The notes below the pieces were generated by a model. It had not been told where the DNA came from. It ran no database searches and worked only from the letters and a program-made list of their open reading frames with translations. The position numbers and the translations under genes are program-made. A stretch of DNA of 63,040 nt from Candidatus Heimdallarchaeota archaeon (lineage in GTDB: Archaea > Asgardarchaeota > Heimdallarchaeia > JABLTI01): NCBI GenBank assembly GCA_019058275.1, contig JAHLVW010000057.1, positions 1-63,040 of the forward strand, written 5' to 3'. Positions 1 through 63,040 of this stretch are shown one piece after another; positions within the stretch are counted from its first letter, which is position 1; each line of letters opens with the position of its first letter.

Positions 1-851
1 GGCCATTCGATACCATCACGGACGTGAATACTTATGTGAGTATCATTAATCATTTCATAAGAATCTGCTAAGTGTGGCCAGACGCTTAAGTCAGCATCGT
101 ACCAAATCAAAGGATCCATTGTAGCAGAACTAATAGCGCTTGAGGAAGTGTCATCTTGGAACAATGGATTGAGATCAGACCAGGCAGCATTAGTTGTAAC
201 GAGTTCATCAGCGCTTAACTGACCAGTGTGGGTATCAGTCCATGACATTTTACCCCATGATTGGATAACTCCATCAGTATAGTTGTATCCATTTAAGTTT
301 GCCCAGTGAGCAAAATATGCTCTTGGTGAGAATGTTGGCATTAATGGAAGGATTTTGTCCATCATATATTGTTGCCAATCCCAGTAATGTTGGACACGTT
401 TTTCAGAATCTGGAGGCATAATCAAATTGCCTTCTTTCATGTACCACTCATTGATACCTGTTCCCAGTTCATCATCCCAATCCATGCTAGTATTATACCC
501 GAACAAGTTGAGTGAGGCATTTTCATCGTAGACACCAGTAAAGTCTGGGTCTGCACCACCACCAACAAGACTGACGTAACAAATGTCGAAGTCTCTGTAT
601 GTCAGCAAGTCATTCACAAAGGTTGGAAAATCTTGTACAATTACATCAATATTGATTCCAATTCTTGCTACGTGTTGTTTCAAGAAGTTTAGATAGTCAG
701 GTCTAACTCCTCCGCCATTTGTCTTAGCTACCAATGTAAAAACAGGTTCTACTGCATCTGTATTCATTGGTTGAACAGCAATTGAACTTGCAACAAATAG
801 CGCCATTATTGTCCCAACAAGGACAATTGTTTTTGCTTTACTAAATTTCAT
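1..851 (-). CDS. ABC transporter substrate-binding protein, family 5 (oligopeptide/dipeptide type), runs off window edge
   Basis: Not in ORF track. Manual translation from ATG at 851 (GGTGA upstream): MKFSKAKTIVLVG...LKQHVARIGINIDV...DLNPLFQDDTSSSAISSATMDPLIWYDADLSVWPHLADSYE...HVRDGIEW; signal peptide and SBP_bac_5 motifs. Confidence 0.85.
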   Translation of the reverse strand, partial: MKFSKAKTIVLVGTIMALFVASSIAVQPMNTDAVEPVFTLVAKTNGGGVRPDYLNFLKQHVARIGINIDVIVQDFPTFVNDLLTYRDFDICYVSLVGGGADPDFTGVYDENASLNLFGYNTSMDWDDELGTGINEWYMKEGNLIMPPDSEKRVQHYWDWQQYMMDKILPLMPTFSPRAYFAHWANLNGYNYTDGVIQSWGKMSWTDTHTGQLSADELVTTNAAWSDLNPLFQDDTSSSAISSATMDPLIWYDADLSVWPHLADSYEMINDTHISIHVRDGIEW

Positions 852-892
852 TTATTTAATCACCTTTGTTAGGTTTTTTCTCATTCTTAATC

Positions 893-912
893 TGAGCACC
901 AGTTAGTGCTCA
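893..912. promoter_or_regulatory. Palindromic candidate operator TGAGCAC-N6-GTGCTCA upstream of the binding-protein gene
   Basis: Perfect 7-bp inverted repeat in the divergent intergenic region. Confidence 0.4.
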
Positions 913-1213
913 CCCATTGAGTAGACATATATCAACTTAAAAGGTTTATATTGCTCTGATAATTAAGTTTTGAGAAAAAACGAAGAAAAATAATAGAAAT
1001 AGATATAAAAATAGAAAAACCGTTTTTTTAGTCACCTTTTTAATTATAGAAGACAAATTGAATTTATCAAATGATTAGGCATAGAAAATAATCAAACAAT
1101 TGTTAGTCTTTAAAAGAAAAATAAGCTAATTATTGATTGAGGTACAATTTAACGAGTAAATTTGTTCTATAACAGATGGAATCTCCCCTAATAATCACGA
1201 TTGAGAGATTAAA

Positions 1214-3175
1214 ATGAGCAAACCTGAAACAAAAAAATCTAGCTCGAAAGTACTGGACGAACCTTTGATAGATGTTAAAATTAAGACCACTGCTGAAATT
1301 CCCGTTCCAACTAGATTAATCGACCAAGTATTAGGTCAGAAACGTGCAGTTGAATTAATCAATAAAGCTGCAATACAAAGAAGAAATGTCCTCCTAATTG
1401 GTGATCCTGGAACTGGTAAGAGCATGTTAGGTGCTGCAATGGCTGAGCTCTTACCTCGAGAAGATTTAGAAGACATTCTTTGTGTTCCTAATAGAAAGGA
1501 TCCAAATACCCCTAAAATCGTGACTGTTGGTTCTAGTGAAGGTAGACGAATTATAGATCGTTATCAAGAGAAATCTGCTAAGGGACAAAACTTGAGAATG
1601 ATTATCAGTCTGATTATTCCACTAGCCATTATGTTATATGTAATTCTAGTACCTGCTGATCCAGCCCAAAGACCAACATTAGTCCTTGGTGGTATTTTCG
1701 TATCATTTTTCGCATTTCTTATTATGGGTCAAATGCGGAGCCGATCTGAGAATCTTATACCGAAGTTGCTAGTAGATACTAGTCAACAGACTCATGCTCC
1801 TTTTAATGATGCTACAGGAGCTCATGCAGGTTCCCTTTTAGGCGATGTGCGTCACGATCCATTCCAATCTGGCGGGTTAGGTACTCCTGCTCATGAACGG
1901 GTTGAATCTGGTCTAATTCATAAATCTCACAAAGGTGTTCTCTTTTGTGACGAAATAGGTACTCTTGCAATGAGAACTCAGCAGCAATTACTTACTGCAA
2001 TGCAAGAAAAAGAATTCCAAATCACTGGTCAAAGTGAGCTTAGCAGTGGAGCTATGGTTCGAACAGAACCAGTTCCTTGTGATTTTATACTCATTGCAGC
2101 TGGAAACCTTCCAACAATGGATAATATGCATCCTGCTTTACGATCACGAATCCGTGGTTATGGTTACGAAGTCTATATGGATCACTTTATGCCTGATACT
2201 CTTGAAAACCGTAACAAAATTGTTAGGTTTGTAGCACAAGAAGTCTCAAAAGACGGACGAATTCCTCACTTTACTAAAGAGGCAGTTGAGGAAATCATTC
2301 GTGAATTTAGGCGACGTGCAAGTAAGAAGCATAGTTTAACCTTGATGTTTAGAGATATGGGTGGTCTCATTCGAGCAGCTGGTGACGTTGCTAGAGAAGT
2401 AAAGTCAACAGTTACTAAAATGGAGCATGTTCTTGCTGCTAGAAGTCTTGCTGGTCCTTTGGAACAACAACTTGCTGAAAAATTCATCGAGCATCGACGT
2501 TCCTACCAAATTATCCTCAATGAAGGAGCAGTTACTGGCAGAGTAAACGCTTTAGCAGTGATGGGAACTTCAAGTGGAATTGTCATGAATGTTGAAGCAG
2601 AAATAACACCTGCACTCAGTAATCAAGAAGGAAAGATAATTGCTACAGGTAAATTAGGTGAAATAGCCCAAGAATCAGTGTTGAATGTCAGTGCAATAAT
2701 AAAGAAATATACTGGTATTGATCTCAGTCAACACGATGTTCACGTTCAATTCCTTCAATCCTATGAGGGTATCGAAGGTGATAGTGCAAGCGTTTCAGTT
2801 GCCACAGCTGTTGTATCTGCATTAACCAATATTCCGGTTAGACAAGATATTGCTATGACTGGTTCACTATCTATTAGAGGAGAAGTTTTACCAATTGGTG
2901 GTACAACATACAAAGCAGAAGCTGCTATTGAAGCAGGTATAAAAACTATCATTGTTCCTTTAGCTAACTATAGTGATATTGTTCTAAGCAAAGCACAACA
3001 GAAAGAACTTAATATTATTCCAGTGACACGATTTTGGCAAGTTCTTGAAACAGCTTTAGTAAAAGATGATAACGGAACTATTGAAAAATTCAAAGCTGGC
3101 ATAACCAAGTACGAGATAGAACTTGAAGAAAAATTGAAGAAAGAAATTGAAAAAATAAAGAAAGTTGAAAAGTAA
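1214..3175 (+). CDS. lonB: Archaeal ATP-dependent Lon protease, membrane-anchored LonB
   Basis: Walker A GDPGTGKS, two TM helices inserted in the ATPase domain, S16 catalytic motif EGDSAS and downstream Lys (TYKAEAA). Confidence 0.96.
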   Translation: MSKPETKKSSSKVLDEPLIDVKIKTTAEIPVPTRLIDQVLGQKRAVELINKAAIQRRNVLLIGDPGTGKSMLGAAMAELLPREDLEDILCVPNRKDPNTPKIVTVGSSEGRRIIDRYQEKSAKGQNLRMIISLIIPLAIMLYVILVPADPAQRPTLVLGGIFVSFFAFLIMGQMRSRSENLIPKLLVDTSQQTHAPFNDATGAHAGSLLGDVRHDPFQSGGLGTPAHERVESGLIHKSHKGVLFCDEIGTLAMRTQQQLLTAMQEKEFQITGQSELSSGAMVRTEPVPCDFILIAAGNLPTMDNMHPALRSRIRGYGYEVYMDHFMPDTLENRNKIVRFVAQEVSKDGRIPHFTKEAVEEIIREFRRRASKKHSLTLMFRDMGGLIRAAGDVAREVKSTVTKMEHVLAARSLAGPLEQQLAEKFIEHRRSYQIILNEGAVTGRVNALAVMGTSSGIVMNVEAEITPALSNQEGKIIATGKLGEIAQESVLNVSAIIKKYTGIDLSQHDVHVQFLQSYEGIEGDSASVSVATAVVSALTNIPVRQDIAMTGSLSIRGEVLPIGGTTYKAEAAIEAGIKTIIVPLANYSDIVLSKAQQKELNIIPVTRFWQVLETALVKDDNGTIEKFKAGITKYEIELEEKLKKEIEKIKKVEK

Positions 3176-3280
3176 TTACTTTAGCTATCTTTCTAGCATC
3201 AACTATTTCTTTTCTTTTTTAATTTCCAACCGTTTAACTAATTAATATTAAAAACAAATTGTTCTTAGAGGAGTTAGTTA

Positions 3281-4303
3281 ATGACTAAATTTCATGAGGC
3301 AAAATACTACACTGTTGAAAAGAATTCTCTTATTCTTTGCAAGTTATGTCCAAATTTATGCAAAATAAAGCCTGGTGAAAAAGGTAGATGTAATGTTCGA
3401 ATTAACACCGATGGCAAACTCTACACACTAAATTATGGTCTAACTACTTCCGGTTCAAGAGATCCTATAGAAAAGAAACCACTTTATCATTTTCTACCAG
3501 GAACTTGTTCCTACAGTTTTGGAACAATTGGTTGTAACCTCTTTTGCCAATTCTGTCAAAATTGGCATATCTCGAGAGGATCACCAGAAGATTTCCGATC
3601 TGGTATGAAGAAACTGACACCAACTAAAGCTGCTAAAGAAGCAAAAGACTCAGGATGTGCTTCTGTAGGTTATACCTATAATGAACCAATCATCTGGTAT
3701 GAATGGGTTTTAGATACAGCAAAGATTGTAAAAGAAAAAGGATTGAAAAACGTCTTAGTTACTAACGGTTATATTGAAGTTGAACCTTTGGAAGAATTAT
3801 TACCATATATCGATGGTGCAAACGTTGATGTTAAGGGAGACAAAGGCTTCTATAAAGAACTTTGTAAGGTGTCCCATCAAGAAGCAGTATTAAGAACATG
3901 TAAAATGATGAAAGAAAACAACATTCACTTGGAAATAACAAACCTTCTAATACCAACGAAAAATGACTCGAAGGAGCACATTCAAGAGTTAATTGATTTT
4001 ATTGTCAATGAATTAGGAGAAGAAGTTCCTTTGCATTTTTCACGTTACTTTCCAAATTACAAACTTGATATTGACCCTACACCTATTGAAACTCTCTTCA
4101 AGGCAAGAGAATTAGCATTAGCATCTGGTTTAAAATATGTTTATCTTGGAAATATTAGAGATGATAATGGAAGTGATACTCTTTGTAAGAATTGTGGTAC
4201 GTTGCTCATTCGACGTAGAGGATACTATACAAGTACGACCAATTTGACAAATGAGATGTTATGCAAGAAATGCAATACCTTTGCTGACATTGTTTGGAAT
4301 TAA
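3281..4303 (+). CDS. amrS: AmmeMemoRadiSam system radical SAM enzyme
   Basis: N-terminal CKLCPNLC, DPIEKKPLYHF, CNLFCQFCQNWHIS, YTYNEP, PLHFSRYFP. Confidence 0.9.
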   Translation: MTKFHEAKYYTVEKNSLILCKLCPNLCKIKPGEKGRCNVRINTDGKLYTLNYGLTTSGSRDPIEKKPLYHFLPGTCSYSFGTIGCNLFCQFCQNWHISRGSPEDFRSGMKKLTPTKAAKEAKDSGCASVGYTYNEPIIWYEWVLDTAKIVKEKGLKNVLVTNGYIEVEPLEELLPYIDGANVDVKGDKGFYKELCKVSHQEAVLRTCKMMKENNIHLEITNLLIPTKNDSKEHIQELIDFIVNELGEEVPLHFSRYFPNYKLDIDPTPIETLFKARELALASGLKYVYLGNIRDDNGSDTLCKNCGTLLIRRRGYYTSTTNLTNEMLCKKCNTFADIVWN

Positions 4304-4428
4304 TCTCCAAACTTACTTTCAATTTCCTTACTAACTCCTTCTATTCTTCCCTCATTTTCATTTTAAATGGTTTAAATAGGTGAAGCAACCTTAGATATCT
4401 ACCACTATGGTGGTAACTAAAACGCAAG

Positions 4429-5682
4429 GTGTTAAATTTGGTAGAAAAATTCTGTGTTAGTTGTGGTACAGAAATATCGGGAGCAGACAGTTTCTGCTTT
4501 AAATGCGGTGCCAAGATTGTGAATGAGGAAAAAGAGCAACATGTCCCTACAGAAGTAGCTAGTTATAGTTACGAAGAAAGAAATGAAGTAAGTGCAAAAC
4601 CTGACAAAGTAATAAAATCAAAACGAAATTACAAACCCTTGATTATTATCCCAATAATTCTGGGATTGATTTTAATCCCAGTTGCAACTATTAGTACTAT
4701 TTCATCTATCAAAGTTTCGCTTGGAACATTAAAATATGAAATCCCATCAACGGATATTTTGAGTGTGGATCTTATTATCAATAATGATGTTGGATCTATC
4801 ACAATAGATTATGATGCTAGTCTTGATGGTTTATTTGAAGCTGAGATAGAAGTTCGAGGTGGATTGCGTGCATCTCTTGATGATGCAGTGAACTTTAATC
4901 ACGAAGTAGTTGGTGGTAAAGTAGTAATTAGTTTTGATACTGGTTATGATATTTACAGATTCTTAAGTATGAAACAAATTAGTCATCAAATACATGTTAC
5001 TTTGAACCCTGGTGCAATTGTTAATTTCAATGTTGAAACAAGCACCGGAAGTATTAAGGTATATCTCAATGGTATTGATAATATTACCATAGAGGATATT
5101 TCTCTTATCTCTTCAACTGGATCAGTAAAATTGATTGGTGATTATGTTAGTAATACAACCTTTGGTGATGTTTTGATGGATACTAGTACTGGTTCTATTA
5201 CATTCGATATGTATGCATCAGTTGATGCTAGTATCAGAGGTTTAACTTTAGGTTGTTCAACAGGCAGGATTGATGCTTATCTTGGAGAAGCAATGATAAT
5301 AAATGCTTCAACAGTAGATATATCCACTTCCACTGGATCAATTGAATTACAATATAAGAACATCATTCAATATAATGATCTAATTTGGAATTTAGATACA
5401 TCTACAGGATCTATTGCTATCTATTATGAACAAACTACTCTTCCCCCTGTAAATTGTTCATCTATCTATAATGTTGAAACATCCACTGGCAGCATAACAG
5501 TTGACTGTCTAGTAAATACTGAACTAGGCATTGAAATGGATGCAGATACAAGTACAGGCAGTATTAACCTTCCAGGTGACAGAAATTATTACAGTTCTCC
5601 TGACTTCTTACTAAAAGCTTGTCAGCATTCATTTATTCTAACAACTTCAACTGGAAGTATTACAGCTAGTGTCTCCAATTGA
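4429..5682 (+). CDS. Zinc-ribbon + TM + DUF4097/adhesin-like beta-strand repeat protein
   Basis: CVSCG...CFKCG ribbon, one TM helix, about 9 repeats of (T/S)STGSI. Confidence 0.75.
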   Translation: MLNLVEKFCVSCGTEISGADSFCFKCGAKIVNEEKEQHVPTEVASYSYEERNEVSAKPDKVIKSKRNYKPLIIIPIILGLILIPVATISTISSIKVSLGTLKYEIPSTDILSVDLIINNDVGSITIDYDASLDGLFEAEIEVRGGLRASLDDAVNFNHEVVGGKVVISFDTGYDIYRFLSMKQISHQIHVTLNPGAIVNFNVETSTGSIKVYLNGIDNITIEDISLISSTGSVKLIGDYVSNTTFGDVLMDTSTGSITFDMYASVDASIRGLTLGCSTGRIDAYLGEAMIINASTVDISTSTGSIELQYKNIIQYNDLIWNLDTSTGSIAIYYEQTTLPPVNCSSIYNVETSTGSITVDCLVNTELGIEMDADTSTGSINLPGDRNYYSSPDFLLKACQHSFILTTSTGSITASVSN

Positions 5683-5687
5683 ATGAT

Positions 5688-5711
5688 TTGAAGGAGGTTT
5701 CCCTCCCTCAA
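5688..5711. terminator. Hairpin between convergent genes
   Basis: TTGAAGGAGG-TTTC-CCTCCCTCAA imperfect inverted repeat. Confidence 0.45.
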
Positions 5712-5728
5712 TAATTCATTAAAAGAAC

Positions 5729-6934
5729 TTATTTTTCCAATATTTCAAAGATTGAAGCCATAGCAGAATAAGCTTCATTCTTTCGTTCTGGTATTGGTGC
5801 CCAACCTCGAGGGTCGCTATTCTCCATAATTCTAAGGTATGGTTCCAATTTAGTCATTAGATCTTTCTTCCAGCCAAGTCTACTAAGGATATCATAGATT
5901 TCATTTGCTCTACGGATAAATTCAGTATTATCTTCACTATCAGTCCAAATACGGAACGATTTGTCTGGTGACCAGCAACCTGCACTTAAGTAGGAAGCTT
6001 CTTTGGGCCATTCTTCTTCTGGAATGTCACTAGGAGATTTGGTATTTATTCCTTGTTTCTTTAAAATGCGTAAGAAGTTGATTAGATCAACTGGTTTAGC
6101 AGCTTCTGGACCCATTGATCTATAACCAAAGAATTCAATGTCACTACCATAGATATTGAGATGCTTGGAATTAGAATTGTTAATTGCTTTGAGGTGTTTC
6201 TTCATATTATAAAATGCAATATCCCCACCAACTGCAAATTGAGTAGAATATGTCCAACTGACCGAGCAAAGGAATGCCTTAATCGTTTCCTTATCGTTAA
6301 TTATTACTCGTTGAACGGGTTGATCTTGTGTTTTTTGTACTTCTTTAATAGTCCTTAGTGCTTTAAGGTAAGCTCTAAGTTTTTTGAGCCCTTTAGTCCA
6401 ATAAGCATCAACTAAAATTTCTGTAGCAGACAGGTCTCTTCTTTCAAACGGATTCATATCATTTCCGAAGTATTGTGAAAGAAGAAAGTGTTCATAGTCA
6501 ATTGCAGTCCATTTGATTCCTTGTTTTTTAATTTGAGATAAAACAGAAGGGCTAACAGCGAGTTCAGGAGGCCAGATACCAATGGGTGTTTTCTTGAATA
6601 ATTTCTTGAGTAGTGCTATGTGATCCTTTAACTGAGTTTCAACTCTTGGTCGTGGAAGCAAAGGTAGAATAGGATGACTATAACCAGAGGTTATCATTTC
6701 AACAATATCATCCTTGACAAGTACCTTTATCCTATCCAAAAGCTCTGGGTTATTTTTTTGAAGATACTCAAATGTATGACCAGTTATGTTGAAACAAATC
6801 TTGCCATCTTTCCAATCTTCTATAGCAGAAACCATTGGTTCAAATGATGTTTGTACGACAGTTGGAAATTCAGAACGTGGGAATTCTGCATAGTCTGTGT
6901 TCCAATGAAGAATAACACTCACGTTTTCTACCAT
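5729..6934 (-). CDS. Glycoside hydrolase family 57 protein
   Basis: HWN near N-terminus, NITG, SGYSHPILPLL, GIWPPELA nucleophile motif, SDIEFFG; start moved to ATG 6934 just after the MFS stop. Confidence 0.85.
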   Translation of the reverse strand: MVENVSVILHWNTDYAEFPRSEFPTVVQTSFEPMVSAIEDWKDGKICFNITGHTFEYLQKNNPELLDRIKVLVKDDIVEMITSGYSHPILPLLPRPRVETQLKDHIALLKKLFKKTPIGIWPPELAVSPSVLSQIKKQGIKWTAIDYEHFLLSQYFGNDMNPFERRDLSATEILVDAYWTKGLKKLRAYLKALRTIKEVQKTQDQPVQRVIINDKETIKAFLCSVSWTYSTQFAVGGDIAFYNMKKHLKAINNSNSKHLNIYGSDIEFFGYRSMGPEAAKPVDLINFLRILKKQGINTKSPSDIPEEEWPKEASYLSAGCWSPDKSFRIWTDSEDNTEFIRRANEIYDILSRLGWKKDLMTKLEPYLRIMENSDPRGWAPIPERKNEAYSAMASIFEILEK

Positions 6935-6935
6935 T

Positions 6936-8390
6936 TTAATGAATCTCCTTTCTAGTTCTCTTTTGTATTGCTGCAACTCTATCTTTAGGATAGGTGAAAT
7001 ATACAAAACTGTAAACCAGTAAACAAATAGTCCAAGGAACAATTGTGCAGATCAAAAGAGCATTTGACATTGCAATAATGTTACTCAATGATCCTTTATG
7101 CCATATTTCATTACTATAACCAAAAACTCTGTTGGCAAAAAGAGCTACAAGATATGTTCCTGAAGCAGCAATACTGCCCTCAAATAATCTGTCAACTGCA
7201 AAAGCGCTACTCCTAATATCCGCTATAAATAGCTCGCTGAATATAGGGTTATTTGTTGCTGGTCCAGACCAGCTAATTAGAAATCCAGTGAAGATTCCAA
7301 TAGCAATGAATAATATGAGTAAGTTATTGTTAGTTAACTGTCCTAAAGCGAAATGAGGTATAATATAGAAAATGATAAACATCATTGGTATACCAGAAAA
7401 TACTGAGATTTGTGCAACCATAATCCTACCTTTATCTGGATTCCATTTTGCAGCTCTATCTCCAATTATCCCACCAAATAAATTGCCAAAAGCCGCACCA
7501 ATAGCTACCATTGAGAATGAAATTCCAGCTAAAAATGGTTCAAAACCGATTTCTTCCAGCCAGAAAACAATGAATAAAATGGAATTCCAGGGGATGGTTC
7601 CTGCAACACCTTGTAAGACAACTAATAGAAAAGTTTTGTTTGAGAGAATTGTTTTGTAGTCACCCCAATTAAACTTACGTCTTGGTTTCTCTTCCATCTC
7701 AACAAGCTTCTCTTCATTTCCTTCAGAAGGAACACTATCTTCAAGATCATCTGATTGACCTCTTATTGGATCTTTACTAAAAATAAAAACACAGACACCA
7801 AGAAGAATACTAAAAGCACCAATTGTTATGAAAACAAATTGCCATCCTTCTAGAGGACCTACTGTTGTTTCACTAAAAAGCGTAGCATATAATGTGCCAA
7901 CTATTGCTCCTAATACTGTTGTTAGTCCCAAATAACCAAACGCTTGTCCACGTTTTGATTTAGGAAAATAATCAGCAATTAATGATTGAGCTGTAGGAAA
8001 TATTACTGCTAATCCCAAACCAGTTACTGCTCTAACAAAGAACATTCCCCAGAAGGTGTTCATGAATCCCAAAATAATGGTAAAAACACCCCAGATTAAA
8101 CAACCAATAGCCAATATCAATTTACGAGAGAATCTATCTGAAAACCAACCCCAAATGGGGCTGCTCACAGCTTGCAATAAAGCTCTTGCAGTTGTTATTG
8201 CACCTAACTGTTCAGTATTAAATCCAAGATTAAGTTGTAGTGGCTCATAAAGTGCTGTCACAACATTACCATCAGCATTATCAATGGTATTTGCAGTATT
8301 GATCAACACTTGGGTAGAAATCCGGTCTTTCTTAAAACTACTCCCTTCCTCATCAACTTTTTCAGCAAATGATTCATTATCATCAGACAT
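6936..8390 (-). CDS. MFS transporter (spinster-like)
   Basis: 12 TM pattern, WGWFSDRFSRK motif A, SLIADYFPKSKRGQAFG. Confidence 0.9.
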   Translation of the reverse strand: MSDDNESFAEKVDEEGSSFKKDRISTQVLINTANTIDNADGNVVTALYEPLQLNLGFNTEQLGAITTARALLQAVSSPIWGWFSDRFSRKLILAIGCLIWGVFTIILGFMNTFWGMFFVRAVTGLGLAVIFPTAQSLIADYFPKSKRGQAFGYLGLTTVLGAIVGTLYATLFSETTVGPLEGWQFVFITIGAFSILLGVCVFIFSKDPIRGQSDDLEDSVPSEGNEEKLVEMEEKPRRKFNWGDYKTILSNKTFLLVVLQGVAGTIPWNSILFIVFWLEEIGFEPFLAGISFSMVAIGAAFGNLFGGIIGDRAAKWNPDKGRIMVAQISVFSGIPMMFIIFYIIPHFALGQLTNNNLLILFIAIGIFTGFLISWSGPATNNPIFSELFIADIRSSAFAVDRLFEGSIAASGTYLVALFANRVFGYSNEIWHKGSLSNIIAMSNALLICTIVPWTICLLVYSFVYFTYPKDRVAAIQKRTRKEIH

Positions 8391-8565
8391 AATTAACCAC
8401 CAGACGAGGAAGCATCTTTCTTCCAGTCAATTTAGGAATAAATTCTAGATTAAATACATGTTCCACTTTATAAGCAGTATGCCTATTTTAAAACAATTTA
8501 ATTTCAGATATTTTAGAAATGAATATATTTGTAAAGTAAAACAACTTATAGGTAGTTGTTGCAAC

Positions 8566-9444
8566 ATGAACAATAGAACAAAATTTACAGCAATGCTCTT
8601 CGCTTTAAGCATCTTGAGTTTTACTTTTTGTTCACTAGAAAATGTTCTTGCTCAAACTTCCACTAATTCTGATACTTTGGAATCAGCTTCTGAACATCTA
8701 CTAACGCTTTTTGATAACTCCCACTATAACCGACCTATCTATGCAAATTATACTATTCTTAATTTAACCTTACTCTTTCAGAGTCCAGAAATAAATAGCT
8801 CATCTCATGTTTACGTTCATTACTCACATAATATGGTAAATTGGACTTCCTTGGAATTGCCTAAGACTGATCACTTAACAAGATACAGTGCATTCTATGT
8901 AATTACCTTAGGACCTTTCTTGTATGATTGTGAATATTTCATTAAATTTAATGCTACTCAAGGCAGTACAGAATTAGCAAGTGGATATTTGCGAATTCTT
9001 GTTGAAAAAGTGGAAGGGATAATCTTTGTAGATTTCTCCTACAGAGTAAAAACCCAATCTGATAATAGTCAACTTGCTGATATTTCTATCATTGTCTTAG
9101 GTGCTGATATAAAATTAGGATCAGTATACGTTGCATCAGACCAGCAACTAGAAGGAGAAGGACCAGTAAAGATGAACTTGGATCCAGATACTAATCACAC
9201 TTACAAAGCAACGATAGGACCAATTAATAGCTGGAATGATTTTATCAAATTATCATTCAATGCAAGCACTTCAGATGACACTCTTTTCACAAACACTAAC
9301 TACTTCATTTACAAAGAAAAAACCAATCAACCTGAAGGATTCTGGACTAGTAAATTCCCAGCAATTCTTATAGGAGTTATAGTGATGGGTGCAATGACAA
9401 CTATTTTTGTTATGGCTAAAAGACGACCACCAAGAAGAGTCTAA
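8566..9444 (+). CDS. Secreted, C-terminally membrane-anchored hypothetical protein
   Basis: Signal peptide from Met at 8566, many N-x-S/T sites, C-terminal TM followed by basic tail. Confidence 0.7.
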   Translation: MNNRTKFTAMLFALSILSFTFCSLENVLAQTSTNSDTLESASEHLLTLFDNSHYNRPIYANYTILNLTLLFQSPEINSSSHVYVHYSHNMVNWTSLELPKTDHLTRYSAFYVITLGPFLYDCEYFIKFNATQGSTELASGYLRILVEKVEGIIFVDFSYRVKTQSDNSQLADISIIVLGADIKLGSVYVASDQQLEGEGPVKMNLDPDTNHTYKATIGPINSWNDFIKLSFNASTSDDTLFTNTNYFIYKEKTNQPEGFWTSKFPAILIGVIVMGAMTTIFVMAKRRPPRRV

Positions 9445-9467
9445 AAAGAAAGAAAAAAGAAGAAGCA

Positions 9468-10481
9468 TTAGAGCTTTTCTTCTCTAAGATCAATTAATGC
9501 TTCAGCTTCAGGACCAGTACCAACAAATGTCACTGGAACACCAGTTTCTTTTTCAATTTCGGAAATAAATTCAAGAGATTCTTTTGAGAGTTTATCAGCT
9601 GATTTGGCTCCTGCAACTTCAGGAAAGATTATATCAAGTTTTGTCAGTGCGATTTGTGTTGCACCATTTAATCTTACTGCTTTTCTAGCAACATCAAAAT
9701 CGATTGGAGCTGATCTTCTAGCTCTACCAGTAACTGTGCCATGTTCAACCCAACCTCTTTTCTCCATTTCTTCTTCAGAAAGTGTTCCAGGCATAGGTCC
9801 TTCCCCAACTCTCGTCATGAACGCTTTGAAGACTATAATTACTTCATCAACTTTAGTTGGTCCAATACCAACATCAGAGCATATTTGTGGAGCAGAAACA
9901 TCTTTACTAGTAACAAAAGGATAAGTTCCATGAAAGAGAGAAAGCATGGTTCCTTGAGTTCCTTCAAGAACAACATTTTTACCTGCTTCAATTGCTTCAT
10001 TTATTTCTGTTGAAACATCAGTCAAGTAGGGTTCTAGCTGTGGAAATTCCTTAGCAAGTCTTAGAGTTCGTTTAGCACGATCTTGATTTGCTGGACCACA
10101 ACCTGTACCAGTGCTACCGATTTTTTTACTGAAATGTTTGTCTTTTTGGTCAATTTCTTTATGTTGACTTTCAATTACACCTGCTTGGTAATCAATTGCA
10201 ATTCGGTCTTTACAACCAGTTTCTTCTATCTCCTTGAGAAAAATGTCAGGATCAACTAATACTCCTGCACCAATTAACAAACGAGATTTCTTACTAGTGA
10301 ATCCGCTAGGAATCATTCTTAAACCATATTTCTTGCCTTCAAAGACAACGGTGTGACCAGCATTTGTTCCAACACCACTACGTGCAATAATTGCAGGATT
10401 CTCTGAATAAGCAATATAGCTTATGATTTTTCCTTTGCCTTCATCGCCCCAAAAACCACCAACAATAATTGTAACAGTCAT
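9468..10481 (-). CDS. purA: Adenylosuccinate synthetase (short archaeal form)
   Basis: GGFWGDEGKGK, NAGHT, EGTQG, GTYPFVTS, GTVTGRARR, TKLD. Confidence 0.97.
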   Translation of the reverse strand: MTVTIIVGGFWGDEGKGKIISYIAYSENPAIIARSGVGTNAGHTVVFEGKKYGLRMIPSGFTSKKSRLLIGAGVLVDPDIFLKEIEETGCKDRIAIDYQAGVIESQHKEIDQKDKHFSKKIGSTGTGCGPANQDRAKRTLRLAKEFPQLEPYLTDVSTEINEAIEAGKNVVLEGTQGTMLSLFHGTYPFVTSKDVSAPQICSDVGIGPTKVDEVIIVFKAFMTRVGEGPMPGTLSEEEMEKRGWVEHGTVTGRARRSAPIDFDVARKAVRLNGATQIALTKLDIIFPEVAGAKSADKLSKESLEFISEIEKETGVPVTFVGTGPEAEALIDLREEKL

Positions 10482-10757
10482 GTGATAGTATCCATCCAGA
10501 TTTATTATCGAATGTGAGACATTCTATTTACAAATAATAAAGTCCTATTGTTAACATGATAATGCTAACATGCTTAAGAGCGATTAACAAAATGATGTTG
10601 ATTGCTTTTTTATAAAGTAGAAAGCTCGATTTTGCGAAAGATTAATAATCAAATTAATTAGGGTAAAAAATACTAAAGAAGTTAGTGAGTCTGATACCAG
10701 TCTTACTGAATGCAATTTCTATGACTTTCACTCACTAATGAAAGAAAATCAAAAAGG

Positions 10758-12215
10758 ATGATAAAATTGTCACAACTTGTTCCAAAAAAAATAGCTGAAA
10801 ATATCTATGAGATTCCAAAAAGCGCTAGAAATTATATGAAAGTGCCTACGAGAATCTTTGCTAATGAGAAAATAATCCGAGCAATGGAACAAAAGATGTT
10901 TACACAAGCAACACATGTTGCATGGTTGCCAGGAATCTATAAGCACTCACTAGTCTTACCTGATGGTCATATGGGCTATGGGTTCCCAATAGGTGGTGTT
11001 GCAGCTACTGATTATGATGAAGGCGTCATTAGTCCTGGTGGTGTAGGTTATGATATTAATTGTGGTGTTCGATTACTACGAACTAATTTGAAGAAAGAAG
11101 ATGTTGTTCCGCAAGCTCATAGATTAACTGAAGAGTTGTTTCGAAATGTACCCTCTGGAGTTGGTTCAAAAGCCAAGATTCGTCTTAATAGATCTGAATT
11201 GAATGAATTGTTAACTGAGGGTGCAAAATATTGTGTAAAAAGAGGACTTGGTTGGGATGAAGATATTGACCATTGTGAAGAAAATGGTGCTTTATCAAAT
11301 GCTGATATCGAAACACTCTCTGACAGAGCAATCCAAAGAGGTATGCCACAAGCAGGTAGTTTAGGTAGTGGTAACCATTTCATAGAAATTCAATATGTAG
11401 ACAAGATTTACGATGACGACTTAGCAAAAGCAATGGGAGTCATTGAACTAGGGCAAGTCGTGGTTATGATTCACACTGGTAGTAGGGGTCTTGGTCATCA
11501 AATTTGCTCTGATTATCTTAGGAATGTTGAACGAGCTATGCACAAGTACAATATTAAGCCCCCTGACAGAGAACTGGCAAGTGTACCAACACAAAGCGTT
11601 GATGGACAAGCATACTTCAATGCTATGGCTTGTGGTGCTAATTTCGCTTGGGGAAACAGACAAATGATCCTGCATTGGGTTAGAGAAACCTTTGAAAAAC
11701 AATTCAAACAATCTGCAGAAGATATGGATATGCATTTGATCTATGATGTCGCTCACAATATAGCAAAGAAGGAAGAGCACACAATCGATGGAAAGAAAAG
11801 AACAGTTATTACTCATCGAAAAGGAGCAACTCGAGCATTTCCAGCTAACCATCCTGATGTCCCTCAAGCATACAAATCAATTGGTCAACCAGTAATACTA
11901 CCAGGTAGCATGGGAACTGCTTCTTATGTTCTAATCGGTCAACCAAATGGAATGGAAGTAAGCTTTGGAAGCACTGCACATGGTGCTGGTAGAGTAATGA
12001 GTAGAAAAGCAGCTCTCAGACGATTCTGGGGTGAAACTATCAGAGATGAGCTAAAGGGTAAAGGTATCACCGTTAAATCAGCTAATCCTAAAATTATTGC
12101 TGAAGAAGCTCCTGGAGTTTACAAAGACATTGACTCTGTAGCTAATGTTAGTGATGCTCTTGGAATTGGTAAAAAAGTCATAAGAGTGAAACCAATAGCT
12201 GTTGTTAAGGGATAA
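10758..12215 (+). CDS. rtcB: RtcB tRNA-splicing RNA ligase
   Basis: PDGHMGYGFPIGG, GYDINCGVR, GSGNHF, HTGSRG, HRKGATRA, STAHGAGR. Confidence 0.97.
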   Translation: MIKLSQLVPKKIAENIYEIPKSARNYMKVPTRIFANEKIIRAMEQKMFTQATHVAWLPGIYKHSLVLPDGHMGYGFPIGGVAATDYDEGVISPGGVGYDINCGVRLLRTNLKKEDVVPQAHRLTEELFRNVPSGVGSKAKIRLNRSELNELLTEGAKYCVKRGLGWDEDIDHCEENGALSNADIETLSDRAIQRGMPQAGSLGSGNHFIEIQYVDKIYDDDLAKAMGVIELGQVVVMIHTGSRGLGHQICSDYLRNVERAMHKYNIKPPDRELASVPTQSVDGQAYFNAMACGANFAWGNRQMILHWVRETFEKQFKQSAEDMDMHLIYDVAHNIAKKEEHTIDGKKRTVITHRKGATRAFPANHPDVPQAYKSIGQPVILPGSMGTASYVLIGQPNGMEVSFGSTAHGAGRVMSRKAALRRFWGETIRDELKGKGITVKSANPKIIAEEAPGVYKDIDSVANVSDALGIGKKVIRVKPIAVVKG

Positions 12216-12322
12216 AACCATTTTTTCCCTATCTTTATCTTTTTTTCCAAATTAGAATTAATAGTAACGTTTATTCTTAACAATAATATTCTCTAACTAT
12301 TTGGAATTCCGGTGTTTTAATA

Positions 12323-12943
12323 ATGTCATATAATTTTTATCCTGCTCCAGTTTACAAATTTGGCTCATATATAGACTACTTCGCTAAAGAAATGGAAAAG
12401 AAGATTCTTGATTGTGGTGCAGGTGGGAAAAAACCTCCTCTAGCAATGTTTAATGAGCTTGGATTTGAAACACATGGCATTGAAATTTCTGATGAGCAAA
12501 TTAAACTCGCAGAGGAATTCATACAAAAAAATAACATGCAAATCGACATTATCAAAGGTGATATAAGAGAGTTGCCTTATGAAGATGAATCTTTCAGCTT
12601 CGTTTATTCCTATAATACAATTTTTCATTTAACAAAGAAGGATATTAAAAAGGCAATAACTGAGGTAAGAAGGGTTTTAAGAAAAGATGGTTTGTTTTTC
12701 GTTAATTTCATGTCAATGGATGATAAATACTATGGTGAAGGAAAAAAGATAGGAAAAGGTGAATTTGTTCTTGTTAATGAAGAAGGACAAGAAAGATATC
12801 GTACCTTCTTCGAGACTCAAGAAGTAAAAGACTACTTTGATGGTTTTGATTTTCTCCTCTTGGAAAATAGACATATTCGCATGCCAACAATATGGAAAGA
12901 TTACGAAGCAAGTTATATTGATTGTATTGTCAAAAGGAAATAA
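12323..12943 (+). CDS. Class I SAM-dependent methyltransferase (paralog 1)
   Basis: ILDCGAGG motif I, GDIRELPYEDESF, VRRVLRKDG. Confidence 0.9.
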   Translation: MSYNFYPAPVYKFGSYIDYFAKEMEKKILDCGAGGKKPPLAMFNELGFETHGIEISDEQIKLAEEFIQKNNMQIDIIKGDIRELPYEDESFSFVYSYNTIFHLTKKDIKKAITEVRRVLRKDGLFFVNFMSMDDKYYGEGKKIGKGEFVLVNEEGQERYRTFFETQEVKDYFDGFDFLLLENRHIRMPTIWKDYEASYIDCIVKRK

Positions 12944-13066
12944 TAAGAAGCTAACATAATCTTCCTTTCTTTCATATTTTGATAATAAATTAGACCTATA
13001 ACAACTTTAATTCTAAATAGCTGATAAGTTACCTTGATTCATTGGGATTAGTTTAGGTGATTTAGT

Positions 13067-13684
13067 ATGCCAGTTATTATTTTTCAAGCACCAGTATATA
13101 AATTTCTTGCACTTATTGATCATCTCGCTAAAGACATGGAAAAGAAGATATTAGATTGTGGAGCAGGTGGAAGAAGACCTCCCTTAGCACTGTTTCATGA
13201 ACATGGATTCAAATCTTATGGAATTGACATCTCAGAAAACCAAATAAGAAGAGCAAATGAGTTTGCACATAACGAAGGTATGCACTTAAACATCATTAGA
13301 GGAGATATGAGAGATCTGCCTTATGAAGATGAGACCTTTAGTTTTGTATATACTTACAATACAATCTTTTATCTAACAAAGAAGGATATCAAAAAAGCAA
13401 TTGATGAAATCAGAAGAGTTCTAAAAGAAGGTGGTCTATTTTACGTCAATTTCATGTCTGTAGAAGATAACATGTATGGAGAAGGTAAAGAACTTGAAAA
13501 AGGAGAATTTCTCCAAATTGAAGGTGGAGAGGAAATTGTTCATACTTTTCTAGAGGACAATGAAATCGATGATTACTTCGATGGTTTTGATTTCGTTCTA
13601 CGTGAAAAAAGGTACGTTCGTATGCCTACCATCTGTAAAGATTATGAAGCATGCTATTTCGATTGCATTGTTCAAAAGAAATGA
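13067..13684 (+). CDS. Class I SAM-dependent methyltransferase (paralog 2, tandem duplicate)
   Basis: ILDCGAGG, GDMRDLPYEDETF; colinear with the upstream gene. Confidence 0.9.
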   Translation: MPVIIFQAPVYKFLALIDHLAKDMEKKILDCGAGGRRPPLALFHEHGFKSYGIDISENQIRRANEFAHNEGMHLNIIRGDMRDLPYEDETFSFVYTYNTIFYLTKKDIKKAIDEIRRVLKEGGLFYVNFMSVEDNMYGEGKELEKGEFLQIEGGEEIVHTFLEDNEIDDYFDGFDFVLREKRYVRMPTICKDYEACYFDCIVQKK

Positions 13685-13755
13685 TTAACTGAAGATACTA
13701 GTTTAGTAGTATTTAATTAAAAGAACATCTCTAATATAATTGGTGTAATTGAAAA

Positions 13756-14505
13756 TTGTCAAATACGCAAACACGTTTTTGTAAATTTTGCGGAGAACAA
13801 GTAGATTTTCTTGCTGAATTTAATGATTACTATTGTCGCTTTTGCCATTCCTATCAAACACATGGCGAATCGATTAGTGTAGGTGGAAAGAAAAGCCCTG
13901 CTTACAATATTGATCCAAACCCTCCTCCAGTAGCTCCACCAGTTTTACCACCTGCATGGCGTGGTAACATTCCGATGTTTAGGCATAGAGAATATTTGGT
14001 TATGCAAGCATTTCTAAGTTGGGGACCTAAATATACTATCTATAATGTTACTGGTCATAAAATGGGCGAAATTAAAGGCAAGATCATTAGCTGGGGTGGT
14101 GAATGGAATTTCTTCGATTTTGAGGGAAGAAAAGTTGCTAATGTTAAAGGAAATCCTACAATTATAACATTCCAGGATAAAAAATTCGACATACGAGATC
14201 ATCAAGGAAGATTCAAAGGAGCTATTAAAGGAAAATATGGTTTTTTAAGAAGAAAATGGGAGCTTTATGATGCAAATGGAAGACTAGTAGGTCGACCTGA
14301 TGAACAAGTATGGATAAAAATGAATTGGCGATTGATTGATCCTCAAGGAAGAATTCTATTAACAGTTGACAAGAAATGGTTTACTTTTAGAGACCAATTT
14401 AGAGTTGTTGTTAGTGAACACATAGATCCTCTAATTGCATTAGCATATGCAGTAGCTATTGATTATATGTACTTTAGAGGGGACAAAAGTAGCAGTAGTT
14501 GGTAA
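13756..14505 (+). CDS. LURP-one/scramblase (Tubby-C-like) family protein with N-terminal Zn ribbon and Pro-rich linker
   Basis: CKFC...CRFC, PNPPPVAPPVLPP, repeated 'I.D..G...G.IK.K' hairpins, C-terminal DPLIALAYAVAIDYMYF helix. Confidence 0.75.
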   Translation: MSNTQTRFCKFCGEQVDFLAEFNDYYCRFCHSYQTHGESISVGGKKSPAYNIDPNPPPVAPPVLPPAWRGNIPMFRHREYLVMQAFLSWGPKYTIYNVTGHKMGEIKGKIISWGGEWNFFDFEGRKVANVKGNPTIITFQDKKFDIRDHQGRFKGAIKGKYGFLRRKWELYDANGRLVGRPDEQVWIKMNWRLIDPQGRILLTVDKKWFTFRDQFRVVVSEHIDPLIALAYAVAIDYMYFRGDKSSSSW

Positions 14506-14614
14506 TAACCAACTCTTTTACTCTTTTTTTTAGAATTAAGTGTTATGCATTCAATTTATTTTTATTAGTAAAAATATTTTTAATGCTGACAACCTTGTCT
14601 GGTAATGAATCTTA

Positions 14615-15973
14615 ATGCTAAGTAAAGATCAGTTTAAACTACTAATGCCAATTAATCTCTTCCACACTATGGCTCATATTTACCCTTATTTCTTACCTAT
14701 TTTGATGCAAGTAATACCAAATGAGGATATCTACATTGATTATACTCGAGTAGGAATTATAGCCATGACAAGCGTTCTTGTTATGATTCCGTTTACAATT
14801 ATAATAGGATTCATAGGAGATAGAATACGCAAATGGCGTCTAGAATTAATTATCATAGGGTATATTCTTGTTTTTTCCCACACATTCATCATTTATGCTG
14901 CCAATAGTTTTGCAGTTTTAATAGTAGCAACAGTAGTGGGTGGAATAGGTGCTTCAGTTTTCCATCCGATAGCTCTTCCATTACTATCACAGGAATTTGG
15001 TGCTGAAAGGAATCTCGCCCATAGTTTTAATTTAATCTTTGGAACAATAGGCGCTATTATAACCCCAATAGCAACAATTGGTCTTTCTGGTTGGTTGGGT
15101 TGGAGAACTGCTACATTAATCCTTGGTATTTTTGGTGCAATGTGTTTTCCAATACTAGTAATTATGTTATTACTTGTTAAGAAATATCAAAAATACAAAC
15201 CAATTGAAGATATAGTTATGGGCGAGAAAGTAATTTTTCATGAAAAGAAAATTAAAAAATCAAATCATAAGAAAAGGTTAGCATTAGGTATTATTACTGC
15301 TCCATTAGTTGTTGTGGTTATAGCCCAAGTGATACGTGCAGGAACCTTTCGAATAATTAACACATTCACATCTTTTATTTTTGAAGATCAATTTGGAGCT
15401 ACAAAATTCAACTCAGCTCTGATAATGGCAATAGTTATAGGTGCAGGGGGAGCTTCGACCTTTATTAGCGGCTTTATTTCACCTCGATTAGGTAGCTTGA
15501 AAACACTCATCATCTCTACTATTGCATCAACTATTGTTGCAGTATTTATAGCTATTTTCATTGGTACTCTTGAGATAAAAAACATCGATCTAAAAACATC
15601 TGCATTTGGTATTGCCTTACTAGTAACTGCAGTAATACTGTTCGTACTTCTCACATCTTCATACTATCCCGGAGATCCAGCAAATAACTCATTACTTGTT
15701 GAAATGATACCTCTAGAAATTTTGAGTTCAGCTAATGGCATCATTTCTGCTCTGATGATTGGTATTTCTTCTATTGCTCCATTACTTTTTGGTTATATTG
15801 TCGATAAGCAGTTTAACTTACCATATCAATACTTGTTACCGATTATTTTGTCAGTAATCCCCTTAGCTCTACTATTTTATGTCAAATCAAAAATTGGTTT
15901 TCAAACACCAGAGCAAGTTGAAAGTGAAAGAGCTATGACATTGTTGAACAATAATTCCAATGAAAAAGAGTAA
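14615..15973 (+). CDS. MFS transporter
   Basis: 12 hydrophobic segments, GFIGDRI, GGIGASVFHP (Fsr-like). Confidence 0.85.
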   Translation: MLSKDQFKLLMPINLFHTMAHIYPYFLPILMQVIPNEDIYIDYTRVGIIAMTSVLVMIPFTIIIGFIGDRIRKWRLELIIIGYILVFSHTFIIYAANSFAVLIVATVVGGIGASVFHPIALPLLSQEFGAERNLAHSFNLIFGTIGAIITPIATIGLSGWLGWRTATLILGIFGAMCFPILVIMLLLVKKYQKYKPIEDIVMGEKVIFHEKKIKKSNHKKRLALGIITAPLVVVVIAQVIRAGTFRIINTFTSFIFEDQFGATKFNSALIMAIVIGAGGASTFISGFISPRLGSLKTLIISTIASTIVAVFIAIFIGTLEIKNIDLKTSAFGIALLVTAVILFVLLTSSYYPGDPANNSLLVEMIPLEILSSANGIISALMIGISSIAPLLFGYIVDKQFNLPYQYLLPIILSVIPLALLFYVKSKIGFQTPEQVESERAMTLLNNNSNEKE

Positions 15974-15979
15974 TTGTTT

Positions 15980-16839
15980 TTATCCTAAATATTCAAACAT
16001 CACTAAACTGCCAGCCATTATGATCATGCCAATAACAACGCCTGCCATTACCAAATTACCTTTCCCATACTCATGAGCTACAGGAATTAATTCATCAATA
16101 GAAATATAGACCATAATACCTGCAACAGCAACTAAACTCACAGCTAAAATCGTTGGATTAAGAAATTTAAATAAAATCGCATACGCAACCAAAGCACCAA
16201 TAGGCTCAGCAATGCCTGAAGCAAATGATAATCCGAAACTCTTCCATTTACTCCCAGTAGCATAAAATATTGGTATTGAGACGCTTATACCTTCAGGAAT
16301 ATTATGAATAGCAATGGCAACTGCAATAGATATCCCAACTGAAATGTCATCTAATGCTGCAGCAAAAGATGCTATACCCTCGGGAAAATTATGTATAGCA
16401 ATTGCGATAGCGGTCACTATCCCCGTTCTTCTTAGATCTTTGTTTTCACCCTCTTCTAGAACTTCTTTGGTACTCGAGCTTCGATAACTTCATCCTTTAC
16501 TATTTCATCTCTACATGCATCCTGTATATCAGAAATAATCTCTTCTTTTCGAGTCATATGATGAGGATTTTTCTCATGAGGTATAAGAAAATCAATGAGA
16601 GCAACAACAGCCATTCCACCAAAAAAAGTAAGATAAAGCCAGTAACTCTTAAGATCTTCAGCAGCTTTAAACATCAACTCCATAAATGAAACCAATATCA
16701 TTACCCCAGCAGAGAGTCCTAGAAAGAATGCTAGGAATGATTTTCTGAATTTCTTAAAGAAGAATGGTACTGCACTACCTATTCCTGTGGATAAACCAGC
16801 GAAAGTTGTTAGGAGGAAAGCTACTAAAACTGTATTCAC
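15980..16839 (-). pseudogene. zupT: ZIP-family zinc transporter ZupT with a one-base frameshift near 16466
   Basis: N-half (LSTGIGS...LSAGVMILVSFME) and C-half (AIAIHNFPEG...AIHNIPEG, AEPIG) are in different frames; adding one A in CCA-AA(A)-GAA joins them. Confidence 0.8.
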
Positions 16840-16975
16840 TTCAAACCTACCCTAAAAGTTCTCAACCTAATAATATATTTTCAAATACAATATACTATTT
16901 GATATACCAATAAAAGATAATTCCCTTTAGTTTTTACCCACAAGGATTTTTATATCTCTAAACCTTAAAAAAGCT

Positions 16976-17476
16976 ATGAACCAAGATAATCAGTTAGTAA
17001 TGAAATTTGTTAAAATTGCTTTCATGGCTTTTGCTGCGGTTTTTAGTTTAGTTGCCACAATCCTCGTCTTTGTTACCGATTTTGGCGGTTGGTGGGAAGG
17101 CGGAGGATCTAACTATTATTTTTGGGTAGGAGCCCCATATGCTCCTGCTTGGGCTCAACTTTTTCTTGTTTTGCTAGGGCTTTTGTTTCTTGCATTATTA
17201 GGAATTTCAGTATTTTTAGGAATTCTTACACTATTAGATAAACAAACAGTCATTGTAAAGATTCTAAGCTTTATTGGTGTTGGTGGAGCAATCGTAGGAT
17301 TTGTCTTAACAGGAATAACAGTTGGAGCATTAGCCATATTTGCATCTGGATATGAATGGTGGTTAGATACTAGTTTCTATAGCTCACTTGTTGGATCTAT
17401 AATAGTTGGTATATTCTACATCCTCTATGCTGTTATGGGAATGGTTATGAAACCATCAGAAACCCCTGCAAAATAA
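16976..17476 (+). CDS. Four-TM membrane protein, hypothetical
   Basis: Four hydrophobic helices. Confidence 0.7.
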   Translation: MNQDNQLVMKFVKIAFMAFAAVFSLVATILVFVTDFGGWWEGGGSNYYFWVGAPYAPAWAQLFLVLLGLLFLALLGISVFLGILTLLDKQTVIVKILSFIGVGGAIVGFVLTGITVGALAIFASGYEWWLDTSFYSSLVGSIIVGIFYILYAVMGMVMKPSETPAK

Positions 17477-17517
17477 AGTAACAAAAATCCATTATAACAA
17501 AATGCAAAAGAAAGTAA

Positions 17518-17539
17518 TAGGATACAGTATTGTATCCTA
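17518..17539. terminator. Perfect 9-bp hairpin between convergent genes
   Basis: TAGGATACA-GTAT-TGTATCCTA. Confidence 0.55.
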
Positions 17540-17541
17540 AT

Positions 17542-18291
17542 TTATTCCTTTTTTATTTTACCAACAGGTGCTACGTAGAGTGATATTTCATCATTCCCAT
17601 CAACACCAATGAAATCGTCTAACAATTTTTGTTGATATGCAACTATAGCACAAGTGCCTGCATTAATTCCTTCACAAGCAAGATAGAGATTCTGACAAAT
17701 ATGACCAACGCTCATGAGAATATCTTTAAAAGAGTCTTCACCATAACGCCATTCTGTACGGTATGGTCTTACACTCCAAATGAAAACAACAGAACCTTTT
17801 CCAATGAATGTTTGACCATTGTTTATTTTCCCCATCTTTTCTGGCATTTCTTTAGGATCCAGTGACTTTAGAAACAGCAACTTGTGTTCTATTGCCAAAT
17901 ACCTGTATAAACCTGATTCGATGCCCTCAACGCGATTTACCACTAGATAGGTTTCAAAAGGATGCATAGCTCCTCCTGAAGGAACAGTTCGAAGGGTTAT
18001 CCGTCCTTCTCTTGCTAATTCTTTAACACCTTGAGTTGTCCAAAGTAAATATGAGAATTCTTCTAAGGTTAATGATTCATCTGTATATTTGCGATGACTA
18101 ATTCGATTTGTTATAGCTTTCAACAATGGAATGTTTCCAACTGTAAAATCATCAGGAGAAACTAAATCTACTAATTTAGCATCTTCAGTATAGGGTTTTT
18201 GAATGGGAGGTAAGGGTAAACCTTTCCTTTGATCTGATTCTTCAGTAATAATTGGATTTTTCAAATGTTTTCTGTATCCCATAGTACTCAA
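17542..18291 (-). CDS. SagB/ThcOx-type nitroreductase family protein
   Basis: NRISHRKY, LLWTTQG, RTVPSGGAMHPFE, GHICQNLYL. Confidence 0.9.
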   Translation of the reverse strand: MSTMGYRKHLKNPIITEESDQRKGLPLPPIQKPYTEDAKLVDLVSPDDFTVGNIPLLKAITNRISHRKYTDESLTLEEFSYLLWTTQGVKELAREGRITLRTVPSGGAMHPFETYLVVNRVEGIESGLYRYLAIEHKLLFLKSLDPKEMPEKMGKINNGQTFIGKGSVVFIWSVRPYRTEWRYGEDSFKDILMSVGHICQNLYLACEGINAGTCAIVAYQQKLLDDFIGVDGNDEISLYVAPVGKIKKE

Positions 18292-18439
18292 ACCAACTTA
18301 AACATAATATCAACTGGATATTAAGTGGTCACTCATTTATAATCAGTTGGAATATTCTGACCAAAGTATTGTCACTTGGAAAACTAGAATAACTGCTATA
18401 TCGAAATGATGAAATCCAATTCCACAAAATTGCTTCTAT

Positions 18440-18661
18440 TTAACTGGTTATTTTTTGCTTCATGTGTTCAACTTCACTTTCTGAATCAGCTAAACCAGTA
18501 AATAACCAATGAGTGTCCGTTTTGCAAACAGCACAGGGATGCCAACTACGAACACGAATTCGCTTTAATTGAAAAATTTCGAAATGCAGTTTACGTTCAT
18601 TATAACAATCATCACAAACATGAATCGAAAATTCAACTTTATCTTCTTTCTTACGGAACAT
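18440..18661 (-). CDS. Small Zn-finger protein
   Basis: CDDC...CAVC, 73 aa. Confidence 0.6.
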   Translation of the reverse strand: MFRKKEDKVEFSIHVCDDCYNERKLHFEIFQLKRIRVRSWHPCAVCKTDTHWLFTGLADSESEVEHMKQKITS

Positions 18662-18871
18662 AATAATAACTAAAGTACTAAATCATTAAAATCTTTCTTA
18701 TAGAAGACTAGATATTCTTTCTTAAGCAGCAAATTATTTATCTGCTTTATATTTCGTTTATTTCACTAGTTTGCAGTTTTCTGTTACATGTTTTAATAAT
18801 TTGGGTGCATATAATGGAAAAGCGAAAGAAAATAGGAATATAATTAATAAAAAAATAAAACAGTAGTGGAT

Positions 18872-19246
18872 TTATTTCCTTCTATTTTTAGATCGAGGTG
18901 AATTTCTGGTGTATGGAGCTAATCTAGCTCTAGTTCGATATTCATAAGGACTTTTTGCTTCATCGAACTCTCGTTGCTTTTTAATTATACGTAATTTTTC
19001 TGCTTCTTTATCAAAATCAATTTTAAGAATATTAAATGAAACTAGTTGATCAGTAACATCAATGACTTTCTTAATTTCAATTGGAACAAGAATTTCACCT
19101 TTGAAGAATTTCTTAACAAGAACCATTGCATGAGGAACAGCTTTCTTAATCCTTTTACCAAGCAAATCATCTATTCGGATAATAGGACCGAGCTTCTTTT
19201 TATTTTTATCAACAGCAGTTTTTCTCAATAATCGTTCATTTGACAT
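18872..19246 (-). CDS. PRC-barrel-like basic protein (paralog of 54141..54521)
   Basis: K.AVDK..KKLG.I.RID...VP...V...... pattern. Confidence 0.55.
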   Translation of the reverse strand: MSNERLLRKTAVDKNKKKLGPIIRIDDLLGKRIKKAVPHAMVLVKKFFKGEILVPIEIKKVIDVTDQLVSFNILKIDFDKEAEKLRIIKKQREFDEAKSPYEYRTRARLAPYTRNSPRSKNRRK

Positions 19247-19320
19247 AAAATCACATTAAAATGCAAGTAGTTTATAATCTTTTAAGGTTTTTAGGTTTTA
19301 CAGGGTAAGTTATTTTTTTT

Positions 19321-20172
19321 CTTCTCACCATAAGTAAACAAGCTGAGAAAAATTTGGGATTGATAGAAGAGATGAAATTACAATATTACTTTGTTACTAA
19401 ATAAGGAGCTGGAAATGAGAAATCTACTATTAAATTCTCAACTTCTTGTTCATCTCCATCATAAAAATAACCTTCAAGACAATCCCACAATAGATTCCAA
19501 TCATCATTAGGATATAATGAAGAATAACTTGGACATCTTCCTTGACAATGTAAACTAGCAACACATAGGCCATTAAGCAGAAAAGTAAAATCTTCTTCCT
19601 TGGATAATTGCCAAACACCTGTTGCTAAGCAATTACCTGCATCATCACCAAAATTGTAGGGTGATACCCAATCCCATTTATCATTTAATTCACTATCTAA
19701 AATTTCCATTTTTAAGGAAAAATCGTCCCACTTATCATTACCATTGGAATCCGAAGCAACAACAATAATAAAATCAAAATCTTTAGGATTGGAAACAGAA
19801 GGTTTGTTAGAATTTTCAATACCCTCATAAAAATACCAATTATCACCAAATCCATTATTGACAATCTCATACATAAAAAATTGATTTGCTTTACCACCAG
19901 TAGAGGGAACATCAACCAAAATGATAAGCTTCTGATCACCCCAATTGAGTCTAGAACAGTTGATAAAAAGCCAAGCATCTTGTTTGATACTATAACCAAT
20001 ATATACTCCTAAACCTATACCTATCCCCCCAAAAACAATAATGTAACTAATAACTATAAAACTGATTGCTCTCCGATTCTTTTGATTCACAACATCCCCT
20101 AAAGAATATTGTAATATAAATATAATAAACATTTCTGAACTCGAAACAATAATTCTCTTCTCACCGTAAGTA
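19321..20172 (+). repeat. 16-bp direct repeats CTTCTCACC(A/G)TAAGTA at 19321-19336 and 20157-20172 flanking one gene
   Basis: 15/16 identity, read directly. Confidence 0.55.
19386..20132 (-). CDS. Membrane-anchored hypothetical protein
   Basis: N-terminal TM, acidic ectodomain; real start probably GTG near 20090 after GGGGA. Confidence 0.65.
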   Translation of the reverse strand: MFIIFILQYSLGDVVNQKNRRAISFIVISYIIVFGGIGIGLGVYIGYSIKQDAWLFINCSRLNWGDQKLIILVDVPSTGGKANQFFMYEIVNNGFGDNWYFYEGIENSNKPSVSNPKDFDFIIVVASDSNGNDKWDDFSLKMEILDSELNDKWDWVSPYNFGDDAGNCLATGVWQLSKEEDFTFLLNGLCVASLHCQGRCPSYSSLYPNDDWNLLWDCLEGYFYDGDEQEVENLIVDFSFPAPYLVTK

Positions 20173-20221
20173 TTTTAAAGAGAAAAAGAGAGAAAAAAAA
20201 TAGTATTCAAATTTTAATCCT

Positions 20222-20249
20222 AGGCCCGTAGCGCAGTCTGGACAGCGCG
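20222..20249 (+). tRNA. Isolated 5' fragment of a tRNA-Arg-like gene (acceptor 5' strand + D arm only)
   Basis: AGGCCCG-TA-GCGC-AGTCTGGACA-GCGC-G; A20 typical of Arg; AGGCCCG pairs with CGGGCCT at 33865-33871. Confidence 0.8.
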
Positions 20250-20288
20250 ATAATAATGACTATACTTTATTGCAAACTTCTAACTGAT

Positions 20289-21980
20289 TTAAATATTGAC
20301 AATTTTCTTACTAAGATATTGTTCCTTTAATTTTGCACAATACTTGTGCGTTGCTATCAAATCCTTAGTAATCCTGTTATTTTCGATTTCTATAATTCGA
20401 CTATTAGGAATTATTGATACTAAATCATGAGTAACTGCAAGAACAGATGCATTAGTGCTCATTACATATTCAGCAAGAAGATTTATTATTTTACGTTTGT
20501 TCAGTTCATCTAAGTTAGCAGTAGGTTCATCAATTAACATAATCTTGGGAGATAAGAGTAATCCCAAAAGAATTGATGCTCTTTTCTTTTCTCCTTGGGA
20601 GTAATTCTCTACAAGCTGATTCTTAATGTCATCCAATGAGAGATATTGTAATAAATAATTCAAACTATAGAAATTCTGATGTTCTTCTTTTTTATTAGTT
20701 GAAAAATAATTGATATTTTCAATAAGATTCATGGAAGGATACAAGTTTATATATTGTGAGGAGTAATACACTGATTGAGATCTCAATTTTTCAATTAATG
20801 AGAGATTAGATGGTCGGATTTCTTCACCAAGAATATTAATATATCCTGTAAAGTCCAAATCAATGCCTGATATAAGATTCAAAAGTGTTGTTTTCCCAGT
20901 ACCAGATGGACCAATTAGAAATACTAATTCACCAGGATATAATTGAAAATCTATATTTTGTAAAATTAATTCTTTACTTGGGGAATAATAGAATTTTGTT
21001 AAGTCTTTGCACTCTAAAATACTTATCTCACTTTTATTTCGTTTTCTTGGTTGATATTTTGGGATTTCTATTTGGGAAATTTCTTTTACTTCAAAACTTT
21101 CTGGTGATTCAGGATTTTCAAGATAGATTTTTTTCGTTGTGTGATCAACAATAAATTTCACTTTTTTCTTCAGTGATAAAAGGTCTTTGATTTGGTTTGG
21201 GAGGAATAAGTAAGAAAAACTATCAATATGAGAAACAAACATTTCAGATGTAAGGGGTTTATCCTTTTCACTTACCTCTGGCAAATCTTCTTGAGCATAA
21301 ATGGCTCCTAGTCTACCATTAAAAATTAGAAACGATTCAGAGACCACAGAAAAGTAAATGGGATCATGGCTAACAACAATAACGGTAGTTTTTTCCTCTT
21401 GATTTATTTTTTTAAGAAGATCCAAGATAATTTTAGAGTTCTTTTTATCAAGTTGACCAGTAGGTTCATCAGCCAATAATATTGGTGGAGAGTTTACGAG
21501 GGAAATTGCTAAACTAACTCGCATACTTTCTCCCATTGAAAGCTGCTTTGCTCTTCTGAGAGAGAGATGTTTGATTTCCATTTTTTCAAGTATTTCATCA
21601 ACTTGTTTTTTTGATTCTTCCAAGCTCCTACCAATAAGTCTTGTTGGTACCATTAGATTCCGTTCAACAGTTAAATCAGGAAATAGATTATAATGCGGTA
21701 TTTGATTAAGGAATCCAATTTTTTGTAAACGAAAATTGTATAATTCTTTCTTAGACATTAAATCAATGTCTTGAGAAAGAACATTCACTTTACCACTGGT
21801 TGGTTGTTCTAAACCACTAATCATTCTCATGAGTGTAGATTTCCCAGCACCACTAGGTCCAATAATTGAAACAAAACTACCACTCTTAACATCTAAATCA
21901 CAACCACTTAAGGCAACAATGGAACGACCTAATTCAGGATTTGGATAAATTTTAGTTACTGCCTCTAGATTAATCATCAT
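20289..21980 (-). CDS. ABC transporter ATP-binding protein with two LolD/MacB-type NBDs and an AbrB-like linker
   Basis: GPSGAGKS/LSMGE/LADEPTGQLD and GPSGTGKT/YSQGE/LIDEPTANLD. Confidence 0.9.
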   Translation of the reverse strand: MMINLEAVTKIYPNPELGRSIVALSGCDLDVKSGSFVSIIGPSGAGKSTLMRMISGLEQPTSGKVNVLSQDIDLMSKKELYNFRLQKIGFLNQIPHYNLFPDLTVERNLMVPTRLIGRSLEESKKQVDEILEKMEIKHLSLRRAKQLSMGESMRVSLAISLVNSPPILLADEPTGQLDKKNSKIILDLLKKINQEEKTTVIVVSHDPIYFSVVSESFLIFNGRLGAIYAQEDLPEVSEKDKPLTSEMFVSHIDSFSYLFLPNQIKDLLSLKKKVKFIVDHTTKKIYLENPESPESFEVKEISQIEIPKYQPRKRNKSEISILECKDLTKFYYSPSKELILQNIDFQLYPGELVFLIGPSGTGKTTLLNLISGIDLDFTGYINILGEEIRPSNLSLIEKLRSQSVYYSSQYINLYPSMNLIENINYFSTNKKEEHQNFYSLNYLLQYLSLDDIKNQLVENYSQGEKKRASILLGLLLSPKIMLIDEPTANLDELNKRKIINLLAEYVMSTNASVLAVTHDLVSIIPNSRIIEIENNRITKDLIATHKYCAKLKEQYLSKKIVNI

Positions 21981-23278
21981 GTACCCTCCATAATTGATGG
22001 TTGAAACTCAAAGAATTTCTTCTGATAAAAATGTCTAATGAGAATGTCAACACCTATTAGAGCCACTAATATGACTGACAAATAGAGTGAAAACTGGGAG
22101 TAATAAGGAACTTTCAGAATCCAATTCTCTGCTTTAATTAGAACTCTAAGAAGATAAACAAGAGAACCAATTCCAGCTCTACAACTAATTGGAAGAATTA
22201 GAAGTAAAACAAATAAATACTCAAAAAGGAAATTACTTGAAATAGTCTTAACTGAAAATCCTCGATAACGTAAAACCAGTATCCTTTCTCGTCGAGTATT
22301 AAGCATATCTTGTACTAGAACAATACCTACAATGAAAAATGAAATACCTACAAAAACACCTGTTGTAATAGATAGTGCTATGATACTTGTAGCAAAAGTT
22401 GGCAAGTAATCTGGATAAACATCGATCCAAGTTGTATGTATAATTGAATAAGGTGTTGATTGTAATGCTTGTAAAAATGTTTGCATTTCTGATTGTTTGT
22501 TGAGTTTAATGATAATAGCTTCCTCTAATGATACAATTGAAATATCTTCATTATGTTGAAGAATTACTTGAAAAGCTGATTCAGTCATGACCAGAAAAGG
22601 AATAGAGTTTTTTTCGAAATGATATGTTGAAAGTTGATAGTCATTCAATAATAGTGGGAAAAGATGAAACTTATCAAAAACTTTGAATTCTTGTTCAATG
22701 AATTGCTCATCATCAGCTGAAATGTTGTTAAAGCCCAATACAATGCTATTGCTTTCTGAACCATAGACAATTCTACTATTAAGAAACACATCCTCTGATT
22801 GAGTAAGAATAGAATTTGGAGTATCGCTGAATTCCTCTAAACCATCTTTTACAATTCCCAAATCATAATCCTTGGAATAAGAGATTGTAGATCCAAAGGT
22901 TTGCGAGATAACTAATACCTGATAATCAATGTCAAAAATTGATAACTGAACAAGAGAATAATTTGCAGCAGATTGGACAGAAGGAATCCCTGACATATCT
23001 GAAAGTAAAGATGAAGTGTTAGAAGGATTTTCTAATTGGATAGCAACATCTAAACCCAGATCAAATTTAGCTGAGTTAGTAGCATGTTGTGATAAATAAG
23101 CTGGAACTAGAAATGATTGAATAAAGAGAAGAAATGAAAGGGTTATGAAAAAGGATTGCTTCTTATGATGTTGAAAAGCAAGAGAAAGATTATGTAGGAT
23201 AATCGAGAATTTTTTAGTACCTTTTTTCCAGAGAGAATGAGATAACTTAACTATTTGTTTCAATAACGAATTAATCAA
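21977..23278 (-). CDS. FtsX/MacB-like ABC permease, probably N-terminally truncated
   Basis: RRERILVLRYRGFS...FLFEY motif, TM-ectodomain-3TM layout. Confidence 0.75.
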   Translation of the reverse strand: MINSLLKQIVKLSHSLWKKGTKKFSIILHNLSLAFQHHKKQSFFITLSFLLFIQSFLVPAYLSQHATNSAKFDLGLDVAIQLENPSNTSSLLSDMSGIPSVQSAANYSLVQLSIFDIDYQVLVISQTFGSTISYSKDYDLGIVKDGLEEFSDTPNSILTQSEDVFLNSRIVYGSESNSIVLGFNNISADDEQFIEQEFKVFDKFHLFPLLLNDYQLSTYHFEKNSIPFLVMTESAFQVILQHNEDISIVSLEEAIIIKLNKQSEMQTFLQALQSTPYSIIHTTWIDVYPDYLPTFATSIIALSITTGVFVGISFFIVGIVLVQDMLNTRRERILVLRYRGFSVKTISSNFLFEYLFVLLLILPISCRAGIGSLVYLLRVLIKAENWILKVPYYSQFSLYLSVILVALIGVDILIRHFYQKKFFEFQPSIMEGT

Positions 23279-24261
23279 AATAAAGAGTAAACATCAACTG
23301 ACTTTCTCCACCGGTTCTTACTTTTGGTTACATTTTTACCATCGATATACACTATTCGATTAAGGAATATATCACGTTCTTTTGCTAATTGAACTAATGA
23401 ATCGTAATACTCACTTTTAACAATACTAGTAAATTCAGAATCAATATGTATTTGTCTAATGGTCTTAGGATTAACTGTTATTGCTTGTTTTATATACTCA
23501 ATAACATCATCATGATTGAGATGAGCTTTTATTTTAGCAATTTCATATAGTGTTCGTAAATTCGTTGGTTGTAAATCATTTAATTTAACCCAATAACGTA
23601 ATGCACAAGGAAAATCTTTTTCCTTTTGAGTATTTTCAGCAAGTGAAACTAATACATCACAATCTTCAGAATCAATTCCAAATAATTTTTCTAACAGTTC
23701 TAAACCTTTCTGATAAAAACCCATTTCGAAATATTTCATGCCAATATGCTTTAGAGCTGGAGGGAAATCTGGTTTTATTGCCAATATTTGAGAATAAAAT
23801 TCATCTGCCTTACTAAATTCACCAAATTTCCAAAAATAATCACCTAATCTAACTAAAGTAATATCATCCTTTGGATTAATTTTCAATATTTTATACCAAA
23901 GATCTAGTGCATTAAGTGGTTGATTTGATTCCATGAAAGTAAGAGCAATATTATATAATGCTCGAGTATCATTTGGATTTAATTCCAAAACTCTATGCCA
24001 AGATCTTAAAGCTTGTTCTTTTCTATCTAAACGACTGTATGCTACTCCTAAATTTAACCAGTATTCAGATTCTTTAGAATTCAATTTTATAGCTCGAAGA
24101 AAATGATTTTTTCCTACAGTTATTCTGCCATCAGTCGAATACCATAATCCAAGTTGATTGTGTGAATCATCATCATCAGGATATGTTTTAACAGTTCGCT
24201 GGAAGTCATAAATTCTTTTTCGAATAAGTTCTTTTCTAGGATCATAAAACATGTTAAACAC
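23275..24261 (-). CDS. Tetratricopeptide-repeat protein (possibly C-terminally truncated)
   Basis: Repeated W.NLG.AY...A....LELNP.D TPR consensus. Confidence 0.88.
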   Translation of the reverse strand: MFNMFYDPRKELIRKRIYDFQRTVKTYPDDDDSHNQLGLWYSTDGRITVGKNHFLRAIKLNSKESEYWLNLGVAYSRLDRKEQALRSWHRVLELNPNDTRALYNIALTFMESNQPLNALDLWYKILKINPKDDITLVRLGDYFWKFGEFSKADEFYSQILAIKPDFPPALKHIGMKYFEMGFYQKGLELLEKLFGIDSEDCDVLVSLAENTQKEKDFPCALRYWVKLNDLQPTNLRTLYEIAKIKAHLNHDDVIEYIKQAITVNPKTIRQIHIDSEFTSIVKSEYYDSLVQLAKERDIFLNRIVYIDGKNVTKSKNRWRKSVDVYSLF

Positions 24262-24382
24262 TCAAAGATACTCTCAAATCTTTTCTTAATAAATTACTAA
24301 TTTAGCTTTTTCATGGAAAAATAACTTTTCTTTACTTGAGTAAGTATTTCAGCAGGTACTTGATTTTCTTTAAAATTTGTCT

Positions 24383-24994
24383 TTACATTTCCTTATACCC
24401 AATGATTCTTACTTTGTTTTGACCAATTAATCGTTTTAATTCGGTTTCAATATCATACGAATCCGCTATTGTTTCATTAATTAATTCTTCTCGCAATTTT
24501 TCTTCTTCTTTTTCTGTTAATTTAAGGTATTTTCTCTCTCTTATCCATTCTTCCTCTATCTCTCTTATTTCTTCCTCTATTTGTTCATTTTCTTGTATCA
24601 AATTGATGATATCTTTTGTTTTCTCTCTTTCCTTATAATTCGCATCATTATAATATTGCCACAATCTATCAACTAAGATATGTTCTTTATTAATCATGTA
24701 TTTTCTTTTCTGATGTTTCAGTACGCCTTCCTTCACTACTCTTTGCAATTTTTCTATTAATCTACTTCTCTTAAGAGGTATTTTTTTCTGTAATTCTACT
24801 AGTGAATATTTCTTTGTATATCCTTTCTCTATTTTTTCTGTTAGAAGCAATTTTATAATTTGGTATGCGAATTCTCCTTCATGTACAGTAATTCTTAGTA
24901 GATTTTTGGTTATCCTTCCTTGATCTTTTATTGAGATTTTTGTTAATCTTTCCAAATCATTAGCTATTGTTTCCTTTCCTATTTCTTCACTCAT
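24383..24994 (-). CDS. Winged-helix / coiled-coil hypothetical protein in the Cas1 operon
   Basis: YSLVELQKKIPLKRSRLIEKLQRVVKEGVL wHTH pattern; E-rich coil. Confidence 0.6.
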   Translation of the reverse strand: MSEEIGKETIANDLERLTKISIKDQGRITKNLLRITVHEGEFAYQIIKLLLTEKIEKGYTKKYSLVELQKKIPLKRSRLIEKLQRVVKEGVLKHQKRKYMINKEHILVDRLWQYYNDANYKEREKTKDIINLIQENEQIEEEIREIEEEWIRERKYLKLTEKEEEKLREELINETIADSYDIETELKRLIGQNKVRIIGYKEM

Positions 24995-25000
24995 TTACCT

Positions 25001-26860
25001 TCATCCTTCCTTTAATGCTAACGGTTTAAATCCTATTTCGTTATGGTAATTTCTTAATTCTTTAACAAACTGGTCTTTTTCTTTTCTATCTAATAATCCC
25101 CATACTCCTTCTCTTATAATTGCCCAAGGTTGAAATGTCACCCCATGATGTTTTATTTCATAGTTGTTACTTTTTATTATGAGATCATTCAACCAATACT
25201 TTCCTTCTAAATAATAGTCATTTATTTTGCTCCTTCCTGTTTTACCATTCATTTTACTGTTTAATGCTTCTTTCACGATTTGTTCTAATTGTTCATTAAG
25301 TTCAGATTGTGGATATACAAAAAACACTTTTTGCCTTCTTCTACCATATTTATATTGTACTTGATTAGGAATTATTTCTTCATTCACTAATGCTTCTATT
25401 AGGAAAGGCAAAACTACAAGTTTAATTGGTTCAGACATATCTAAGTGAAGTCCAAACACCCCTCCCTTTGTTTTTCCATGACATATTCCTGGTAATCCAT
25501 CCCAACAAAAATTAATTTTTGTGCAATATTCTTTCACATAATCTCTCGCTTTGTCATAAACACCATTTATTAGTGTATCAATCGCTGAATAAGAAAAGTG
25601 TAACCCGTATGGTTTGAAATTATCCTGCATTAATCGAGCTGACCCTCTGCCTGGAAAGTATATTCCTATTTTCTCGAAAAAGGCTGCTAATGTCCACCAC
25701 ATATTCTTTGCAGCATCTCTGTCTAGATCGTTCCACTCACTTGGAGTTATTGATGTTTTTCTATTTAATTCTTGTATTTTTGTTTCAATCAGTGTTAAAG
25801 TAGATTTCAATTTCTCTTTATCGAGATGATGAGATATTCTTTGAAGGATTGTTCTTCTGCTTACTAATGTTGCTAAACAAAATTCTTTATTAGCAATCTT
25901 TGTTTCCCGTAGTATATTTAGTATTCCAACTTGCTGTTTTATTGGTGGTGGGCTTTTAATTTTCTCTCCGCCAAAAATCACATGAATTTTTTTATACCCT
26001 TTTGATGGCAAAACATCTAAAAGATAATCATAATCCGATTTTTTTCTAGCAACGATATATTCTAGAGTTGTGAGTTTTCCTACCCAGTTACAAACAACTA
26101 ATGTTTTTGTATTGAAATTGAGTATACAAGATTTAAGATCAGGTATAACAATACCGTGTTTTGTACCAACATATGGGACAATAGTGGAGAAGATGCCTGA
26201 TGCTTTGTAGAAATGTTCCCTATAGACATCCCCTTTTTCTTCTGCATAAATCACTCGAAAGAGATTTTCTTTTTCCTTAAACACAAGTTTGATAATTGAC
26301 TCACAATTTATGCAACGTATAACAGAGCTTCCAAGTTTCGCGATAAATCCATTGCCTATGGGAAGTTCTTCGCCACAAAATTTACAGTGATAACTTGTTT
26401 TGTATCCTGTTTTTGTTCTTGTTACTTTTCTTGTTTCATCCAAAAAATCTTGAAATTTCTTTCTTTCCCAATTTGTTTTTCGATCTATGAACCATTGACA
26501 AGCTATCGTATCATGATCCAGCTTCTTCATTACTCGTCGTGGTTCTTCGATGTATCCTGCATCTGCAAGTTCTTCATAAAAAATACAAGTATCGATAGTA
26601 CTTTTGTTATGACAATTCTTACATTTTTTTCCAATAAATTCAGGCCAAGTATTTTTAGATAATTTATAAAATGCTATTCTTCCCTTAAACCAAACAACTT
26701 CTTTTTTATCAACTCGCTTCTCTTTTTCAAGAATTTTAATGTTTTTAGCAACAAATGCATTCGAACATCCTAATTGGTTCTCAATATTCTTGACAGTTAT
26801 GGGGTATACCCCTGTGTGGTTACTAATTAGTGTTAAGATTTTTTCTTGGATTTCATTCAA
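25001..26860 (-). CDS. cas1: Highly diverged stand-alone Cas1 homolog (casposase/Asgard Cas1-like) with N-terminal wHTH and Zn fingers
   Basis: C-terminal Cas1 motif series LDRDAAKNMW...FPGR...IDTLINGVY...GLPGICH...LHLDMSEPIK; N-terminal HTH, CKNC, CKFC, CINC. Confidence 0.75.
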   Translation of the reverse strand: MNEIQEKILTLISNHTGVYPITVKNIENQLGCSNAFVAKNIKILEKEKRVDKKEVVWFKGRIAFYKLSKNTWPEFIGKKCKNCHNKSTIDTCIFYEELADAGYIEEPRRVMKKLDHDTIACQWFIDRKTNWERKKFQDFLDETRKVTRTKTGYKTSYHCKFCGEELPIGNGFIAKLGSSVIRCINCESIIKLVFKEKENLFRVIYAEEKGDVYREHFYKASGIFSTIVPYVGTKHGIVIPDLKSCILNFNTKTLVVCNWVGKLTTLEYIVARKKSDYDYLLDVLPSKGYKKIHVIFGGEKIKSPPPIKQQVGILNILRETKIANKEFCLATLVSRRTILQRISHHLDKEKLKSTLTLIETKIQELNRKTSITPSEWNDLDRDAAKNMWWTLAAFFEKIGIYFPGRGSARLMQDNFKPYGLHFSYSAIDTLINGVYDKARDYVKEYCTKINFCWDGLPGICHGKTKGGVFGLHLDMSEPIKLVVLPFLIEALVNEEIIPNQVQYKYGRRRQKVFFVYPQSELNEQLEQIVKEALNSKMNGKTGRSKINDYYLEGKYWLNDLIIKSNNYEIKHHGVTFQPWAIIREGVWGLLDRKEKDQFVKELRNYHNEIGFKPLALKEG

Positions 26861-26880
26861 GACAAAATCCCCTTACATTA

Positions 26881-27618
26881 TTATTTGTGAATTAATTTCA
26901 AATTTCTCTTTGAATGATTTATAATTAAATCCAGCTCTTCTTTAGATGGAACATATGGATTAATTATCTCATCCGAATTCACCTCTCCAACTGATTCATC
27001 GTCGTTTTCAAATTCACAGTATTTCTCATACATCTTATCCCTAAATGATACGATTTCAGTTTTTATGATGTCTTCAATTGGAGAATTCACATTGGCATAC
27101 GTTCTTTCTGTTAGTATCTTACTAACCAAATCATTCAAATCAGCATCTGTAATATTTTCTAATATAATTTCAATTCTTTTTTCTTCCATCTTTTTCTTTT
27201 GTATTTTTTCTCGAAGATTTTGTTTCTCGTGTTTTAATTGTTGGCTTAATTGTAGAAGATCTTTTTTTCTTTCATTTATTGTTTGTGAGCTATAAAAATC
27301 ATCACATAAAATAGCTAGTCTTGGATATAATTCATCATCAGATAAAGTATGTTTTACCCATACTTTCTTCTGAACTTTTTTTGTTTCGATCAAACTTTTT
27401 TCTTGTAATGATTTTAGTGCTTTAACTACTGATTTCTCATGTCTTCCTATATTATGAGCTAATTTCTTTAATCCACCAGTGAACCATTCATCCATTCCTT
27501 TGATAATTCTCCATAGAAAATAATAGATTATGTTTTGTTCAACTTTGGTTAACAATAAAATTTGGTAAGACATTTTGCTTATTCCTAGTTGTTTTGTACT
27601 AATCATATTCTTTGACAA
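26881..27618 (-). CDS. Winged-helix DNA-binding protein with coiled coil
   Basis: LKKLAHNIGRHEKSVVKALKSLQEKSLIE. Confidence 0.7.
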   Translation of the reverse strand: MSKNMISTKQLGISKMSYQILLLTKVEQNIIYYFLWRIIKGMDEWFTGGLKKLAHNIGRHEKSVVKALKSLQEKSLIETKKVQKKVWVKHTLSDDELYPRLAILCDDFYSSQTINERKKDLLQLSQQLKHEKQNLREKIQKKKMEEKRIEIILENITDADLNDLVSKILTERTYANVNSPIEDIIKTEIVSFRDKMYEKYCEFENDDESVGEVNSDEIINPYVPSKEELDLIINHSKRNLKLIHK

Positions 27619-28441
27619 AATCTTTTATAAAAAGCTAAAAACGGTTTTTTTGACGCTTAAATATAAAATAACCGTTAACCATTTGAGAATATTGTTGGAA
27701 GAAGGTTTCACTATAAGTAAAACAGAATTTATTGCATACTTGCATTGTTCATTTAAATTTTACATATTAAAGGAACTTAATAACGATGCGAAATCGGGAG
27801 CTACTTGGATAACTGATCTTACTGATCATAGACCAGATATACAAGAAGGTTTGAAATGGCATCAATGGTTTAATGATTTTTATAATAAATATGGAGAAGA
27901 TATACGTAATGGTGTTTATCCAATTATTAACGGAAAAGATGAAATTTTAAAAAAGAAATTCATCGATTTAGAGATAAAACGTTATAATAATTCTCCGCAG
28001 TTTTGGGAGCCTATTGGAACAGAGTTTATGCTTAATGATAATTATCTCAAAGGAAAAATTGATCGTATTGATAAAGTAAATGAACAAGGTCATTGTCGAA
28101 TTATTGAATATAAAAAGAATCCAGGGTTTTTTGATAAAGAAGAATTATTATTTTATACATTATTATTATCTAATACTCTTCCACACCCGGGGTTACCTGG
28201 AATCATACAAGTAACTCAGATAGGGACCTATTATTATAATATCGGAGAATTCAATATTGATAGTATTAGTCTTAATGAAAGACAAAAGTTTGAGCAATTT
28301 TTGCATAATATTCGGAAAGAAATGCTACAACCTAATCTAGCTAAAAATCAAAATTGTAATTTTAAACGTACAAATTGCTTATATCATGAAATTTGTCGTA
28401 GAATAAGGATAGAAAAAACAGATATTTTATCGGACTTCTAA
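27575..28441 (+). CDS. Cas4/AddB-like PD-(D/E)XK nuclease with 4-Cys Fe-S motif (true start probably TTG at 27683-27695)
   Basis: ISKTEFIAYLHC...GLKWH...LKGKIDRIDK...IIEYKK...C-terminal C-x6-C-x5-C. Confidence 0.8.
   Translation: MLIPSCFVLIIFFDKIFYKKLKTVFLTLKYKITVNHLRILLEEGFTISKTEFIAYLHCSFKFYILKELNNDAKSGATWITDLTDHRPDIQEGLKWHQWFNDFYNKYGEDIRNGVYPIINGKDEILKKKFIDLEIKRYNNSPQFWEPIGTEFMLNDNYLKGKIDRIDKVNEQGHCRIIEYKKNPGFFDKEELLFYTLLLSNTLPHPGLPGIIQVTQIGTYYYNIGEFNIDSISLNERQKFEQFLHNIRKEMLQPNLAKNQNCNFKRTNCLYHEICRRIRIEKTDILSDF
27622..27676. promoter_or_regulatory. Divergent promoter of the Cas1/Cas4 module with inverted repeat AACGGTT...AACCGTT
   Basis: TATA-like TTTTATAA and TTAAATATA; inverted half-sites at 27640-27646 and 27670-27676. 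Confidence 0.45.
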
Positions 28442-28551
28442 GGTTTGACGAATTTTTCATACAAACTATAACATGATTAAATGTTTTTCATAAAGATAAA
28501 AAATCGGACTTTGTTGGTTTTTCTACCAATAAAGATATTTTATCGGACTTT
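28420..28551 (+). repeat. Three direct repeats (T)AAAGATA(TTTT/AAAAA)ATCGGACTT
   Basis: Copies at 28420-28437, 28491-28512 and 28530-28551. Confidence 0.7.
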
Positions 28552-28681
28552 CGAAAAAGTTAGCAAGGTTAAGAATGTGAAAAAATCGATCTAGGAGTGT
28601 AAGAAAAGGAAAAAAGTGGTGGAAACACCTCCCTCATATATTATAAGGTTCTTTGTAGAGCTTTCTAAAGCAAAATCACAA

Positions 28682-30358
28682 TCACTTGAGTAGCTCATTT
28701 TTCCATTTTTTCCGTAAAAGTGTAAATTGCTCAGCATTGATGATTTGTTCTTCTGGTTGATACATAATAAATGTTCTAAGATATTTTGCCAAAAGGTGAT
28801 TAACGAATCTAACTCCTTTTACAAGTGTAGCAAAATTATCATAGAATAATTGAGAAACTTCTTGACCATTATCACAAATATTGACATATTTTTCACGTGG
28901 TTCGAGATAAGGTAGAAGCTCAAGCAATTTGGAAGTAGGTTGTAATGGCAATTTAAGAGGTTTAGAAGTTGAAATTTGAAATGTTATATGTTTATAATGC
29001 TCTGCTAAAATTTGCATAACGGAAGAATTTTGTTCAAGATTAGTATTAACAATTTTTTGAAAAAGCGTTATTGGAGTTGCATGCTTATTTTTCTCATAAT
29101 TGGAATAACTGCTTTGAGAAAGCTGTAATAATTTTCGCATTTCAGTATAACTTCGATTATTACGAATAGATATGAGATAATCATCTAATCCTAAAACCGT
29201 TATACCTATGAGTTTTGTAAAGTCAAAATAACCATCAGAGGTGAGAGTTTGGTTATTAATTCCTTTGAATTTGGTAGAATATCTTCTGCGTTGAATTAAC
29301 TGATAAAAATCTTGCATTTTCTTGGGATTTAAAACACCAATCAAATTTGCATAAGCACTTGTATATTTAATCGGTAAAGAAATTAAATAAGGGCCAGAAT
29401 TTAACTGGGTTTTTTTTGTTTTAATATTATATTCCTGCAAATAGTGTTGAAAATCCTCAATATATTTTTCACTCGCACTACAAAAATTAATTCCTTTCTT
29501 AAAAGAGCCATCTGCATCCATAGCACCACGCCAGTATAGACTCCGGAAAGGTTCGCCGAAGTGCTTGAAAAGTAAGGGTTCTCGAAGGGAATCATATTTA
29601 GCACCTTGAATAGTGTGGTCTGTTAAAAAATTGAATAAACAGACAGCAGAAGAGGATCTGAGTTCGATATTCCATGCATTACCTGTTTTGAAAACTCGAC
29701 CAGCATCAGAAAACACTGAATCAAATAGTTTTGATAATAGCATAATATGTTCTTTCGTTTCATCAACAACTCGCAACCAATGTCTATGAAGATGACCATC
29801 ACCATTAATGACACCACAAAGATAAGCTAATTTTGGGGAAAGTACAATCGGGATAGAATAACGTTTTCCTCGAGCACTTTCAAAATACAAATACTCCGGA
29901 AAAGTAGCAGGAATTCCAATGTGAGCCCAAGCACAACGAACTAAAGGAAATGGCATAGCACCACGATTAATATAATATCGAATTGCAATGCGCCACTCAA
30001 GAATGCTCTTATTAACTGACTTGTAAAAATAGTTTCGAGCAACCTCAGAGATAAGAAGATCTTTCTCCTTAATTCGGTGTTTTTCTTCGTCTGTTAAAAC
30101 AAGGAAAGGGAACCGAGAAAGAATGCGATCGCTTGTTTTTTTCCTTACAAAATCAATACGATGAACAAGAATAGGAAACAGGTTTAAGGTTAAGGAATCC
30201 TGATCAAGGAAGATTTTATCAATCTGGTTTTTTTCAACTAACTTATTAGCAGTAATCCAATGAGGAAAATTAGTGCAATCTTTATCGTAAAGCAAGGGAT
30301 CTGTAGACCAATGAAGAGGATCCAGCATAGTAATACTCCTACAAGTAATAGTTCTCAA
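28682..30358 (-). CDS. Free-standing double-motif LAGLIDADG endonuclease fused to XRE-type HTH
   Basis: LAYLCGVINGDGH and LYWRGAMDADGS; RSYTEMRKLLQLSQSSYSNYEKNKHATP HTH; no intein ends; start probably near 30328. Confidence 0.8.
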   Translation of the reverse strand: MRTITCRSITMLDPLHWSTDPLLYDKDCTNFPHWITANKLVEKNQIDKIFLDQDSLTLNLFPILVHRIDFVRKKTSDRILSRFPFLVLTDEEKHRIKEKDLLISEVARNYFYKSVNKSILEWRIAIRYYINRGAMPFPLVRCAWAHIGIPATFPEYLYFESARGKRYSIPIVLSPKLAYLCGVINGDGHLHRHWLRVVDETKEHIMLLSKLFDSVFSDAGRVFKTGNAWNIELRSSSAVCLFNFLTDHTIQGAKYDSLREPLLFKHFGEPFRSLYWRGAMDADGSFKKGINFCSASEKYIEDFQHYLQEYNIKTKKTQLNSGPYLISLPIKYTSAYANLIGVLNPKKMQDFYQLIQRRRYSTKFKGINNQTLTSDGYFDFTKLIGITVLGLDDYLISIRNNRSYTEMRKLLQLSQSSYSNYEKNKHATPITLFQKIVNTNLEQNSSVMQILAEHYKHITFQISTSKPLKLPLQPTSKLLELLPYLEPREKYVNICDNGQEVSQLFYDNFATLVKGVRFVNHLLAKYLRTFIMYQPEEQIINAEQFTLLRKKWKNELLK

Positions 30359-30500
30359 GAATATTCATAAATTCTGCTTTGAAAAACTGTACAAGTAACT
30401 AATTTTTCAACTAATTAATTAAGCTAATGATTAATACTTTCAGTGACCACTATAAATAATAACTATATAATGAGCTAAATATATTACTATACGAGATAAA

Positions 30501-32675
30501 ATGGAAATTAAAAAAATAAATCCTTCAAGGAAAATACTTTATCAAGCTAAGAAACCAAAAAGAGGAACGTTTTATCAAATTTATACAAATGGTACTTTAG
30601 AGTTTATGGGAGGAATAACTACTAAAAATCAAATTCATATTTCAAATGATATAAGAAAATGGAAAAGATTACCTAGTGAAAAGAATAAAGATTCACTTAT
30701 TGTAAAGGTGACTTACTATTTTATTAACTGTTTAGAAGAAGAAGAACAGATTTCATGTCAATCAGAAATTATTCATAATGGTTATGGAATATATTTACAA
30801 CCGTTGAATACAGATTTGAATTATACAAAGATATTAGCAAAATTAAAAGAAAGAAAAATAACTTCTTGTAGTATTCCAGGAATGATAAATGGTAAAGAAC
30901 AGCTAGAATCAACAGAATATTTTATCAAAAGCTCTAATTTAAGAGAAAAATGTGAAATTCCAGCAATTGAGAACCTTATTCCATTAGTAAATGGGGGGTA
31001 TCAAGAGTCAGAATTTTCTATATATAAAAGTAAAACCGAACAAATTTATATCAAACAAATAGGGAGGATAGATCATTGGGGACAATTTCGCTTATCAGCT
31101 GACTTGTTCAGATATTTCCAAGATTGGGAGGAAATACCCAATTTCGTTTGTTCAAAAGAGCAAGCTGAAGAATATTTTATACCATCAAGTGTGCATAAAC
31201 GAAAAACTGGCAAGAGAACCAAGAACCTTAATTTTCCGATTTATGAAGAACCACAAAGAATAGAAGTTCTTTTTACTAATCCATCATTAACTCTAACTAA
31301 TGAAGCAAAAAAAACAATTAATTTTAAAAAACAATTAATTAAAAATAATTTTCCGATAATTTCTTTAAAAATAAATGCAAGAACAAAAGAGACACATATT
31401 GACAAGAATTTTGAGAGAAAATGTATAGAAATTTTCCAAAAATTGAACAAAAAAATACCTAAAGCAACATTAGCAACAGAAGTTGACCTATTTATTGATT
31501 CTAATTATAATACTACAGGTAATAAGAAATGTTTTGATATAGTCTTTTATGTACCGCTATTTAATAGTGAAATGACATTAATACTCTCCGAAATCCGTAC
31601 TAGTCAAAAACATTCTAAGTATCTAAATACTAGCGGAATAGCAGAACTTTTTCATGTAAAAAATATTATACAAAGCCATTATTTTATACCAAACATTTTC
31701 TTAAATAGAGAATTATTCAACCCGCATAATATCGATGTTACAAGGTTATTTAGTCATACAATAGGTATACCCATTATTAATAAAAAATCTATAATGCAAT
31801 ATTATATTGAACCACTAAGATTATTGACGTATTTATCAAATTTTAAAGGAAAAGAAAAACAAACTACATCATCCAACAAAATGATTCATCCATTTACTCA
31901 TTCTTTAGTAGATAATAATGACTATTATGCTCAAGCATTTGATATTTTACAACTAAAAGATCAAAAACAGACATGTAACTCATTCAAACATTATTTGTTA
32001 TTTATGGGGATAAGAGAAAAAGAGTTTTCATTAATTGGAAGAGAATATATCACTAAACAGGAAATTACTTCAATCATCCGGTACTTAAAACAACAAAGAA
32101 AAACTAGGCTGTCAACAGAAGAAAAAGGAGCTTTATTATTAATACATAATTTATTAATAAAGCAAAATTCTTTTGCTTATCTAAGCTCATTAGAAAAAAA
32201 AGAGAGAAATAATGATATAGACCTGCTTCTAAAAAATAAAAAATTAATTGAAAAATCATTACCAATAAATGTAAAGTTATTAGGTTTTCATAAATCAAAT
32301 AGCAAAGGGGGAAATTTTGAAAGAGAAATTAGGAGAAATTATGAAGATTTCGGATATGAAGTAATATCAAACTTGCTTATTTCATGTGGGGGACAGCTAT
32401 TCGAAATAGATAATCTGGTTATTAGTAAAACTGGTTTAAGAATAATAAGCTGTAAAGATCATTCCCAATATACACCTTATGATATTTTAGTAAATCATAT
32501 TCGGAATTATGCAAACATCTTAGAATTAAATAATTTTCTACTAGGAAACCAAAAGGCAATTTTATACATCAAAGTAAGAAAAGAGTATGCTAACCAATTG
32601 AAAGAAAAATACGAAATAGAAGATTGGACAAAAAATGTCCAGATAAAAATTTTAAAAGCCAAATTAAGTGTCTGA
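30501..32675 (+). CDS. Large protein with two PD-(D/E)XK restriction-like domains and AbrB-like N-terminal motifs
   Basis: FERKC...FDIVF...SEIRTS and GGNFEREI...GYEV...EIDNL...ISCKD; GRIDHWGQFRLS. Confidence 0.6.
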   Translation: MEIKKINPSRKILYQAKKPKRGTFYQIYTNGTLEFMGGITTKNQIHISNDIRKWKRLPSEKNKDSLIVKVTYYFINCLEEEEQISCQSEIIHNGYGIYLQPLNTDLNYTKILAKLKERKITSCSIPGMINGKEQLESTEYFIKSSNLREKCEIPAIENLIPLVNGGYQESEFSIYKSKTEQIYIKQIGRIDHWGQFRLSADLFRYFQDWEEIPNFVCSKEQAEEYFIPSSVHKRKTGKRTKNLNFPIYEEPQRIEVLFTNPSLTLTNEAKKTINFKKQLIKNNFPIISLKINARTKETHIDKNFERKCIEIFQKLNKKIPKATLATEVDLFIDSNYNTTGNKKCFDIVFYVPLFNSEMTLILSEIRTSQKHSKYLNTSGIAELFHVKNIIQSHYFIPNIFLNRELFNPHNIDVTRLFSHTIGIPIINKKSIMQYYIEPLRLLTYLSNFKGKEKQTTSSNKMIHPFTHSLVDNNDYYAQAFDILQLKDQKQTCNSFKHYLLFMGIREKEFSLIGREYITKQEITSIIRYLKQQRKTRLSTEEKGALLLIHNLLIKQNSFAYLSSLEKKERNNDIDLLLKNKKLIEKSLPINVKLLGFHKSNSKGGNFEREIRRNYEDFGYEVISNLLISCGGQLFEIDNLVISKTGLRIISCKDHSQYTPYDILVNHIRNYANILELNNFLLGNQKAILYIKVRKEYANQLKEKYEIEDWTKNVQIKILKAKLSV

Positions 32676-32683
32676 AAAGTAAA

Positions 32684-32822
32684 TGGCGAGTCTGGAGGGA
32701 TTTGTTCCAACAGAAGTCGCAATTTCTGTAGATTGAACCCTCGGCCTGCTACAACTCCCGAATTTGCCTTAGCAAAATTCGTTTAGAAGGCAGCCGCGCT
32801 GTCCTAGCTGCGCCACAGACTC
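32684..32822 (-). tRNA. tRNA-Arg(UCU) with a 30-nt anticodon-loop intron (~32753-32783) and a 31-nt T-loop intron at 58/59 (32702-32732); CCA encoded
   Basis: GAGTCTG/CAGACTC acceptor stem, GCGC D-stem, GCTGC/GTAGC anticodon stem, CT-TCT-A loop, GAGGG-TTCAA[intron]AT-CCCTC; removing both introns gives a 78-nt cloverleaf. Confidence 0.92.
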
Positions 32823-33107
32823 ATCATTTTGTATTTGCTTTTTCTAGGTTTTAGTTTAAAATTGTTACTATTATAAGCGGAATTTGTTTCATTTAGAAAG
32901 TAATTAAATATTATGTCTATTAAATATAAAAGTTAAAGATTCAATAATTAGGGGTGGAGGGGTAATTTTCGCTTGGATAAATCCCATCAGATTAATATTT
33001 TGTTCTTCAAATTAGTACCTTTATTTATTATATTCCGACTTAGAGAATTTTGGTGTTTTTAATAAAAAATACTCAAAGTAAGATAAGGAGAATAACTTGA
33101 TGAAAAA

Positions 33108-33830
33108 GTGAGAAAGATGAAAAGCGAAAGAACAAAATTACAAGAGAATGAGAACTATCGAGGAGTTTTTTCTGGAACTTTTAAAAGATTCGGAGAGAAA
33201 AGAGGATACAATGGATATCCTGAAACAACGGTTTTGCTGGTGAATATACAAGATAGAGACGGGACTATTGTAGGTGACCACCTTTGGTTTAATTACACTA
33301 AAGGATTCAAAGAATTAGGTGAACTAAAAGTTGGTGACATAATTCAATTTGATGCAAGAGTGAAGAAGTACTACAAAGGTTATCAAGGATATCGTGAAGA
33401 TGTTCCTAGAAGTCAGAAACGGGATTACAAACTAAGTCATCCAACAAAGATGTCTATTATTGGAATTAATTATGACTTTCTTGAAGAATTAAAGAAAAAG
33501 CAAGAACTTGAAGAACAACGTGAAAAATATGAAGCACTTAATAAAAAGATCTATAGATATTTGATAAGTAAGTTCTTGGTTAAAAATAAAAGTAATGTGT
33601 CTTGTCATTTAGTTTACATACTTAGTAAGAAAGAAATCTGTTATACCGTTGTGGATTACAATGGAGAATTAGAATCCTTGTCAAGTGATGAACTTGATGA
33701 GTTACTTCTTAGAATTAAAAATAAGATAAGAAGTGTGATTGTTGGTTTTGATATAATAAGTTTCAAAACAGATTGGTTTTTTGATAAAAAAAGGAGAAAG
33801 AAGTTGCTATTTAGGTTATCTTTACACTAG
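33108..33830 (+). CDS. Conserved hypothetical protein of phage/mobile-element type (possible OB fold)
   Basis: F.GTFKRFG.K...TVLL.NI...DHLWF..TKGF...GD.IQFDARVKKY.KGY...DYKLSHPTK pattern. Confidence 0.6.
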   Translation: MRKMKSERTKLQENENYRGVFSGTFKRFGEKRGYNGYPETTVLLVNIQDRDGTIVGDHLWFNYTKGFKELGELKVGDIIQFDARVKKYYKGYQGYREDVPRSQKRDYKLSHPTKMSIIGINYDFLEELKKKQELEEQREKYEALNKKIYRYLISKFLVKNKSNVSCHLVYILSKKEICYTVVDYNGELESLSSDELDELLLRIKNKIRSVIVGFDIISFKTDWFFDKKRRKKLLFRLSLH

Positions 33831-33842
33831 AACCTTCCTAGA

Positions 33843-33875
33843 AGGTCGTGGGTTCAAATCCCACCGGGCCTGCCA
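33843..33875 (+). repeat. tRNA 3' fragment R1 (variable loop, T arm, acceptor 3' strand, G, CCA)
   Basis: AGGTC-GTGGG-TTCAAAT-CCCAC-CGGGCCT-G-CCA. Confidence 0.88.
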
Positions 33876-33923
33876 TTTGTTTTTGTTCTTAATGATTAAT
33901 AGATTTTGGTGGTGAAATCATGG

Positions 33924-34019
33924 TGTTAATTTTATTTGACATATGTTAAAAATATTTAACAAACAAAATTTTTATAAGTAATGTTAAAATAATTTTACAC
34001 ATGTTAAAAATATTTAACG
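33924..34019. promoter_or_regulatory. Four palindromic operators TGTTAA-N6-TTAACA flanking the TATA box of the MNT-HEPN operon
   Basis: Copies at 33924, 33944, 33982 and 34002; TTTATAAG between the two pairs. Confidence 0.75.
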
Positions 34020-34513
34020 ATTTGAGTCCTTTTTTTGAGGATAATTATAGACGGATAAATATTAGAGAATACGCAAGAATATTAAAAATAAGTCCTCCTT
34101 CTGCTTCAAAGACGTTAAAAGCATTTGCAAAAGAGGGCTTACTAGTTTTAGAAGAAGATAAGAATTACTTGAATTTCTCCACAAATAAAGTCAGTAATCT
34201 ATTTCTTCATCTCTCAAGATTATACTGGTTTCAAACATTTGATGAAATTGGTTTTCTCGATTATCTTGAAAAGGAATTAATTGCCCCTACAATTATCTTA
34301 TTTGGTTCCTTTGCTAAAGCTGAAGTGAGAAAACAATCAGACATCGATATAGCAATTTTTTCTGATTTGCAAAACGAGCTCAATTTTGATGTTTTCGAAC
34401 AAAAACTTCAAAGAAAGATACAGCAGTTTAGATTTGAAAGTAGAGACAAAGTTCCAACTCAAGAGCTCTTAAACAATATACTAAGTGGATTTATTTTAAT
34501 GGGAGGATGGTAA
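34001..34513 (+). CDS. HTH + minimal nucleotidyltransferase (MNT) antitoxin
   Basis: IREYARILKISPPSASKTL; ILFGSFAKAE...SDIDIAI. Confidence 0.88.
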   Translation: MLKIFNDLSPFFEDNYRRINIREYARILKISPPSASKTLKAFAKEGLLVLEEDKNYLNFSTNKVSNLFLHLSRLYWFQTFDEIGFLDYLEKELIAPTIILFGSFAKAEVRKQSDIDIAIFSDLQNELNFDVFEQKLQRKIQQFRFESRDKVPTQELLNNILSGFILMGGW

Positions 34514-34514
34514 A

Positions 34515-34922
34515 TTGGATTGGAAAGCCTGTCAGAGATCTAGTTTAGTTAAAACTATTAAAGTTGATTCTAATCTTATAAAGTCTCTTGTAAAAGAATC
34601 TGCTAAGAAATTAAGAACTCAGAATCAAATTTTGCTAAGTGATGAATCTGCTTCCTCCAAAATAACTTTAGCTTATGATGCTGTTAGAATGGTTTTAGAC
34701 GCAGTAGCAATAAAATGTGGTTATAAAATATATAACCACGAATGTTTTAGAGCATTCTTAAAGGAGGTTTTAAAAGAATCTTCTTTGGGAGATGAATTTG
34801 ATAAATACCGAAAAATAAGAAATGCTATTAATTATTATGGAAAAGAAGTCTTAGCTGTTGGTTCTGAAAAAATAATCTCCGAATTGATTGATTTTCATCG
34901 TAAAATAAGAAGATTTTTGTAA
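34515..34922 (+). CDS. HEPN-domain toxin (partner of MNT)
   Basis: AYDAVR...GYK..NH...RKIRNAINYYG; directly downstream of MNT. Confidence 0.8.
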   Translation: MDWKACQRSSLVKTIKVDSNLIKSLVKESAKKLRTQNQILLSDESASSKITLAYDAVRMVLDAVAIKCGYKIYNHECFRAFLKEVLKESSLGDEFDKYRKIRNAINYYGKEVLAVGSEKIISELIDFHRKIRRFL

Positions 34923-34937
34923 AGGAAATCTTTTTTT

Positions 34938-34956
34938 GGTCCTGGGTTCAAATCCC
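34938..34956 (+). repeat. tRNA T-arm fragment R2
   Basis: GGTCCTGGGTTCAAATCCC. Confidence 0.75.
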
Positions 34957-35393
34957 TTTAAATTTGCTATTTTTTCCAAGCTCTCTTTTTTCTTTTGCTA
35001 TTGGATCGATTACGTTTATATTGGGTATTTGTTTGAAAGACTGATCGTGTGTTAACAGCTTCTTTATTTTCTCCTCTTCCATTATTGCTAATATACATGC
35101 ATCTCTTCCCCCTAATCCCAGATGTTTTGTCTGGTAAAGCTTTTTAACCACTTTTTCTAATAATTTTCTTTTACATCTAGTATTTTGAATTCACCTTGTA
35201 TAAACATCATTGCTTTATCTTTTGCTTCATTTCTTTCCAATCTTCTAAACAAGTAATGAATTGTTTCTATTGCCACTATGGTTATAATGACTACTTCTTT
35301 TTTCTTCAGATATTCTTCTAAAATCTCAACTGTTTTTTCGTGTTCAGGCATGTTTTCATCAAAATAATAGGCTCAAATATTTGAATCCACCAT
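34948..35393 (-). pseudogene. vapC: VapC/PIN toxin pseudogene (nonsense codon plus frameshift)
   Basis: MVDSNI*AYYFD (TGA at 35373-35375), VAIET, frameshift near 35165, then RDACILA...LLTHDQSF. Confidence 0.82.
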
Positions 35394-35398
35394 AATTG

Positions 35399-35641
35399 TC
35401 AGACATTTTTCTCCCAGATAGTTTTCAGTTCTAATGGTTTTATTTCTTCTTTTGATCCTTTCTTTGTTATACAACCTTTTAATTTTGAGGAAAACTCTTC
35501 AAATGATATTACTTTTCGGATAATCAGCTCTTTTCCTTTTCTTTCTAGCTGTAATGTCATTCCTGGTTCAAGTCCTAAAGCTTTTCTTTCTTCCTCTGGA
35601 ATAACTATTCTTCCTTTCTCATCCACAGTAATCTTACTCAT
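35399..35641 (-). CDS. AbrB/MazE/SpoVT-family antitoxin
   Basis: TVDEKGRIVIPEEERKALGLEPG. Confidence 0.9.
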   Translation of the reverse strand: MSKITVDEKGRIVIPEEERKALGLEPGMTLQLERKGKELIIRKVISFEEFSSKLKGCITKKGSKEEIKPLELKTIWEKNV

Positions 35642-35800
35642 TATCTTACACCATTCTCTCTTGGACCAATCATGATTCTTTCTTACTATTATTAGTTCTA
35701 TCTTAGATATAGAAACAATGATATTTTATGGTTAATTTATCCCTTTTTACCATTTATTATCACATAAATACTAATAATTAAAACTTATGTGTTTGGTGGA

Positions 35801-35832
35801 AAGTCGAGGTTCAAATCCCCCCAGGCTTGCCA
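35801..35832 (+). repeat. tRNA 3' fragment R3 (degenerate)
   Basis: AAGTCGAGGTTCAAATCCCCCCAGGCTTGCCA. Confidence 0.8.
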
Positions 35833-35835
35833 TTC

Positions 35836-36222
35836 CTATTTCTCTTTTTCGATTACAATTTTACTCTTTTTTCCTTCACTAATTATCCTAATGATTTTTT
35901 CTGTAACTATTGTGAAATTTCCTTCTAGTTTTTTTGATTGTGATTTTAGTAGTTTTTGTATAACTCTTATCTTGTTTTCAGTTCTTTCATCTTCTAGTTT
36001 TAATAGTATTGCTCCCTTATGTGATTTCTTCGAGCGAGTAATTAATTCTCCGAAATCCTTATCATTTGTTATCAAAATATAATTCTTTTCATTTGCTATC
36101 TTAAGTATACTATCGTCATCTGCTCCTCGTACTTCATCATATACTGAATAAACTTTATGTCTTTGTTCCTTCAACCATTTAGCCACCTTTGGTTCAGTAC
36201 ATTCATCTACAAGAAATCGCAT
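35836..36222 (-). CDS. DUF5615 PIN-like toxin
   Basis: MRFLVDEC...GADDDSIL..A....ILITNDKDFGEL. Confidence 0.88.
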   Translation of the reverse strand: MRFLVDECTEPKVAKWLKEQRHKVYSVYDEVRGADDDSILKIANEKNYILITNDKDFGELITRSKKSHKGAILLKLEDERTENKIRVIQKLLKSQSKKLEGNFTIVTEKIIRIISEGKKSKIVIEKEK

Positions 36223-36224
36223 TG

Positions 36225-36473
36225 CTAGACTGCCTCTTCTACGATAGGGACAAAAGTGGTGTTTTCTAATGTTTCAGAAGCATATAAAAGGCAGGCAAGT
36301 ATATCCTCTCTGGTTAATCCATCATATTCTTCTATAATTTCCTCGAAAGTTATGTCATTAGCTAAGAGATTCAATATGAATTGCACTGTTAACCTCGTGC
36401 CTTTTATAACTGGTTTTCCTGTCATTATTTTCGGATCTAATGTTATCCTTTCAAGGAGCTTTTTTTCTGTCAA
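36225..36473 (-). CDS. DUF433 antitoxin
   Basis: RITLDPKIMTGKPVIKGTRLTV...EEIIEEY..LTREDILACLLYA. Confidence 0.92.
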   Translation of the reverse strand: MTEKKLLERITLDPKIMTGKPVIKGTRLTVQFILNLLANDITFEEIIEEYDGLTREDILACLLYASETLENTTFVPIVEEAV

Positions 36474-36609
36474 ATTTAGTTACTCTCCTTTAACTTATTA
36501 TTAGTATAATCTTAAATATAAAAACAATGATGTTTTATGATTAATTTGCTTTTTCTCTTGTCTTTTAACTCATATACATTAAGATAAATATAGCTTATGT
36601 GTATAGGAC

Positions 36610-36641
36610 GGTCGTGGGTTCAAATCCCACCGGGTCTACCA
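36610..36641 (+). repeat. tRNA 3' fragment R4
   Basis: GGTCGTGGGTTCAAATCCCACCGGGTCTACCA, two substitutions relative to R1. Confidence 0.88.
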
Positions 36642-36656
36642 TTTTCTTTAATGTGC

Positions 36657-37574
36657 TTATTTTAATAAAACTCTTAAATTTCTTTTAAGAATAGGTAGGC
36701 AATATTTAACATATGAAGGGTGGTACATATCTAGCTTTTGTTCTATTGAATTCACAATCTCTTCTTCTCCTTTTCCTTCTAGGATTACCATTGTTTCTTC
36801 TTCAGTTAAATCCTCAAACCTTCTAGTATTCTTAATTGCAGTTTTGTTAGCTGGGCAATACTTTTGACATTTCATACAACCAATTAATGCATTGTGAGCA
36901 TCTGCTTCTATCCATGAAGGAAACTCTCCTTTAATTTCATTGTATAGTGTAATGCATTTCTCAACGTCAATGATAAAATCATCTTGAGAAATAGCTTGTG
37001 CAGGACATTTATTTATGCATATAGAGCACTTTTCGCATTCATCGAGCATTTTTGCTTCTTGAAAATTATCCTCATTAAAATCATAATCTGTATAGAAGCA
37101 AAATAGATTTACTAAGCTTCCTAATTCATCAACATAGCAAATATTATTTCTTCCATATTTTCCCAATCCACTTCTTGTAGCTAATAGCTTTAAATGTACA
37201 GTTCTAACCCTTTCTACTCTATATCCCGGTTCTTTTATTACATCATCTAAAATTGATTTAGTTATATCTTCTTCAGTTACTTCTGATGATAAGTAATTTT
37301 GAGGAATCATCACCTCATGTATGACTCCATTATAATGGAAGTTGACTAAAGCAACTTTGCTTTCTAATGCTAAAGCAATGACATATTTTGCTTCCTGAAA
37401 TTCATCTGGGAGTTGAAACTTAAAATTGCCAATATATCCTCTTAGTATTTTATTTTTACTTATTTTTCCCTTTTGATCCAATTCATCTATATCTTCTTGT
37501 AATTCTTGTAAATGTCTTATGGGCATTACTTTATATTTCACTTTTAGATTTTTTAGAGTCAATTCGTTAGACAT
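36657..37574 (-). CDS. QueG/reductive-dehalogenase-like 2x[4Fe-4S] protein
   Basis: KLLATRSGLGKYGRNN, CEKCSICINKCPAQAI, CITLYNE, GCMKCQKYCPAN. Confidence 0.8.
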   Translation of the reverse strand: MSNELTLKNLKVKYKVMPIRHLQELQEDIDELDQKGKISKNKILRGYIGNFKFQLPDEFQEAKYVIALALESKVALVNFHYNGVIHEVMIPQNYLSSEVTEEDITKSILDDVIKEPGYRVERVRTVHLKLLATRSGLGKYGRNNICYVDELGSLVNLFCFYTDYDFNEDNFQEAKMLDECEKCSICINKCPAQAISQDDFIIDVEKCITLYNEIKGEFPSWIEADAHNALIGCMKCQKYCPANKTAIKNTRRFEDLTEEETMVILEGKGEEEIVNSIEQKLDMYHPSYVKYCLPILKRNLRVLLK

Positions 37575-37892
37575 TGATTTTCACTACCTTTCCTGTTTAG
37601 ATATTTGAAATATCTTTTTCACAAGAGTTACTTATACTCTCTATTACTTATCAGTTAAATTTTTTCTCATGCATTCGAGACATCTTTCTTGATAGAATTA
37701 CATTAGTGAGAATCAAATAGGATTTTTTCTTCATTTTTTTTGTAAATATTATTTTTTTCACATAAATTTTGATCAGAATAATCGCATTACTAGCTATCTA
37801 CTTACTACTATTTGCTTGTATTTTCTCTATTTACAATATCTAAAAAAACAAATAAAAGATTTTAAAGCACGTTTGTAAACGAATATTATGTA

Positions 37893-38792
37893 GTGGTGAA
37901 CTCTGTGTCTAATGCTGACAAAGACGAATTAACTGATAATCAAAGTAATAACGAACAAGAAAAGGCTGCAATTGCAATTAAAATTGCCACTGAATTAACT
38001 GATGCTCCTGATATTGTTAGCGATGAATTAATTAGAACACATGAACTTAAAATGGAGACTGTGGAACTTTCACATTGGTATGCAGATAAACGAGTTCTTT
38101 CAGGTATATCTTTACCTATTTTCGAGAATCGAGTCACAGCTATTATTGGTCCATCTGGTTGTGGGAAATCAACTTTCTTACGAGATTTAAATCGAATGAA
38201 TGACTTAATTAGCATTTCACGTATTTCTGGGCAAGTTCTTCTAGATGGTCAAGATATTTATGATAAAAGTGTTGATACAGTAAAGTTACGAAAGAGGATT
38301 GGTATGGTCTTCCAAAAACCGAATCCTTTTGCTATGTCAATTGAGAATAATATTGCGTATGGACCATACGTTCATGGTGTAAAATCTGACGAATTTCCAA
38401 CAATAATTGAAAGTAGTTTAAGAAAATCTGCTTTATGGGATGAAGTAAAAAATCGTCTTGGTGATACTGCTTTATCATTATCAGGTGGACAACAACAACG
38501 CTTATGCATTGCAAGAGCTTTATCTGTTGAACCTGAAGTTATTTTATTTGATGAACCTTGTAGTTCCTTAGATCCTCATGCCACTGCAAAAATTGAGGAT
38601 CTTATTACAAAATTAAAAGAAGAATACACAGTTGTTATTGTTACACATAATATGCAACAAGCAGCTCGAGTTTCTGATTATACAGCATTCTTTAATTTAG
38701 GAGAATTAATTGAATTCAATCGAACAAAAACAATCTTTAGCGCTCCAGAACGTAAGATGACAGAGGAATATATTTCTGGAAGATTTGGATAA
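37893..38792 (+). CDS. pstB: Phosphate ABC transporter ATPase
   Basis: [50 protein letters not shown]. Confidence 0.96.
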
Positions 38793-39516
38793 AAATAGCA
38801 ATATAGAAAATAGCTTGTATATAGGATGGATAGAAATGGATGATAAAAAAAAGTTTGGTGGAACTATTCGTTTTAAAGAATTAATGAACGAATTATCTGG
38901 GCATGTTTCCGATCTTTCAGAATTAGTTTCACGAATGATAGATAATGGTCTTATTGCACTTTTAGAAGATGATGAGAATTTATACAAAACCCTCCAAGAT
39001 GATCTTACTCTAGTCCATACAATCTTTGATGCCTTAGATGGATCTGCTATGAGTAGTCTTGCTTTACATCAACCATTTGCTAGTGATTTAAGGTACATAA
39101 TCTCGAGTATAAAAATTGGCAATGAAATTCATCGCTGTGCTCATGATGCGGTTCATATAGCTCATAGCTCTGAATTTGTTGATCGTAATAAAACAATGTT
39201 TAATGGTTGCATAAAAGATATTGGCGAATTAGGAAAATTAGCTCTAAAAATGTTCCATGAAAGTACACAAGCATTCATAAATAAAAAAGCACTAGATTTT
39301 AAAGAATGGCAAAAACTAGATGACAAAGTAGATCATCTCCATGAAGAGATTATCAATGATATTAACTCGATTATGGAAAAAAATCCTGAATGGGTAAGAG
39401 CTGGAGTTAGTCTAATTCTCGCTACAAGATATATTGAACGAATTGCTGACCATGCGTGCAATATTGTTGAAGAAAGCTCATATGTTGTTACAAGCAAAAG
39501 GGGAAAAATAGAATAA
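38785..39516 (+). CDS. phoU: Phosphate transport regulator PhoU
   Basis: [26 protein letters not shown]. Confidence 0.9.
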
Positions 39517-39550
39517 GTTTTTAGTTAGTTCCAGTTTTTCCATTTTTCAG

Positions 39551-40552
39551 CTATTGCGTTCTATCAATTGCCATTTCTGCTATATCTGCCCCATATCCAC
39601 AGATTCGTTCAAGATCCCTTTCAACATGTTGAACTTGAATCTCAATATCTATATCCGAAGATCGTTCTCTTATCAATTTTCCAGTAGAGAGTTCATTTTG
39701 CAATTCATCGAAGATTTTTATCGCTTTAAATGCAAGATCGATTTTTAATCCCAAGAAACTCTGTATTGCTTGTGTGTGAACTTCCATTGCTTTATCAGAA
39801 TACTTCAATAGATATTTCTTAATATTTTCATCTATTATCTTACCATTAAGATTTATACAACAATAGGCTATGCTTTCACAATGATCAGCTATTTTTTCCA
39901 ATGATTTAGCTACAGGATAAATGTAAAGAACTTCATGAGGTTTCATATTGAGTTCTTTAAGTATTGTTGGGTTTTCAAGTGCAGAAGCAATTTCTCTTCG
40001 TATTAGAAAATATAATCTATCAACTGATGTTTCACGCTCAAAAATATCATTAGCGTTCTCTTTTTCTGAATTTACAAAAGATTCAATCGAAACCTTTTGC
40101 ATGTTTCTTGCAATTAAATGTGCTCTTCTTAGAGCTTTATCAATTGGAAATTCTCCATGTAATGCTAAATCCCTAATTTCTACTTCATTAGGATTCTCTG
40201 AAATGATCTCGCTGCCTATTAGATTAGCTACTGTTGAAGATATTAGTTTGCTAGTTTTTGGATCAATTTCTATGTTAGATTTAATAATGATTTTTGAATA
40301 TCCCGCTAAATATTTTGATATTATAATTTTATCAAGTATTGAATTATCCTTGATTTTCTCTAATTGTATTGTCACTTCTCGTTCTCTGGAAAAATTCAAT
40401 GATTCTTTAGAGATGATTAGAGTACCATCAGCTTGTTCCAAGATTGATAATTCATTGCCTTGTTCTAATTTCATTCGATCAATCCATTCTCTTGGAAGGC
40501 TAATAGTATATGTAGCTCTCCCTGTCAATTGTATTTTTCTTTTAATAGACAA
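39551..40552 (-). CDS. Archaeal phosphate uptake regulator (AbrB-like N-terminus + PhoU domains)
   Basis: RKIQLTGRATYTISLPREW, YLAGY, VDRLYFLI, LEKIADH. Confidence 0.9.
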   Translation of the reverse strand: MSIKRKIQLTGRATYTISLPREWIDRMKLEQGNELSILEQADGTLIISKESLNFSREREVTIQLEKIKDNSILDKIIISKYLAGYSKIIIKSNIEIDPKTSKLISSTVANLIGSEIISENPNEVEIRDLALHGEFPIDKALRRAHLIARNMQKVSIESFVNSEKENANDIFERETSVDRLYFLIRREIASALENPTILKELNMKPHEVLYIYPVAKSLEKIADHCESIAYCCINLNGKIIDENIKKYLLKYSDKAMEVHTQAIQSFLGLKIDLAFKAIKIFDELQNELSTGKLIRERSSDIDIEIQVQHVERDLERICGYGADIAEMAIDRTQ

Positions 40553-40715
40553 TTTTATTCCTCAAATTTTTTTTTTCCAATGAATATAAATTGATTTACC
40601 GTTTATAGTCATTAAAACCTATCTATTGTTAAAGATAATTATCTATATAGATGACATAATTTTATTAAAATGAAAATAGTCTATTAACATAATTATTAAT
40701 ACTAAATACTATTTT

Positions 40716-41651
40716 ATGGATGCTAAAAGTACGGTTGAATTTACTATGTCGTTTTCAAAGAAAAAGGATCGCTGGACTATTTTTCTTATAGTTATGATAC
40801 CAATTGCTGCTCTATCAGGTTGGTTTCTAGCAAAATCGGCATTAAATACAAATGAAACTTTTTATGTTAATATTGAAGGTTCAACTACTGTCTATAAAAT
40901 AATTGATAAATCATACAAAGCTTTTACTCTATATCATTCAGGAGTTATTATTACTGTTACAGGAACAGGAACTGGCTCTGGGATAACAGCTTTAATTGAT
41001 GGACAAACAGACATAGCTATGGCTTCTCGACCATTCAAAGATACAGAACAAACAAATGCCAATGGAGGTTTAATTGCTATCAGTATTGCTAAAGATGCAT
41101 TAGCAATCATTACTCATGCTTCAGCAACCCCAATTAATATGACGTTAGATGTAGCACGTGCAATTTTTAATGGTTCAATTACTGAATGGGAACATCCAGC
41201 AATAGCTGCTTCTGGTCTTTCTGGTACTATTCAAGTTGTTGTTAGAGAGTCAGGTTCTGGTACGAGAGATGCTTTTAACGAGCTTGTGATGGGTGATTCA
41301 AAACAGATTGAGAATGGAAGTGCATATGTAAGTAATGCCATACAAAAAAGTAGTAATCAACTCATTAAAGATGCTGTTGCTGCCAATCCAAATTACATTG
41401 GTTATCTAGGAATTGGTTATATTGATTCAGAAGTAAAAGCAGTTTCAATAAATGGAGTAAAACCAAATATTGAAAATGTTCTTAGTGGATTATATACAAT
41501 TCAAAGAGAATTATTTTTGATTACTTCTGGTGATCCAGAAGGTATGGTTAAAGAATTTATTAATTGGTCATTGAGTCCTGAAGGACAAGATATCGTTTTG
41601 GAAACTGGTTTCATTAATGTTGCACCAACGACTGATGACATTTACAATTAA
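40716..41651 (+). CDS. pstS: Phosphate-binding protein
   Basis: GSTTV, GTGSG, DIAMASR, RESGSGTR. Confidence 0.93.
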   Translation: MDAKSTVEFTMSFSKKKDRWTIFLIVMIPIAALSGWFLAKSALNTNETFYVNIEGSTTVYKIIDKSYKAFTLYHSGVIITVTGTGTGSGITALIDGQTDIAMASRPFKDTEQTNANGGLIAISIAKDALAIITHASATPINMTLDVARAIFNGSITEWEHPAIAASGLSGTIQVVVRESGSGTRDAFNELVMGDSKQIENGSAYVSNAIQKSSNQLIKDAVAANPNYIGYLGIGYIDSEVKAVSINGVKPNIENVLSGLYTIQRELFLITSGDPEGMVKEFINWSLSPEGQDIVLETGFINVAPTTDDIYN

Positions 41652-41665
41652 TTAGCAGGTTAATA

Positions 41666-42655
41666 TTGAGGGCACTAAAATTGAGTCAAGATACAAACTT
41701 TCTTGAGAAAACAATTAATGAGCAACAACCCAAGAGTGAAACCAGTTCAACTGAAAGTGAGATTCTTGAAATTGGCAAGCAAAAAATAAGTTGGCAAAAA
41801 ATCATCTTGATAATCTTTGCGAGTATTTCTGTCATTATTGTCATTCTTATTTTTGTATTCATTCTTATAAATGGCTTACAAATTATACCTGATTTTGGCT
41901 TATTCAAATTCCTTTTTGGTACAGATTGGAATCCTGAAGCCGATCAATATGGAATACTTCATGGAGTTGTAGGTACAATTATGGTTGTAACTATTGCTAT
42001 GGTAGTAGCTATACCCATTAGTATTTCATGTTCAATTTACATTGCTGAAATTGCTCCTCCTGTTGTTAGAAAAATACTAAAGCCAACTGTTGAATTATTA
42101 GCAAGTATACCCTCAGTAGTTTATGGTTTCTTTGGTTTGTTTACTTTAGTACCTGCTGTTAAATTTATTTTCAAATTACCAACTGGTGAGAATGCACTTT
42201 CTGGTGGTCTTATCTTAGCAATAATGGTTATTCCAACAATTGTTTCTATAACTGATGATGCAATAAAAGCAGTTCCAAAAACATATCGCGAAGGCTCTTT
42301 TGCTCTTGGTGCAACAAATTGGCAAACAATAAGAAAAGTCGTTTTGCCTGCAGCACTTTCAGGAATAACTACTGCTGTTATCTTAGCTTTTGGTAGAGCT
42401 ATAGGTGAAACAATGGCTGTTTTAATGGTAGCAGGTGGAGCTTCTCAGATACCTAAACCTTTTTTCAATATTTTAGTTCCAGTTGATCCTTTAACAGCTA
42501 TAATTGCAAGAGAACTTGGAGAAGCATCTCAAGGAGGTACTCAATTCCATGCTATTTTTGGCATAGCAATTGTTCTTTTCTTAATAACATTTACAGTAAA
42601 TCTTATCGGTGATTTGGCAATCAAACGTTTCACAAAGAAATTTAGAGGTGCATAA
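41666..42655 (+). CDS. pstC: Phosphate ABC permease
   Basis: ELLASIPSVVYG, ALGATNWQT, RAIGETMAV. Confidence 0.93.
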   Translation: MRALKLSQDTNFLEKTINEQQPKSETSSTESEILEIGKQKISWQKIILIIFASISVIIVILIFVFILINGLQIIPDFGLFKFLFGTDWNPEADQYGILHGVVGTIMVVTIAMVVAIPISISCSIYIAEIAPPVVRKILKPTVELLASIPSVVYGFFGLFTLVPAVKFIFKLPTGENALSGGLILAIMVIPTIVSITDDAIKAVPKTYREGSFALGATNWQTIRKVVLPAALSGITTAVILAFGRAIGETMAVLMVAGGASQIPKPFFNILVPVDPLTAIIARELGEASQGGTQFHAIFGIAIVLFLITFTVNLIGDLAIKRFTKKFRGA

Positions 42656-42659
42656 ATCA

Positions 42660-43619
42660 ATGGACAAATCGCAAAACAAACAATCAACAATAAAAGACAA
42701 CGATAAAACTGAATCCACTCAAAGTGAAATAACCTCATTTCAATCTGTTGATTTTGATGCCTTGCCAAAAAAACGACGTCTTATGCAACCCAAAATCTCT
42801 CAGAAACTAACCTTTATAATGCTTGCATCTTCTGCAGCATTTATTTTTCTAATACTCGTTTCATTTATCTTAATATTAGTAATAAATGGTTCGAGAGGAC
42901 TTTCATTCCAGCTTTTGTTTATGAAACCTGGTCCAGAAGTTGAATGGTCAATTAGACCTGCCATTATAGGTACGATTCTTCTTATCCTTGGAGCTGTGGG
43001 ACTTGCATTACCTTTAGGACTCGCTGCTGCAATATATCTAAATGAATATGCAAAAGGTGGTATTATTGTTACTATAATTAATCAAGGAATAAATAATCTT
43101 GCAGGAGTTCCATCAATAGTTTTTGGTATCTTTGGATATGCCTTTTTCGTTTTGGCACTAGGAATAGGAAAATCGTTGGTTGCTGCTTGGTTAACTTTAG
43201 CTTGTATGATTTTACCTACAATAATTCGAACATCTCAAGAAGCTTTGAAAACTGTACCTCCTGATTATAGAGATGGAAGCTTAGCTTTAGGAGCAACTAA
43301 ATGGCAAACAATTCGACATGTAATTTTACCAGCTGCATTACCAGGAATAACAACTGGTGTTATTCTTGCTTTAGGAAGAGCTGCAGGGGAAACTGCTGCA
43401 ATCTTATTTGTTGGAGTAGCTACTGGTGTTCCAGCTTTTAGTGGATTTCTTTCAAGATTTCCTGCAATACCTTTTGAGCTTTATATGATGGCAATCTCAG
43501 CTCCTTCATCCACAAGAAACATCCAATGGGCAATAGCTCTCGTTTTAGTTGTAATCGTTTTTGCGTTTAATCTCAGTGTGATAATTTTAAGAAATCGATC
43601 TGAAAAAGAAAAGCATTAG
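42660..43619 (+). CDS. pstA: Phosphate ABC permease
   Basis: AIYLNEY, LAGVPSIVFG, GRAAGETA; start moved to ATG 42660. Confidence 0.93.
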   Translation: MDKSQNKQSTIKDNDKTESTQSEITSFQSVDFDALPKKRRLMQPKISQKLTFIMLASSAAFIFLILVSFILILVINGSRGLSFQLLFMKPGPEVEWSIRPAIIGTILLILGAVGLALPLGLAAAIYLNEYAKGGIIVTIINQGINNLAGVPSIVFGIFGYAFFVLALGIGKSLVAAWLTLACMILPTIIRTSQEALKTVPPDYRDGSLALGATKWQTIRHVILPAALPGITTGVILALGRAAGETAAILFVGVATGVPAFSGFLSRFPAIPFELYMMAISAPSSTRNIQWAIALVLVVIVFAFNLSVIILRNRSEKEKH

Positions 43620-43631
43620 AAGAAATGAAAT

Positions 43632-44711
43632 CTATTTGGGATCTTTAACAGAACTTTCTTTTTGTCCAATTGTCTTAAAAGTTGGATTTGTGATTGTCAC
43701 CTTATTTGTTCTACCCCATCTTTCTCGCTTTAGAACTTTCTTTTCCTCTAACTTTGCAAGAATTTGGGAAACTTTTGATTTTGAATAACCTGTTTTATCG
43801 CAGATTCTTCTTTGAGTTGAAACTCCGCTATCCGTATTAATAGCCTTAATCACTTCTTGCTCTGTATCAGATAAAAGTGAACTTACTAATTCTGTTCCGG
43901 AAGGTTTAGCTTTTAAAGTATAGAAGAGATAAACAGCTAATAAACTAATAACTGCTCCACCTAGAAAAGCTAATGCAATATAAAGACCAAAAAGATTGAT
44001 TCTTCCTGGTTCTGCATCAATATTTATTGAATATCTAACAATAAAAACATCAGTTGTACTAATTGATAGATCTTCATAACTCCAAATGATTTTTACAAGA
44101 TTTTCTTCAATGTAGACATTTTTCGGAGTTGGGTAGGTAGGTGCTGGAATTCCATCTTCAATGAGTTGTCCATCAATTGGCAATACAATTATCAGATTGA
44201 ATTCTTTTGAATTCCTTGGATGAGTTACCTCAAAATCTAGCTCATAGTATTCAATTGGTTCATCTACTCTATATATAACATTGCGAAGATCATATGAAAT
44301 TGAGAAAACATAAGTTTCATCAAAAAGCAATGGATAACGCATTGTTATATTTATCTTGTTACCAATAGATGGTTCGATACTCCAAGTGAAAGGTAATGGT
44401 CCTAGAGGATCGTAGACATAAACTGAGCTGATATTCTTATTTATCTCGAAATCAAAATAATCCATTGGTAGTGAATCATTATTAATAACAACAAATGTAG
44501 AAATTACATGTAAGGAATTATCTTGTAAAACTTTTACTTCTAAATTATGTGTTAAGAGGGTTTCATTCTCATATGCTTGAGTTTGGAATTCAGTACTATT
44601 ATTACCTGAATAACTCACTGATTGACTGTCTCGAGTAATATGGTTATTTGTTACTATAATGAGAGAAGTAGCAACCAGTAACACAACAACTAGCGTTTTC
44701 GAACCCTTCAT
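43632..44711 (-). CDS. Membrane-anchored regulator: ectodomain + TM + C-terminal wHTH (copy 1)
   Basis: Signal peptide; LLSDTEQEVI...QRRICDKTGYSKSKVSQILAKLEEK.VLKRERWGRTNKV. Confidence 0.8.
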   Translation of the reverse strand: MKGSKTLVVVLLVATSLIIVTNNHITRDSQSVSYSGNNSTEFQTQAYENETLLTHNLEVKVLQDNSLHVISTFVVINNDSLPMDYFDFEINKNISSVYVYDPLGPLPFTWSIEPSIGNKINITMRYPLLFDETYVFSISYDLRNVIYRVDEPIEYYELDFEVTHPRNSKEFNLIIVLPIDGQLIEDGIPAPTYPTPKNVYIEENLVKIIWSYEDLSISTTDVFIVRYSINIDAEPGRINLFGLYIALAFLGGAVISLLAVYLFYTLKAKPSGTELVSSLLSDTEQEVIKAINTDSGVSTQRRICDKTGYSKSKVSQILAKLEEKKVLKRERWGRTNKVTITNPTFKTIGQKESSVKDPK

Positions 44712-44809
44712 TTACGCACACCAGATTGAATTACATTATATGTTATCTATTATATTAAAAAATGATGTTATTTTGGAAATAAACCAAAATCACACATTAG
44801 CTGAGATTC

Positions 44810-45829
44810 TTATTTTCTTTTCTTGTAATGAGTGACAATAAAAACTGTAGCAAGTATTCCACCGATTAATGGTAGGATATACAATGAAACCGTAAATGAT
44901 TCAGGATATATGCCTATCGAGGGATCATGTACAAGAGTAAGTGAATCACCATAATTTGGATAAGTTAACCAGTGATGAATCGTACCGGATTCTGCAGGTT
45001 CACCATGAGCTACACCTTGACTACTTTCCTCTAAAATAGTGTTACTAACATCTATTCTCGAAATAAAAACTGAATCATCATAGACATCAGCAAAAGTTGT
45101 CCATTCGTAATAAGCTACATGAGTTTTTCCGTGCTCTTCACTTTCATATTGCATTGTTCGAGTTCTATTTCCATTCTCTTCATCTGAACCATTTCTTACT
45201 CTTACTTGATGTCTTTTTTGTGATTCTAAGAGTAAGGCTTCTATACCTAAACCTTGAGCTCCTTCTGTAAACACCCAATTTTTAACAATGATATCAAATT
45301 TTACTTCTGCTAATCCATCTATTACTTGATCTGTTCCACTCAATAATTGATCAGATTCAAATATTTGCATTATAAATTGAATTTCTACATTATTAGCTAA
45401 ACCAGAAAGAGTTAGTGTGATTGTATAATCAGTATCACCTTCAACAATTTCTGTATCCCAGGTATATTCGTTTGATTGCAGATTATAACTGATACCGCCT
45501 ACAAGTTCAGATTTTGTATCCAAGAATTCATCATCACCGAAATATTCCTGGATAGAATTAAACTGCACATTATACATTTCATCTGCGGTACTTTGATTGC
45601 CATTCCACCAGATGAAATGAGGTTTGTCTTCTTTAATTTTCATAGTAATATATTCTGTAGTGATCGTAATTGCATCTTGGCCTTCTTTTACATCAATCTT
45701 ATCAGTTTTTGCTGAAACAAGCTGAGTTGTAACAGGTACTAATAAAAAAGTTATAAGCATAAATCCAATCATAATTTTTGTAATTGTTTTCATTTTTTTA
45801 ACCTCATATTTAATTTTTTTTAAGGTCAC
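44810..45829 (-). CDS. Secreted membrane-anchored beta-sandwich protein (copy 1)
   Basis: Signal peptide, KFDIIVKNW, LVHDPSIG before C-terminal TM. Confidence 0.7.
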   Translation of the reverse strand: MTLKKIKYEVKKMKTITKIMIGFMLITFLLVPVTTQLVSAKTDKIDVKEGQDAITITTEYITMKIKEDKPHFIWWNGNQSTADEMYNVQFNSIQEYFGDDEFLDTKSELVGGISYNLQSNEYTWDTEIVEGDTDYTITLTLSGLANNVEIQFIMQIFESDQLLSGTDQVIDGLAEVKFDIIVKNWVFTEGAQGLGIEALLLESQKRHQVRVRNGSDEENGNRTRTMQYESEEHGKTHVAYYEWTTFADVYDDSVFISRIDVSNTILEESSQGVAHGEPAESGTIHHWLTYPNYGDSLTLVHDPSIGIYPESFTVSLYILPLIGGILATVFIVTHYKKRK

Positions 45830-46017
45830 AAGATAACCTCAAGGATGAGAATTATTTTAACTTATTCTCAGTTTCCTTGATTAGTAATATAATCTTGACT
45901 AAATATCATATAGTATAAATTTAACTATAAATAATCTCTAGCAACGGTTAAATCAAGGTTTGTTAAACGTTTAAAATTCGTTTTTATTGTCGGATTTTTT
46001 AAAAATGGACAAATTCC

Positions 46018-47151
46018 TTAATCCAAATCATTAACACTCTTAGAATCTGATGAATCTTCTTCACTTTCAGCAAGTTCCAAATTAAGAAAGTTAGGATTAG
46101 TGATTTTTACTCTATTTGTTCTTCCCCACCTTTCTCGAATAAGGATGTTTTTCTCTTCCAATTTAAGTAAAACCTGTGATACTTTTGATTTTGAAAAACC
46201 TGTTTTCTCACATATTTTCCGTTGTATTGCCATTCCACCCTCTTCATTGATTGCATTTATAACATCTTGTTCTGATTGAGAGAGAAGGGAACTAACAAGC
46301 TCTGCTTTTACTGGTCCATACTTCTTTTTTATAACAAAATAGAAAACCAGTGAGCATAAAGCCACTCCAGCAAGAAAGGCTAATAATGTATAAATTGGGA
46401 TTCGGTTTATTGCTGGCGGATCTGTAATAAAAGTTCCAATTTTAAAATACCTAACAGCATAAGAAAACAAATCATTTACATCTAAATCTTCAAGCTTCCA
46501 GGAAATCTTCACATTATTATCTTCTGTATAAATCTTATCTGCACTTGGTGAAACAGGTCTAGGTGTTTGACCTTCTATCAAGTTGTGATTTACTGGGAGA
46601 ACCATTTCAAGCTTAAAATTATCTGTTTGACGTTTGTGACGAACTACGAAATCTAAACCAAAATAGTCTGAAGGTTCAGGAACATAATAGACTACTTCAT
46701 CCATTTCATAAGAAATCGAAAAAACGTAGATTTGTTCTTGTAACAAAGGATATCTCATTGTAATATTAATGATACTCGAATCACCTTTTATTTCCCATGA
46801 GAACTCTAAGGGACCTATTGGATCAAAGACAAAAACTGATTTGATTGTTTTATTTACTATGAATAAATAACTGCTTAATGGTTGTATATCGCTATACATT
46901 AAAACAAAGTTTGAGGTTACTTTTAGAGAATTATCAGTTCGGATTTTTACTTCCATGTTATGGTGCAATAGTGTCTCGTTTTCATATGGTTCATTTTTAC
47001 TGAGCAAATTATCTTTTGTAGTAAATGGACCTGCTTCTTGACATATGAAAGGCATTTCATTTTCACTACAATCCATCAAAGAAAAGTTAAACGTTAGAAG
47101 AATAATTGATGAGAGAATTATCAAAACACCAAAAATCCTTAATCTTCTCAT
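46018..47151 (-). CDS. Membrane-anchored regulator: ectodomain + TM + wHTH (copy 2)
   Basis: Colinear with 43632..44711 (YENETLL, DPIGPL, ITMRYPLL, RERWGRTN). Confidence 0.8.
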   Translation of the reverse strand: MRRLRIFGVLIILSSIILLTFNFSLMDCSENEMPFICQEAGPFTTKDNLLSKNEPYENETLLHHNMEVKIRTDNSLKVTSNFVLMYSDIQPLSSYLFIVNKTIKSVFVFDPIGPLEFSWEIKGDSSIINITMRYPLLQEQIYVFSISYEMDEVVYYVPEPSDYFGLDFVVRHKRQTDNFKLEMVLPVNHNLIEGQTPRPVSPSADKIYTEDNNVKISWKLEDLDVNDLFSYAVRYFKIGTFITDPPAINRIPIYTLLAFLAGVALCSLVFYFVIKKKYGPVKAELVSSLLSQSEQDVINAINEEGGMAIQRKICEKTGFSKSKVSQVLLKLEEKNILIRERWGRTNRVKITNPNFLNLELAESEEDSSDSKSVNDLD

Positions 47152-47260
47152 GTAATTACCTCTTCATATGTTCAATAGCGTACCCTATTCGAATGGATTC
47201 ATTTATTGTTATATCATACTCACTAAAAAATATAATGTGCGAAAAAAAGTTAGAAATACA

Positions 47261-48244
47261 TCAAATCTTTCTGACTTTTTTTCGATAAATTATGAAAGTA
47301 ATTATATTAACAACAATTAATGAGATTAGAAATGATAAACTGAAAACTGATGCTTCAAGGGTAGCAGGATGAGGTTCATCTTCATATAAACCTAATGTTG
47401 CAGTATGTTTCACAGTAAATGAATCAGCATAGTTTTGATACGAAAACCACAAATTTACATAATCATCATTGTAACCATCTGTTGTTTCATTAAAATAGGC
47501 ATTTCCAGATGGTAAGTCAAAGAGTAGATCAGTTCCATTATAATACTCAGCAGAAGTCATCCATCTAAAGAAAGCTTTCTCTGGATTGTATACAAAATCA
47601 TCACTGAAAATTTGAATGGATCTGACAGCATTTTCGTTTGTAGATACTGAGCCATTATTAAAAGAAATATTGGATTCTTTTTTTCGTTCACAAATTTCAG
47701 CCTTTAAAGCTAGCCCTTGAGCAAAATCTGAGAACTTCCAATTTTTAATTACAATTTCGATTTTTGCTTCAGAAAATGGTTGTATTATTAGATTAGTTCC
47801 AGGTAGATATGTACTGACAACATTTATGGAAACCAGAAATTGGATTATCACATTGTTAGCTAAACCAGCTAGTGTTAAGTTAACAATAACGGAATTTAAC
47901 AATTCGGTAATTTCTGTATCCCAAACACTCGTTTGTAAATCATAGTTAATACCATTTAATTCATCACTTGAATCGATGATATTATCCGATCCAAAGAATT
48001 CTTGTAGTGTTGTGAAACGAACACAGTATTCTTCAACTGCTGAGCTTTCATTACCTAGCCACCAGATAAAATCTGGTTTATATTCATTAATTATAAGAGT
48101 CATTTCTTCAGAAGTTAATGTTATTGCATCTAATCCCTCAGAAACATCTATGAAGAAATTTTCAACAGAGCTAGTGCTAAGAATAGGAGTAGTGAAGAAT
48201 AATACCAATGATGTAACTAAACTAATTTTTCGATTTAATTTCAT
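47261..48244 (-). CDS. Secreted membrane-anchored protein (copy 2)
   Basis: Colinear with 44810..45829 (EGLDAIT, KPDFIWW, QEFFG, GLANNV, IKNW). Confidence 0.7.
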   Translation of the reverse strand: MKLNRKISLVTSLVLFFTTPILSTSSVENFFIDVSEGLDAITLTSEEMTLIINEYKPDFIWWLGNESSAVEEYCVRFTTLQEFFGSDNIIDSSDELNGINYDLQTSVWDTEITELLNSVIVNLTLAGLANNVIIQFLVSINVVSTYLPGTNLIIQPFSEAKIEIVIKNWKFSDFAQGLALKAEICERKKESNISFNNGSVSTNENAVRSIQIFSDDFVYNPEKAFFRWMTSAEYYNGTDLLFDLPSGNAYFNETTDGYNDDYVNLWFSYQNYADSFTVKHTATLGLYEDEPHPATLEASVFSLSFLISLIVVNIITFIIYRKKVRKI

Positions 48245-48313
48245 TATTTATACTCAAACCTCAGTTATTTCTCAGAATAGTATTAAACACCAAATGATTT
48301 AAAGAATCTCTCT

Positions 48314-48333
48314 CAACAGTTTAGAAACTGTTG
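48314..48333. promoter_or_regulatory. Perfect palindrome CAACAGTTT-AG-AAACTGTTG upstream of copy-2 module
   Basis: 9-2-9 inverted repeat; related half-site CAACGGTT at 45942 upstream of copy 1. Confidence 0.55.
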
Positions 48334-48431
48334 TTCATACTACAAATGGAATATTTCTAAGAAAAATAACCTACAGATTTTTATACTGTCTTAAGAGTAT
48401 AAATGTAAGACTTTTTTGGAGTTGAATTATT

Positions 48432-48788
48432 ATGGAATGCAAAATAGCCCATATTGAAATCCCTGTAAAAGATGTAAATGAAGCAAAGAAATTTTATAAG
48501 ACTATTTTTAATTGGAAAGTACAAATCGACAGAGGTTTCACAGATTATGCGTACTTTACAACTGGTGATGAAGGTGTCGGAGGAGCTTTTACTAAATCAG
48601 ACAAGGTAGCAAAAGGGGAAATCATGCTATATATCCAAGTTGAAGATATACCAAAAACTTTTGAAAAGATAGTAAATAACAAAGGAAAAATTATACAAGA
48701 AAAAACCGAAATTGGTGGCAGCTTTGGATTCTATGCTATCTTTGAAGATAACTTTGGTAATATTCTTGGCTTATGGTCTAGTAAATAA
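48432..48788 (+). CDS. VOC/glyoxalase family protein
   Basis: AHIEIPVKD...FYKTIFNW...FEDNFGNILGLW. Confidence 0.9.
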   Translation: MECKIAHIEIPVKDVNEAKKFYKTIFNWKVQIDRGFTDYAYFTTGDEGVGGAFTKSDKVAKGEIMLYIQVEDIPKTFEKIVNNKGKIIQEKTEIGGSFGFYAIFEDNFGNILGLWSSK

Positions 48789-48837
48789 TTTCTTTGTAAA
48801 ATGGACCAAGAGTAATGCTTATTCAAAGCATTTACTC

Positions 48838-49167
48838 TTATATTTCAATATAAAGTTCGTTTCCTTTTTCAGATATTTTGTAAACTTTTGTGTTCTTAGC
48901 TTTCTTAAACCAACCAGCAAGTGTTCCAGGATGATTGAGAAGCACACCGCTTTCTAAATTAAAAACTGATCTGTGTAAAGGACATTGTATAGTTTTATCT
49001 TTGACCTTTCCTCTTGCCAAATTACCTTTTAAATGAGTACACTTCCGGTCTATTGCATAATAACTATCTTCAACACTAAAAACAGCAATATCCAGATTAT
49101 CAATTTTAAAGGTCTTTACGCCATCCGTTGGTATATCAGAAACTTGACATAATTTTTTCTTACTCAT
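48838..49167 (-). CDS. Rieske [2Fe-2S] ferredoxin
   Basis: CTH...CPLH. Confidence 0.9.
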   Translation of the reverse strand: MSKKKLCQVSDIPTDGVKTFKIDNLDIAVFSVEDSYYAIDRKCTHLKGNLARGKVKDKTIQCPLHRSVFNLESGVLLNHPGTLAGWFKKAKNTKVYKISEKGNELYIEI

Positions 49168-49351
49168 AAAGATCTTCTCATTAGCATTTAGCTGCTACAA
49201 TTTTTGATAAGTAAATATAAGGGTAATAGATATTTGATATAAGTGTTTAAAAATTTTATAGTTAAAAGGAAAGGTTTTTTCAAACAAAAATTATCAAAAG
49301 ACATAATAATTAACTCGATTAAGATTTCCTTAATCAAGTTTATACTGATGG

Positions 49352-50719
49352 ATGGTCAAAAATATGGCTGAGTATTTAGACACGCCCATTGATTACGGTG
49401 AAGATGAAATTAATGCTTTCATCCCAAAAACCGCAAATGCAAAATACCTCGAGATTAAAGGTGATTTTCCTGAAATAGTTAATATTAAGGATAAGCTCTT
49501 CGAGGTGTTGGATAAACCTATTGACAGCCCCCCTCTTGCAGAAGTAGTTAAGAAAAATTACTCTAAAGGAAAAGCTGTGATTATCTTAGTAGATGATAAT
49601 ACCAGACCAAATATACATACACGGATTTTATTGCCAATTCTCTTTCCAAAGATAATTGAATATGGTGTAGCTCCAGAAGACTTGAAGATTCTTGTTTCAT
49701 GCGGAACACATCGTCCACCAACAGAAGAAGAAGTTGAAAAGAAAATCTTAGGAACAGAAATTTGGAATAATTATAAAGATCATGTTTTAGTTCACAATTG
49801 TGATGAAGGAGTAAAACAGATGGGCACTTCAAGTAGAGGAACTCCAATTTATTTGAATAAAGATGCTTTAGGTTCATGTTTAATTATTGCATTGACTGAT
49901 TCTGAATACCATTATTTTGCTGGCGTTGCTGGAACAGTTAAATCATTCTTCCCTGGTATTGCTGGTCGTAAAACTATAAGTATGAATCATCCTAAAGCCT
50001 TCTCATTAGAGACTGGTTTTAAATCAGAGTGCAGATTAGGAAATACAGAAGGAAATCCTGTTATTCAAGACATGAAAGAAATGGTTCAAACTGTTATGAA
50101 AACAAAAGCAGTTTTTTGTATAGATGCTATTCTACATGAAAAGAAAATTGTAGAAATATATGCTGGAGATATCATTTCCCTTCATGAATTAGCTCGTGAC
50201 TCATTAAAACCCTTAAGAATCATTGAAGTTGATAAAGGTGCAGATTTAGTAATTGTTACTACTGGTGACCTTGGATTGAATCTTTATCAAGCTGGTAAGG
50301 GTGTACATGCTGCATGGAATGCTGCAAAGAAGGGAGGTAAAATACTTCTTTTGGCAAAAGCTCAAGATGGTGTTGGTAATAAAGCCTACCATGAAACAAT
50401 GCTAGCAATAAAAGAAATGAATTTGGATGACGCTCTTAAATGGGTAGTTGAGAACAAATGTAGTGAAGAAACATTCAGAATAGGCAATCAAAAACCAGTT
50501 GATTTATTGCGAATTCTAATGGATAATCAAATTGATATGATTACAGAAATGGACCATAAAGAGCTTAAAGAGACTTTCAAAATTAATCCTATAGAAATCA
50601 AAGATAACGTACAAGAAACATTGAGAGCTTATGTTGATGATTTTCTAAAAGTAAATCCAGAAGGCCAAATATATGTAATGGCTGATGCTGGTATCTATGT
50701 AAAACCGAAAGAGAATTAA
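49352..50719 (+). CDS. larA: Lactate racemase LarA family (nickel-pincer) protein
   Basis: DDNTRP, GTHR, HNC, GTSSRGTP, HYFAG, NLYQAGKG. Confidence 0.88.
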   Translation: MVKNMAEYLDTPIDYGEDEINAFIPKTANAKYLEIKGDFPEIVNIKDKLFEVLDKPIDSPPLAEVVKKNYSKGKAVIILVDDNTRPNIHTRILLPILFPKIIEYGVAPEDLKILVSCGTHRPPTEEEVEKKILGTEIWNNYKDHVLVHNCDEGVKQMGTSSRGTPIYLNKDALGSCLIIALTDSEYHYFAGVAGTVKSFFPGIAGRKTISMNHPKAFSLETGFKSECRLGNTEGNPVIQDMKEMVQTVMKTKAVFCIDAILHEKKIVEIYAGDIISLHELARDSLKPLRIIEVDKGADLVIVTTGDLGLNLYQAGKGVHAAWNAAKKGGKILLLAKAQDGVGNKAYHETMLAIKEMNLDDALKWVVENKCSEETFRIGNQKPVDLLRILMDNQIDMITEMDHKELKETFKINPIEIKDNVQETLRAYVDDFLKVNPEGQIYVMADAGIYVKPKEN

Positions 50720-50852
50720 TCTCTTTCATTTTTCTTATTTTTTCTCTTTTCTTACTAGTTTTCACATTTAACTATTTGATAAAAAACATTTAAAACTCAT
50801 TATCTCTTGTGGAAACATAACCACTAGAATAATCTTAGGCGGTTAAACCTAT

Positions 50853-51113
50853 ATGCCATCACAATTCTTAGCTGAAATAATTATCGAAGGGAAAAAGAAT
50901 GCCCGAGACCCAGAAGGTGAAACGATTATGCGTGATTTAATGATTAAACACGGATATGGAATGGTTTCTTCTGTTCGAAGTGGGAAAATTTTGAAAGTCA
51001 CTTTAGAAGCAAAGGATGAAAAAGAAGCAGAAGAAATTTGTTGGAAAATGGTCAACGAATTACGAATTTACAATCCTGTTGCTCATGTATGCACAATACA
51101 AATTGTGAAATAA
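50853..51113 (+). CDS. purS: FGAM synthase subunit PurS
   Basis: DPEGETI, VRSGK, NPV. Confidence 0.93.
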   Translation: MPSQFLAEIIIEGKKNARDPEGETIMRDLMIKHGYGMVSSVRSGKILKVTLEAKDEKEAEEICWKMVNELRIYNPVAHVCTIQIVK

Positions 51114-51140
51114 GTAAATTCTGAAAAATGGTGAAAATCA

Positions 51141-51857
51141 ATGCCAATGCGAGTAATAGTTATCCAATTTTCAGGATCAACATGTGATCGCGATCTAGTT
51201 TCTGCCATGAAAGATGTCATGGGTTGGGAAGTGGATCTCGTCTGGTATAATGATGCTTTGAAACATCTGGAAGGTTATGATGCTATTTTCTTACCTGGTG
51301 GATTTACTTATGGTGATCATCTACGAGCAGGGATTATCGCTGCCTATACGCCTGTTATGAAGAAAGTTAAAGATTTAGCTAATGAAGGATTACCAGTTCT
51401 TGGTATCTGCAATGGTTTCCAAATACTGGTTGAATCTGGTTTGCTACCAGGTGCTTTGATTAGTAATGATACTCTTAGATTTAGCTGTAAATGGACGAAT
51501 CTTCGTATTGAGACAACTAGGAGCGCAGCTACTAATATAGTCAATAAAGGAGATATTTGGAGAGTTCCAATTGCTCACGGAGAAGGCAGATATTTTCTAG
51601 ATGAAAAAGGTCTCAAAGAATTAAATGAAAATGACCAAGTTGTTTGGCGTTATGTTAATGATAATGGAGAAATAACAAAAGAAGCAAATCCTAATGGGTC
51701 AATTGAAAATATTGCAGGAGTTTGTAACCTAGAAGGAAATGTTGTTGGCCTCATGCCTCATCCAGAAAGAGCAACAGAAGCAATTATCAGTCTTTGGGGT
51801 TCAGAACATGGTAAATTCTACTTCCAATCACTTGAGAACTACTATGGGGGACGTTAA
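51141..51857 (+). CDS. purQ: FGAM synthase glutaminase subunit
   Basis: PGGFTYGD, GICNGFQIL, AHGEGRY, MPHPER. Confidence 0.96.
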   Translation: MPMRVIVIQFSGSTCDRDLVSAMKDVMGWEVDLVWYNDALKHLEGYDAIFLPGGFTYGDHLRAGIIAAYTPVMKKVKDLANEGLPVLGICNGFQILVESGLLPGALISNDTLRFSCKWTNLRIETTRSAATNIVNKGDIWRVPIAHGEGRYFLDEKGLKELNENDQVVWRYVNDNGEITKEANPNGSIENIAGVCNLEGNVVGLMPHPERATEAIISLWGSEHGKFYFQSLENYYGGR

Positions 51858-51859
51858 AC

Positions 51860-54103
51860 ATGACAGAAAAGACAATTTCAAAGGATAAGATAAATCTCAC
51901 CAAAGAAGAAAAAGAAGCAGTTTATAAGATTATTAAGAGAGATTTAACAATACCAGAAGCAGCAATGCTTGAGGTTATGAATTCAGAGCATTGTAGCTAT
52001 AAAAGTTCTAGACCAGTTTTGCATAAACTACCAACTAAAGGACCTAGAGTTATTTGTGGTCCTGGCGAAGATGCAGGTGTAGTTGATATTGGTGACAGTT
52101 TAGCATTAGTGTTCAAATTAGAGTCTCACAATCACCCATCCGCTCTTGATCCTTTCAATGGTGCAGCAACTGGTATAGGTGGAATAATTCGAGATATTCT
52201 TTGTATGGGAGCTCGACCAATAGGTTTACTTGACAGCTTTAGATTAGGTGATCTTTCCAATCCTCATACTAAATGGTTATTGAAATGGGTTACAAAGGGA
52301 GTTGGCGATTATGGTAACTGCGTGGGTATAGCGAATGCTGGTGGTGATATAGAATTCGATCCATCATTCCAAATAAATTGCCTAATTAATGTTGGTTGTT
52401 TTGGTGTGATGCGAAAGGATGATCTTGCTCTAAGCAGAGCTACTACACCAGGCAATAAACTAATTCTTCTTGGTGGTTCTACAGGTAGGGATGGTATTGG
52501 TGGAGCTTCGTTCGCTTCCAAAAATATTACAGAAGGATCTGAAAGCGATAGAGGAGCAGTACAAATTGGCGATCCTTATATGAAGAAGTTAATCATAGAA
52601 GCAACCCTTGAAGCTATTAAGGCTGGCGTAGTTGATGGATTAAAGGATCTTGGAGCTGCTGGTGTAACTTGTTCAATATCCGAAACCGCTGATGCTGGTG
52701 GAACTGGCACAGAGATAAAATTGGAAAACATTAGACTTCGTGAAAGCGATATGGAGTCATGGGAGATTTTAGTGAGCGAATCCCAAGAAAGGATGTTCTT
52801 TGTTGTTAAACCTGAAAATGTAAAGAAAATTAGTGAAATTTTCGATAAATATGAACTACCTTATGAAATTCTTGGAGAAGTAACAGATACTGGTAAATGT
52901 GTTGTTAAATACCATGATCAAATTATAGTTGATTTACCAGCTCATTTGTTAACGAAACCTCCAGCAGCTGATCGAAAAGCCAGTTATCCTAAATACATCA
53001 ATAAGTTGAATCGTAAATGGTTGCCAAAAGAACCAAAGACCAATGAATTAAATGATATCTGTCAAAAAATAATGGCAAGTGATAACATAATCAGTAGAGA
53101 ATGGATTTTTAGGCAATATGATACAGAGGTAGGATTACACTCCACAGTAAAATCTGGATCAGGCGATGCGGGAGTATTCAGATTAACAGAGTTTGATTCA
53201 AAGAAAGGAGTTGCTGTTACATTTGATGGTAATTCCCATCAATGCTATCTTGATCCATATTATGGTGGAGCTGGAGTCATGATGGAAGCTTGTAGTAATG
53301 TTGCAGCTGTTGGTGCTGAACCAATTGCTATGACTGATTGCTTAAATTTTGGCAATCCAGAACATCCACAAGTTTTCTGGACATTTGAAAAAGTTGTGGA
53401 AGGATTAGCTGACGCATCTAAGGCTTTAGGTATTCCTTGTGTTGGTGGAAATGTTAGTTTCTATAACCACGATGAAGTTAATGATGTAGCAGTAAAACCA
53501 TCTCCAGTGATATTCGTTGCTGGATTATTAGATGATGTTACCAAAGCAGTAAATTATAGTTTTAAAGCTCCTGAAGAATTTATCCTCTTAGTTGGTGAAA
53601 TAAAAGCTGAAATTGGTGGATCTGAATATACAAAAGTAATTCATAATTCAAATGATGGACAAGTTCCAAAGGTAGATTTTGCTAATGCTAAAACTGTCAT
53701 ATCCAAAGTTGTTAATGCTGTAAAATCTGGTCATGTTACTGCATGTCATGATATTTCAAAAGGTGGATTATTTGTCGCCTTAACTGAAATGGCTATGAAT
53801 GGTGATTTAGGATATAAAATTAGCTTAAAACGTGTTCCATCTGAAACTGAAAGAATTGATTTTAAGTTATTCTCTGAATCCTATGGTCGTTTCTTAATAA
53901 CTGCAAAAGCTGAGGATGTTGAAAAAATAATAGCTAATTTTGCAGAAGAGGAAATACCAGCTACATATATCGGAAAAGTGACTAAGGAAAAGAAGATACA
54001 GATAGAAAACTCAGTCAACGAGATAATTATCAATTTACCACTTGATGAGATAAAACAAACTTGGAAAATGAGAATGGAAGAAGAGATGGAAGGTAAAAAA
54101 TAA
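51860..54103 (+). CDS. purL: FGAM synthase subunit PurL
   Basis: SEHCSYKSS, ESHNHPS, DLGAAG, SESQERM, GGNVSFYN. Confidence 0.97.
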   Translation: MTEKTISKDKINLTKEEKEAVYKIIKRDLTIPEAAMLEVMNSEHCSYKSSRPVLHKLPTKGPRVICGPGEDAGVVDIGDSLALVFKLESHNHPSALDPFNGAATGIGGIIRDILCMGARPIGLLDSFRLGDLSNPHTKWLLKWVTKGVGDYGNCVGIANAGGDIEFDPSFQINCLINVGCFGVMRKDDLALSRATTPGNKLILLGGSTGRDGIGGASFASKNITEGSESDRGAVQIGDPYMKKLIIEATLEAIKAGVVDGLKDLGAAGVTCSISETADAGGTGTEIKLENIRLRESDMESWEILVSESQERMFFVVKPENVKKISEIFDKYELPYEILGEVTDTGKCVVKYHDQIIVDLPAHLLTKPPAADRKASYPKYINKLNRKWLPKEPKTNELNDICQKIMASDNIISREWIFRQYDTEVGLHSTVKSGSGDAGVFRLTEFDSKKGVAVTFDGNSHQCYLDPYYGGAGVMMEACSNVAAVGAEPIAMTDCLNFGNPEHPQVFWTFEKVVEGLADASKALGIPCVGGNVSFYNHDEVNDVAVKPSPVIFVAGLLDDVTKAVNYSFKAPEEFILLVGEIKAEIGGSEYTKVIHNSNDGQVPKVDFANAKTVISKVVNAVKSGHVTACHDISKGGLFVALTEMAMNGDLGYKISLKRVPSETERIDFKLFSESYGRFLITAKAEDVEKIIANFAEEEIPATYIGKVTKEKKIQIENSVNEIIINLPLDEIKQTWKMRMEEEMEGKK

Positions 54104-54140
54104 TTCATCTCAATTTAACTATTTCACAGAAATACTCGTT

Positions 54141-54521
54141 TTATCTTTTTCTTTCTTTTCTTTTATAACTTAAACCAGATGGATCATAGCCTATCCAAAT
54201 CCGATTTGAGCTATCTTTTCCAGCTATTGAGCCAGTATACATTTCTCTTTCAATCTTTATCTTTTTAATGCGTTTAATAACTTCATTAAATTCTGCTTTA
54301 GTTATGTTAAACCATACATAAATTCCTTCAATTTTAATTACTTTCTTAGCATCTATTGGTACAACTAATTTCTTTTGAAAACGCTTTTGAACAACAATCA
54401 TTACATATGGAATATTTTTTTTAATGGTTTTTCCAGGCAGCATATCAATTCGAATAATTTTCCCTAATTTCATGTTTTCCTTATCTACAGCAATTTTTGA
54501 CACTAATTTCCTAATATCCAA
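54141..54521 (-). CDS. PRC-barrel-like basic protein (paralog of 18872..19246), antisense within pur cluster
   Basis: KIAVDKENMKLGKIIRID...GKTIKK...VVPID.KKVI. Confidence 0.6.
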   Translation of the reverse strand: MDIRKLVSKIAVDKENMKLGKIIRIDMLPGKTIKKNIPYVMIVVQKRFQKKLVVPIDAKKVIKIEGIYVWFNITKAEFNEVIKRIKKIKIEREMYTGSIAGKDSSNRIWIGYDPSGLSYKRKERKR

Positions 54522-54656
54522 ATTCTTTAATTCCTAATTACTTGTATAATATATTGACTTTCAAAAATATAAAGCTTACAACTATTATTTTCCTTTTGAT
54601 AGTGCATCTAAAAATTTTAAAAGCAATGCTTTCATAACTCGCATGAGGATACTTGT

Positions 54657-56087
54657 TTGTCTGTTAAGGATCATTGTGGTATTATCGGAATCCGAACTAC
54701 TAAACGCATTCATGATTTGGGTTTCTTAATTTATCAAGGATTGTTAGCTCTACAACATAGAGGACAATCCAGTGCTGGTATAACTGTAATCAATAAGAAG
54801 AACATGAAAACAATTTCTGATTTAGGTTATGTAAAAGATATTTTTGACAAAAATACATTAGCTTCCCTAAAAGGGAAATTTGGTATAGGTCATGTGCGTT
54901 ATCCAACTGCAGGATCAGATCTTAGCGTAGGTATCCAACCATTTGTTTTACAAACAAGACAGAATAAGATAGCAATTGCTTTTAATGGTACAATTGCTAA
55001 TTTCGTGGCTGTTAGAGATTTTCTAATGGAACAAGGTTACCGTTTTAGCCACGATACTGATACAGAGGTTATTGGTAAATTATTAGATTACAGCCTTGAA
55101 GAAGAAAACTATGATATGATTAAAGCCTTCCAGAAAATGGTTCAGTATTTAGATGGTGCCTATTCTGTATTAATAGCAACTAATAAGGGAGATATAGTTG
55201 CGTTTAGAGATCCTCTAGGATTCAAGCCCTTATGTTATGGAAAAACAAAAGATGGAGATTTAGTTATTGCTTCTGAATCAATTGGTCTATCCATAGTTGG
55301 TGCTAAATTTGAAGCGGATGTTAAACCTGGTGAGATGGTTATAGTAACTGAAAAGGGTGTTAAGAAGAAGCGATTAGTAAAAGAAGAGAAAGTAGCACAT
55401 TGTATGTTTGAGTGGGTATATTTCGCAAGACCAGATGCAGTCATGGATGGTATTTCAGCCTATGAAGCAAGAGAAGCAATCGGTCGTGGTTTAGGTAAAT
55501 TGTTTAAAGAGCAAGGATATAAAGCAGATCTTGTTGTTCCAATTCCGGATTCAGGACGAATTGCTGGTATTGGTTTTTCGAAAGAAACAGATATTGAATA
55601 CTCAGAAGCTTTGATCAGAAATAGGTATGTTGGTCGGACATTTATTATGCCTCGACAAACTGCTCGAGAAGAAGCTGTTAAATTGAAGCTTAATGTTATG
55701 TCTAATCTAGTTAAAGGCAAGAAAGTTGTTCTAGTAGATGATTCCATTGTTAGAGGAACTACCTCAAAGGGTATCATTAAAATGATAAGAGATGCGGGTG
55801 CAACACACGTCTATTTTGCAGTAAGCTGTCCTAAACTTATCAATCCTTGTTTCATGGGCACTGATTTCCCAACTGAAAGAGAGCTAATTGCTTGTGGAAG
55901 AAATGATGAAGAAATCGCTGAGAAAATAGGTGTTAACGCAGTAATATACAATACTGTTCCTTTACTTGTTAATGCAATTGGTTTTGATGAATGGCCAGAA
56001 AACAACAATCTATGTTTAGCTTGTCTAACAGGTAAATATCCAATAAAAACAACTCCATTATTAGCATTATGTGAAAGAGAGAGTTAG
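54657..56087 (+). CDS. purF: Amidophosphoribosyltransferase
   Basis: Propeptide then CGIIG, LQHRGQ, GHVRYPT, VDDSIVRGTT, CLACLTGKYP. Confidence 0.97.
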   Translation: MSVKDHCGIIGIRTTKRIHDLGFLIYQGLLALQHRGQSSAGITVINKKNMKTISDLGYVKDIFDKNTLASLKGKFGIGHVRYPTAGSDLSVGIQPFVLQTRQNKIAIAFNGTIANFVAVRDFLMEQGYRFSHDTDTEVIGKLLDYSLEEENYDMIKAFQKMVQYLDGAYSVLIATNKGDIVAFRDPLGFKPLCYGKTKDGDLVIASESIGLSIVGAKFEADVKPGEMVIVTEKGVKKKRLVKEEKVAHCMFEWVYFARPDAVMDGISAYEAREAIGRGLGKLFKEQGYKADLVVPIPDSGRIAGIGFSKETDIEYSEALIRNRYVGRTFIMPRQTAREEAVKLKLNVMSNLVKGKKVVLVDDSIVRGTTSKGIIKMIRDAGATHVYFAVSCPKLINPCFMGTDFPTERELIACGRNDEEIAEKIGVNAVIYNTVPLLVNAIGFDEWPENNNLCLACLTGKYPIKTTPLLALCERES

Positions 56088-56174
56088 CTAAAATTGTTTC
56101 TATATTGATTAAATCCATCAGCAAAATTCTTATTTCAATTCATATTCATTTGAAATATACATTGGTGAAAGAAA

Positions 56175-57509
56175 ATGGCAAAGGATAGAATGTTGTTAGT
56201 AGGACAAGGTGCAAGAGAGCATGCAATTGCTAAAGCATTAAAGAAAAGTGATATTGAACTATTTGCTTTTATGAAAGCAAAAAATCCAGGTATTGCTCAA
56301 TTATCTGCTGAGATTAAGATTGCTAAATTAGATGATTATGATGCATTATTTGCTTTCATTAAGGATGTAAAACCTGATATTGCAGTTATCGGACCAGAGA
56401 ATCCTCTAGCAGATGGGATAGTTGATTTCTTATTAGAAAAAGGAGTTAGTGTAATTGGTCCAACAAGATTAGCAGCAAAAATTGAATCATCAAAAAGTTT
56501 CACTCGAGATTTACTAACAAAATATGGTATCCCTGGACAACCAGATTACAAATTTTTTGCTCCAGATACAATCATGGTAGAAATCTCCGAATATGTCGCT
56601 AAATTAGGAAAAGTAGCAGTGAAAAGAGATGGTCTAGCAGGAGGAAAAGGAGTAAAACTGATGGGTGAACATTTGCAGGATGTTGAAGAAGTTTTAGATT
56701 TTTGTCAAGAAATTTTCGCCAAGGGAGAAGCTGCAGTATTGGAAGAATTGCTTGAAGGTGAAGAATTCTCATTACAGTGTTTTGTTTCAGGTGAAGATAT
56801 GTTTCCAACACCAATTGTTCAAGATCACAAGAGAGCATATGACGGTGATAAGGGACCTAATACTGGTGGGATGGGTTCGTATAGTGCTGAAGATCACTTG
56901 CTACCATTTATTTCAGCAGAAATAGTTGAAGAAGCAAAGGACATTATTAAGCAAACTGCAAAAGCAATCAAACAAGAAACTGGTAGACATTATTGCGGTA
57001 TTCTTTACGGTGGTTTTATGTTAACACCAAACGGTTTGAAACTTCTAGAATACAATGCTCGTTTTGGCGATCCTGAAGCTATGAATGTCTTGCCATTGTT
57101 GGAAACTCCTTTAGTAGATATTTTCAAGGCAATGATTAAGAATGAACTAAGTAAAATTGATATTAAATTTACAAACAAAGCGACAGTTTGTAAGTATCTC
57201 GTACCTGAAGGTTATCCAGTTTCACCAAAGAAAGAAGAGCCAATTGAAGTTAACGATAAGGAAATTATCAATGAAGGTGCTGATTTGTTTTACTCTTCAG
57301 TAAGTGAAATAGAACCAGGTAAAATAATTACAACAACATCTCGAGCGATCGCTATTGTAGGTATTGCTGAGAATTTAGCAAAAGCTGAAGAAATAGCTGA
57401 AAGAGCTACAAGTTTTGTTAAGGGACCATTATTCCATCGTAAAGATGTTGGAACAAAAGAACTGATACAAAGAAGAATTGATCATCTTAAAGAGTTGAAA
57501 GTATTGTGA
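56175..57509 (+). CDS. purD: Phosphoribosylamine-glycine ligase
   Basis: GAREHA, GPENPL, GLAGGKGV, QDHKR, GPNTGGMG, EYNARFGDPE. Confidence 0.97.
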   Translation: MAKDRMLLVGQGAREHAIAKALKKSDIELFAFMKAKNPGIAQLSAEIKIAKLDDYDALFAFIKDVKPDIAVIGPENPLADGIVDFLLEKGVSVIGPTRLAAKIESSKSFTRDLLTKYGIPGQPDYKFFAPDTIMVEISEYVAKLGKVAVKRDGLAGGKGVKLMGEHLQDVEEVLDFCQEIFAKGEAAVLEELLEGEEFSLQCFVSGEDMFPTPIVQDHKRAYDGDKGPNTGGMGSYSAEDHLLPFISAEIVEEAKDIIKQTAKAIKQETGRHYCGILYGGFMLTPNGLKLLEYNARFGDPEAMNVLPLLETPLVDIFKAMIKNELSKIDIKFTNKATVCKYLVPEGYPVSPKKEEPIEVNDKEIINEGADLFYSSVSEIEPGKIITTTSRAIAIVGIAENLAKAEEIAERATSFVKGPLFHRKDVGTKELIQRRIDHLKELKVL

Positions 57510-58489
57510 TAGGGTTTTTCGACCTTGAAGGACCATTATGTCCAATTGACCATGCTGCTGATGTAATTACACTTATTGGAAAAAAACTTGGAAAGGAACA
57601 AGATTTCTACCAGCTATTTCAGATGGTAAGTTTGTATGATGATGAATTATTTTTAGTTGATAAAAAAGAAGATTATTGGCCAGGAGACACATTAAAACTA
57701 ATCGCTCCAATAGTTATCTCCTATGCTTCTGAGGATATGTTATTAGACATTTCACGAAAAGCTGAACCAACTAAAGGAGCAATCGAGCTTTTCAATTATT
57801 TACATCAAAAGAAAATCCCAACTTACATAATTTCGACAAGCTATAAACAGCATGCACATACAATTGCTGCGAAATTGAACCATCCGATTGAGAATGTTAG
57901 ATGCACAACTCTTGATTTCTCATTAAAACCACAAAAAACTGATGCGTTAAAACCACTTTTTGAAGATATTTTCCCTAGATATCTTAAGGAAGGCATGGAA
58001 AAGGTGAAGAAGGATCTTGATAAGTACTTCTTTGAAGTGATACCTAAATCTGAATTCGGACCTATCTTTGAATCAACTATTGTTTGTGGTGGAGGACGGA
58101 AAAGAGAAAATGCGATTGAAATTTTAGAAAAGCATAATTTAGAAGCTTCTGATTCCATAGCAGTCGGGGATAGCATAACTGATATTCAAATGCTAGAATA
58201 TATCAGAGACAATGGTGGTACTGTAGTTTCATTTAATGGGAATGAATACTCACTTCGACCATCGACAATAGCTTATTCAGGATTGTCTATTTCTCCATTA
58301 ATTGAATTGTTTAAAATATTCCCAGAAACTAAGGATTTAGTTACAAATCTTTCTAGAGATGAAATGGAGAAGAAAGAGGAATTTTTTGACATTTCTGAAA
58401 AGATAAGTGAAGAGGAATTTGATAGGATATTACAACTACAGAAGAAATATCGTGGAATTCTTCGAGTGAAGGCAGCTAAATTAACATGA
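57506..58489 (+). CDS. HAD-superfamily hydrolase (archaeal EhaR/COG4030-like)
   Basis: FDLEGP, PGDTLKLI, VGDSITD, SFNGNEY; overlaps purD stop. Confidence 0.8.
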   Translation: MIGFFDLEGPLCPIDHAADVITLIGKKLGKEQDFYQLFQMVSLYDDELFLVDKKEDYWPGDTLKLIAPIVISYASEDMLLDISRKAEPTKGAIELFNYLHQKKIPTYIISTSYKQHAHTIAAKLNHPIENVRCTTLDFSLKPQKTDALKPLFEDIFPRYLKEGMEKVKKDLDKYFFEVIPKSEFGPIFESTIVCGGGRKRENAIEILEKHNLEASDSIAVGDSITDIQMLEYIRDNGGTVVSFNGNEYSLRPSTIAYSGLSISPLIELFKIFPETKDLVTNLSRDEMEKKEEFFDISEKISEEEFDRILQLQKKYRGILRVKAAKLT

Positions 58490-58582
58490 TTTGTGATATG
58501 CTTGAGTAATATAAATGCTTAAATGCTATTTTTTTTCTGCTAATCCAAGCTCAAGTTAAAATATTTTCTCGAGGTTAGCAAA

Positions 58583-59995
58583 ATGTCAATTATCGATAAA
58601 GATGATGAAGTCTCACTAATTGTTCAAAAAGATCTTATTCCAGGGAGACAACTGCTAACCAAAAAAGAAAGAAAAAGGAATATTTTCTTCTTTACATCAA
58701 CTTCCTTTTTTGTTAGTTCTGCAAGTAGCATTCACTTCATATTTTACAGCCTTTACTTTTTGGAAATTAATGATTCCGAAAAGTTATTTGGTATTATTAG
58801 CACAGTTATCTCATTTGTTGCTGTAGTTGGGCTAATTTTAGCTGATTACTTGAATGGTCTTTTAGGTTACAAGAGAGTATTCATTATTGCTCAAATTTTA
58901 ATAGCTGTTTCATTTGGCTTCTTCATCTTTGAACCAACAAAAATCTACTGGATAATAATAGCAGTAATGATACTTAGTTTAGCATTCTCACTAAATGAAT
59001 CACCATACAACATTATTCTCACAGAATCAGCAGGAGAAGAGAGAAAAGGCACAATCTCAGCATTAAATGCTTTCTTTGGGCGTTTTGGTGAAGTAATAGT
59101 CTCAACAATCATTTTCATTATAACATTCGTAATTGGTTTTGAATTCACAAACCATGAGCGATCATTTTTCTACCTTTATGGATCAATTGTTGTAGCATTA
59201 ATTGGTATTGGTATAATCTTCTTTGTAACTGATCCTTCTAGAAAATTAAAGAAAGAAAGTCAAAAGGAATTTCCAATTATAGAAGAAACAAAGCATCAGA
59301 CACCAAATGATACAATTGAAACAGAAATCAGTGAAAAGAAGACTAGTTTTATTAGAGGATTTATTGATGCATTTAGAGATAAATGGGTATTAAGGGTATC
59401 AATCACATTTTTCTTAGATGCTTTCTTCTGGTCAATTGCAATGGGTGTCTACTGGGCAGGTTTACAAGATGAAGATTTATTCGGTGCATATGCGTTTGAT
59501 GATAAGCAAATCAGTTTACTAATAATGATTACTAGTATAACTGTTCTTGTAGCGATGTATCTTGGAAGGTTTGTTGATAAATTAGGAGCTAGATTCTTCC
59601 TATTTATTTCAGAATTATGCGGTCTTGTTTGGATAATCCTTTCTGTATTATATACATTCCATCCACAACATTTCTGGTTGATGATTGTAGCTAGAGTAGC
59701 AGTAGGTTTGTCAATAGCTTTATGGATCCCATCGACTATCGCATTATTCACCAATGTAGAACCAGAACGTAAAAGTAAAGTGTATAACTCAATAGGCATT
59801 TTCAGATATTTGGGTTGGTTGCCAGGTGGTTTTATTGCCGGTTATTTGTATGATGGTATACAACAACCATATGGTTATTTAACGCCAATGTTTATCCTAA
59901 TTGCTGGTTTTCTGATTTTAATCCCAGTTTTCTACACCTTGCCAAATAGACCAAGTGAAATGAATAATTCAAAGAAAAAACCTGAGAATCAGTAA
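58583..59995 (+). CDS. MFS transporter
   Basis: 12 TM, ADYLNGLLGYKR and GRFVDKLGAR motifs. Confidence 0.85.
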   Translation: MSIIDKDDEVSLIVQKDLIPGRQLLTKKERKRNIFFFTSTSFFVSSASSIHFIFYSLYFLEINDSEKLFGIISTVISFVAVVGLILADYLNGLLGYKRVFIIAQILIAVSFGFFIFEPTKIYWIIIAVMILSLAFSLNESPYNIILTESAGEERKGTISALNAFFGRFGEVIVSTIIFIITFVIGFEFTNHERSFFYLYGSIVVALIGIGIIFFVTDPSRKLKKESQKEFPIIEETKHQTPNDTIETEISEKKTSFIRGFIDAFRDKWVLRVSITFFLDAFFWSIAMGVYWAGLQDEDLFGAYAFDDKQISLLIMITSITVLVAMYLGRFVDKLGARFFLFISELCGLVWIILSVLYTFHPQHFWLMIVARVAVGLSIALWIPSTIALFTNVEPERKSKVYNSIGIFRYLGWLPGGFIAGYLYDGIQQPYGYLTPMFILIAGFLILIPVFYTLPNRPSEMNNSKKKPENQ

Positions 59996-60064
59996 ACCTA
60001 ACAAACAAAACTCCTATAAACTAGCAAAAGTCATTTATTTTAACTCATATTCGAAGTGTTGTAA

Positions 60065-60988
60065 ATGTCGGAATCATTCGATGTCATCTCAGTAGGTGCA
60101 GTCTTAGTAGATATGATTGCCATGGTTGAAGAATTCCCAAAACGAGATGGAGAATCGTTTGTTAGTGATTTTAAGTTTATGCCAGGAGGAGCAGCTGCTA
60201 ACGTAGCTGTGTTTTGTAGTCGTTTGGGGTTACGAACAGCTTTCTCAGGTAAAATTGGCAAGGATACATTTGGTGATCTTCTCTATAATGATCTTGAGAA
60301 AGAAAAAGTCCATGTGAAGAATACCTTGCTTATCTCAAAAAACATTAGCACTGGATCTTGTTACATTTGTGTTGATAAAAGTGGCGATAGAATGATAATG
60401 GCATATAGTGGAGCTGCTGATACACTAACAATTGATGATTTACCTCTAGAATTATTTTCCAAAGCAAACTTGGTTAATCTTTCAGATTTGAGAAATGTTG
60501 CATCTATTGAAGCTCTTCTCGAAAGTGACATTGACATTAGCTTTTCAATGAGTCCTGGTGCTCTTATTGCTCAAAACCCAAGTAGAGCTTTCAGATTAGC
60601 TCAACATGCAAAACTGATAGTTGCTAGTGTTGATGAAATCACACAGATCTTCCGATGCACAGAAGAAGACATTGAAGCAATTGCCTCGGATTTAATATCT
60701 GAGAATCAAAATAGAGTTATTGCTGTTACTAAAGGCAGTCGAGGAGCTACAATTTACTCAAAAGATGGTCACGTTAACATACCAATATTCGAAGTTGATG
60801 TTATGGATACAACAGGAGCAGGTGACTCTTTTACTGCTGGTATGTTATATGCATTAACTAAAGGAAAATCTCCTAAAGAAGCTGGAAGAATTGCTGCTGC
60901 TTGCTCTGCTCTTTGTATACAAGAAGTTGGTGCAAGAAGTGGTCCAAAAAGCAGAAAGGAATTGGTAAAATTCCTTAGAAAGCACTAA
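60065..60988 (+). CDS. PfkB/ribokinase-family carbohydrate or nucleoside kinase
   Basis: PGGAAANVA, DTTGAGDSF. Confidence 0.92.
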   Translation: MSESFDVISVGAVLVDMIAMVEEFPKRDGESFVSDFKFMPGGAAANVAVFCSRLGLRTAFSGKIGKDTFGDLLYNDLEKEKVHVKNTLLISKNISTGSCYICVDKSGDRMIMAYSGAADTLTIDDLPLELFSKANLVNLSDLRNVASIEALLESDIDISFSMSPGALIAQNPSRAFRLAQHAKLIVASVDEITQIFRCTEEDIEAIASDLISENQNRVIAVTKGSRGATIYSKDGHVNIPIFEVDVMDTTGAGDSFTAGMLYALTKGKSPKEAGRIAAACSALCIQEVGARSGPKSRKELVKFLRKH

Positions 60989-61050
60989 GAAATGATAATA
61001 GATATCAAATAGATTCGTAATAATAAAACAAAGTATTGGTTGTGAGATAA

Positions 61051-61485
61051 TTGAACGAACCAGTTGTAACCGTTATATCTGGATCAAAATCTGATAATGA
61101 AATTGTTGATAAAGTCGTTGATGTATTGAAAGAGTTTGATGTTCCACATACTGCTGTAGTTTTATCAGCCCATCGAAATGCAAAAGAACTTGATCAATAT
61201 CTTGACAAGACACCAGCTAAGATAATAATTGCAATTGCAGGGTTTGCTGCTGCTTTGCCAGGAGTATGTGCAAGTAAAACTAAAAAAGTTGTAATTGGTG
61301 TTCCTGTCTCAGCTAAACTAGGTGGTTTAGATGCTTTACTTTCAATAGTACAGATGCCTTCTGGAGTGCCAGTAGCGACTGTAGGAATTGACAATGGTAA
61401 AAATGCTGCTCATCTAGCTATTAGAATTCTTGCAACTGGTGATAATGGTTTAGGGAAGAAACTTCGCGATAAATTAAAGGAATAA
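61051..61485 (+). CDS. purE: N5-CAIR mutase
   Basis: GSKSD, SAHR, AGFAAALPG, SIVQMPSGVPVATV. Confidence 0.96.
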   Translation: MNEPVVTVISGSKSDNEIVDKVVDVLKEFDVPHTAVVLSAHRNAKELDQYLDKTPAKIIIAIAGFAAALPGVCASKTKKVVIGVPVSAKLGGLDALLSIVQMPSGVPVATVGIDNGKNAAHLAIRILATGDNGLGKKLRDKLKE

Positions 61486-61530
61486 TAGAAGAGCAGACAA
61501 TTAATAGTTGAGAATTTGGTGTATTAAGAA

Positions 61531-63040
61531 ATGACGGATGAAGAAAGTGGTATAAGGAATATTAAAGATGTATTCTATGATACTTTAGATGATTGGCCCA
61601 CGGAATCACTAAAAAAGAGCCTTTTTAGATTGCGACCAGAAGAAGGAGCTGAAGTTTATCTTAATCTAAATGAAGGTTATTATGATATTACTGATAAAGC
61701 ATTAGAGCTAGAAAGTAACTTCAGACCAAAAATAAACATTAGAACCAATGAATTGAAAACTGAATTAGATAAATGGAAAACTGGTGGGGGTGCATTCTTT
61801 AGGACAATTGCAGATGCAGAGAATGTTAATGATGCTACAAGATTGTGCTTACAATATTTTATAATCTGGACTAGACAATTATTCCCATTTCAATTTGTAT
61901 TTTTAAGTTTCCCATTTTTCATTGCTACATTATTTTTATGGCAATTTTCTGAAAAACAAGTAGTTGGTTCTGAAACAACGTGGGGAACGTATCTTACTTT
62001 AATGGTCACAGGATTGTTGCTTATTAACATGGGATTGTGGACGTATATTGAAGGATTTTATCGACGATTTATTCAAGGCATTAAGAATTGGAAAGTTGTT
62101 CCAGATAGTATGATTGGATTTGTTGTCCCTGGAATTCTATTTTGTACAACTGCTCTAGAATATCTTATTTATGAAGTTATAGGATATACAAGTTTCATCG
62201 CTATTATCCCAATAAGTGCATGACTTTCATTAGCTTTAGGAATTGTTATTCTAATCATTGGAATGGATTTCTATCTTCGAGGTGAGAAATCATTTATGGA
62301 AAATTTTTCGCATCCAATGGATTATGCTCCCTTATTCTTGTATTTACAAAAGGATAGTAAGGATAATTGGGACATAGATGGTGCACAATTTGATTTCTTC
62401 CATTATAGGACAATCTTTGTGCCTAAAGAAAAACTAACATTCACAGAGGAAGATATCGAAAAGACAAATCCTTGGCTTTTAATTGATAGATCATGGCATG
62501 CTTTTAGGGAATATACCAAAACAAATCTTATGATTAGAATTTTCGCAAACTTATTCGTTAACATTTTCCTATGGATCATTGTAGTAGGAGCTTACATTGT
62601 CTATATTCTAGCTAGATTTGGTTACAATCTCGGTTTTGTAAATACTATTTTGGAAGAACCCTGGTTCTTGATCATCATCTATCTCATCTTACCAATTTTC
62701 ATGGTTCTAATGATTTGGTCTATAGGCCGAACTATAGAATACAAGTTAGATCTTTGGGAAGATTTAGCTAACAAAGAAGGTAAGGATTTAATTAGAAAAC
62801 ACCATCTATCCTATCCAAGATTAAGGGTTCTATGGAATTTACGAAATAGAGAGCATAAAGGAGAGCAAAGAATAACATCTCTCTGGTCAAAAACTGAATG
62901 GATAGAGGGGGATAAATCACGATTAGTTGCTCGAGTTAAACTTCAATTTCCATTTGATCGTTACAAAGATTGGCATACATTAAGAGATACACAAGAGGAA
63001 CTCTTATCTTTGATTTCTCTACAAACGAAAGAGGAAGAAC
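61531..63040 (+). CDS. Multi-TM hypothetical protein interrupted by one in-frame TGA (62221-62223); frame stays open to the window end
   Basis: ...IIPISA*LSLALGIVILIIGMDFYLRG...HPMDYAPLFLYL... with no further stop through 63040. Confidence 0.7.

What the first reader, a model, noticed from the sequence alone, without database searches (positions are those of the whole stretch)
20222..33875. tRNA-Arg-like gene in two pieces 13.6 kb apart, bracketing the nuclease/Cas1 region
Seen: the 5' piece AGGCCCG...D arm stops exactly after position 26 (20249). The 3' piece at 33843-33875 has CGGGCCT-G-CCA, perfectly complementary to it and on the same strand. In front of the 3' piece is a hairpin CTAG-AACCTTC-CTAG with central CCT (Arg), but its loop is non-canonical (no U33, no purine 37). 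Known: ordinary tRNA integration leaves one intact gene plus a 3' duplicate, and here no intact copy remains. Inference: either an insertion destroyed the tRNA at the D-arm/anticodon-arm junction, or this is a split or giant-intron tRNA whose middle piece lies elsewhere. I found no convincing complementary leaders or BHB motif joining the halves.
Basis: partly seen in the sequence, partly recalled or inferred. Interest (0 to 1): 0.72.

Follow-up and report, generated by a model that had tools for sequence, protein, structure and literature searches.

The report
Broken tRNA-Arg gene with island-borne replacement
The two pieces are the remains of this archaeon's native tRNA-Arg(UCU) gene, whose anticodon arm was replaced by a 13.6-kb genomic island, and that island carries an intact two-intron tRNA-Arg(UCU) that now does the job, so this is a destroyed and replaced gene and not a split tRNA.

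Summary
Window 20222-20249 is tRNA positions 1-26 and 33843-33875 is positions 44-76 plus CCA. Both are single-copy, and both junctions recur in independent public assemblies, one a 2.26-Mb contig.

Four species of the same genus carry an intact, one-intron tRNA-Arg(UCU) behind the same promoter. The pieces are therefore the native gene with its anticodon arm replaced by an island.

The split-tRNA reading fails on three counts. No usable anticodon arm exists. The trailer and leader are not complementary. An intact two-intron tRNA-Arg(UCU), missed by ARAGORN and Rfam, lies inside the island on the minus strand (32822-32684). It is the only such gene in the assembly, where AGA makes up 53% of Arg codons.

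The same architecture recurs at the tRNA-Arg(GCG) locus on contig C73: a 5' stub, a NERD-type nuclease gene convergent with a complete foreign tRNA, then a 3' stub. A partial version occurs at a tRNA-Met locus in another genus.

No tyrosine integrase, PolB, terminal inverted repeats or target-site duplication were found. The insertion mechanism is inferred, not shown.

Closest precedents are the Caldiarchaeum tRNA-Thr 5' fragment and pTN3-type 5'-half integration. I class this as a new variant of a known kind, of moderate interest.

The parts
20153..20221 (+). Native promoter and leader of the broken tRNA-Arg(UCU) gene (core TTCTCACCGTAAGTATTTTAAAGAG...)
   Evidence: The core is conserved in front of the intact genes of G005, G007, G009 and G010 and in the three broken alleles (alignment A2).
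20222..20249 (+). 5' stub of the native tRNA-Arg(UCU): acceptor 5' strand, D arm and position 26
   Evidence: Positions 1-25 are identical to the intact gene of G007. Homology ends after position 26, where relatives continue with CCTGC-CTTCTAA.
20250..20253 (+). Left junction, ATA(A/G), the first bases of inserted DNA
   Evidence: ATAG follows the stub in G004 (both A and B') and in GCA_019058195.1, and ATAA follows it here. Beyond these bases G000 and G004 differ completely.
20289..24261 (-). Variable cargo: ABC ATPase, FtsX-like permease and a TPR protein
   Evidence: Pfam. This segment is absent from G004, which has 120 bp here, and is longer in GCA_019058195.1.
24299..28641 (.). Cas1-like module: a 203-aa protein, a 619-aa HTH/Cas1-like protein, an HTH protein and a PD-(D/E)XK (Cas4-like) nuclease
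   Evidence: Pfam. The module is 96% identical in G004. It is syntenic in G007:C20 and G004:C217, where it lies beside the 3' end of a tRNA-Val.
28682..30358 (-). 558-aa LAGLIDADG/HTH protein, one of more than 20 paralogs in the genome
   Evidence: Pfam and tblastn.
30501..32675 (+). 724-aa NERD-type (PD-(D/E)XK) nuclease-like protein, ending 8 nt from the 3' end of the intact tRNA
   Evidence: Pfam NERD. The C-terminal part resembles restriction-endonuclease folds in the Atlas search. The same convergent pairing with a tRNA-Arg(GCG) is seen on C73, in G004 and in G006.
32684..32822 (-). Intact replacement tRNA-Arg(UCU). Exons 32822-32784, 32753-32733 and 32701-32684. Introns at 37/38 (30 nt) and in the T loop at 58/59 (about 31 nt)
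   Evidence: The spliced sequence is called tRNA-Arg(tct) with a canonical cloverleaf by ARAGORN. It is the only tRNA-Arg(UCU) found in the assembly.
32823..32880 (-). Promoter of the replacement tRNA (..TTTTAAACTAAAACCTAGAAAAAG..)
   Evidence: It is homologous to the promoter of the intact two-intron tRNA of G004 and differs from the native promoter at 20153.
33108..33830 (+). 240-aa ORF of unknown function that ends inside the hairpin
   Evidence: Real homologs exist in public data. There are no Pfam, NCBIfam or PHROG matches.
33826..33842 (+). Pseudo anticodon-arm hairpin ACTAG-AACCTTC-CTAGA (alternatively ACCTTC-CTA-GAAGGT)
   Evidence: ARAGORN accepts the joined pieces as Arg(cct), but the loop lacks U33 and R37. 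CCTTCCTAGAAGG resembles CCTTCTAAGAAGG, which is the anticodon loop plus the start of the intron in intact relatives.
33843..33875 (+). 3' stub of the native tRNA-Arg(UCU): positions 44-76 plus CCA, the first of four tandem 3'-end repeats
   Evidence: It is identical to G007 from position 45.
34937..36641 (+). Three further, progressively degenerate tRNA 3'-end repeats (34937, 35800, 36609) separated by toxin-antitoxin-like cassettes
   Evidence: the repeat finder family D1 and Pfam. Similar arrays occur in G004:C166, G007 and G010.

Best explanation
The two pieces are the stubs of the organism's native, single-copy tRNA-Arg(UCU) gene. The organism is a Heimdallarchaeota MAG. DNA was inserted at the boundary between the D arm and the anticodon arm. 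As a result the anticodon arm and its intron (positions 27-43) are gone. They are replaced by a composite island of 13.6 kb here, 20.8 kb in another strain and at least 8.4 kb in G004.

The stubs cannot give a working tRNA. AGA decoding is provided by a complete, foreign tRNA-Arg(UCU) carried inside the island. This gene has its own promoter and two introns, lies in inverted orientation, and ends 8 nt from a NERD-type nuclease gene. The host therefore now depends on the island for its most used arginine codon.

The right-hand boundary of the 3' stub (about position 45) coincides with the core of a separate system that stacks small toxin-antitoxin cassettes at the tRNA 3' end.

Shown: the disruption, the replacement gene, the recurrence at other loci, and the absence of split-tRNA features.

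Inferred: the insertion was a site-directed event made by island-encoded nuclease or recombination proteins rather than by a classical tyrosine integrase. The island has since been remodelled by cassette exchange at the left junction and by inversion of the tRNA-bearing segment relative to G004.
For: Orthology and empty site:
- G005, G007, G009 and G010 have an intact one-intron tRNA-Arg(UCU) behind the same promoter.
- Flanking synteny resumes at window position about 37851.

Reality of the junctions:
- Both are reproduced in G004, in two Mb-scale NCBI assemblies and in Logan contigs.

Replacement:
- The intact two-intron tRNA-Arg(UCU) at 32822-32684 splices to a canonical cloverleaf.
- No other tRNA-Arg(UCU) is in the assembly.
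- AGA is 52.6% of Arg codons.
- This promoter-plus-gene type was found only in the two genomes with the broken native gene, G000 and G004, among 61 genomes searched.

Recurrence:
- On C73 the native tRNA-Arg(GCG) is cut after about position 23-25 and resumes at about 45. Relatives G007, G008 and G010 have it intact.
- Between those stubs a NERD-like gene lies convergent with a complete G006-like tRNA-Arg(GCG), 2 nt apart.
- G002 has an independent cut with the same inserted end.
- G004 has a second tRNA-Arg(UCU) stub cut after position 26.
- G063, in another genus, has a tRNA-Met 5' stub, a NERD-like gene and a complete, different tRNA-Met.

Against a split tRNA:
- There is no trailer/leader complementarity.
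- The trailers differ between strains.
Against: - No recombinase that could explain the event was identified. There is no tyrosine integrase on the contig, and no terminal inverted repeats or target-site duplication at the ends.
- The event is a replacement of about 48 bp, not a clean insertion. One conservative recombination step does not produce that.
- The replacement tRNA lies in opposite orientation in G000 and G004, and G004 shows 5' stubs on both sides. The history is therefore multi-step and not reconstructed.
- The promoter and 5' stub show no substitutions among three strains, while the 30-nt leader between them has 5-6. This leaves room for a retained function of the stub.
- The assembly is 92.8% complete, so another tRNA-Arg(UCU) in unassembled DNA cannot be excluded.
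Confidence: 0.85

Rival explanations
1. Selfish tRNA-replacement (homing or addiction) module. An island nuclease, either the NERD-type or the LAGLIDADG/HTH protein, cuts the resident cognate tRNA gene in or near the anticodon arm. The break is repaired by copying or capturing the island. The island brings a sequence-variant, intron-interrupted and therefore immune copy of the same tRNA. Loss of the island would then be lethal.
For: - The anticodon arm is lost in the same way at two Arg loci, with cuts at about 23-26 and about 45.
- A NERD-like gene lies 2-8 nt from a complete foreign tRNA-Arg at both loci and in G006.
- Eight of 20 NERD-like loci lie next to a tRNA.
- The island holds three nuclease-type genes and no integrase.
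- The replacement genes differ from the broken ones in the D arm and anticodon stem and carry an extra T-loop intron.
- Wu et al. 2022 proposed a co-opted homing-endonuclease homolog for an element next to tRNA-Arg(TCT) in Heimdallarchaeum (PMC8813620).
Against: - No cleavage specificity is known for either nuclease.
- The bases just before the junction differ among the three GCG stubs, which does not fit simple co-conversion from one donor.
- Island divergence between G000 and G004 (96%) equals flank divergence (95%). This suggests vertical inheritance, not recent spread.
- Twelve of 20 NERD-like genes have no tRNA nearby.
- The orientation of the tRNA relative to the stubs varies.
Confidence: 0.2
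2. Ordinary site-specific integrations on both sides of the gene, followed by rearrangement. One element targets the 5' half, as with pTN3 or in Caldiarchaeum, and leaves the orphan 5' stub. Other elements target the 3' end and leave the orphan 3' stubs. The functional gene between them was later inverted or replaced by recombination between elements.
For: - Orphan 5' fragments ending at about position 24-27 next to a mobile element and a two-intron tRNA are described in Caldiarchaeum (PMC3293823).
- pTN3-like integrases use the 5' half of tRNA genes, and tRNA-Arg(TCT) is a frequent archaeal target (PMC8371274).
- In G004 the intact tRNA lies downstream of the stub in direct orientation with an element-type promoter, as this model predicts.
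- The 3' stubs all start at about position 45, as expected for a 3'-end att core.
Against: - The intact genes are coherent foreign genes with perfectly matching acceptor strands that differ from both stubs. They are not hybrids of element 5' part and host 3' part.
- No tyrosine recombinase was detected in the island.
- The model needs an independent inversion at both Arg loci to explain the convergent arrangement.
Confidence: 0.3
3. Functional split or tri-split tRNA. The 5' stub and the 3' stub are transcribed separately and trans-spliced, possibly with a third piece, as in Nanoarchaeum or Caldivirga.
For: - The 5' stub keeps an intact promoter and shows 0 differences in 68 nt among three strains, while the leader varies.
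- The joined pieces plus the hairpin are accepted by ARAGORN as a cloverleaf.
- A CTTCTAA heptamer lies 25 nt after the stub.
Against: - There is no complementary trailer/leader and no BHB.
- The trailers are unrelated between G000 and G004.
- The hairpin loop lacks U33 and R37.
- The CTTCTAA motif is common, with 23 copies in 25 kb, runs into the ABC ATPase gene and is absent in G004.
- An intact tRNA-Arg(UCU) exists.
- The GCG stubs at the sister locus have decayed D stems.
- General flank divergence is only 2-5%, so the zero differences in the stub are weak evidence.
Confidence: 0.04
4. Assembly artefact: a chimeric contig joins unrelated tRNA fragments.
For: The genome is a MAG of 118 contigs with 6.8% estimated contamination. 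tRNA islands are repeat-rich.
Against: Both junctions are reproduced base for base in independent assemblies, including one 2.26-Mb contig that holds both. The left junction is also in a different species-level genome, G004.
Confidence: 0.01

Closest known systems
tRNA-Thr(GGU) 5' fragment (tRNA-Thr-F) plus insertion sequence plus two-intron tRNA-Thr-II in Caldiarchaeum subterraneum (Sugahara et al. 2012, PMC3293823)
   Same: An orphan 5' tRNA fragment ends at the D-arm/anticodon-arm boundary (positions 1-27 there, 1-26 here). It keeps its upstream flank and lies next to mobile DNA, and the working gene has one more intron than the ancestral one. In both cases there is population or strain heterogeneity at the locus.
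   Different: In Caldiarchaeum the working gene is a hybrid whose 3' part is the original host sequence, the insert is 1.9 kb, and the gene is reconstituted. Here the anticodon arm is lost and a 3' stub is also left. The working gene is a complete foreign copy with different acceptor strands, inverted, inside a 13.6-kb composite island.
Integration into the 5' half of tRNA genes by pTN3-like (SSV-type) tyrosine integrases of Thermococcales (Cossu et al. 2017, as reviewed in PMC8371274)
   Same: The target lies in the 5' half of a tRNA gene. The working tRNA afterwards is expressed from an element-borne promoter. tRNA-Arg(TCT) is a favoured archaeal target.
   Different: [quoted passage not shown] Here no such gene was found and the original gene is not restored.
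Split and tri-split tRNA genes of Nanoarchaeum equitans and Caldivirga maquilingensis
   Same: tRNA pieces lie kilobases apart on the same strand, and the 5' piece ends near position 25/26, as at one Caldivirga split site.
   Different: Known split tRNAs have complementary flanking sequences that form a BHB, together cover every tRNA position, and have no intact gene copy. None of these three features holds here.
HeimM2 and HeimV2 elements next to tRNA-Arg(TCT) in Ca. Heimdallarchaeum (Wu et al. 2022, PMC8813620)
   Same: The phylum is the same, the tRNA species is the same integration hot spot, and the element contains a homing-endonuclease (LAGLIDADG-type) homolog that the authors proposed had been co-opted for site-specific integration.
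   Different: [quoted passage not shown] The passages read do not report a broken tRNA or a replacement copy.
Casposons (Cas1 casposase, PolB, terminal inverted repeats, target-site duplication; some target tRNA 3' ends)
   Same: A Cas1-like gene lies inside a tRNA-associated island.
   Different: There is no PolB and no terminal inverted repeats or target-site duplication. The Cas1 match is weak (E = 6e-5). In relatives the same module lies beside an intact tRNA-Val, or beside a degenerate tRNA-Val 3' piece.

Membership tests
Split (trans-spliced) archaeal tRNA | The pieces together supply all tRNA positions, including a canonical anticodon loop | tested here: not met
   Positions 27-43 are absent. 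The only candidate, the hairpin at 33826-33842, has the loop AACCTTC without U33 or R37. The orthologue in relatives is UCU, not CCU.
Split (trans-spliced) archaeal tRNA | A complementary 3' trailer and 5' leader that form a helix with a BHB motif | tested here: not met
   The best duplex is -16.6 kcal/mol, against a shuffle mean of -17.0 and a genomic control mean of -20.8. The trailers are unrelated in G004.
Split (trans-spliced) archaeal tRNA | No contiguous gene for the same tRNA in the genome | tested here: not met
   An intact tRNA-Arg(UCU) lies at 32822-32684.
Split (trans-spliced) archaeal tRNA | A joined mature tRNA is detectable | not testable with these tools
   This needs tRNA-seq or a Northern blot.
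tRNA-targeting integrative element with a tyrosine recombinase | An integrase gene within the element | tested here: not met
   PF00589 has no match on contig C48 and six matches elsewhere in the genome. No integrase family appears in Pfam, NCBIfam or PHROG scans of the island ORFs. Very divergent folds are not excluded.
tRNA-targeting integrative element with a tyrosine recombinase | Conservative recombination reconstitutes an intact copy of the target tRNA at one end | tested here: not met
   Neither junction carries a complete AGGCCCG-type gene.
tRNA-targeting integrative element with a tyrosine recombinase | Direct repeats of the att core at both ends | tested here: inconclusive
   3'-end repeats exist to the right (33843 to 36609), but nothing is shared between the left junction at 20250 and the right junction at 33842.
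Casposon | Cas1 casposase together with a family B DNA polymerase | tested here: not met
   There is only a weak Cas1 match (E = 5.9e-5) and no PolB among the island ORFs.
Casposon | Terminal inverted repeats and a target-site duplication | tested here: not met
   The repeat finder shows no inverted repeats at 20250 and 33842, and the target sequence is lost rather than duplicated.
Orphan 5' tRNA fragment left by integration into the 5' half (Caldiarchaeum or pTN3 type) | A 5' fragment with the native upstream flank that ends near position 24-27 | tested here: met
   Positions 1-26 lie behind the native promoter. The GCG stubs end at about 23-25.
Orphan 5' tRNA fragment left by integration into the 5' half (Caldiarchaeum or pTN3 type) | The working gene at the far end is a hybrid of element 5' part and host 3' part, in direct orientation | tested here: not met
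   The working gene is inverted in G000. Its acceptor strands (GAGTCTG/CAGACTC) match each other and not the stubs (AGGCCCG/CGGGCCT).

The most novel reading that the evidence does not exclude
A mobile 'tRNA-replacement' module in Heimdallarchaeota. A NERD-type (PD-(D/E)XK) nuclease gene sits tail-to-tail with a complete, sequence-variant and intron-armoured tRNA gene. The module destroys the resident cognate tRNA gene by removing its anticodon arm and substitutes its own copy. The host then depends on the island for an essential codon. This would be a toxin-antidote or homing-like strategy based on a tRNA.
Probability: 0.2. Interest if true: 0.8.

Novelty: new variant of a known kind. Interest (0 to 1): 0.5.

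Why it matters
tRNA genes are the classic landing sites of mobile elements because conservative recombination restores them. Here the target gene is not restored.

An essential single-copy tRNA, which reads 53% of arginine codons, has been destroyed, and its function has passed to a foreign copy inside the island. The same pattern is seen at a second arginine tRNA locus, and a partial version at a methionine tRNA locus in another genus.

If this is a directed process, it would be a new way for a genomic island to make itself indispensable. It would also be a concrete route by which archaeal tRNA genes gain introns and become fragmented, a long-debated question (Randau and Söll; Sugahara and colleagues).

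There is a practical point for annotation. ARAGORN and Rfam missed the working two-intron gene. Anyone relying on them would wrongly conclude that this Asgard genome lacks tRNA-Arg(UCU) or uses a split tRNA.

Tried and rejected
- ARAGORN and Rfam on the window found nothing. ARAGORN with introns found no Arg tRNA genome-wide. I therefore used pattern scans and a home-made acceptor and D-arm finder.
- Search for a third, anticodon-bearing piece. The many TCTAG/CTTCTAA-type hits are chance matches in AT-rich coding DNA. The CTTCTAA 25 nt after the stub, with a GCAAA/TTTGC stem, was rejected. The motif occurs 23 times in 25 kb, 8 of the 23 have a stem by chance, the region runs into the ABC ATPase gene, and G004 lacks it.
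- Trailer/leader duplex: no better than shuffles.
- Terminal inverted repeats or target-site duplication at the island ends: none.
- Casposon reading: rejected, with no PolB, repeats or duplication.
- SSV-type partitioned integrase: no ORF reads through either stub.
- A degenerate extra 3' repeat at about 32970 is not significant, since 28% of control windows score as high.
- Inversion or homologous recombination between two tRNA genes or two element copies was worked through on paper. It gives only intact hybrids or 5'...3' flanks, not the observed arrangement.
- Selection on the 5' stub: there are 0 differences in 68 nt against 5-6 in the 30-nt leader. General flank divergence is only 2-5%, so no claim is made.
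- A scan of metagenome contigs for the left junction gave 0 hits.
- The Mb-scale NCBI records could not be searched as whole genomes.
- PDB sequence searches and the Atlas search gave no usable function for the LAGLIDADG/HTH, Cas1-like or NERD-like proteins beyond the nuclease domains.

Full report
**1. The observation**

Window 20222-20249 reads AGGCCCG-TA-GCGC-AGTCTGGACA-GCGC-G. That is the acceptor 5' strand, the D arm and position 26 of a tRNA, followed by unrelated AT-rich DNA. Window 33843-33875 reads AGGTC-GTGGG-TTCAAAT-CCCAC-CGGGCCT-G-CCA on the same strand, and its acceptor strand is exactly complementary. Each piece is unique in the 4.12-Mb genome. ARAGORN and Rfam see no tRNA anywhere in the window. 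The window is the whole of contig C48 of a 118-contig, 32% G+C MAG. An identical protein in a sister assembly is labelled Candidatus Heimdallarchaeota archaeon.

**2. What the pieces are**

A search of 60 relatives with the 5' piece found close matches only in the same genus.
- In G005, G007, G009 and G010 the match is the start of an intact tRNA-Arg(UCU) with one intron at 37/38. It sits behind the same conserved promoter, TTCTCACCGTAAGTATTTTAAAGAG... (alignment A2).
- Our 5' piece is identical to G007 through position 25, and our 3' piece is identical from position 45.
- Homology stops after position 26 and restarts at 44/45. The anticodon arm and its intron, about 48 bp, are missing.
- Upstream synteny runs up to the stub, and downstream synteny with relatives resumes at about 37851.

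The pieces are therefore the native tRNA-Arg(UCU) gene. The anticodon is UCU, not the CCU suggested by the hairpin.

**3. Not an artefact**

- The left junction GCGCG|ATA(G/A) is present in G004 contig C364, in a Logan contig of SRR14803106 and in GCA_019058195.1.
- The right junction, including the hairpin, is present in GCA_019058195.1, GCA_050009915.1 and a Logan contig (SRR14803106).
- In GCA_019058195.1 both junctions lie on one 2.26-Mb contig, 20.8 kb apart.

**4. An intact tRNA-Arg(UCU) lies inside the interval**

A BLAST match of window 32783-32816 to the tRNA of G009 led to a complete gene on the minus strand at 32822-32684. It has acceptor GAGUCUG/CAGACUC, anticodon loop CUUCUAA, discriminator G and an encoded CCA. 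It is interrupted by a 30-nt intron at 37/38 and an intron of about 31 nt in the T loop at 58/59. With the introns removed, ARAGORN calls a canonical tRNA-Arg(tct).

It is the only tRNA-Arg(UCU) found in the assembly. The CCU, UCG and GCG isoacceptors lie elsewhere. AGA is 52.6% of arginine codons in 1,596 long ORFs.

G004 carries a homologous gene, 73% identical over the promoter plus the gene, with the same two intron positions. Among 61 genomes, this promoter-plus-gene type was found only in G000 and G004, the two genomes with the broken native gene. Its exons resemble the native allele of another species, G006, but its promoter does not. I read it as an acquired replacement.

**5. Test of the split-tRNA idea**

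- The best duplex between the 81-nt trailer and the 84-nt leader is -16.6 kcal/mol. Shuffles average -17.0 and random genomic pairs -20.8.
- After the shared ATA, the trailers of G000 and G004 are unrelated.
- The hairpin ACTAG-AACCTTC-CTAGA lets ARAGORN call the joined pieces tRNA-Arg(cct), but its loop lacks U33 and a purine at 37.
- Part of the hairpin, CCTTCCTAGAAGG, resembles CCTTCTAAGAAGG. That sequence is the anticodon loop plus the first intron bases of the intact relatives. The hairpin may therefore be a remnant with an internal deletion rather than an anticodon arm.
- No intact tRNA-Arg(UCU) lies elsewhere in the genome. Candidates for a third piece were common chance matches with no tRNA context.

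I put a functional split tRNA at about 4%.

**6. What lies between the pieces**

- An ABC ATPase, an FtsX-like permease and a TPR protein (20289-24261).
- A module of a 203-aa protein, a 619-aa HTH/Cas1-like protein (weak Cas1 match, E = 6e-5), an HTH protein and a PD-(D/E)XK nuclease (24383-28441).
- A 558-aa LAGLIDADG/HTH protein (28682-30358).
- A 724-aa NERD-type nuclease-like protein (30501-32675).
- The replacement tRNA and its promoter.
- A 240-aa ORF of unknown function that ends inside the hairpin.

There is no PolB. There is no tyrosine integrase: PF00589 gives six matches in the genome and none on this contig. There are no terminal inverted repeats or target-site duplication.

The island is composite and variable.
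- G004 has 120 bp where G000 has the 4-kb ABC segment. GCA_019058195.1 has a longer version.
- The Cas1 module is 96% identical between G000 and G004, which is similar to the flanks (95%).
- In G007:C20 and G004:C217 a 45-47% identical Cas1 module lies beside the 3' end of a tRNA-Val. That module is thus an ordinary tRNA-associated element and is not tied to the break.
- The LAGLIDADG/HTH gene has more than 20 paralogs and the NERD-like gene has six.

**7. The right side**

The 3' stub is the first of four co-oriented 3'-end repeats, at 33843, 34937, 35800 and 36609. They are separated by toxin-antitoxin-like cassettes of 0.8-1.1 kb. Similar arrays follow tRNA genes in G004, G007 and G010. The restart of homology at about position 45 is therefore most simply the core of this 3'-end cassette system.

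**8. The pattern recurs**

- On contig C73 the native tRNA-Arg(GCG) is present only as stubs. Relatives G007, G008 and G010 have it intact behind the promoter AACTAAAACCTATAG.
  - The 5' stub is cut after about position 23-25.
  - The 3' stub restarts at about position 45.
  - A second, more decayed 5' stub lies 1.5 kb upstream.
- Between the C73 stubs lie cargo genes, a NERD-like gene and a complete G006-like tRNA-Arg(GCG). That tRNA is convergent with the NERD-like gene and 2 nt from it.
- G006 has the same NERD-like/tRNA pair.
- G002 has an independently cut GCG stub joined to the same inserted end, CTCTTTTAGTT.
- G004 has a second tRNA-Arg(UCU) stub, B', also cut after position 26 and followed by ATAG. 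Here it is next to a MazE-like gene and a TnpB gene.
- In G063, from another genus, a tRNA-Met 5' stub (positions 1-38 plus intron) is followed by a NERD-like gene and then a complete, different tRNA-Met.
- Across the class, 8 of 20 NERD-like loci lie next to a tRNA.
- The exact UCU junction was found only in G000 and G004 among 83 genomes, and not in the metagenome contigs scanned.

**9. Mechanism**

Shown:
- The native gene is broken at the D-arm/anticodon-arm boundary.
- Its anticodon arm is gone.
- A complete foreign cognate tRNA is supplied from within the island.
- This has happened at more than one tRNA locus.

Inferred:
- The break is site-directed. Several junctions fall at the same place: A, B', and the GCG stubs of C73 and G002.
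- It was not made by a recognisable tyrosine integrase.

I weigh two routes.
- (a) Conventional integrations into the 5' half and the 3' end, followed by rearrangement. Precedents are the Caldiarchaeum tRNA-Thr-F case, where a 5' fragment (1-27) lies next to a 1.9-kb element and a two-intron tRNA (PMC3293823), and pTN3-like integrases, which use the 5' half and leave the gene under an element promoter (PMC8371274). The G004 arrangement fits this route. The working genes, however, are coherent foreign genes and not hybrids, and the convergent orientation at both Arg loci would need extra inversions.
- (b) A nuclease-driven replacement, in which the NERD-type or LAGLIDADG/HTH protein cuts the resident gene and the island, with its immune tRNA copy, fills the gap. 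This fits the gene content and the tight nuclease/tRNA pairing, and it echoes the proposal for HeimM2 next to tRNA-Arg(TCT) (PMC8813620). It is untested. The equal divergence of island and flanks also argues against recent spread.

I give (a) about 0.3 and (b) about 0.2. The rest goes to histories I cannot reconstruct.

**10. An open point**

Among the three broken alleles the promoter core (40 nt) and the stub (28 nt) show no differences. The 30-nt leader between them shows 5-6 per pair. General flank divergence is only 2-5%, so this does not prove selection on the stub, but the hypervariable leader is unexplained.

**11. Verdict**

- The 'insertion destroyed the gene' reading is supported.
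- The split-tRNA reading is not supported.
- The statement that no intact copy remains is wrong.

The finding is a new variant of known tRNA-targeted island biology. Its unusual twist is that the target is destroyed and replaced, which is worth a bench test.

Noticed in passing
window 33843-36641: There are four tandem tRNA-Arg 3'-end repeats with one toxin-antitoxin-like pair per interval (MNT/HEPN-like, MazE-like, DUF433/DUF5615-PIN). The last two cassettes share a segment of about 106 bp in front of the repeat (35687-35792 and 36496-36602). Similar decaying arrays follow tRNA genes in G004:C166, G007:C184 and G010:C21.
   Followed up: partly
window 32702-32732 (minus strand): The T-loop intron of the replacement tRNA interrupts GGTTCAA|ATCC, the core shared by the 3'-end repeats. 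This would make the working gene a poor target for the cassette system. Related T-loop introns (..TTGCGACTTC..) occur in the G004 tRNA-Arg(UCU) and in a tRNA-Pro-like gene of G007:C132.
   Followed up: partly
window 28682-30358 and more than 20 other contigs of G000: The 558-aa LAGLIDADG/HTH protein is a multi-copy family with 30-50% identity between copies. Many copies lie at contig ends or near tRNA genes, which suggests a free-standing selfish nuclease or a transposase-like role.
   Followed up: partly
G000 contig C73 28336-35366 (locus L054): This is a second destroyed-and-replaced tRNA locus, for Arg-GCG. It has two 5' stubs, a NERD-like gene, an inverted intact gene, an extra orphan 3' piece (positions 39-76, acceptor CACGTCC) directly upstream of the intact gene's promoter, and the native 3' stub.
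   Followed up: yes
L017 (G004:C364) 965-3190: A second tRNA-Arg(UCU) 5' stub with a host-type promoter faces the intact two-intron gene across a MazE-like gene and a TnpB (IS605 OrfB) gene. The 3' end of the TnpB gene abuts the tRNA 3' end. The G004 island is thus flanked by 5' stubs on both sides, which I could not explain.
   Followed up: partly
window 19337-20152: The 248-aa ORF directly upstream of the tRNA promoter is absent from G004 at this position, as an 816-bp indel. It has no family match.
   Followed up: no
whole genome G000: Standard tools find only 24-36 tRNAs. Many genes have one to three introns at non-canonical positions, for example Ile, Tyr and Cys on C61, C101 and C1. About ten orphan tRNA 3' ends are scattered over the contigs (C19, C33, C53, C58, C73, C108).
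   Followed up: partly
window 20192-20221 and the homologous leaders in GCA_019058195.1 and G004: The 30-nt leader between the conserved promoter and the 5' stub differs at 5-6 positions per pair. The sequences on both sides are identical, and the flanks differ by only 2-5%.
   Followed up: partly

Follow-up and report, generated by a model that had tools for sequence, protein, structure and literature searches.

The window analyzed here, a stretch of 63,040 nucleotides from a Candidatus Heimdallarchaeota archaeon, encodes a 619-aa protein (P0001) that is, as its predicted structure indicates, a true but very diverged relative of Cas1. A putative role as integrase was assigned to it because this Cas1 relative sits in a conserved multi-nuclease module placed against tRNA 3' ends. 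We give an even chance to the reading that the Cas1-like protein is the integrase of a casposon-like, tRNA-integrating element family without PolB, in which role it would mobilise the element. The relevant features of the window are listed below.

20222..20249 (+): 5' fragment of the resident tRNA-Arg(UCU) gene, covering positions 1-26, with an acceptor strand fully complementary to that of R1
24383..24994 (-): 203-aa protein with a winged-helix-like conserved core and a charged coiled tail
25001..26860 (-): Cas1-like protein P0001, 619 aa, with a wHTH (residues ~1-70), two 4-Cys zinc modules (C80/83/92/121 and C159/162/183/186) and a two-domain Cas1 fold (N-terminal beta domain and catalytic helical domain, residues ~235-619; catalytic residues D380, H461, D474, E477)
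26881..27618 (-): wHTH protein, 245 aa, opening the wHTH/Cas1-like/203-aa operon
27575..28441 (+): divergently transcribed Cas4-like nuclease of PD-(D/E)XK type; four of its Cys are invariant
28682..30358 (-): double-motif LAGLIDADG protein, 558 aa, extended at the N-terminus by a conserved stretch and ending in an XRE-type HTH
30501..32675 (+): NERD protein, 724 aa, with a C-terminal NERD/restriction-endonuclease-like domain, a conserved module member
32687..32822 (-): two-intron tRNA-Arg(UCU), intact and located within the island (37.9 bits to Rfam tRNA, cut-off 29)
33108..33830 (+): 240-aa protein of unknown family (~230 aa in the module)
33844..33875 (+): R1, 3' fragment of the same resident tRNA-Arg (variable loop, T-arm, acceptor, CCA)
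34935..34977 (+): R2, degenerate tRNA 3' fragment
35798..35840 (+): R3, degenerate tRNA 3' fragment
36607..36649 (+): R4, tRNA 3' fragment, 2 mismatches to R1

The Cas1-like protein and its gene module

The AF2 model of P0001 residues 196-619 (pLDDT 87.6) displayed the two-domain Cas1 architecture, with an N-terminal beta domain and a C-terminal helical catalytic domain. The best 50 Foldseek matches were exclusively Cas1 or casposase chains, aligned over 350-420 columns, with 7kfu_C as the top match (E 1.7e-7). VIA-align superposed 222-249 residues of the model (range 75/105..424) at Z 20-22, including those with casposase 6opm_A (Z 22.2, rmsd 2.8 A, 245 residues) and Cas1 4n06_A (Z 22.0). Sequence similarity to the known Cas1 family was at the detection limit: Cas_Cas1 (PF01867) reached 22.8 bits on residues 303-414, just above its gathering score of 22.3, and aligned through profile positions 80-187. 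This Pfam assignment is marginal, since just two of 19 relatives matched PF01867 and the profile was covered only in part.

An hhalign comparison with the two canonical Cas1 proteins of this genome placed D380 opposite the first catalytic Glu, H461 opposite the catalytic His and D474/E477 opposite the D..E motif. Among 36 relatives, with identities down to ~20%, H461 and D474 were each present in all 36, position 477 was Glu in 33 and Asp in three, and two Arg were invariant besides the catalytic residues. Position 380 was Glu in 26 relatives and Asp in 10; therefore, the remark in the original prediction that the first Glu is replaced by Asp was right and, judged from the aligned relatives, this Asp is a family-level E/D alternation. 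An Asp as first catalytic acid instead of the usual Glu counts against the integrase reading. The N-terminal part contained eight Cys invariant among the 36 relatives, and a weak HTH_11 match (Pfam) was found at the N-terminus. In the sister strain the gene was intact, with 96% DNA identity.

The gene is part of a seven-gene module that is kept in eight loci of different assemblies and comprises genes for a NERD nuclease, a ~230-aa protein, LAGLIDADG-HTH, Cas4-like, wHTH, Cas1-like and ~195-aa proteins. The wHTH, Cas1-like and ~195-aa genes form a tight operon, with gaps in the window of 20 nt after the 245-aa wHTH gene and 6 nt before the 203-aa gene. This latter gene, a member of the ~195-aa family, always lies downstream of the Cas1-like gene, and the ~230-aa gene (240 aa here) lies downstream of the NERD gene in all loci. 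Three nucleases are encoded besides the Cas1-like protein. The Cas4-like protein matched PDDEXK_1 at E 7.7e-14; its PD-(D/E)XK motif (D163, E178-Y-K180) was invariant in seven homologs, as were C58/C261/C268/C274, one N-terminal and three C-terminal Cys, the sequence-level signature of an Fe-S cluster. Judged from the homologs, translation probably begins near 27692, ~40 codons into the ORF as listed. Both catalytic Asp of the LAGLIDADG protein (GDG 186-188, DADG 281-284) were invariant; this genome encodes over 24 paralogs of it, which outnumber the Cas1-like genes and in some cases stand without one. PADLOC gave no system-level match for the module, only weak Cas1 and Cas4 matches (the Cas4 models at E 1.9e-4 and 2e-3).

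The 203-aa protein is a candidate partner subunit of the Cas1-like protein. The complex predicted for the ~195-aa protein and the Cas1 part scored 0.40, against 0.02 for the best control, a range (at most 0.60 but over the mark) that held only seven of 80 solved complexes together with both of the mismatches that passed. The mark itself was reached by 58 of the 80 solved complexes and two of 110 mismatches. At least 66% of contacts agreed between runs and partner pLDDT was at least 57; on this scale the prediction speaks weakly for the pairing.

The original prediction had described four ORFs at 24383-28441: a stand-alone divergent Cas1 fused to wHTH and zinc-finger parts, an Fe-S PD-(D/E)XK nuclease of Cas4 type on the opposite strand, and two wHTH genes. 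The ORFs were found as described and the five quoted Cas1 motifs were present in the 619-aa translation. The results above bear out the diverged Cas1, its retained catalytic His and last Glu, the N-terminal fusion and, at the sequence level, the opposite-strand nuclease. The two wHTH genes held up in part: both proteins gave matches, but all were weak (HVO_A0114 at 6.6e-5 and a DnaD-like phrog at 3e-6 for the 245-aa protein, PADLOC WH at 1e-3 for the 203-aa protein). "Stand-alone" has to be broadened: the unit comprises seven genes, not four, with about 12 Cas1-like paralog loci in this genome. The canonical Cas1-Cas2 loci lie on other contigs.

The Cas1-like family was present in six of nine congeners, with up to four copies per genome, and at E<=1e-30 in none of 291 other Asgard genomes. 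As far as searched, the genome sequences indicate a multicopy, patchy family confined to one Heimdall-group (Asgard) genus.

tRNA genes and element boundaries

The ~195-aa gene adjoined a tRNA 3' end or tRNA remnant in seven of 10 distinct close loci, and this end of the module lay a few nucleotides from the CCA end of the tRNA gene. The tRNAs used by the family were Val-GAC, Ala-GGC, Arg-UCU and Pro-UGG, and two module copies in one genome sat at different tRNAs. The features directly after the ~195-aa gene were as follows.

L001 and L026: tRNA Val-GAC
L003: tRNA Val-GAC
L004: tRNA Ala-GGC
L005: tRNA
L035: tRNA Val-GAC
L002: tRNA remnant
L017/window: tRNA remnant

No tRNA was found within ~3 kb downstream in three of the 10 close loci (L018, L027, L028) or in any of the six loci of a ~700-aa sister subfamily. 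Homologs were thus strongly tied to tRNA genes or fragments, and the structure search returned a Cas1 fold, so that neither of the two outcomes named as refuting in the original prediction occurred.

The far end of three elements (10-14 kb) was closed by a 24-32-nt copy of the tRNA tail.

Element L003: direct repeat of tRNA tail 24-25 nt; 11.2 kb
Element L004: direct repeat of tRNA tail 28 nt; 10.2 kb
Element C33 (contig of this genome): direct repeat of tRNA tail 28 nt; 14.2 kb; variant module

The repeat-bounded units of L003 and L004 consisted almost wholly of the seven module genes. No PF00589 or PF16795 integrase was detected in the window island or in the L003, L004 and C33 elements, and by Pfam the Cas1-like protein was the sole integrase-type protein inside repeat-bounded elements, in agreement with the original claim that it is the only integrase-like gene. 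The genome encoded six PF00589 tyrosine recombinases, none on contigs carrying the module or an array, and had no match to PF16795. When the terminal 300 nt of the L003, L004, L017 and window elements were compared, no terminal inverted repeats rose above noise, although short or imperfect ones could escape detection in AT-rich DNA. Repeats from T-arm to CCA are likewise the att sites classically associated with tyrosine integrases; from their sequence, the 24-32-nt tRNA-tail repeats fit target-site duplication and att cores alike, and the two cannot be told apart.

The predicted absence of a CRISPR array, Cas2 and PolB from the neighbourhood was confirmed. No CRISPR or tandem array was detected in the window by TRF and a repeat finder. 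Cas2 (PF09827) was not found in the window, and its genome matches were restricted to contigs C26 and C76, where it adjoins canonical Cas1 in the genome's true adaptation modules. PolB (PF00136) was found only on contigs C11, C41 and C94 and in no homolog locus.

The window copy and its tRNA-fragment array

In the window, only positions 1-26 of the proximal tRNA-Arg remain, with the same break point in a 97%-identical strain, and an ABC/FtsX/TPR block separates this piece from the module. In congener G005, orthologs of the window flanking genes enclose a tRNA-Arg(TCT) that is intact, with neither module nor tail repeat, and congener G009 carried ABC/FtsX orthologs beside the same flanking genes and no module. 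The G005 arrangement speaks for the integrase reading, the G009 arrangement against it. The gene arrangement indicates that the module in the window is not cleanly bounded and that it is an old copy that has undergone rearrangement. The function of the broken tRNA-Arg is presumably covered by the two-intron tRNA-Arg(UCU) within the island.

The predicted tRNA-repeat array was confirmed as four co-oriented tRNA 3' fragments at 33841-36649, whose core GGTTCAAATCCC occurred four times against 0.21 expected. R1 lies 10 nt from the end of the 240-aa gene. The R1-R2 interval encodes an MNT/HEPN-type pair, R2-R3 an AbrB/MazE-type pair and R3-R4 a DUF433/DUF5615 (PIN-like) pair. In R2 and R3 just a 12-nt core is conserved and the flanks diverge, a pattern that looks like att cores and is expected if the fragments came from different elements. 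tRNA-tail repeats were also located on contigs without a Cas1-like gene (C19, C107, C53), and the array detector also caught normal pairs of tRNA genes placed around genes for ribosomal proteins.

Proposed integration, alternatives and known systems

As integrase, an oligomer of the Cas1-like protein, guided by its wHTH and zinc modules, would attack both strands of the tRNA 3' segment (T-arm to CCA) and join the element's 3'-OH ends to it, and gap repair would then duplicate the segment. The Cas4-like nuclease would trim the element ends, analogous to Cas4 in CRISPR adaptation, and the ~195-aa protein may stand in for Cas2 as the bridging subunit. Cleavage of targets or of competitors is a possible role for the LAGLIDADG and NERD nucleases.

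The LAGLIDADG enzyme, seemingly catalytically intact, could itself drive site-specific insertion, and the module may be defence or DNA-processing cargo on tRNA-anchored islands, integrated by a recombinase in trans, by an unrecognised recombinase among the unassigned proteins or by LAGLIDADG homing. Four nuclease-type proteins and regulators with toxin-antitoxin pairs alongside are typical defence-island content, and the abundance of LAGLIDADG copies with invariant Asp, the att-like core kept in R2 and R3 and the three contigs with tail repeats but no Cas1-like gene point the same way. A review, in its summary of a 2020 Asgard survey, calls some Cas1 homologs just "possibly associated with novel MGE" (PMC8730458). 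However, the L003 and L004 units leave almost no room for genes outside the module and hold no other integrase-like gene, all contigs with the module or an array lack a tyrosine recombinase, PADLOC recognized no defence system, and LAGLIDADG homing alone does not make direct target repeats; we regard the cargo reading as unlikely, though deserving serious attention. That the protein has ceased to be an integrase and is retained as a simple nuclease or a regulator that binds DNA, within an island that is immobile and decaying, appears very improbable. The rearranged window copy without a proximal repeat, the Asp at the first catalytic position and the prominent N-terminal wHTH would suit such a loss of function, but the His, Asp, Glu and two Arg conserved over 36 diverged relatives, the intact gene of the sister strain and the family-wide alternation at position 380 argue against it.

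The Cas1-like enzyme might in addition build the tRNA-fragment arrays, taking up gene-sized inserts such as the toxin-antitoxin cassettes and duplicating the tail each time as an analogue of the CRISPR repeat. Repeat units measured 25-35 nt in the window, L003, C33/C108 and C19, the intervals of 0.3-3 kb mostly held one small operon and no integrase, several arrays had no tyrosine recombinase on the same contig, and the unit beside the intact tRNA was always the Cas1-bearing element (window, L003, C33). A family 1 casposase was reported to take inserts of 7 nt to about 4 kb (PMC8464041). The reduction of R2 and R3 to the core while the most distal R4 is best preserved misfits a simple age gradient, however, and the distal fragments of L001 derive from a different tRNA than its proximal gene. 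Arrays on contigs without a Cas1-like gene and the ordinary tRNA gene pairs among the detected arrays also weigh against it. In L004 the distal repeat runs on for 28 nt resembling the sequence beside the proximal tRNA end, which points to the remnant of an earlier element from this family, left by tandem integration and later decay; toxin-antitoxin genes would survive such decay because they resist loss. The evidence on array building is mixed and we hold it to be doubtful.

Read as an integrase, the Cas1-like protein resembles those of the family 2 casposons (Aciduliprofundum boonei, Methanosarcina mazei; casposase 6opm, whose chain A is its best structural match) in combining a Cas1 fold with extra DNA-binding domains, and both are found in elements of ~10-14 kb at tRNA 3' ends with flanking direct target repeats and neither CRISPR array nor Cas2. 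In contrast, the present elements have no family B DNA polymerase and showed no terminal inverted repeats, the HTH and zinc modules lie at the N-terminus, and the fixed companions are Cas4-like, LAGLIDADG-HTH and NERD proteins with two or three small proteins. Casposases use tRNA 3' ends as integration sites, and one from family 1 inserted a wide range of oligonucleotides into a specific target (PMC5137440, PMC8464041); a family 1 casposon is described with a 13-bp target duplication (PMC8464041), against flanking repeats of 25-32 nt here. Extremely diverged Asgard Cas1 homologs, some with distinct Cas4 forms and extra nucleases, were suggested as markers of unknown mobile elements (Makarova et al. 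2020, CRISPR J 3:156; PMC8730458, PMC9939771), and at the level of these published summaries the present family is alike in its extreme divergence and its links to Cas4 forms and nucleases.

Tyrosine-integrase islands share tRNA 3' insertion, T-arm-to-CCA repeats, tandem accretion and toxin-antitoxin remnants with the present elements, but no tyrosine or serine recombinase was detected in these elements or their contigs. With the Cas1-Cas2-Cas4 machinery of CRISPR adaptation the module shares the Cas1 fold, the catalytic residues, an adjacent 4-Cys PD-(D/E)XK Cas4-like nuclease and a putatively duplicated target segment of CRISPR-repeat length, whereas it lacks Cas2, array and effector genes and its inserts are kilobases instead of about 35 bp.

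Overall, the original prediction was partly supported. We think it improbable that a Cas2-less Cas1-like/Cas4-like machine inserts kilobase cassettes into tRNA tails, duplicating 25-32 bp and making repeat-cassette arrays. If true, this machine would be a gene-cassette integrase for kilobase DNA, handling its own element as well as toxin-antitoxin and transporter cassettes, and the family would represent an extant link between the transposition of casposons and the acquisition of CRISPR spacers.

The Cas1-like protein and its gene module

The original prediction described four ORFs at 24383-28441 of the window, and all of them were present. They are as follows.

24383-24994, minus strand: 203-aa protein, last gene of the operon, beginning after a 6-nt gap behind the 619-aa gene
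25001-26860, minus strand: 619-aa Cas1-like protein, middle gene of the three-gene operon
26881-27618, minus strand: 245-aa wHTH protein, first gene of the operon, with a 20-nt gap to the 619-aa gene
27575-28441, divergent from the operon: PD-(D/E)XK (Cas4-like) gene

The Cas1 helical-domain motifs quoted for the 619-aa ORF were all found in its translation. Sequence evidence by itself was marginal for a Cas1 identity. Pfam Cas_Cas1 scored 22.8 bits against a cut-off of 22.3 (residues 303-414), the PADLOC Cas1 models gave about E 2e-4, and neither phmmer with the protein nor a family profile retrieved a Cas1 among the PDB chain sequences. Where these PDB searches missed Cas1, fold and profile-profile comparisons found it. 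The family comprised 34 proteins from a set of 5.8 billion sequences and 27 representatives from a set of 1.8 billion; the C-terminal parts of 36 relatives were aligned and residues 196-619 were folded with AF2 (pLDDT 87.6, pTM 0.75). The best 50 Foldseek matches of this model were all Cas1 or casposase chains (top match 7kfu_C, E 1.7e-7). VIA-align placed the model closest to a casposase (6opm_A, Z 22.2, rmsd 2.8 A over 245 residues), followed by the Cas1 of A. fulgidus (4n06_A, Z 22.0) and an RT-Cas1 (7kft, Z 21.6).

Profile-profile comparison with the two canonical Cas1 proteins of the same genome (G000) gave a probability of 77% and E 2e-5. In this pairing D380 stood opposite the first catalytic Glu, H461 opposite the catalytic His and D474/E477 opposite the D..E motif, which agrees with the prediction that the first Glu is replaced by Asp and that the His and last Glu are kept. 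Among the 36 relatives, position 380 was always acidic (Glu in 26, Asp in 10), the E477 position was Glu in 33 and Asp in three, and H461, D474, R405 and R409 were invariant. The first 200 residues comprised a wHTH (weak HTH_11 match) and two zinc-type modules made up of eight invariant Cys.

The protein encoded opposite the operon matched PDDEXK_1 (E 7.7e-14). D163 and E178-x-K180 are kept in it, and its four invariant Cys are arranged as in Cas4/AddB. Cas4-specific profiles matched it only weakly, and its homologs lack roughly the first 40 residues of the listed ORF. The other two genes (245 and 203 aa) had both been called wHTH; the genes stand, but the label comes from weak matches only.

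The four genes belong together, but the unit is larger than first proposed. The same seven genes were found in eight homolog loci, which come from different assemblies. The order begins with a NERD-domain protein of ~710 aa and a ~230-aa protein; the module also contains a LAGLIDADG protein of ~550 aa, the Cas4-like gene on the opposite strand, and the genes for the wHTH protein, the Cas1-like protein and a ~195-aa protein, the family of the window's 203-aa protein. All seven are present in the window (24383 to 33830). The LAGLIDADG protein keeps both catalytic Asp, its GDG and DADG motifs being invariant in nine sequences, and is therefore probably an active endonuclease.

With a cut-off of E<=1e-30, the family profile matched in six of the nine congeners, where a genome held at most four copies. 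Elsewhere in the phylum, a search of 291 genomes from 69 genera gave no match. The 4.1-Mb genome G000 also carried more distant Cas1-like paralogs at about 12 loci, including 1000-1380-aa fusions (contigs C17, C27, C50, C93 and C106); a LAGLIDADG paralog lies within a few kb of each fusion. The LAGLIDADG family exceeded 24 copies in G000, most of them beside distant Cas1-like paralogs. Many of these loci lay on short contigs, as expected of repeated DNA.

Association with tRNA genes and element ends

The lack of a link between the homologs and tRNA genes had been named as grounds for refutation, and a tRNA gene or remnant was found at seven of ten distinct loci. In the close family the tRNA gene is convergent and directly follows the ~195-aa gene.

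tRNA genes following the module and tail repeats at the far end
L001 (= L026): tRNA-Val-GAC, 2 nt after the ~195-aa gene
L003: tRNA-Val-GAC, 5 nt after the ~195-aa gene; tail repeat 24-25 nt, 11.2-kb unit
L004: tRNA-Ala-GGC, after the ~195-aa gene; tail repeat 28 nt, 10.2-kb unit
L005: tRNA recognized by T-arm, acceptor strand and CCA, about 7 nt after the ~195-aa gene
L035: tRNA-Val-GAC, 6 nt after the ~195-aa gene
C33 (contig of G000): variant module beside tRNA-Pro; tail repeat 28 nt, 14.2-kb unit

Remnants were a degenerate tRNA 3' piece at L002 and tRNA 5' pieces in the window and in its sister strain (L017). No tRNA was seen at L018, L027 and L028, nor within about 3 kb downstream of the ~700-aa sister subfamily. 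The Cas1-like phylogeny did not track the target tRNA: copies of 65.7% identity were located at Val and Ala genes, and two copies at Val genes were 56% identical.

At L003, L004 and C33, which are the clean cases of the element, the far end was a direct copy of the tRNA tail. In the window, L003, L001 and C33/C108, further tail fragments continued past the distal copy, and the small operons between them were mostly toxin-antitoxin pairs. On C33 (92827-108125), tRNA-Pro(UGG) was followed by the variant element and then by a run of tail fragments onto C108 (132-6752), with at least six fragments of 28-32 nt at intervals of 0.7-3 kb. C108 apparently continues the end of C33, the sequence after one tail fragment being identical. 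The genome-wide array detector over-calls: on C69 it flagged tRNA genes located around genes for ribosomal proteins.

No empty site was found for L004: its right flank lacked orthologs in the other congeners, and the gene on its left flank is one of the multicopy cassette genes. A multicopy ~290-aa family (eight matches in G010) was located within cassettes bounded by tRNA fragments (L004 1232-2116; C108 3868-4704). TPR-repeat cargo recurred at either element end (window 23275-24261; L004 2369-3241; L025 14117-14989; L018 8229-10946).

State of the window copy

The resident tRNA-Arg(UCU) of the window is represented by its two ends, a 5' piece (20222-20249) and the tail R1 (33844-33875), whose acceptor strands pair perfectly. 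The halves are 13.6 kb apart and the anticodon arm is missing. In the congener G005, the nitroreductase and ABC/PhoU genes that flank the window copy have orthologs, and between these lies an intact intron-bearing tRNA-Arg (L020 11187-11294) with matching upstream sequence and no module. These flank orthologs were within about 8 kb only in G005, and on different contigs in most congeners.

Over a 4.3-kb part of the module the sister strain was 96% identical, and it shared the tRNA break point. It lacks the ABC/FtsX/TPR block (window 20253-24298), which leaves 200 nt between its module end and the tRNA stump, and it has TnpB in place of the NERD gene. The LAGLIDADG gene (L017 3303-4198; window 28682-30358) showed 74% DNA identity, against 96% for the adjacent 4.3 kb, which suggests that the allele was replaced or that this gene is a hot spot of recombination. 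Inverted tRNA 5' stumps of 26 nt, 96% alike, bracket the L017 module at 971-996 (+) and 9426-9451 (-). Both are broken after position 26 (GCGC[G/A]ATAG), which suggests that this common break point is prone to recombination.

Inside the island of the window there is an additional, intact tRNA gene:

32687-32822, minus strand: tRNA-Arg(UCU), interrupted by one intron in the anticodon loop and another in the T-loop

It was missed by ARAGORN and the Rfam gathering filters, which called no tRNA in the window, and was found by a laxer search. The broken tRNA-Arg, the differences from the sister strain and the tRNA inside the island indicate that the window copy is old and rearranged and is probably immobile.

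Operons of an ABC ATPase and a giant FtsX-type permease adjoin the module or fall between tRNA-like 3' ends (window 20289-23278; L002 13030-17501; G000 C107 34831-43427 and C53 2428-8515), and orthologs lie beside the same flank in G009, where the module is absent. These operons could represent mobile cargo, or the site may be a favoured neighbourhood.

Candidate integrase and comparison with known systems

In the simplest reading, the Cas1-like protein would be the integrase of the element, with the T-arm-to-CCA tail of tRNA genes as its target, and the Cas4-like nuclease would process the element ends. No tyrosine or serine recombinase was detectable inside the repeat-bounded units, in keeping with the view of the Cas1-like gene as the only integrase-like gene; the six PF00589 genes of G000 are all on other contigs. 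The reported lack of a CRISPR array, Cas2 and PolB also held for the window: repeat searches revealed no CRISPR-like array, and within G000 Cas2 occurred solely beside the two canonical Cas1 genes (C26 and C76) and PolB only on C11, C41 and C94. A predicted complex of the Cas1 part and the ~195-aa protein scored 0.40 (best control 0.02), with runs agreeing in at least 66% of contacts and a partner pLDDT of at least 57. This is weak support. Of 80 solved complexes 58 reached the mark, as did 2 of 110 mismatches; at scores of 0.60 or under it was reached by just seven of the solved complexes and by both of the mismatches that passed.

Tyrosine integrases leave the same tail-repeat pattern as is seen in these elements. 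In the window's fragment array (R1-R4, 33841-36649), R2 and R3 kept only the 12-nt core intact, a pattern expected of att cores more than of duplications that have decayed. At L004, 28 further nt past the distal repeat are similar to the sequence next to the proximal tRNA end, which suggests that elements integrated repeatedly and then decayed rather than that cassettes were captured. The integrase role is thus one that we infer, and we consider it evenly balanced. That the same enzyme builds the tRNA-fragment arrays is a minority possibility and appears unlikely. When the sequences upstream of R1-R4 were aligned, a common segment of ~100 nt was present at R3 and R4 (35660-35843 and 36468-36652), but neither at R1 and R2 nor at the end of the Cas1 element; the antitoxin genes adjacent to R3 and R4 are unrelated.

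Family 2 casposases target tRNA ends, according to one study (PMC5137440), and in this they resemble the targeting proposed for the Cas1-like protein. Against the analogy with casposons, the present elements have no PolB, a search for terminal inverted repeats at their ends detected no signal above noise, and the casposon duplication is about half the length of their tail repeats.

Cas1 is known to act in two settings, CRISPR spacer acquisition and casposon transposition, and the accepted scenario derives the former from the latter. The interest of the present elements lies in the proposed mechanism and in the combination of Cas1 and Cas4 without Cas2, together with a repeat-length duplication. 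If the proposal is true, a third setting, with no polymerase and no Cas2 but with a Cas4-like nuclease, tRNA-tail targets and repeat-length duplications, would widen the known roles of Cas1-type integrases, and would provide a concrete system for the origin of repeat-length target duplication and of the Cas4 partnership.

Follow-up and report, generated by a model that had tools for sequence, protein, structure and literature searches.

The window, by which we mean the whole 63-kb stretch of DNA analysed, contains four co-oriented 3' ends of a tRNA-Arg(UCU) gene (tails R1–R4), between which lie three small units that carry toxin–antitoxin (TA) proteins. The units are free of integrase genes, the parent tRNA is broken and has a replacement, the cargo at this site is not the same from one species to the next, and homologues of it occur in other arrays. 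Our preferred explanation, held with about even confidence, is that the locus is an accretion array at a tRNA-Arg(UCU) attachment site, stacked by conservative site-specific recombination.

Each tail corresponded to approximately the last 35–40 bases of tRNA-Arg. The tails were located as follows:

33817–33883, + strand: R1 (tail proper 33841–33883), the 3' piece of the old tRNA-Arg(UCU), with intron remnant, variable loop, T arm, acceptor strand, CCA and T-rich trailer
34935–34977, + strand: R2, with the T-arm half intact, GC-to-AT transitions in the acceptor half (CCGGGCC to TTAAATT) and no CCA
35687–35840, + strand: R3 (35798–35840) with its 110-nt upstream arm
36496–36649, + strand: R4 together with an upstream arm of 110 nt, the native promoter region of DUF433
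36607–36649, + strand: R4 itself, the outermost tail at the edge of the conserved chromosome; homology to the sister species begins exactly at 36610

A core common to all tails, GGTTCAAATCCC, had exactly four matches in the window, all on the + strand (starts at 33851, 34945, 35808 and 36617), with 0.21 expected by chance; four matches were reached in none of 100 shuffles. A sequence-only reading had described four co-oriented T-arm fragments with an invariant core, spaced ~1.1, ~0.86 and ~0.81 kb apart, and both points were borne out (measured spacings 1094, 863 and 809 bp). R1 and R4 were 88% alike over 43 nt and both finished in CCA. The stretch of R1 from GGTCGTGGG to CCATTT was a 100% match to the 3' end of an intact tRNA-Arg(UCU) in a genus-mate (G007), and a C-to-T change in the acceptor strand of R4 was also present in the sister species' copy. 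R2 and R3 were 63–67% identical to R1, R3 being a diverged copy (67%) with a mismatched T stem. The ~110-nt arm upstream of R3 was homologous to the arm upstream of R4 (74.5% identity), the sole match among all tail-upstream arms compared. Searched against Rfam, the tails matched a T-arm fragment only and no further family.

The intervals between the tails and the adjoining host flank contained the following genes, assigned with Pfam:

34001–34922, + strand: cassette 1, a wHTH-MNT nucleotidyltransferase and a 135-aa HEPN-like partner
34948–35641, − strand: cassette 2, an AbrB/MazE antitoxin and a PIN/VapC pseudogene
35836–36473, − strand: cassette 3, DUF5615 and DUF433 (E 1e-24 and 6e-24)
36657–37574, − strand: 4Fe-4S QueG-like/reductive-dehalogenase-like gene of the host flank, outside the array

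DUF433, DUF5615, AbrB/MazE and MNT passed the Pfam cut-offs. In cassette 1, the nucleotidyltransferase (34001–34513) matched Polbeta/NTP_transf_2, the HEPN match of its partner (34515–34922) was below threshold (E 0.026), and an operator-like motif was repeated twice at 33924–34018. The antitoxin of cassette 2 (35399–35641) is accompanied by a VapC pseudogene (~34948–35390), which has an in-frame TGA plus a frameshift near 35155 and a PIN match at its C-terminus only (E 0.0014). Cassette 3 consists of a PIN-like toxin, DUF5615 (35836–36222), and the antitoxin-like DUF433 (36225–36473). The earlier description of one TA pair from a different family in each interval broadly fits, with the HEPN partner sub-threshold and VapC broken. 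The units are indeed small (0.8–1.1 kb), bounded by tRNA tails and integrase-free: the three cassettes encode TA proteins only, and no integrase or integrase fragment was found in or beside them.

Genes end tightly against the tails, as had been noticed from the sequence. The VapC frame terminates within the T loop of R2, and the DUF5615 and QueG-like stops lie 3 nt past the CCA of R3 and 13 nt past that of R4, respectively. Such adjoining gene ends, and the CCA followed by a T-rich, tRNA-terminator-like run at tail ends, would also fit tails that are functional RNA elements (tRNA-like processing or termination signals for nearby operons), kept by selection and not scars. We consider this highly improbable. 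The tails run antisense to two of the three operons, R2 lacks the acceptor strand and CCA, the T stem of R3 is mismatched, the Rfam matches are confined to the T-arm fragment, and the tails sit exactly where related genomes differ.

No intact tRNA was found at the head of the array, where the old tRNA-Arg(UCU) is present only as positions 1–26 (at 20222) and R1, with the 5' half of the anticodon stem lost. The two pieces are separated by an island:

20222–20249, + strand: 5' piece of the old tRNA-Arg(UCU), positions 1–26, with acceptor strand AGGCCCG and D arm
20250–33816, no strand assigned: 13.6-kb island between the two tRNA pieces (Pfam and comparison with the sister species)
20289–24261: ABC ATPase/FtsX/TPR block of the island, absent in the sister species
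25001–26860, − strand: wHTH-Cas1-like gene of the island (Pfam, AlphaFold model and Foldseek)
27575–28441, + strand: PD-(D/E)XK nuclease of the island (Pfam)
32687–32822, − strand: replacement tRNA-Arg(UCU) with two introns, in the anticodon loop and the T loop (Rfam tRNA model)

The remaining island genes are a wHTH gene, a LAGLIDADG/HTH gene, a NERD gene and an uncharacterised 240-aa ORF. The 5' piece lies 13.6 kb upstream of R1, has a conserved promoter region upstream, and its acceptor strand is complementary to that of R1 (CGGGCCT). In five genus-mates (G005, G007, G008, G009 and G010), the same start runs into an intact one-intron tRNA-Arg(UCU). In the present genome (G000) and the sister species (G004), homology to this gene ends after position 26, and the island stretch 24299–28641 is 96% identical between the two. 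The replacement scored 37.9 bits with the Rfam tRNA model (cut-off 29) and was the only tRNA-Arg(UCU) found in the assembly.

At the same site, the sister species has only R4 and the flank in common with the present genome, the flank being 93.5% identical over 4.7 kb starting at R4 (36610). Its tails number four as well, but their cargo is another: a GNAT gene, an uncharacterised gene, a TPR gene and a 370-bp unit that is empty. Since different genes are stacked at the same spot, the tRNA end is a gene-capture site. Comparison of the syntenic locus had been proposed as a check for variable cassette content; content varied between these species, an outcome that favours the reading, but was fixed among strains 99.4–99.96% identical, which carry the same array.

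Homologous cargo was found behind other genes. A DUF5615–DUF433 copy (74% identical) lies between tRNA-Ala tails in G008 with the same edges: the toxin stop again overlaps the tail trailer (CCA plus 3 nt, then CTA), and the other edge is again ~120–135 nt upstream of DUF433. As it recurs with both edges kept, this pair behaves as a discrete unit. An MNT–HEPN copy (75% identical) is flanked in G009 by tails of another tRNA; its unit edges are not those of the present genome, and a DUF433 remnant is joined to it with no tail between. A distant DUF433/DUF5615 paralogue is situated between 23S-rRNA tails on contig C99 of the present genome. Tail-bounded integrase-less units also occur here behind at least six other tRNAs (Thr, Pro, Val, Ala and two Leu); they measure 0.2–9 kb and contain single metabolic genes, TA pairs or ABC/FtsX transporters.

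Erosion is a rival reading. The intervals could be leftovers of larger integrase-bearing elements, deleted down to a TA operon beside the attachment site, and TA operons are known to resist loss. The VapC pseudogene, the empty units (370 bp in the sister species, ~210 bp in G008 and 241 bp on contig C19), the tail-less fusion in G009 and the presence of larger tail-bounded units (6–14 kb) in the same genome are all consistent with this. We nevertheless judge it unlikely, given that both edges of the DUF5615–DUF433 unit are alike in two species and in two separate arrays. Moreover, many small units hold one intact, non-addictive gene (aldo/keto reductase, nitroreductase or GNAT), the 6–9-kb units hold ABC/FtsX cargo only and no integrase remnant, and integrase fragments are absent in and beside the three cassettes.

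The structure of the tails bears on the mechanism. Elsewhere in the genome, tails had their left edge at various points between the interior of the T loop (tRNA-Thr, tRNA-Leu) and the anticodon stem, and the right edge was fixed at the CCA and T-rich trailer. Tail length ranged from 20 to >50 nt, most tails beginning at the variable loop (~33–36 nt). Tail T7547 of the sister species had 0 of 19 mismatches to the tRNA in its right half and 7 of 10 in its left half (p = 1e-4), and R2 showed the reverse of this pattern. In T6354 of the sister species and in R3, a GAGG-type left half (the allele of other species) stands beside a CCCAC- or CCCCC-type right half. Two tRNA-Ala tails on contig C19 had a foreign, internally compensated T stem (GTGAG/CTCAT; local tRNA GTGGA/TCCAC) and so came from elsewhere instead of being copied at the site. 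Three features, namely composite tails, left edges that vary and T-stem variants of foreign type, favour att-type recombination with a crossover in the T loop and an enzyme acting in trans, and count against CRISPR- or casposon-style target copying.

The recombination chemistry, crossover position, insertion order and trans action that we infer are the following. Small integrase-less units, here three TA operons of 0.8–1.1 kb, would have been inserted successively, with the crossover within or adjoining the T loop at the core GGTTCAAATCCC and the recombinase supplied in trans. Every insertion would create a hybrid site, its left half from the left unit and its right half from the right unit or host DNA. 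The tails R1–R4 would be these hybrid sites, R4 being the oldest and keeping the original host right half. Insertion into a spare tail would be harmless, so that the stack could grow, and addictive TA operons would persist in it. This accretion is supported by the occurrence of tRNA-Arg(UCU) 3' ends far above chance frequency and by the divergence of R2 and R3, which differ from the tRNA by ~18–30% when the host lineages differ by only 6.5%. The T loop is an established sublocation for integrase crossover at tRNA genes (Williams 2002, as cited in PMC8813620), and tandem stacks with partial tRNAs between units are found in tycheposons (bioRxiv 10.1101/2020.12.28.424599).

A search of the whole genome with PF00589 gave six tyrosine-recombinase matches, all on other contigs and none beside a tail array, and the ORFs of 19–39 kb yielded no recombinase. 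The only integrase-like genes in the tRNA-anchored islands were Cas1-like, and Cas1 is not known to carry out att × att exchange, a point against accretion. The local-type tails around homologous cargo (Arg here, Ala in G008, another tRNA in G009, 23S on C99) count against accretion because the model has arms travelling with the unit. The MNT–HEPN edges that differ between the present genome and G009, and the invariance among strains at least 99.4% identical, count against it as well.

The C-terminal half of the island's 619-aa wHTH-Cas1-like protein had a Cas1 fold in the AlphaFold model, and each of its 50 best PDB matches in Foldseek was a Cas1 or a casposase (E 5e-5, TM ~0.5). An H..D..E motif is invariant across the family, which matches Pfam Cas_Cas1 (E 6e-5) and numbers at least 15 members in the present genome, some of them inside tail-bounded elements at tRNA-Pro and on contig C84. 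By its predicted structure, the neighbouring gene is a genuine Cas1-fold gene; as the enzyme of the array it is a candidate. Such an integrase might join DNA at staggered positions on either side of the tRNA's final ~33 nt; gap repair would then duplicate this stretch, making the tails target-site duplications and the cassettes gene-sized 'spacers'. This CRISPR- or casposon-like course of events seems improbable to us. One copy of the multicopy gene lies 7 kb upstream, its relatives occur within tail-bounded elements, the islands lack a tyrosine recombinase, and every array has local-type tails, most of which start alike and have the length of CRISPR repeats; these observations suit the scheme. 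The behaviour of casposases suits it too: their targets are tRNA 3' ends, in which they recognise the T-loop region, and they generate arrays in tandem (PMC9939771).

The sequence-only reading had called the stack integron/CRISPR-like; copying of the repeat in the manner of CRISPR is nonetheless disfavoured by the tails themselves. Their length is variable, some are composites at the T loop with one half perfect and the other unrelated (T7547), and the C19 tails have foreign T stems. R2 and R3 are 18–30% diverged, far beyond what the divergence of the hosts permits, yet the cassettes are missing from a species only 6.5% diverged. For terminal inverted repeats, the end-to-end alignment scores of 10 units (from G000, G004 and G008) equalled those of shuffled controls, none exceeding them. 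The island ORFs (19–34 kb) included no PolB, and no Cas2 was found in the island with Pfam. The duplications of known casposons are 14–15 bp and exclude the T arm (PMC9939771). That the wHTH-Cas1 family of the Heimdall group is a trans-acting integrase, loading gene-sized DNA at tRNA and 23S rRNA tails and so building cassette arrays, is a rather remote prospect; if true, it would be a Cas1-based gene-capture system intermediate between casposons and CRISPR adaptation.

The accretion array that we favour has its closest parallels among elements at tRNA genes. Integrase-less cis-mobilisable elements (CIMEs) of streptococci are a related system, and She et al. reportedly described 'gene capture' at archaeal tRNA genes in 2001. 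Tycheposon stacks in Prochlorococcus islands (bioRxiv 10.1101/2020.12.28.424599) likewise have co-oriented partial tRNA 3' ends between stacked units. In tycheposon-type accretion, as probably here, new units push older ones outward and degenerate partial tRNAs and remnants pile up; content varies among close relatives in both. In contrast, the present units are as small as one operon (0.8–1.1 kb) and none has an integrase; the array has no associated tyrosine or serine recombinase, its head tRNA is broken and replaced, and its host is an Asgard archaeon. Of the features of tRNA-targeting elements, direct repeats of the tRNA 3' end bound the units and presence differs between the two species, but an intact proximal tRNA and an element-encoded integrase are lacking.

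The proposed likeness to integrons applies to the layout but not to the machinery. As in sedentary chromosomal integrons, CALINs and archaeal integrons (Ghaly et al. 2022, PMC9668308), compact, TA-rich cassettes of one gene or one operon stand in a row, gene ends abut a repeated recombination site, and content varies among relatives. However, the array has no IntI (PF00589), attI or attC, and its cassettes are in mixed orientation with their own promoters. By sequence comparison, the repeats are tRNA-Arg 3' ends and not imperfect palindromes of 57–141 bp, as attC sites are.

Family-2 casposons (Aciduliprofundum boonei, Methanosarcina mazei) and CRISPR arrays (PMC9939771) share with the locus a Cas1-fold gene close by, a tRNA 3' end as target, the T loop as landmark, head-to-tail stacking and a repeated target segment. 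Unlike casposons, the locus has neither PolB nor terminal inverted repeats, its repeats are 20 to >50 nt instead of 14–15 bp, and the Cas1 gene sits in the neighbouring island and is not encoded by the units. The repeats are uneven in length, some composite and some foreign, and so are not plain duplications of the target. The Asgard 'aCas1' (Makarova et al. 2020, CRISPR J 3:156, as summarised in PMC8730458) is also a highly diverged Cas1 homologue, from a genome without a CRISPR array and 'possibly associated with novel MGE'; the PMC8730458 summary does not mention tail-bounded cassette arrays.

At this locus an essential tRNA gene was destroyed by an island that brings its own replacement. 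One intron of the replacement cuts the T-loop docking core, making it a natural case for the idea that tRNA introns protect against integration. No prokaryotes are more closely related to eukaryotes than the Asgard archaea, and how genes are gained and shuffled in them is an active question. Here, tRNA gene ends are docking points for very small integrase-free cassettes, and in the same genome the 23S rRNA gene end plays this part too. The layout is integron-like without integron machinery, no recognisable recombinase having been found in the window or beside the tail arrays. Finding the enzyme would bring to light a known recombinase put to a new use, or else a novel activity within the Cas1 family.

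The tRNA 3'-end sequence GGTTCAAATCCC occurred four times in the window (at 33851, 34945, 35808 and 36617), always on the + strand. By chance 0.21 copies were expected, and four were reached in no shuffle, which bore out the four co-oriented tRNA T-arm/acceptor fragments claimed by the sequence-only reading. The extended copies ("tails", with R1 innermost) were as follows.

33841-33883, + strand: R1, extended copy of GGTTCAAATCCC
34935-34977, + strand: R2, extended copy of GGTTCAAATCCC
35798-35840, + strand: R3, extended copy of GGTTCAAATCCC
36607-36649, + strand: R4, extended copy of GGTTCAAATCCC

The successive intervals from R1 to R4 were 1094, 863 and 809 bp. The claimed spacing of ~1.1, ~0.86 and ~0.81 kb thus held, but the tails themselves differed in form. 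R1 and R4 had a full T arm, acceptor 3' strand, discriminator base, CCA and T-rich trailer, and R3 was a diverged tail copy. R2 retained the T-arm half, while its acceptor half read TTTAAATTTGCTA, the acceptor CCGGGCC having become TTAAATT via GC-to-AT transitions.

The window is an entire contig of a metagenome-assembled genome (G000; 4.1 Mb, 32% G+C), placed in the Heimdall group of Asgard archaea via the database names of homologous proteins. The proposed toxin-antitoxin (TA) pair per interval was recovered as MNT, AbrB and DUF433-DUF5615, with reservations about two of the toxins. Cassette 1 encoded a wHTH-MNT nucleotidyltransferase and a 135-aa partner, whose HEPN match spanned the full length and was weak (E 0.026). 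Cassette 2 encoded an AbrB/MazE antitoxin and a PIN (VapC) gene disrupted by one in-frame TGA and a frameshift, and cassette 3 a DUF433/DUF5615 pair. No recombinase was encoded in any of the three intervals, in line with the earlier view that the units lack an integrase. Just upstream of the wHTH-MNT gene (33924-34018), the partly palindromic motif TTTxACAxATGTTAAAAATATTTAAC was present in two direct copies 58 nt apart. This motif pair was kept in the homologue of another genome of the genus (G009) and is probably the operator of the TA operon. The abutment of toxin 3' ends on CCA had prompted the idea of tRNA-primed reverse transcription, which was dropped because cassette orientation was mixed.

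No tRNA was reported in the window by ARAGORN or Rfam (default settings and gathering threshold). A search for the complement of the R1 acceptor strand located AGGCCCG followed by a D arm at 20222-20249 (+ strand). The promoter and 5' end of this piece recurred in five further species of the genus, where they ran on into an intact tRNA-Arg(UCU) with one intron, in the anticodon loop. R1 was identical to the 3' end of this gene in G007, another genome of the genus. Homology to the intact gene ended after position 26 in G000 and in the sister species (G004); R1 retained part of the intron, but the anticodon stem had lost its 5' half. The old tRNA-Arg(UCU) is thus broken, with its halves 13.6 kb apart. 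A split tRNA, formed by trans-splicing of the 20222 piece and R1, was rejected on inspection of the sequences by eye, as the flanks showed no clear complementary pairing and the anticodon stem lacked its 5' half. Within the 13.6 kb, a replacement gene came to light only through a motif search plus a local Rfam scan.

32687-32822, - strand: replacement tRNA-Arg(UCU)

Its acceptor stem was unlike that of the old gene, and no other tRNA-Arg(UCU) was found in the assembly. It had two introns, the second of which (~30 nt) broke the T loop and split the TTCAAAT core invariant in the array tails. A related tRNA in another genome (G006), with the same acceptor stem (GAGTCTG), had no T-loop intron. The T-loop intron fits the idea that introns shield tRNA genes against integrating elements.

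G004 was 93.5% identical to window positions 41343-36610, and homology stopped exactly at R4. Past the equivalent point, G004 had three further tRNA-Arg tails. The units among its four tails were empty (370 bp) or encoded a GNAT acetyltransferase or a 258-aa protein without assigned function; a TPR protein lay inward of the innermost tail, reaching the contig end. An acceptor-strand C-to-T change was common to R4 and its G004 counterpart, so the R4 tail was already spare in the common ancestor. Four further assemblies or runs, at 99.4-99.96% identity, had an identical array, and contigs with the exact proteins of the array came solely from strains having the same array. Sequencing runs containing the locus include SRR14803105, SRR14803106 and DRR463595. 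The anticipated variation in cassette content at the syntenic locus was therefore found against G004, with its other cargo, and strains at least 99.4% identical did not vary: turnover was seen between species, not strains. Where tRNA-Arg(UCU) was intact in the genus, no further Arg tails were found at ≤3 mismatches, and a genus-wide pattern search for tRNA-Arg tails added one isolated tail (G004:C166).

The replacement tRNA-Arg region (window 32675-32876) was inverted relative to its neighbours in G004 (locus L027, G004:C364, 3045-3246; 73% identity), so the island between the old tRNA halves was rearranged between the two species. An ABC-ATPase/FtsX-permease/TPR block of ~4 kb (20289-24261), directly after the broken tRNA 5' piece, was missing from the otherwise colinear G004 contig. 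Between a Cas1-like module and the replacement tRNA lay genes for a free-standing LAGLIDADG/HTH protein (28682-30358, - strand) and a 724-aa NERD-domain protein (30501-32675, + strand). Identity with G004 was only 74% for the LAGLIDADG gene, versus 96% for the Cas1-like module.

Tail-bounded units occur genome-wide in G000, with spare tails behind tRNA-Thr, tRNA-Pro, tRNA-Val, tRNA-Ala and two tRNA-Leu genes. Some small units were empty; the cargo of the others was an aldo/keto reductase, a nitroreductase, an ATC-hydrolase-like protein or MNT plus a broken HEPN. Two larger units (6 and 8.6 kb), at tRNA-Leu (contig C53) and tRNA-Val (C107), held ABC-ATPase and FtsX-permease genes alone; together with the 20289-24261 block, such modules appear to be recurrent cassette cargo. 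No recombinase was found in any of the examined G000 units, small or large.

Cassette cargo moves between arrays. A DUF5615-DUF433 unit in the genus member G008 was 74% identical to that of the window and flanked by tRNA-Ala-type tails. In both, the DUF5615 stop (CTA on the tail strand) lay three bases past the CCA, and the other edge was ~120-135 nt away from DUF433 on its upstream side. R3 and R4 were each preceded by a homologous 110-nt arm (74.5% identity); a conserved "attC-like" arm was sought before every tail, and R3 and R4 alone shared one. The arm before R4 aligned with the upstream region of DUF433 in G008, which identifies it as the native promoter region of the DUF433 operon, and a second copy is carried by the AbrB-VapC unit. 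G009 had an MNT-HEPN operon (75% identical) between tails of a third tRNA, with edges differing from those in the window and joined to a DUF433 remnant. On C99, a distant DUF433/DUF5615 paralogue was flanked by copies of the 3'-terminal ~59 nt of the 23S rRNA gene together with its trailer, a repeat with 48 BLAST copies in G000.

Integrons are rich in TA cassettes, as is this array, and the layouts are similar. The integron-like description therefore stands for the layout, but the IntI and attC of integrons are absent from the tail array. Among described processes, tandem accretion at tRNA genes comes closest; tycheposon stacks are likewise separated by partial tRNAs (bioRxiv 10.1101/2020.12.28.424599). 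Heimdallarchaeal elements integrating at tRNA genes have been published (PMC8813620), and diverse Asgard Cas1 homologues are on record as 'possibly associated with novel MGE' (PMC8730458). No description of archaeal arrays of operon-sized, integrase-less cassettes between tRNA tails was found in the literature searched.

The Cas1-like gene (25001-26860) encoded a 619-aa protein with an N-terminal wHTH and a Cys-rich region; genes for wHTH and Cas4-like proteins were its neighbours. Its C-terminal half gave a marginal Pfam Cas_Cas1 match, and the best 50 PDB matches of the AlphaFold model of this half (pLDDT 81) were all Cas1 or casposase structures. Against PDB sequences, the family profile retrieved only wHTH proteins; Cas1 emerged by fold alone. 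An H-x12-D-x2-E motif was invariant throughout the family. G000 had at least 15 diverged paralogues, some of which belonged to tail-bounded elements at tRNA-Pro and on C84. Similar hairpin-like elements of ~80 nt (AAAAAGACCCGACAG ... CTGTCGGGTCT) were present at C39:9860-9938, C76:~419 and C91:~253, in one case with a Cas1-like paralogue (C91:1479-3335) 1.2 kb away; these may belong to a small repeat family or be the ends of elements.

Cas1 copies its target on insertion, as in CRISPR repeats and casposon target sites. The modelled fold, the invariant motif and the paralogues within tail-bounded elements make the 619-aa protein a real candidate for an enzyme that would duplicate its target at each insertion. 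Such copying predicts that every tail is a complete copy of the local one, constant in length and diverging by decay alone, and the tail anatomy does not look like Cas1 chemistry. The innermost G004 tail matched the tRNA at 19/19 positions right of the T loop and 3/10 left of it (p = 1e-4), and R2 showed the reverse pattern. The second G004 tail and R3 combined a GAGG-type left T-stem strand, the allele found elsewhere in the genus, with a CCCAC- or CCCCC-type right strand. Tail starts varied, from inside the T loop (behind tRNA-Thr and tRNA-Leu) to the anticodon stem. Two tails behind tRNA-Ala(GGC), 267 nt apart (C19:21174 and C19:21441), had an internally paired T stem (GTGAG/CTCAT) found in no G000 tRNA-Ala, implying import from another host. 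R2 and R3 differed by ~18-30% from the tRNA, yet the host lineages differ by just 6.5%, and the ends of ten units examined had no inverted repeats. Composite tails, variable starts and the divergence of R2 and R3 disfavour CRISPR-like repeat copying, and we consider Cas1-driven target duplication unlikely.

Conservative site-specific recombination predicts composite tails, variable edges and foreign T stems. Crossing over would take place within the symmetrical T-loop region, each arriving unit would supply an imperfect tRNA end of its own, and the recombinase would be supplied in trans. The T-loop region is a known sublocation of tRNA-targeting integrases (Williams 2002, cited in PMC8813620). 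Against att-type recombination, each array had tails of its local type, including those flanking homologous cargo, and a suitable recombinase was not found. Six tyrosine-recombinase hits in the genome were all on other contigs. The array is genuine, is located at a broken tRNA-Arg(UCU) gene and differs in content between species; att-type recombination, with an enzyme supplied in trans, is its most probable origin.
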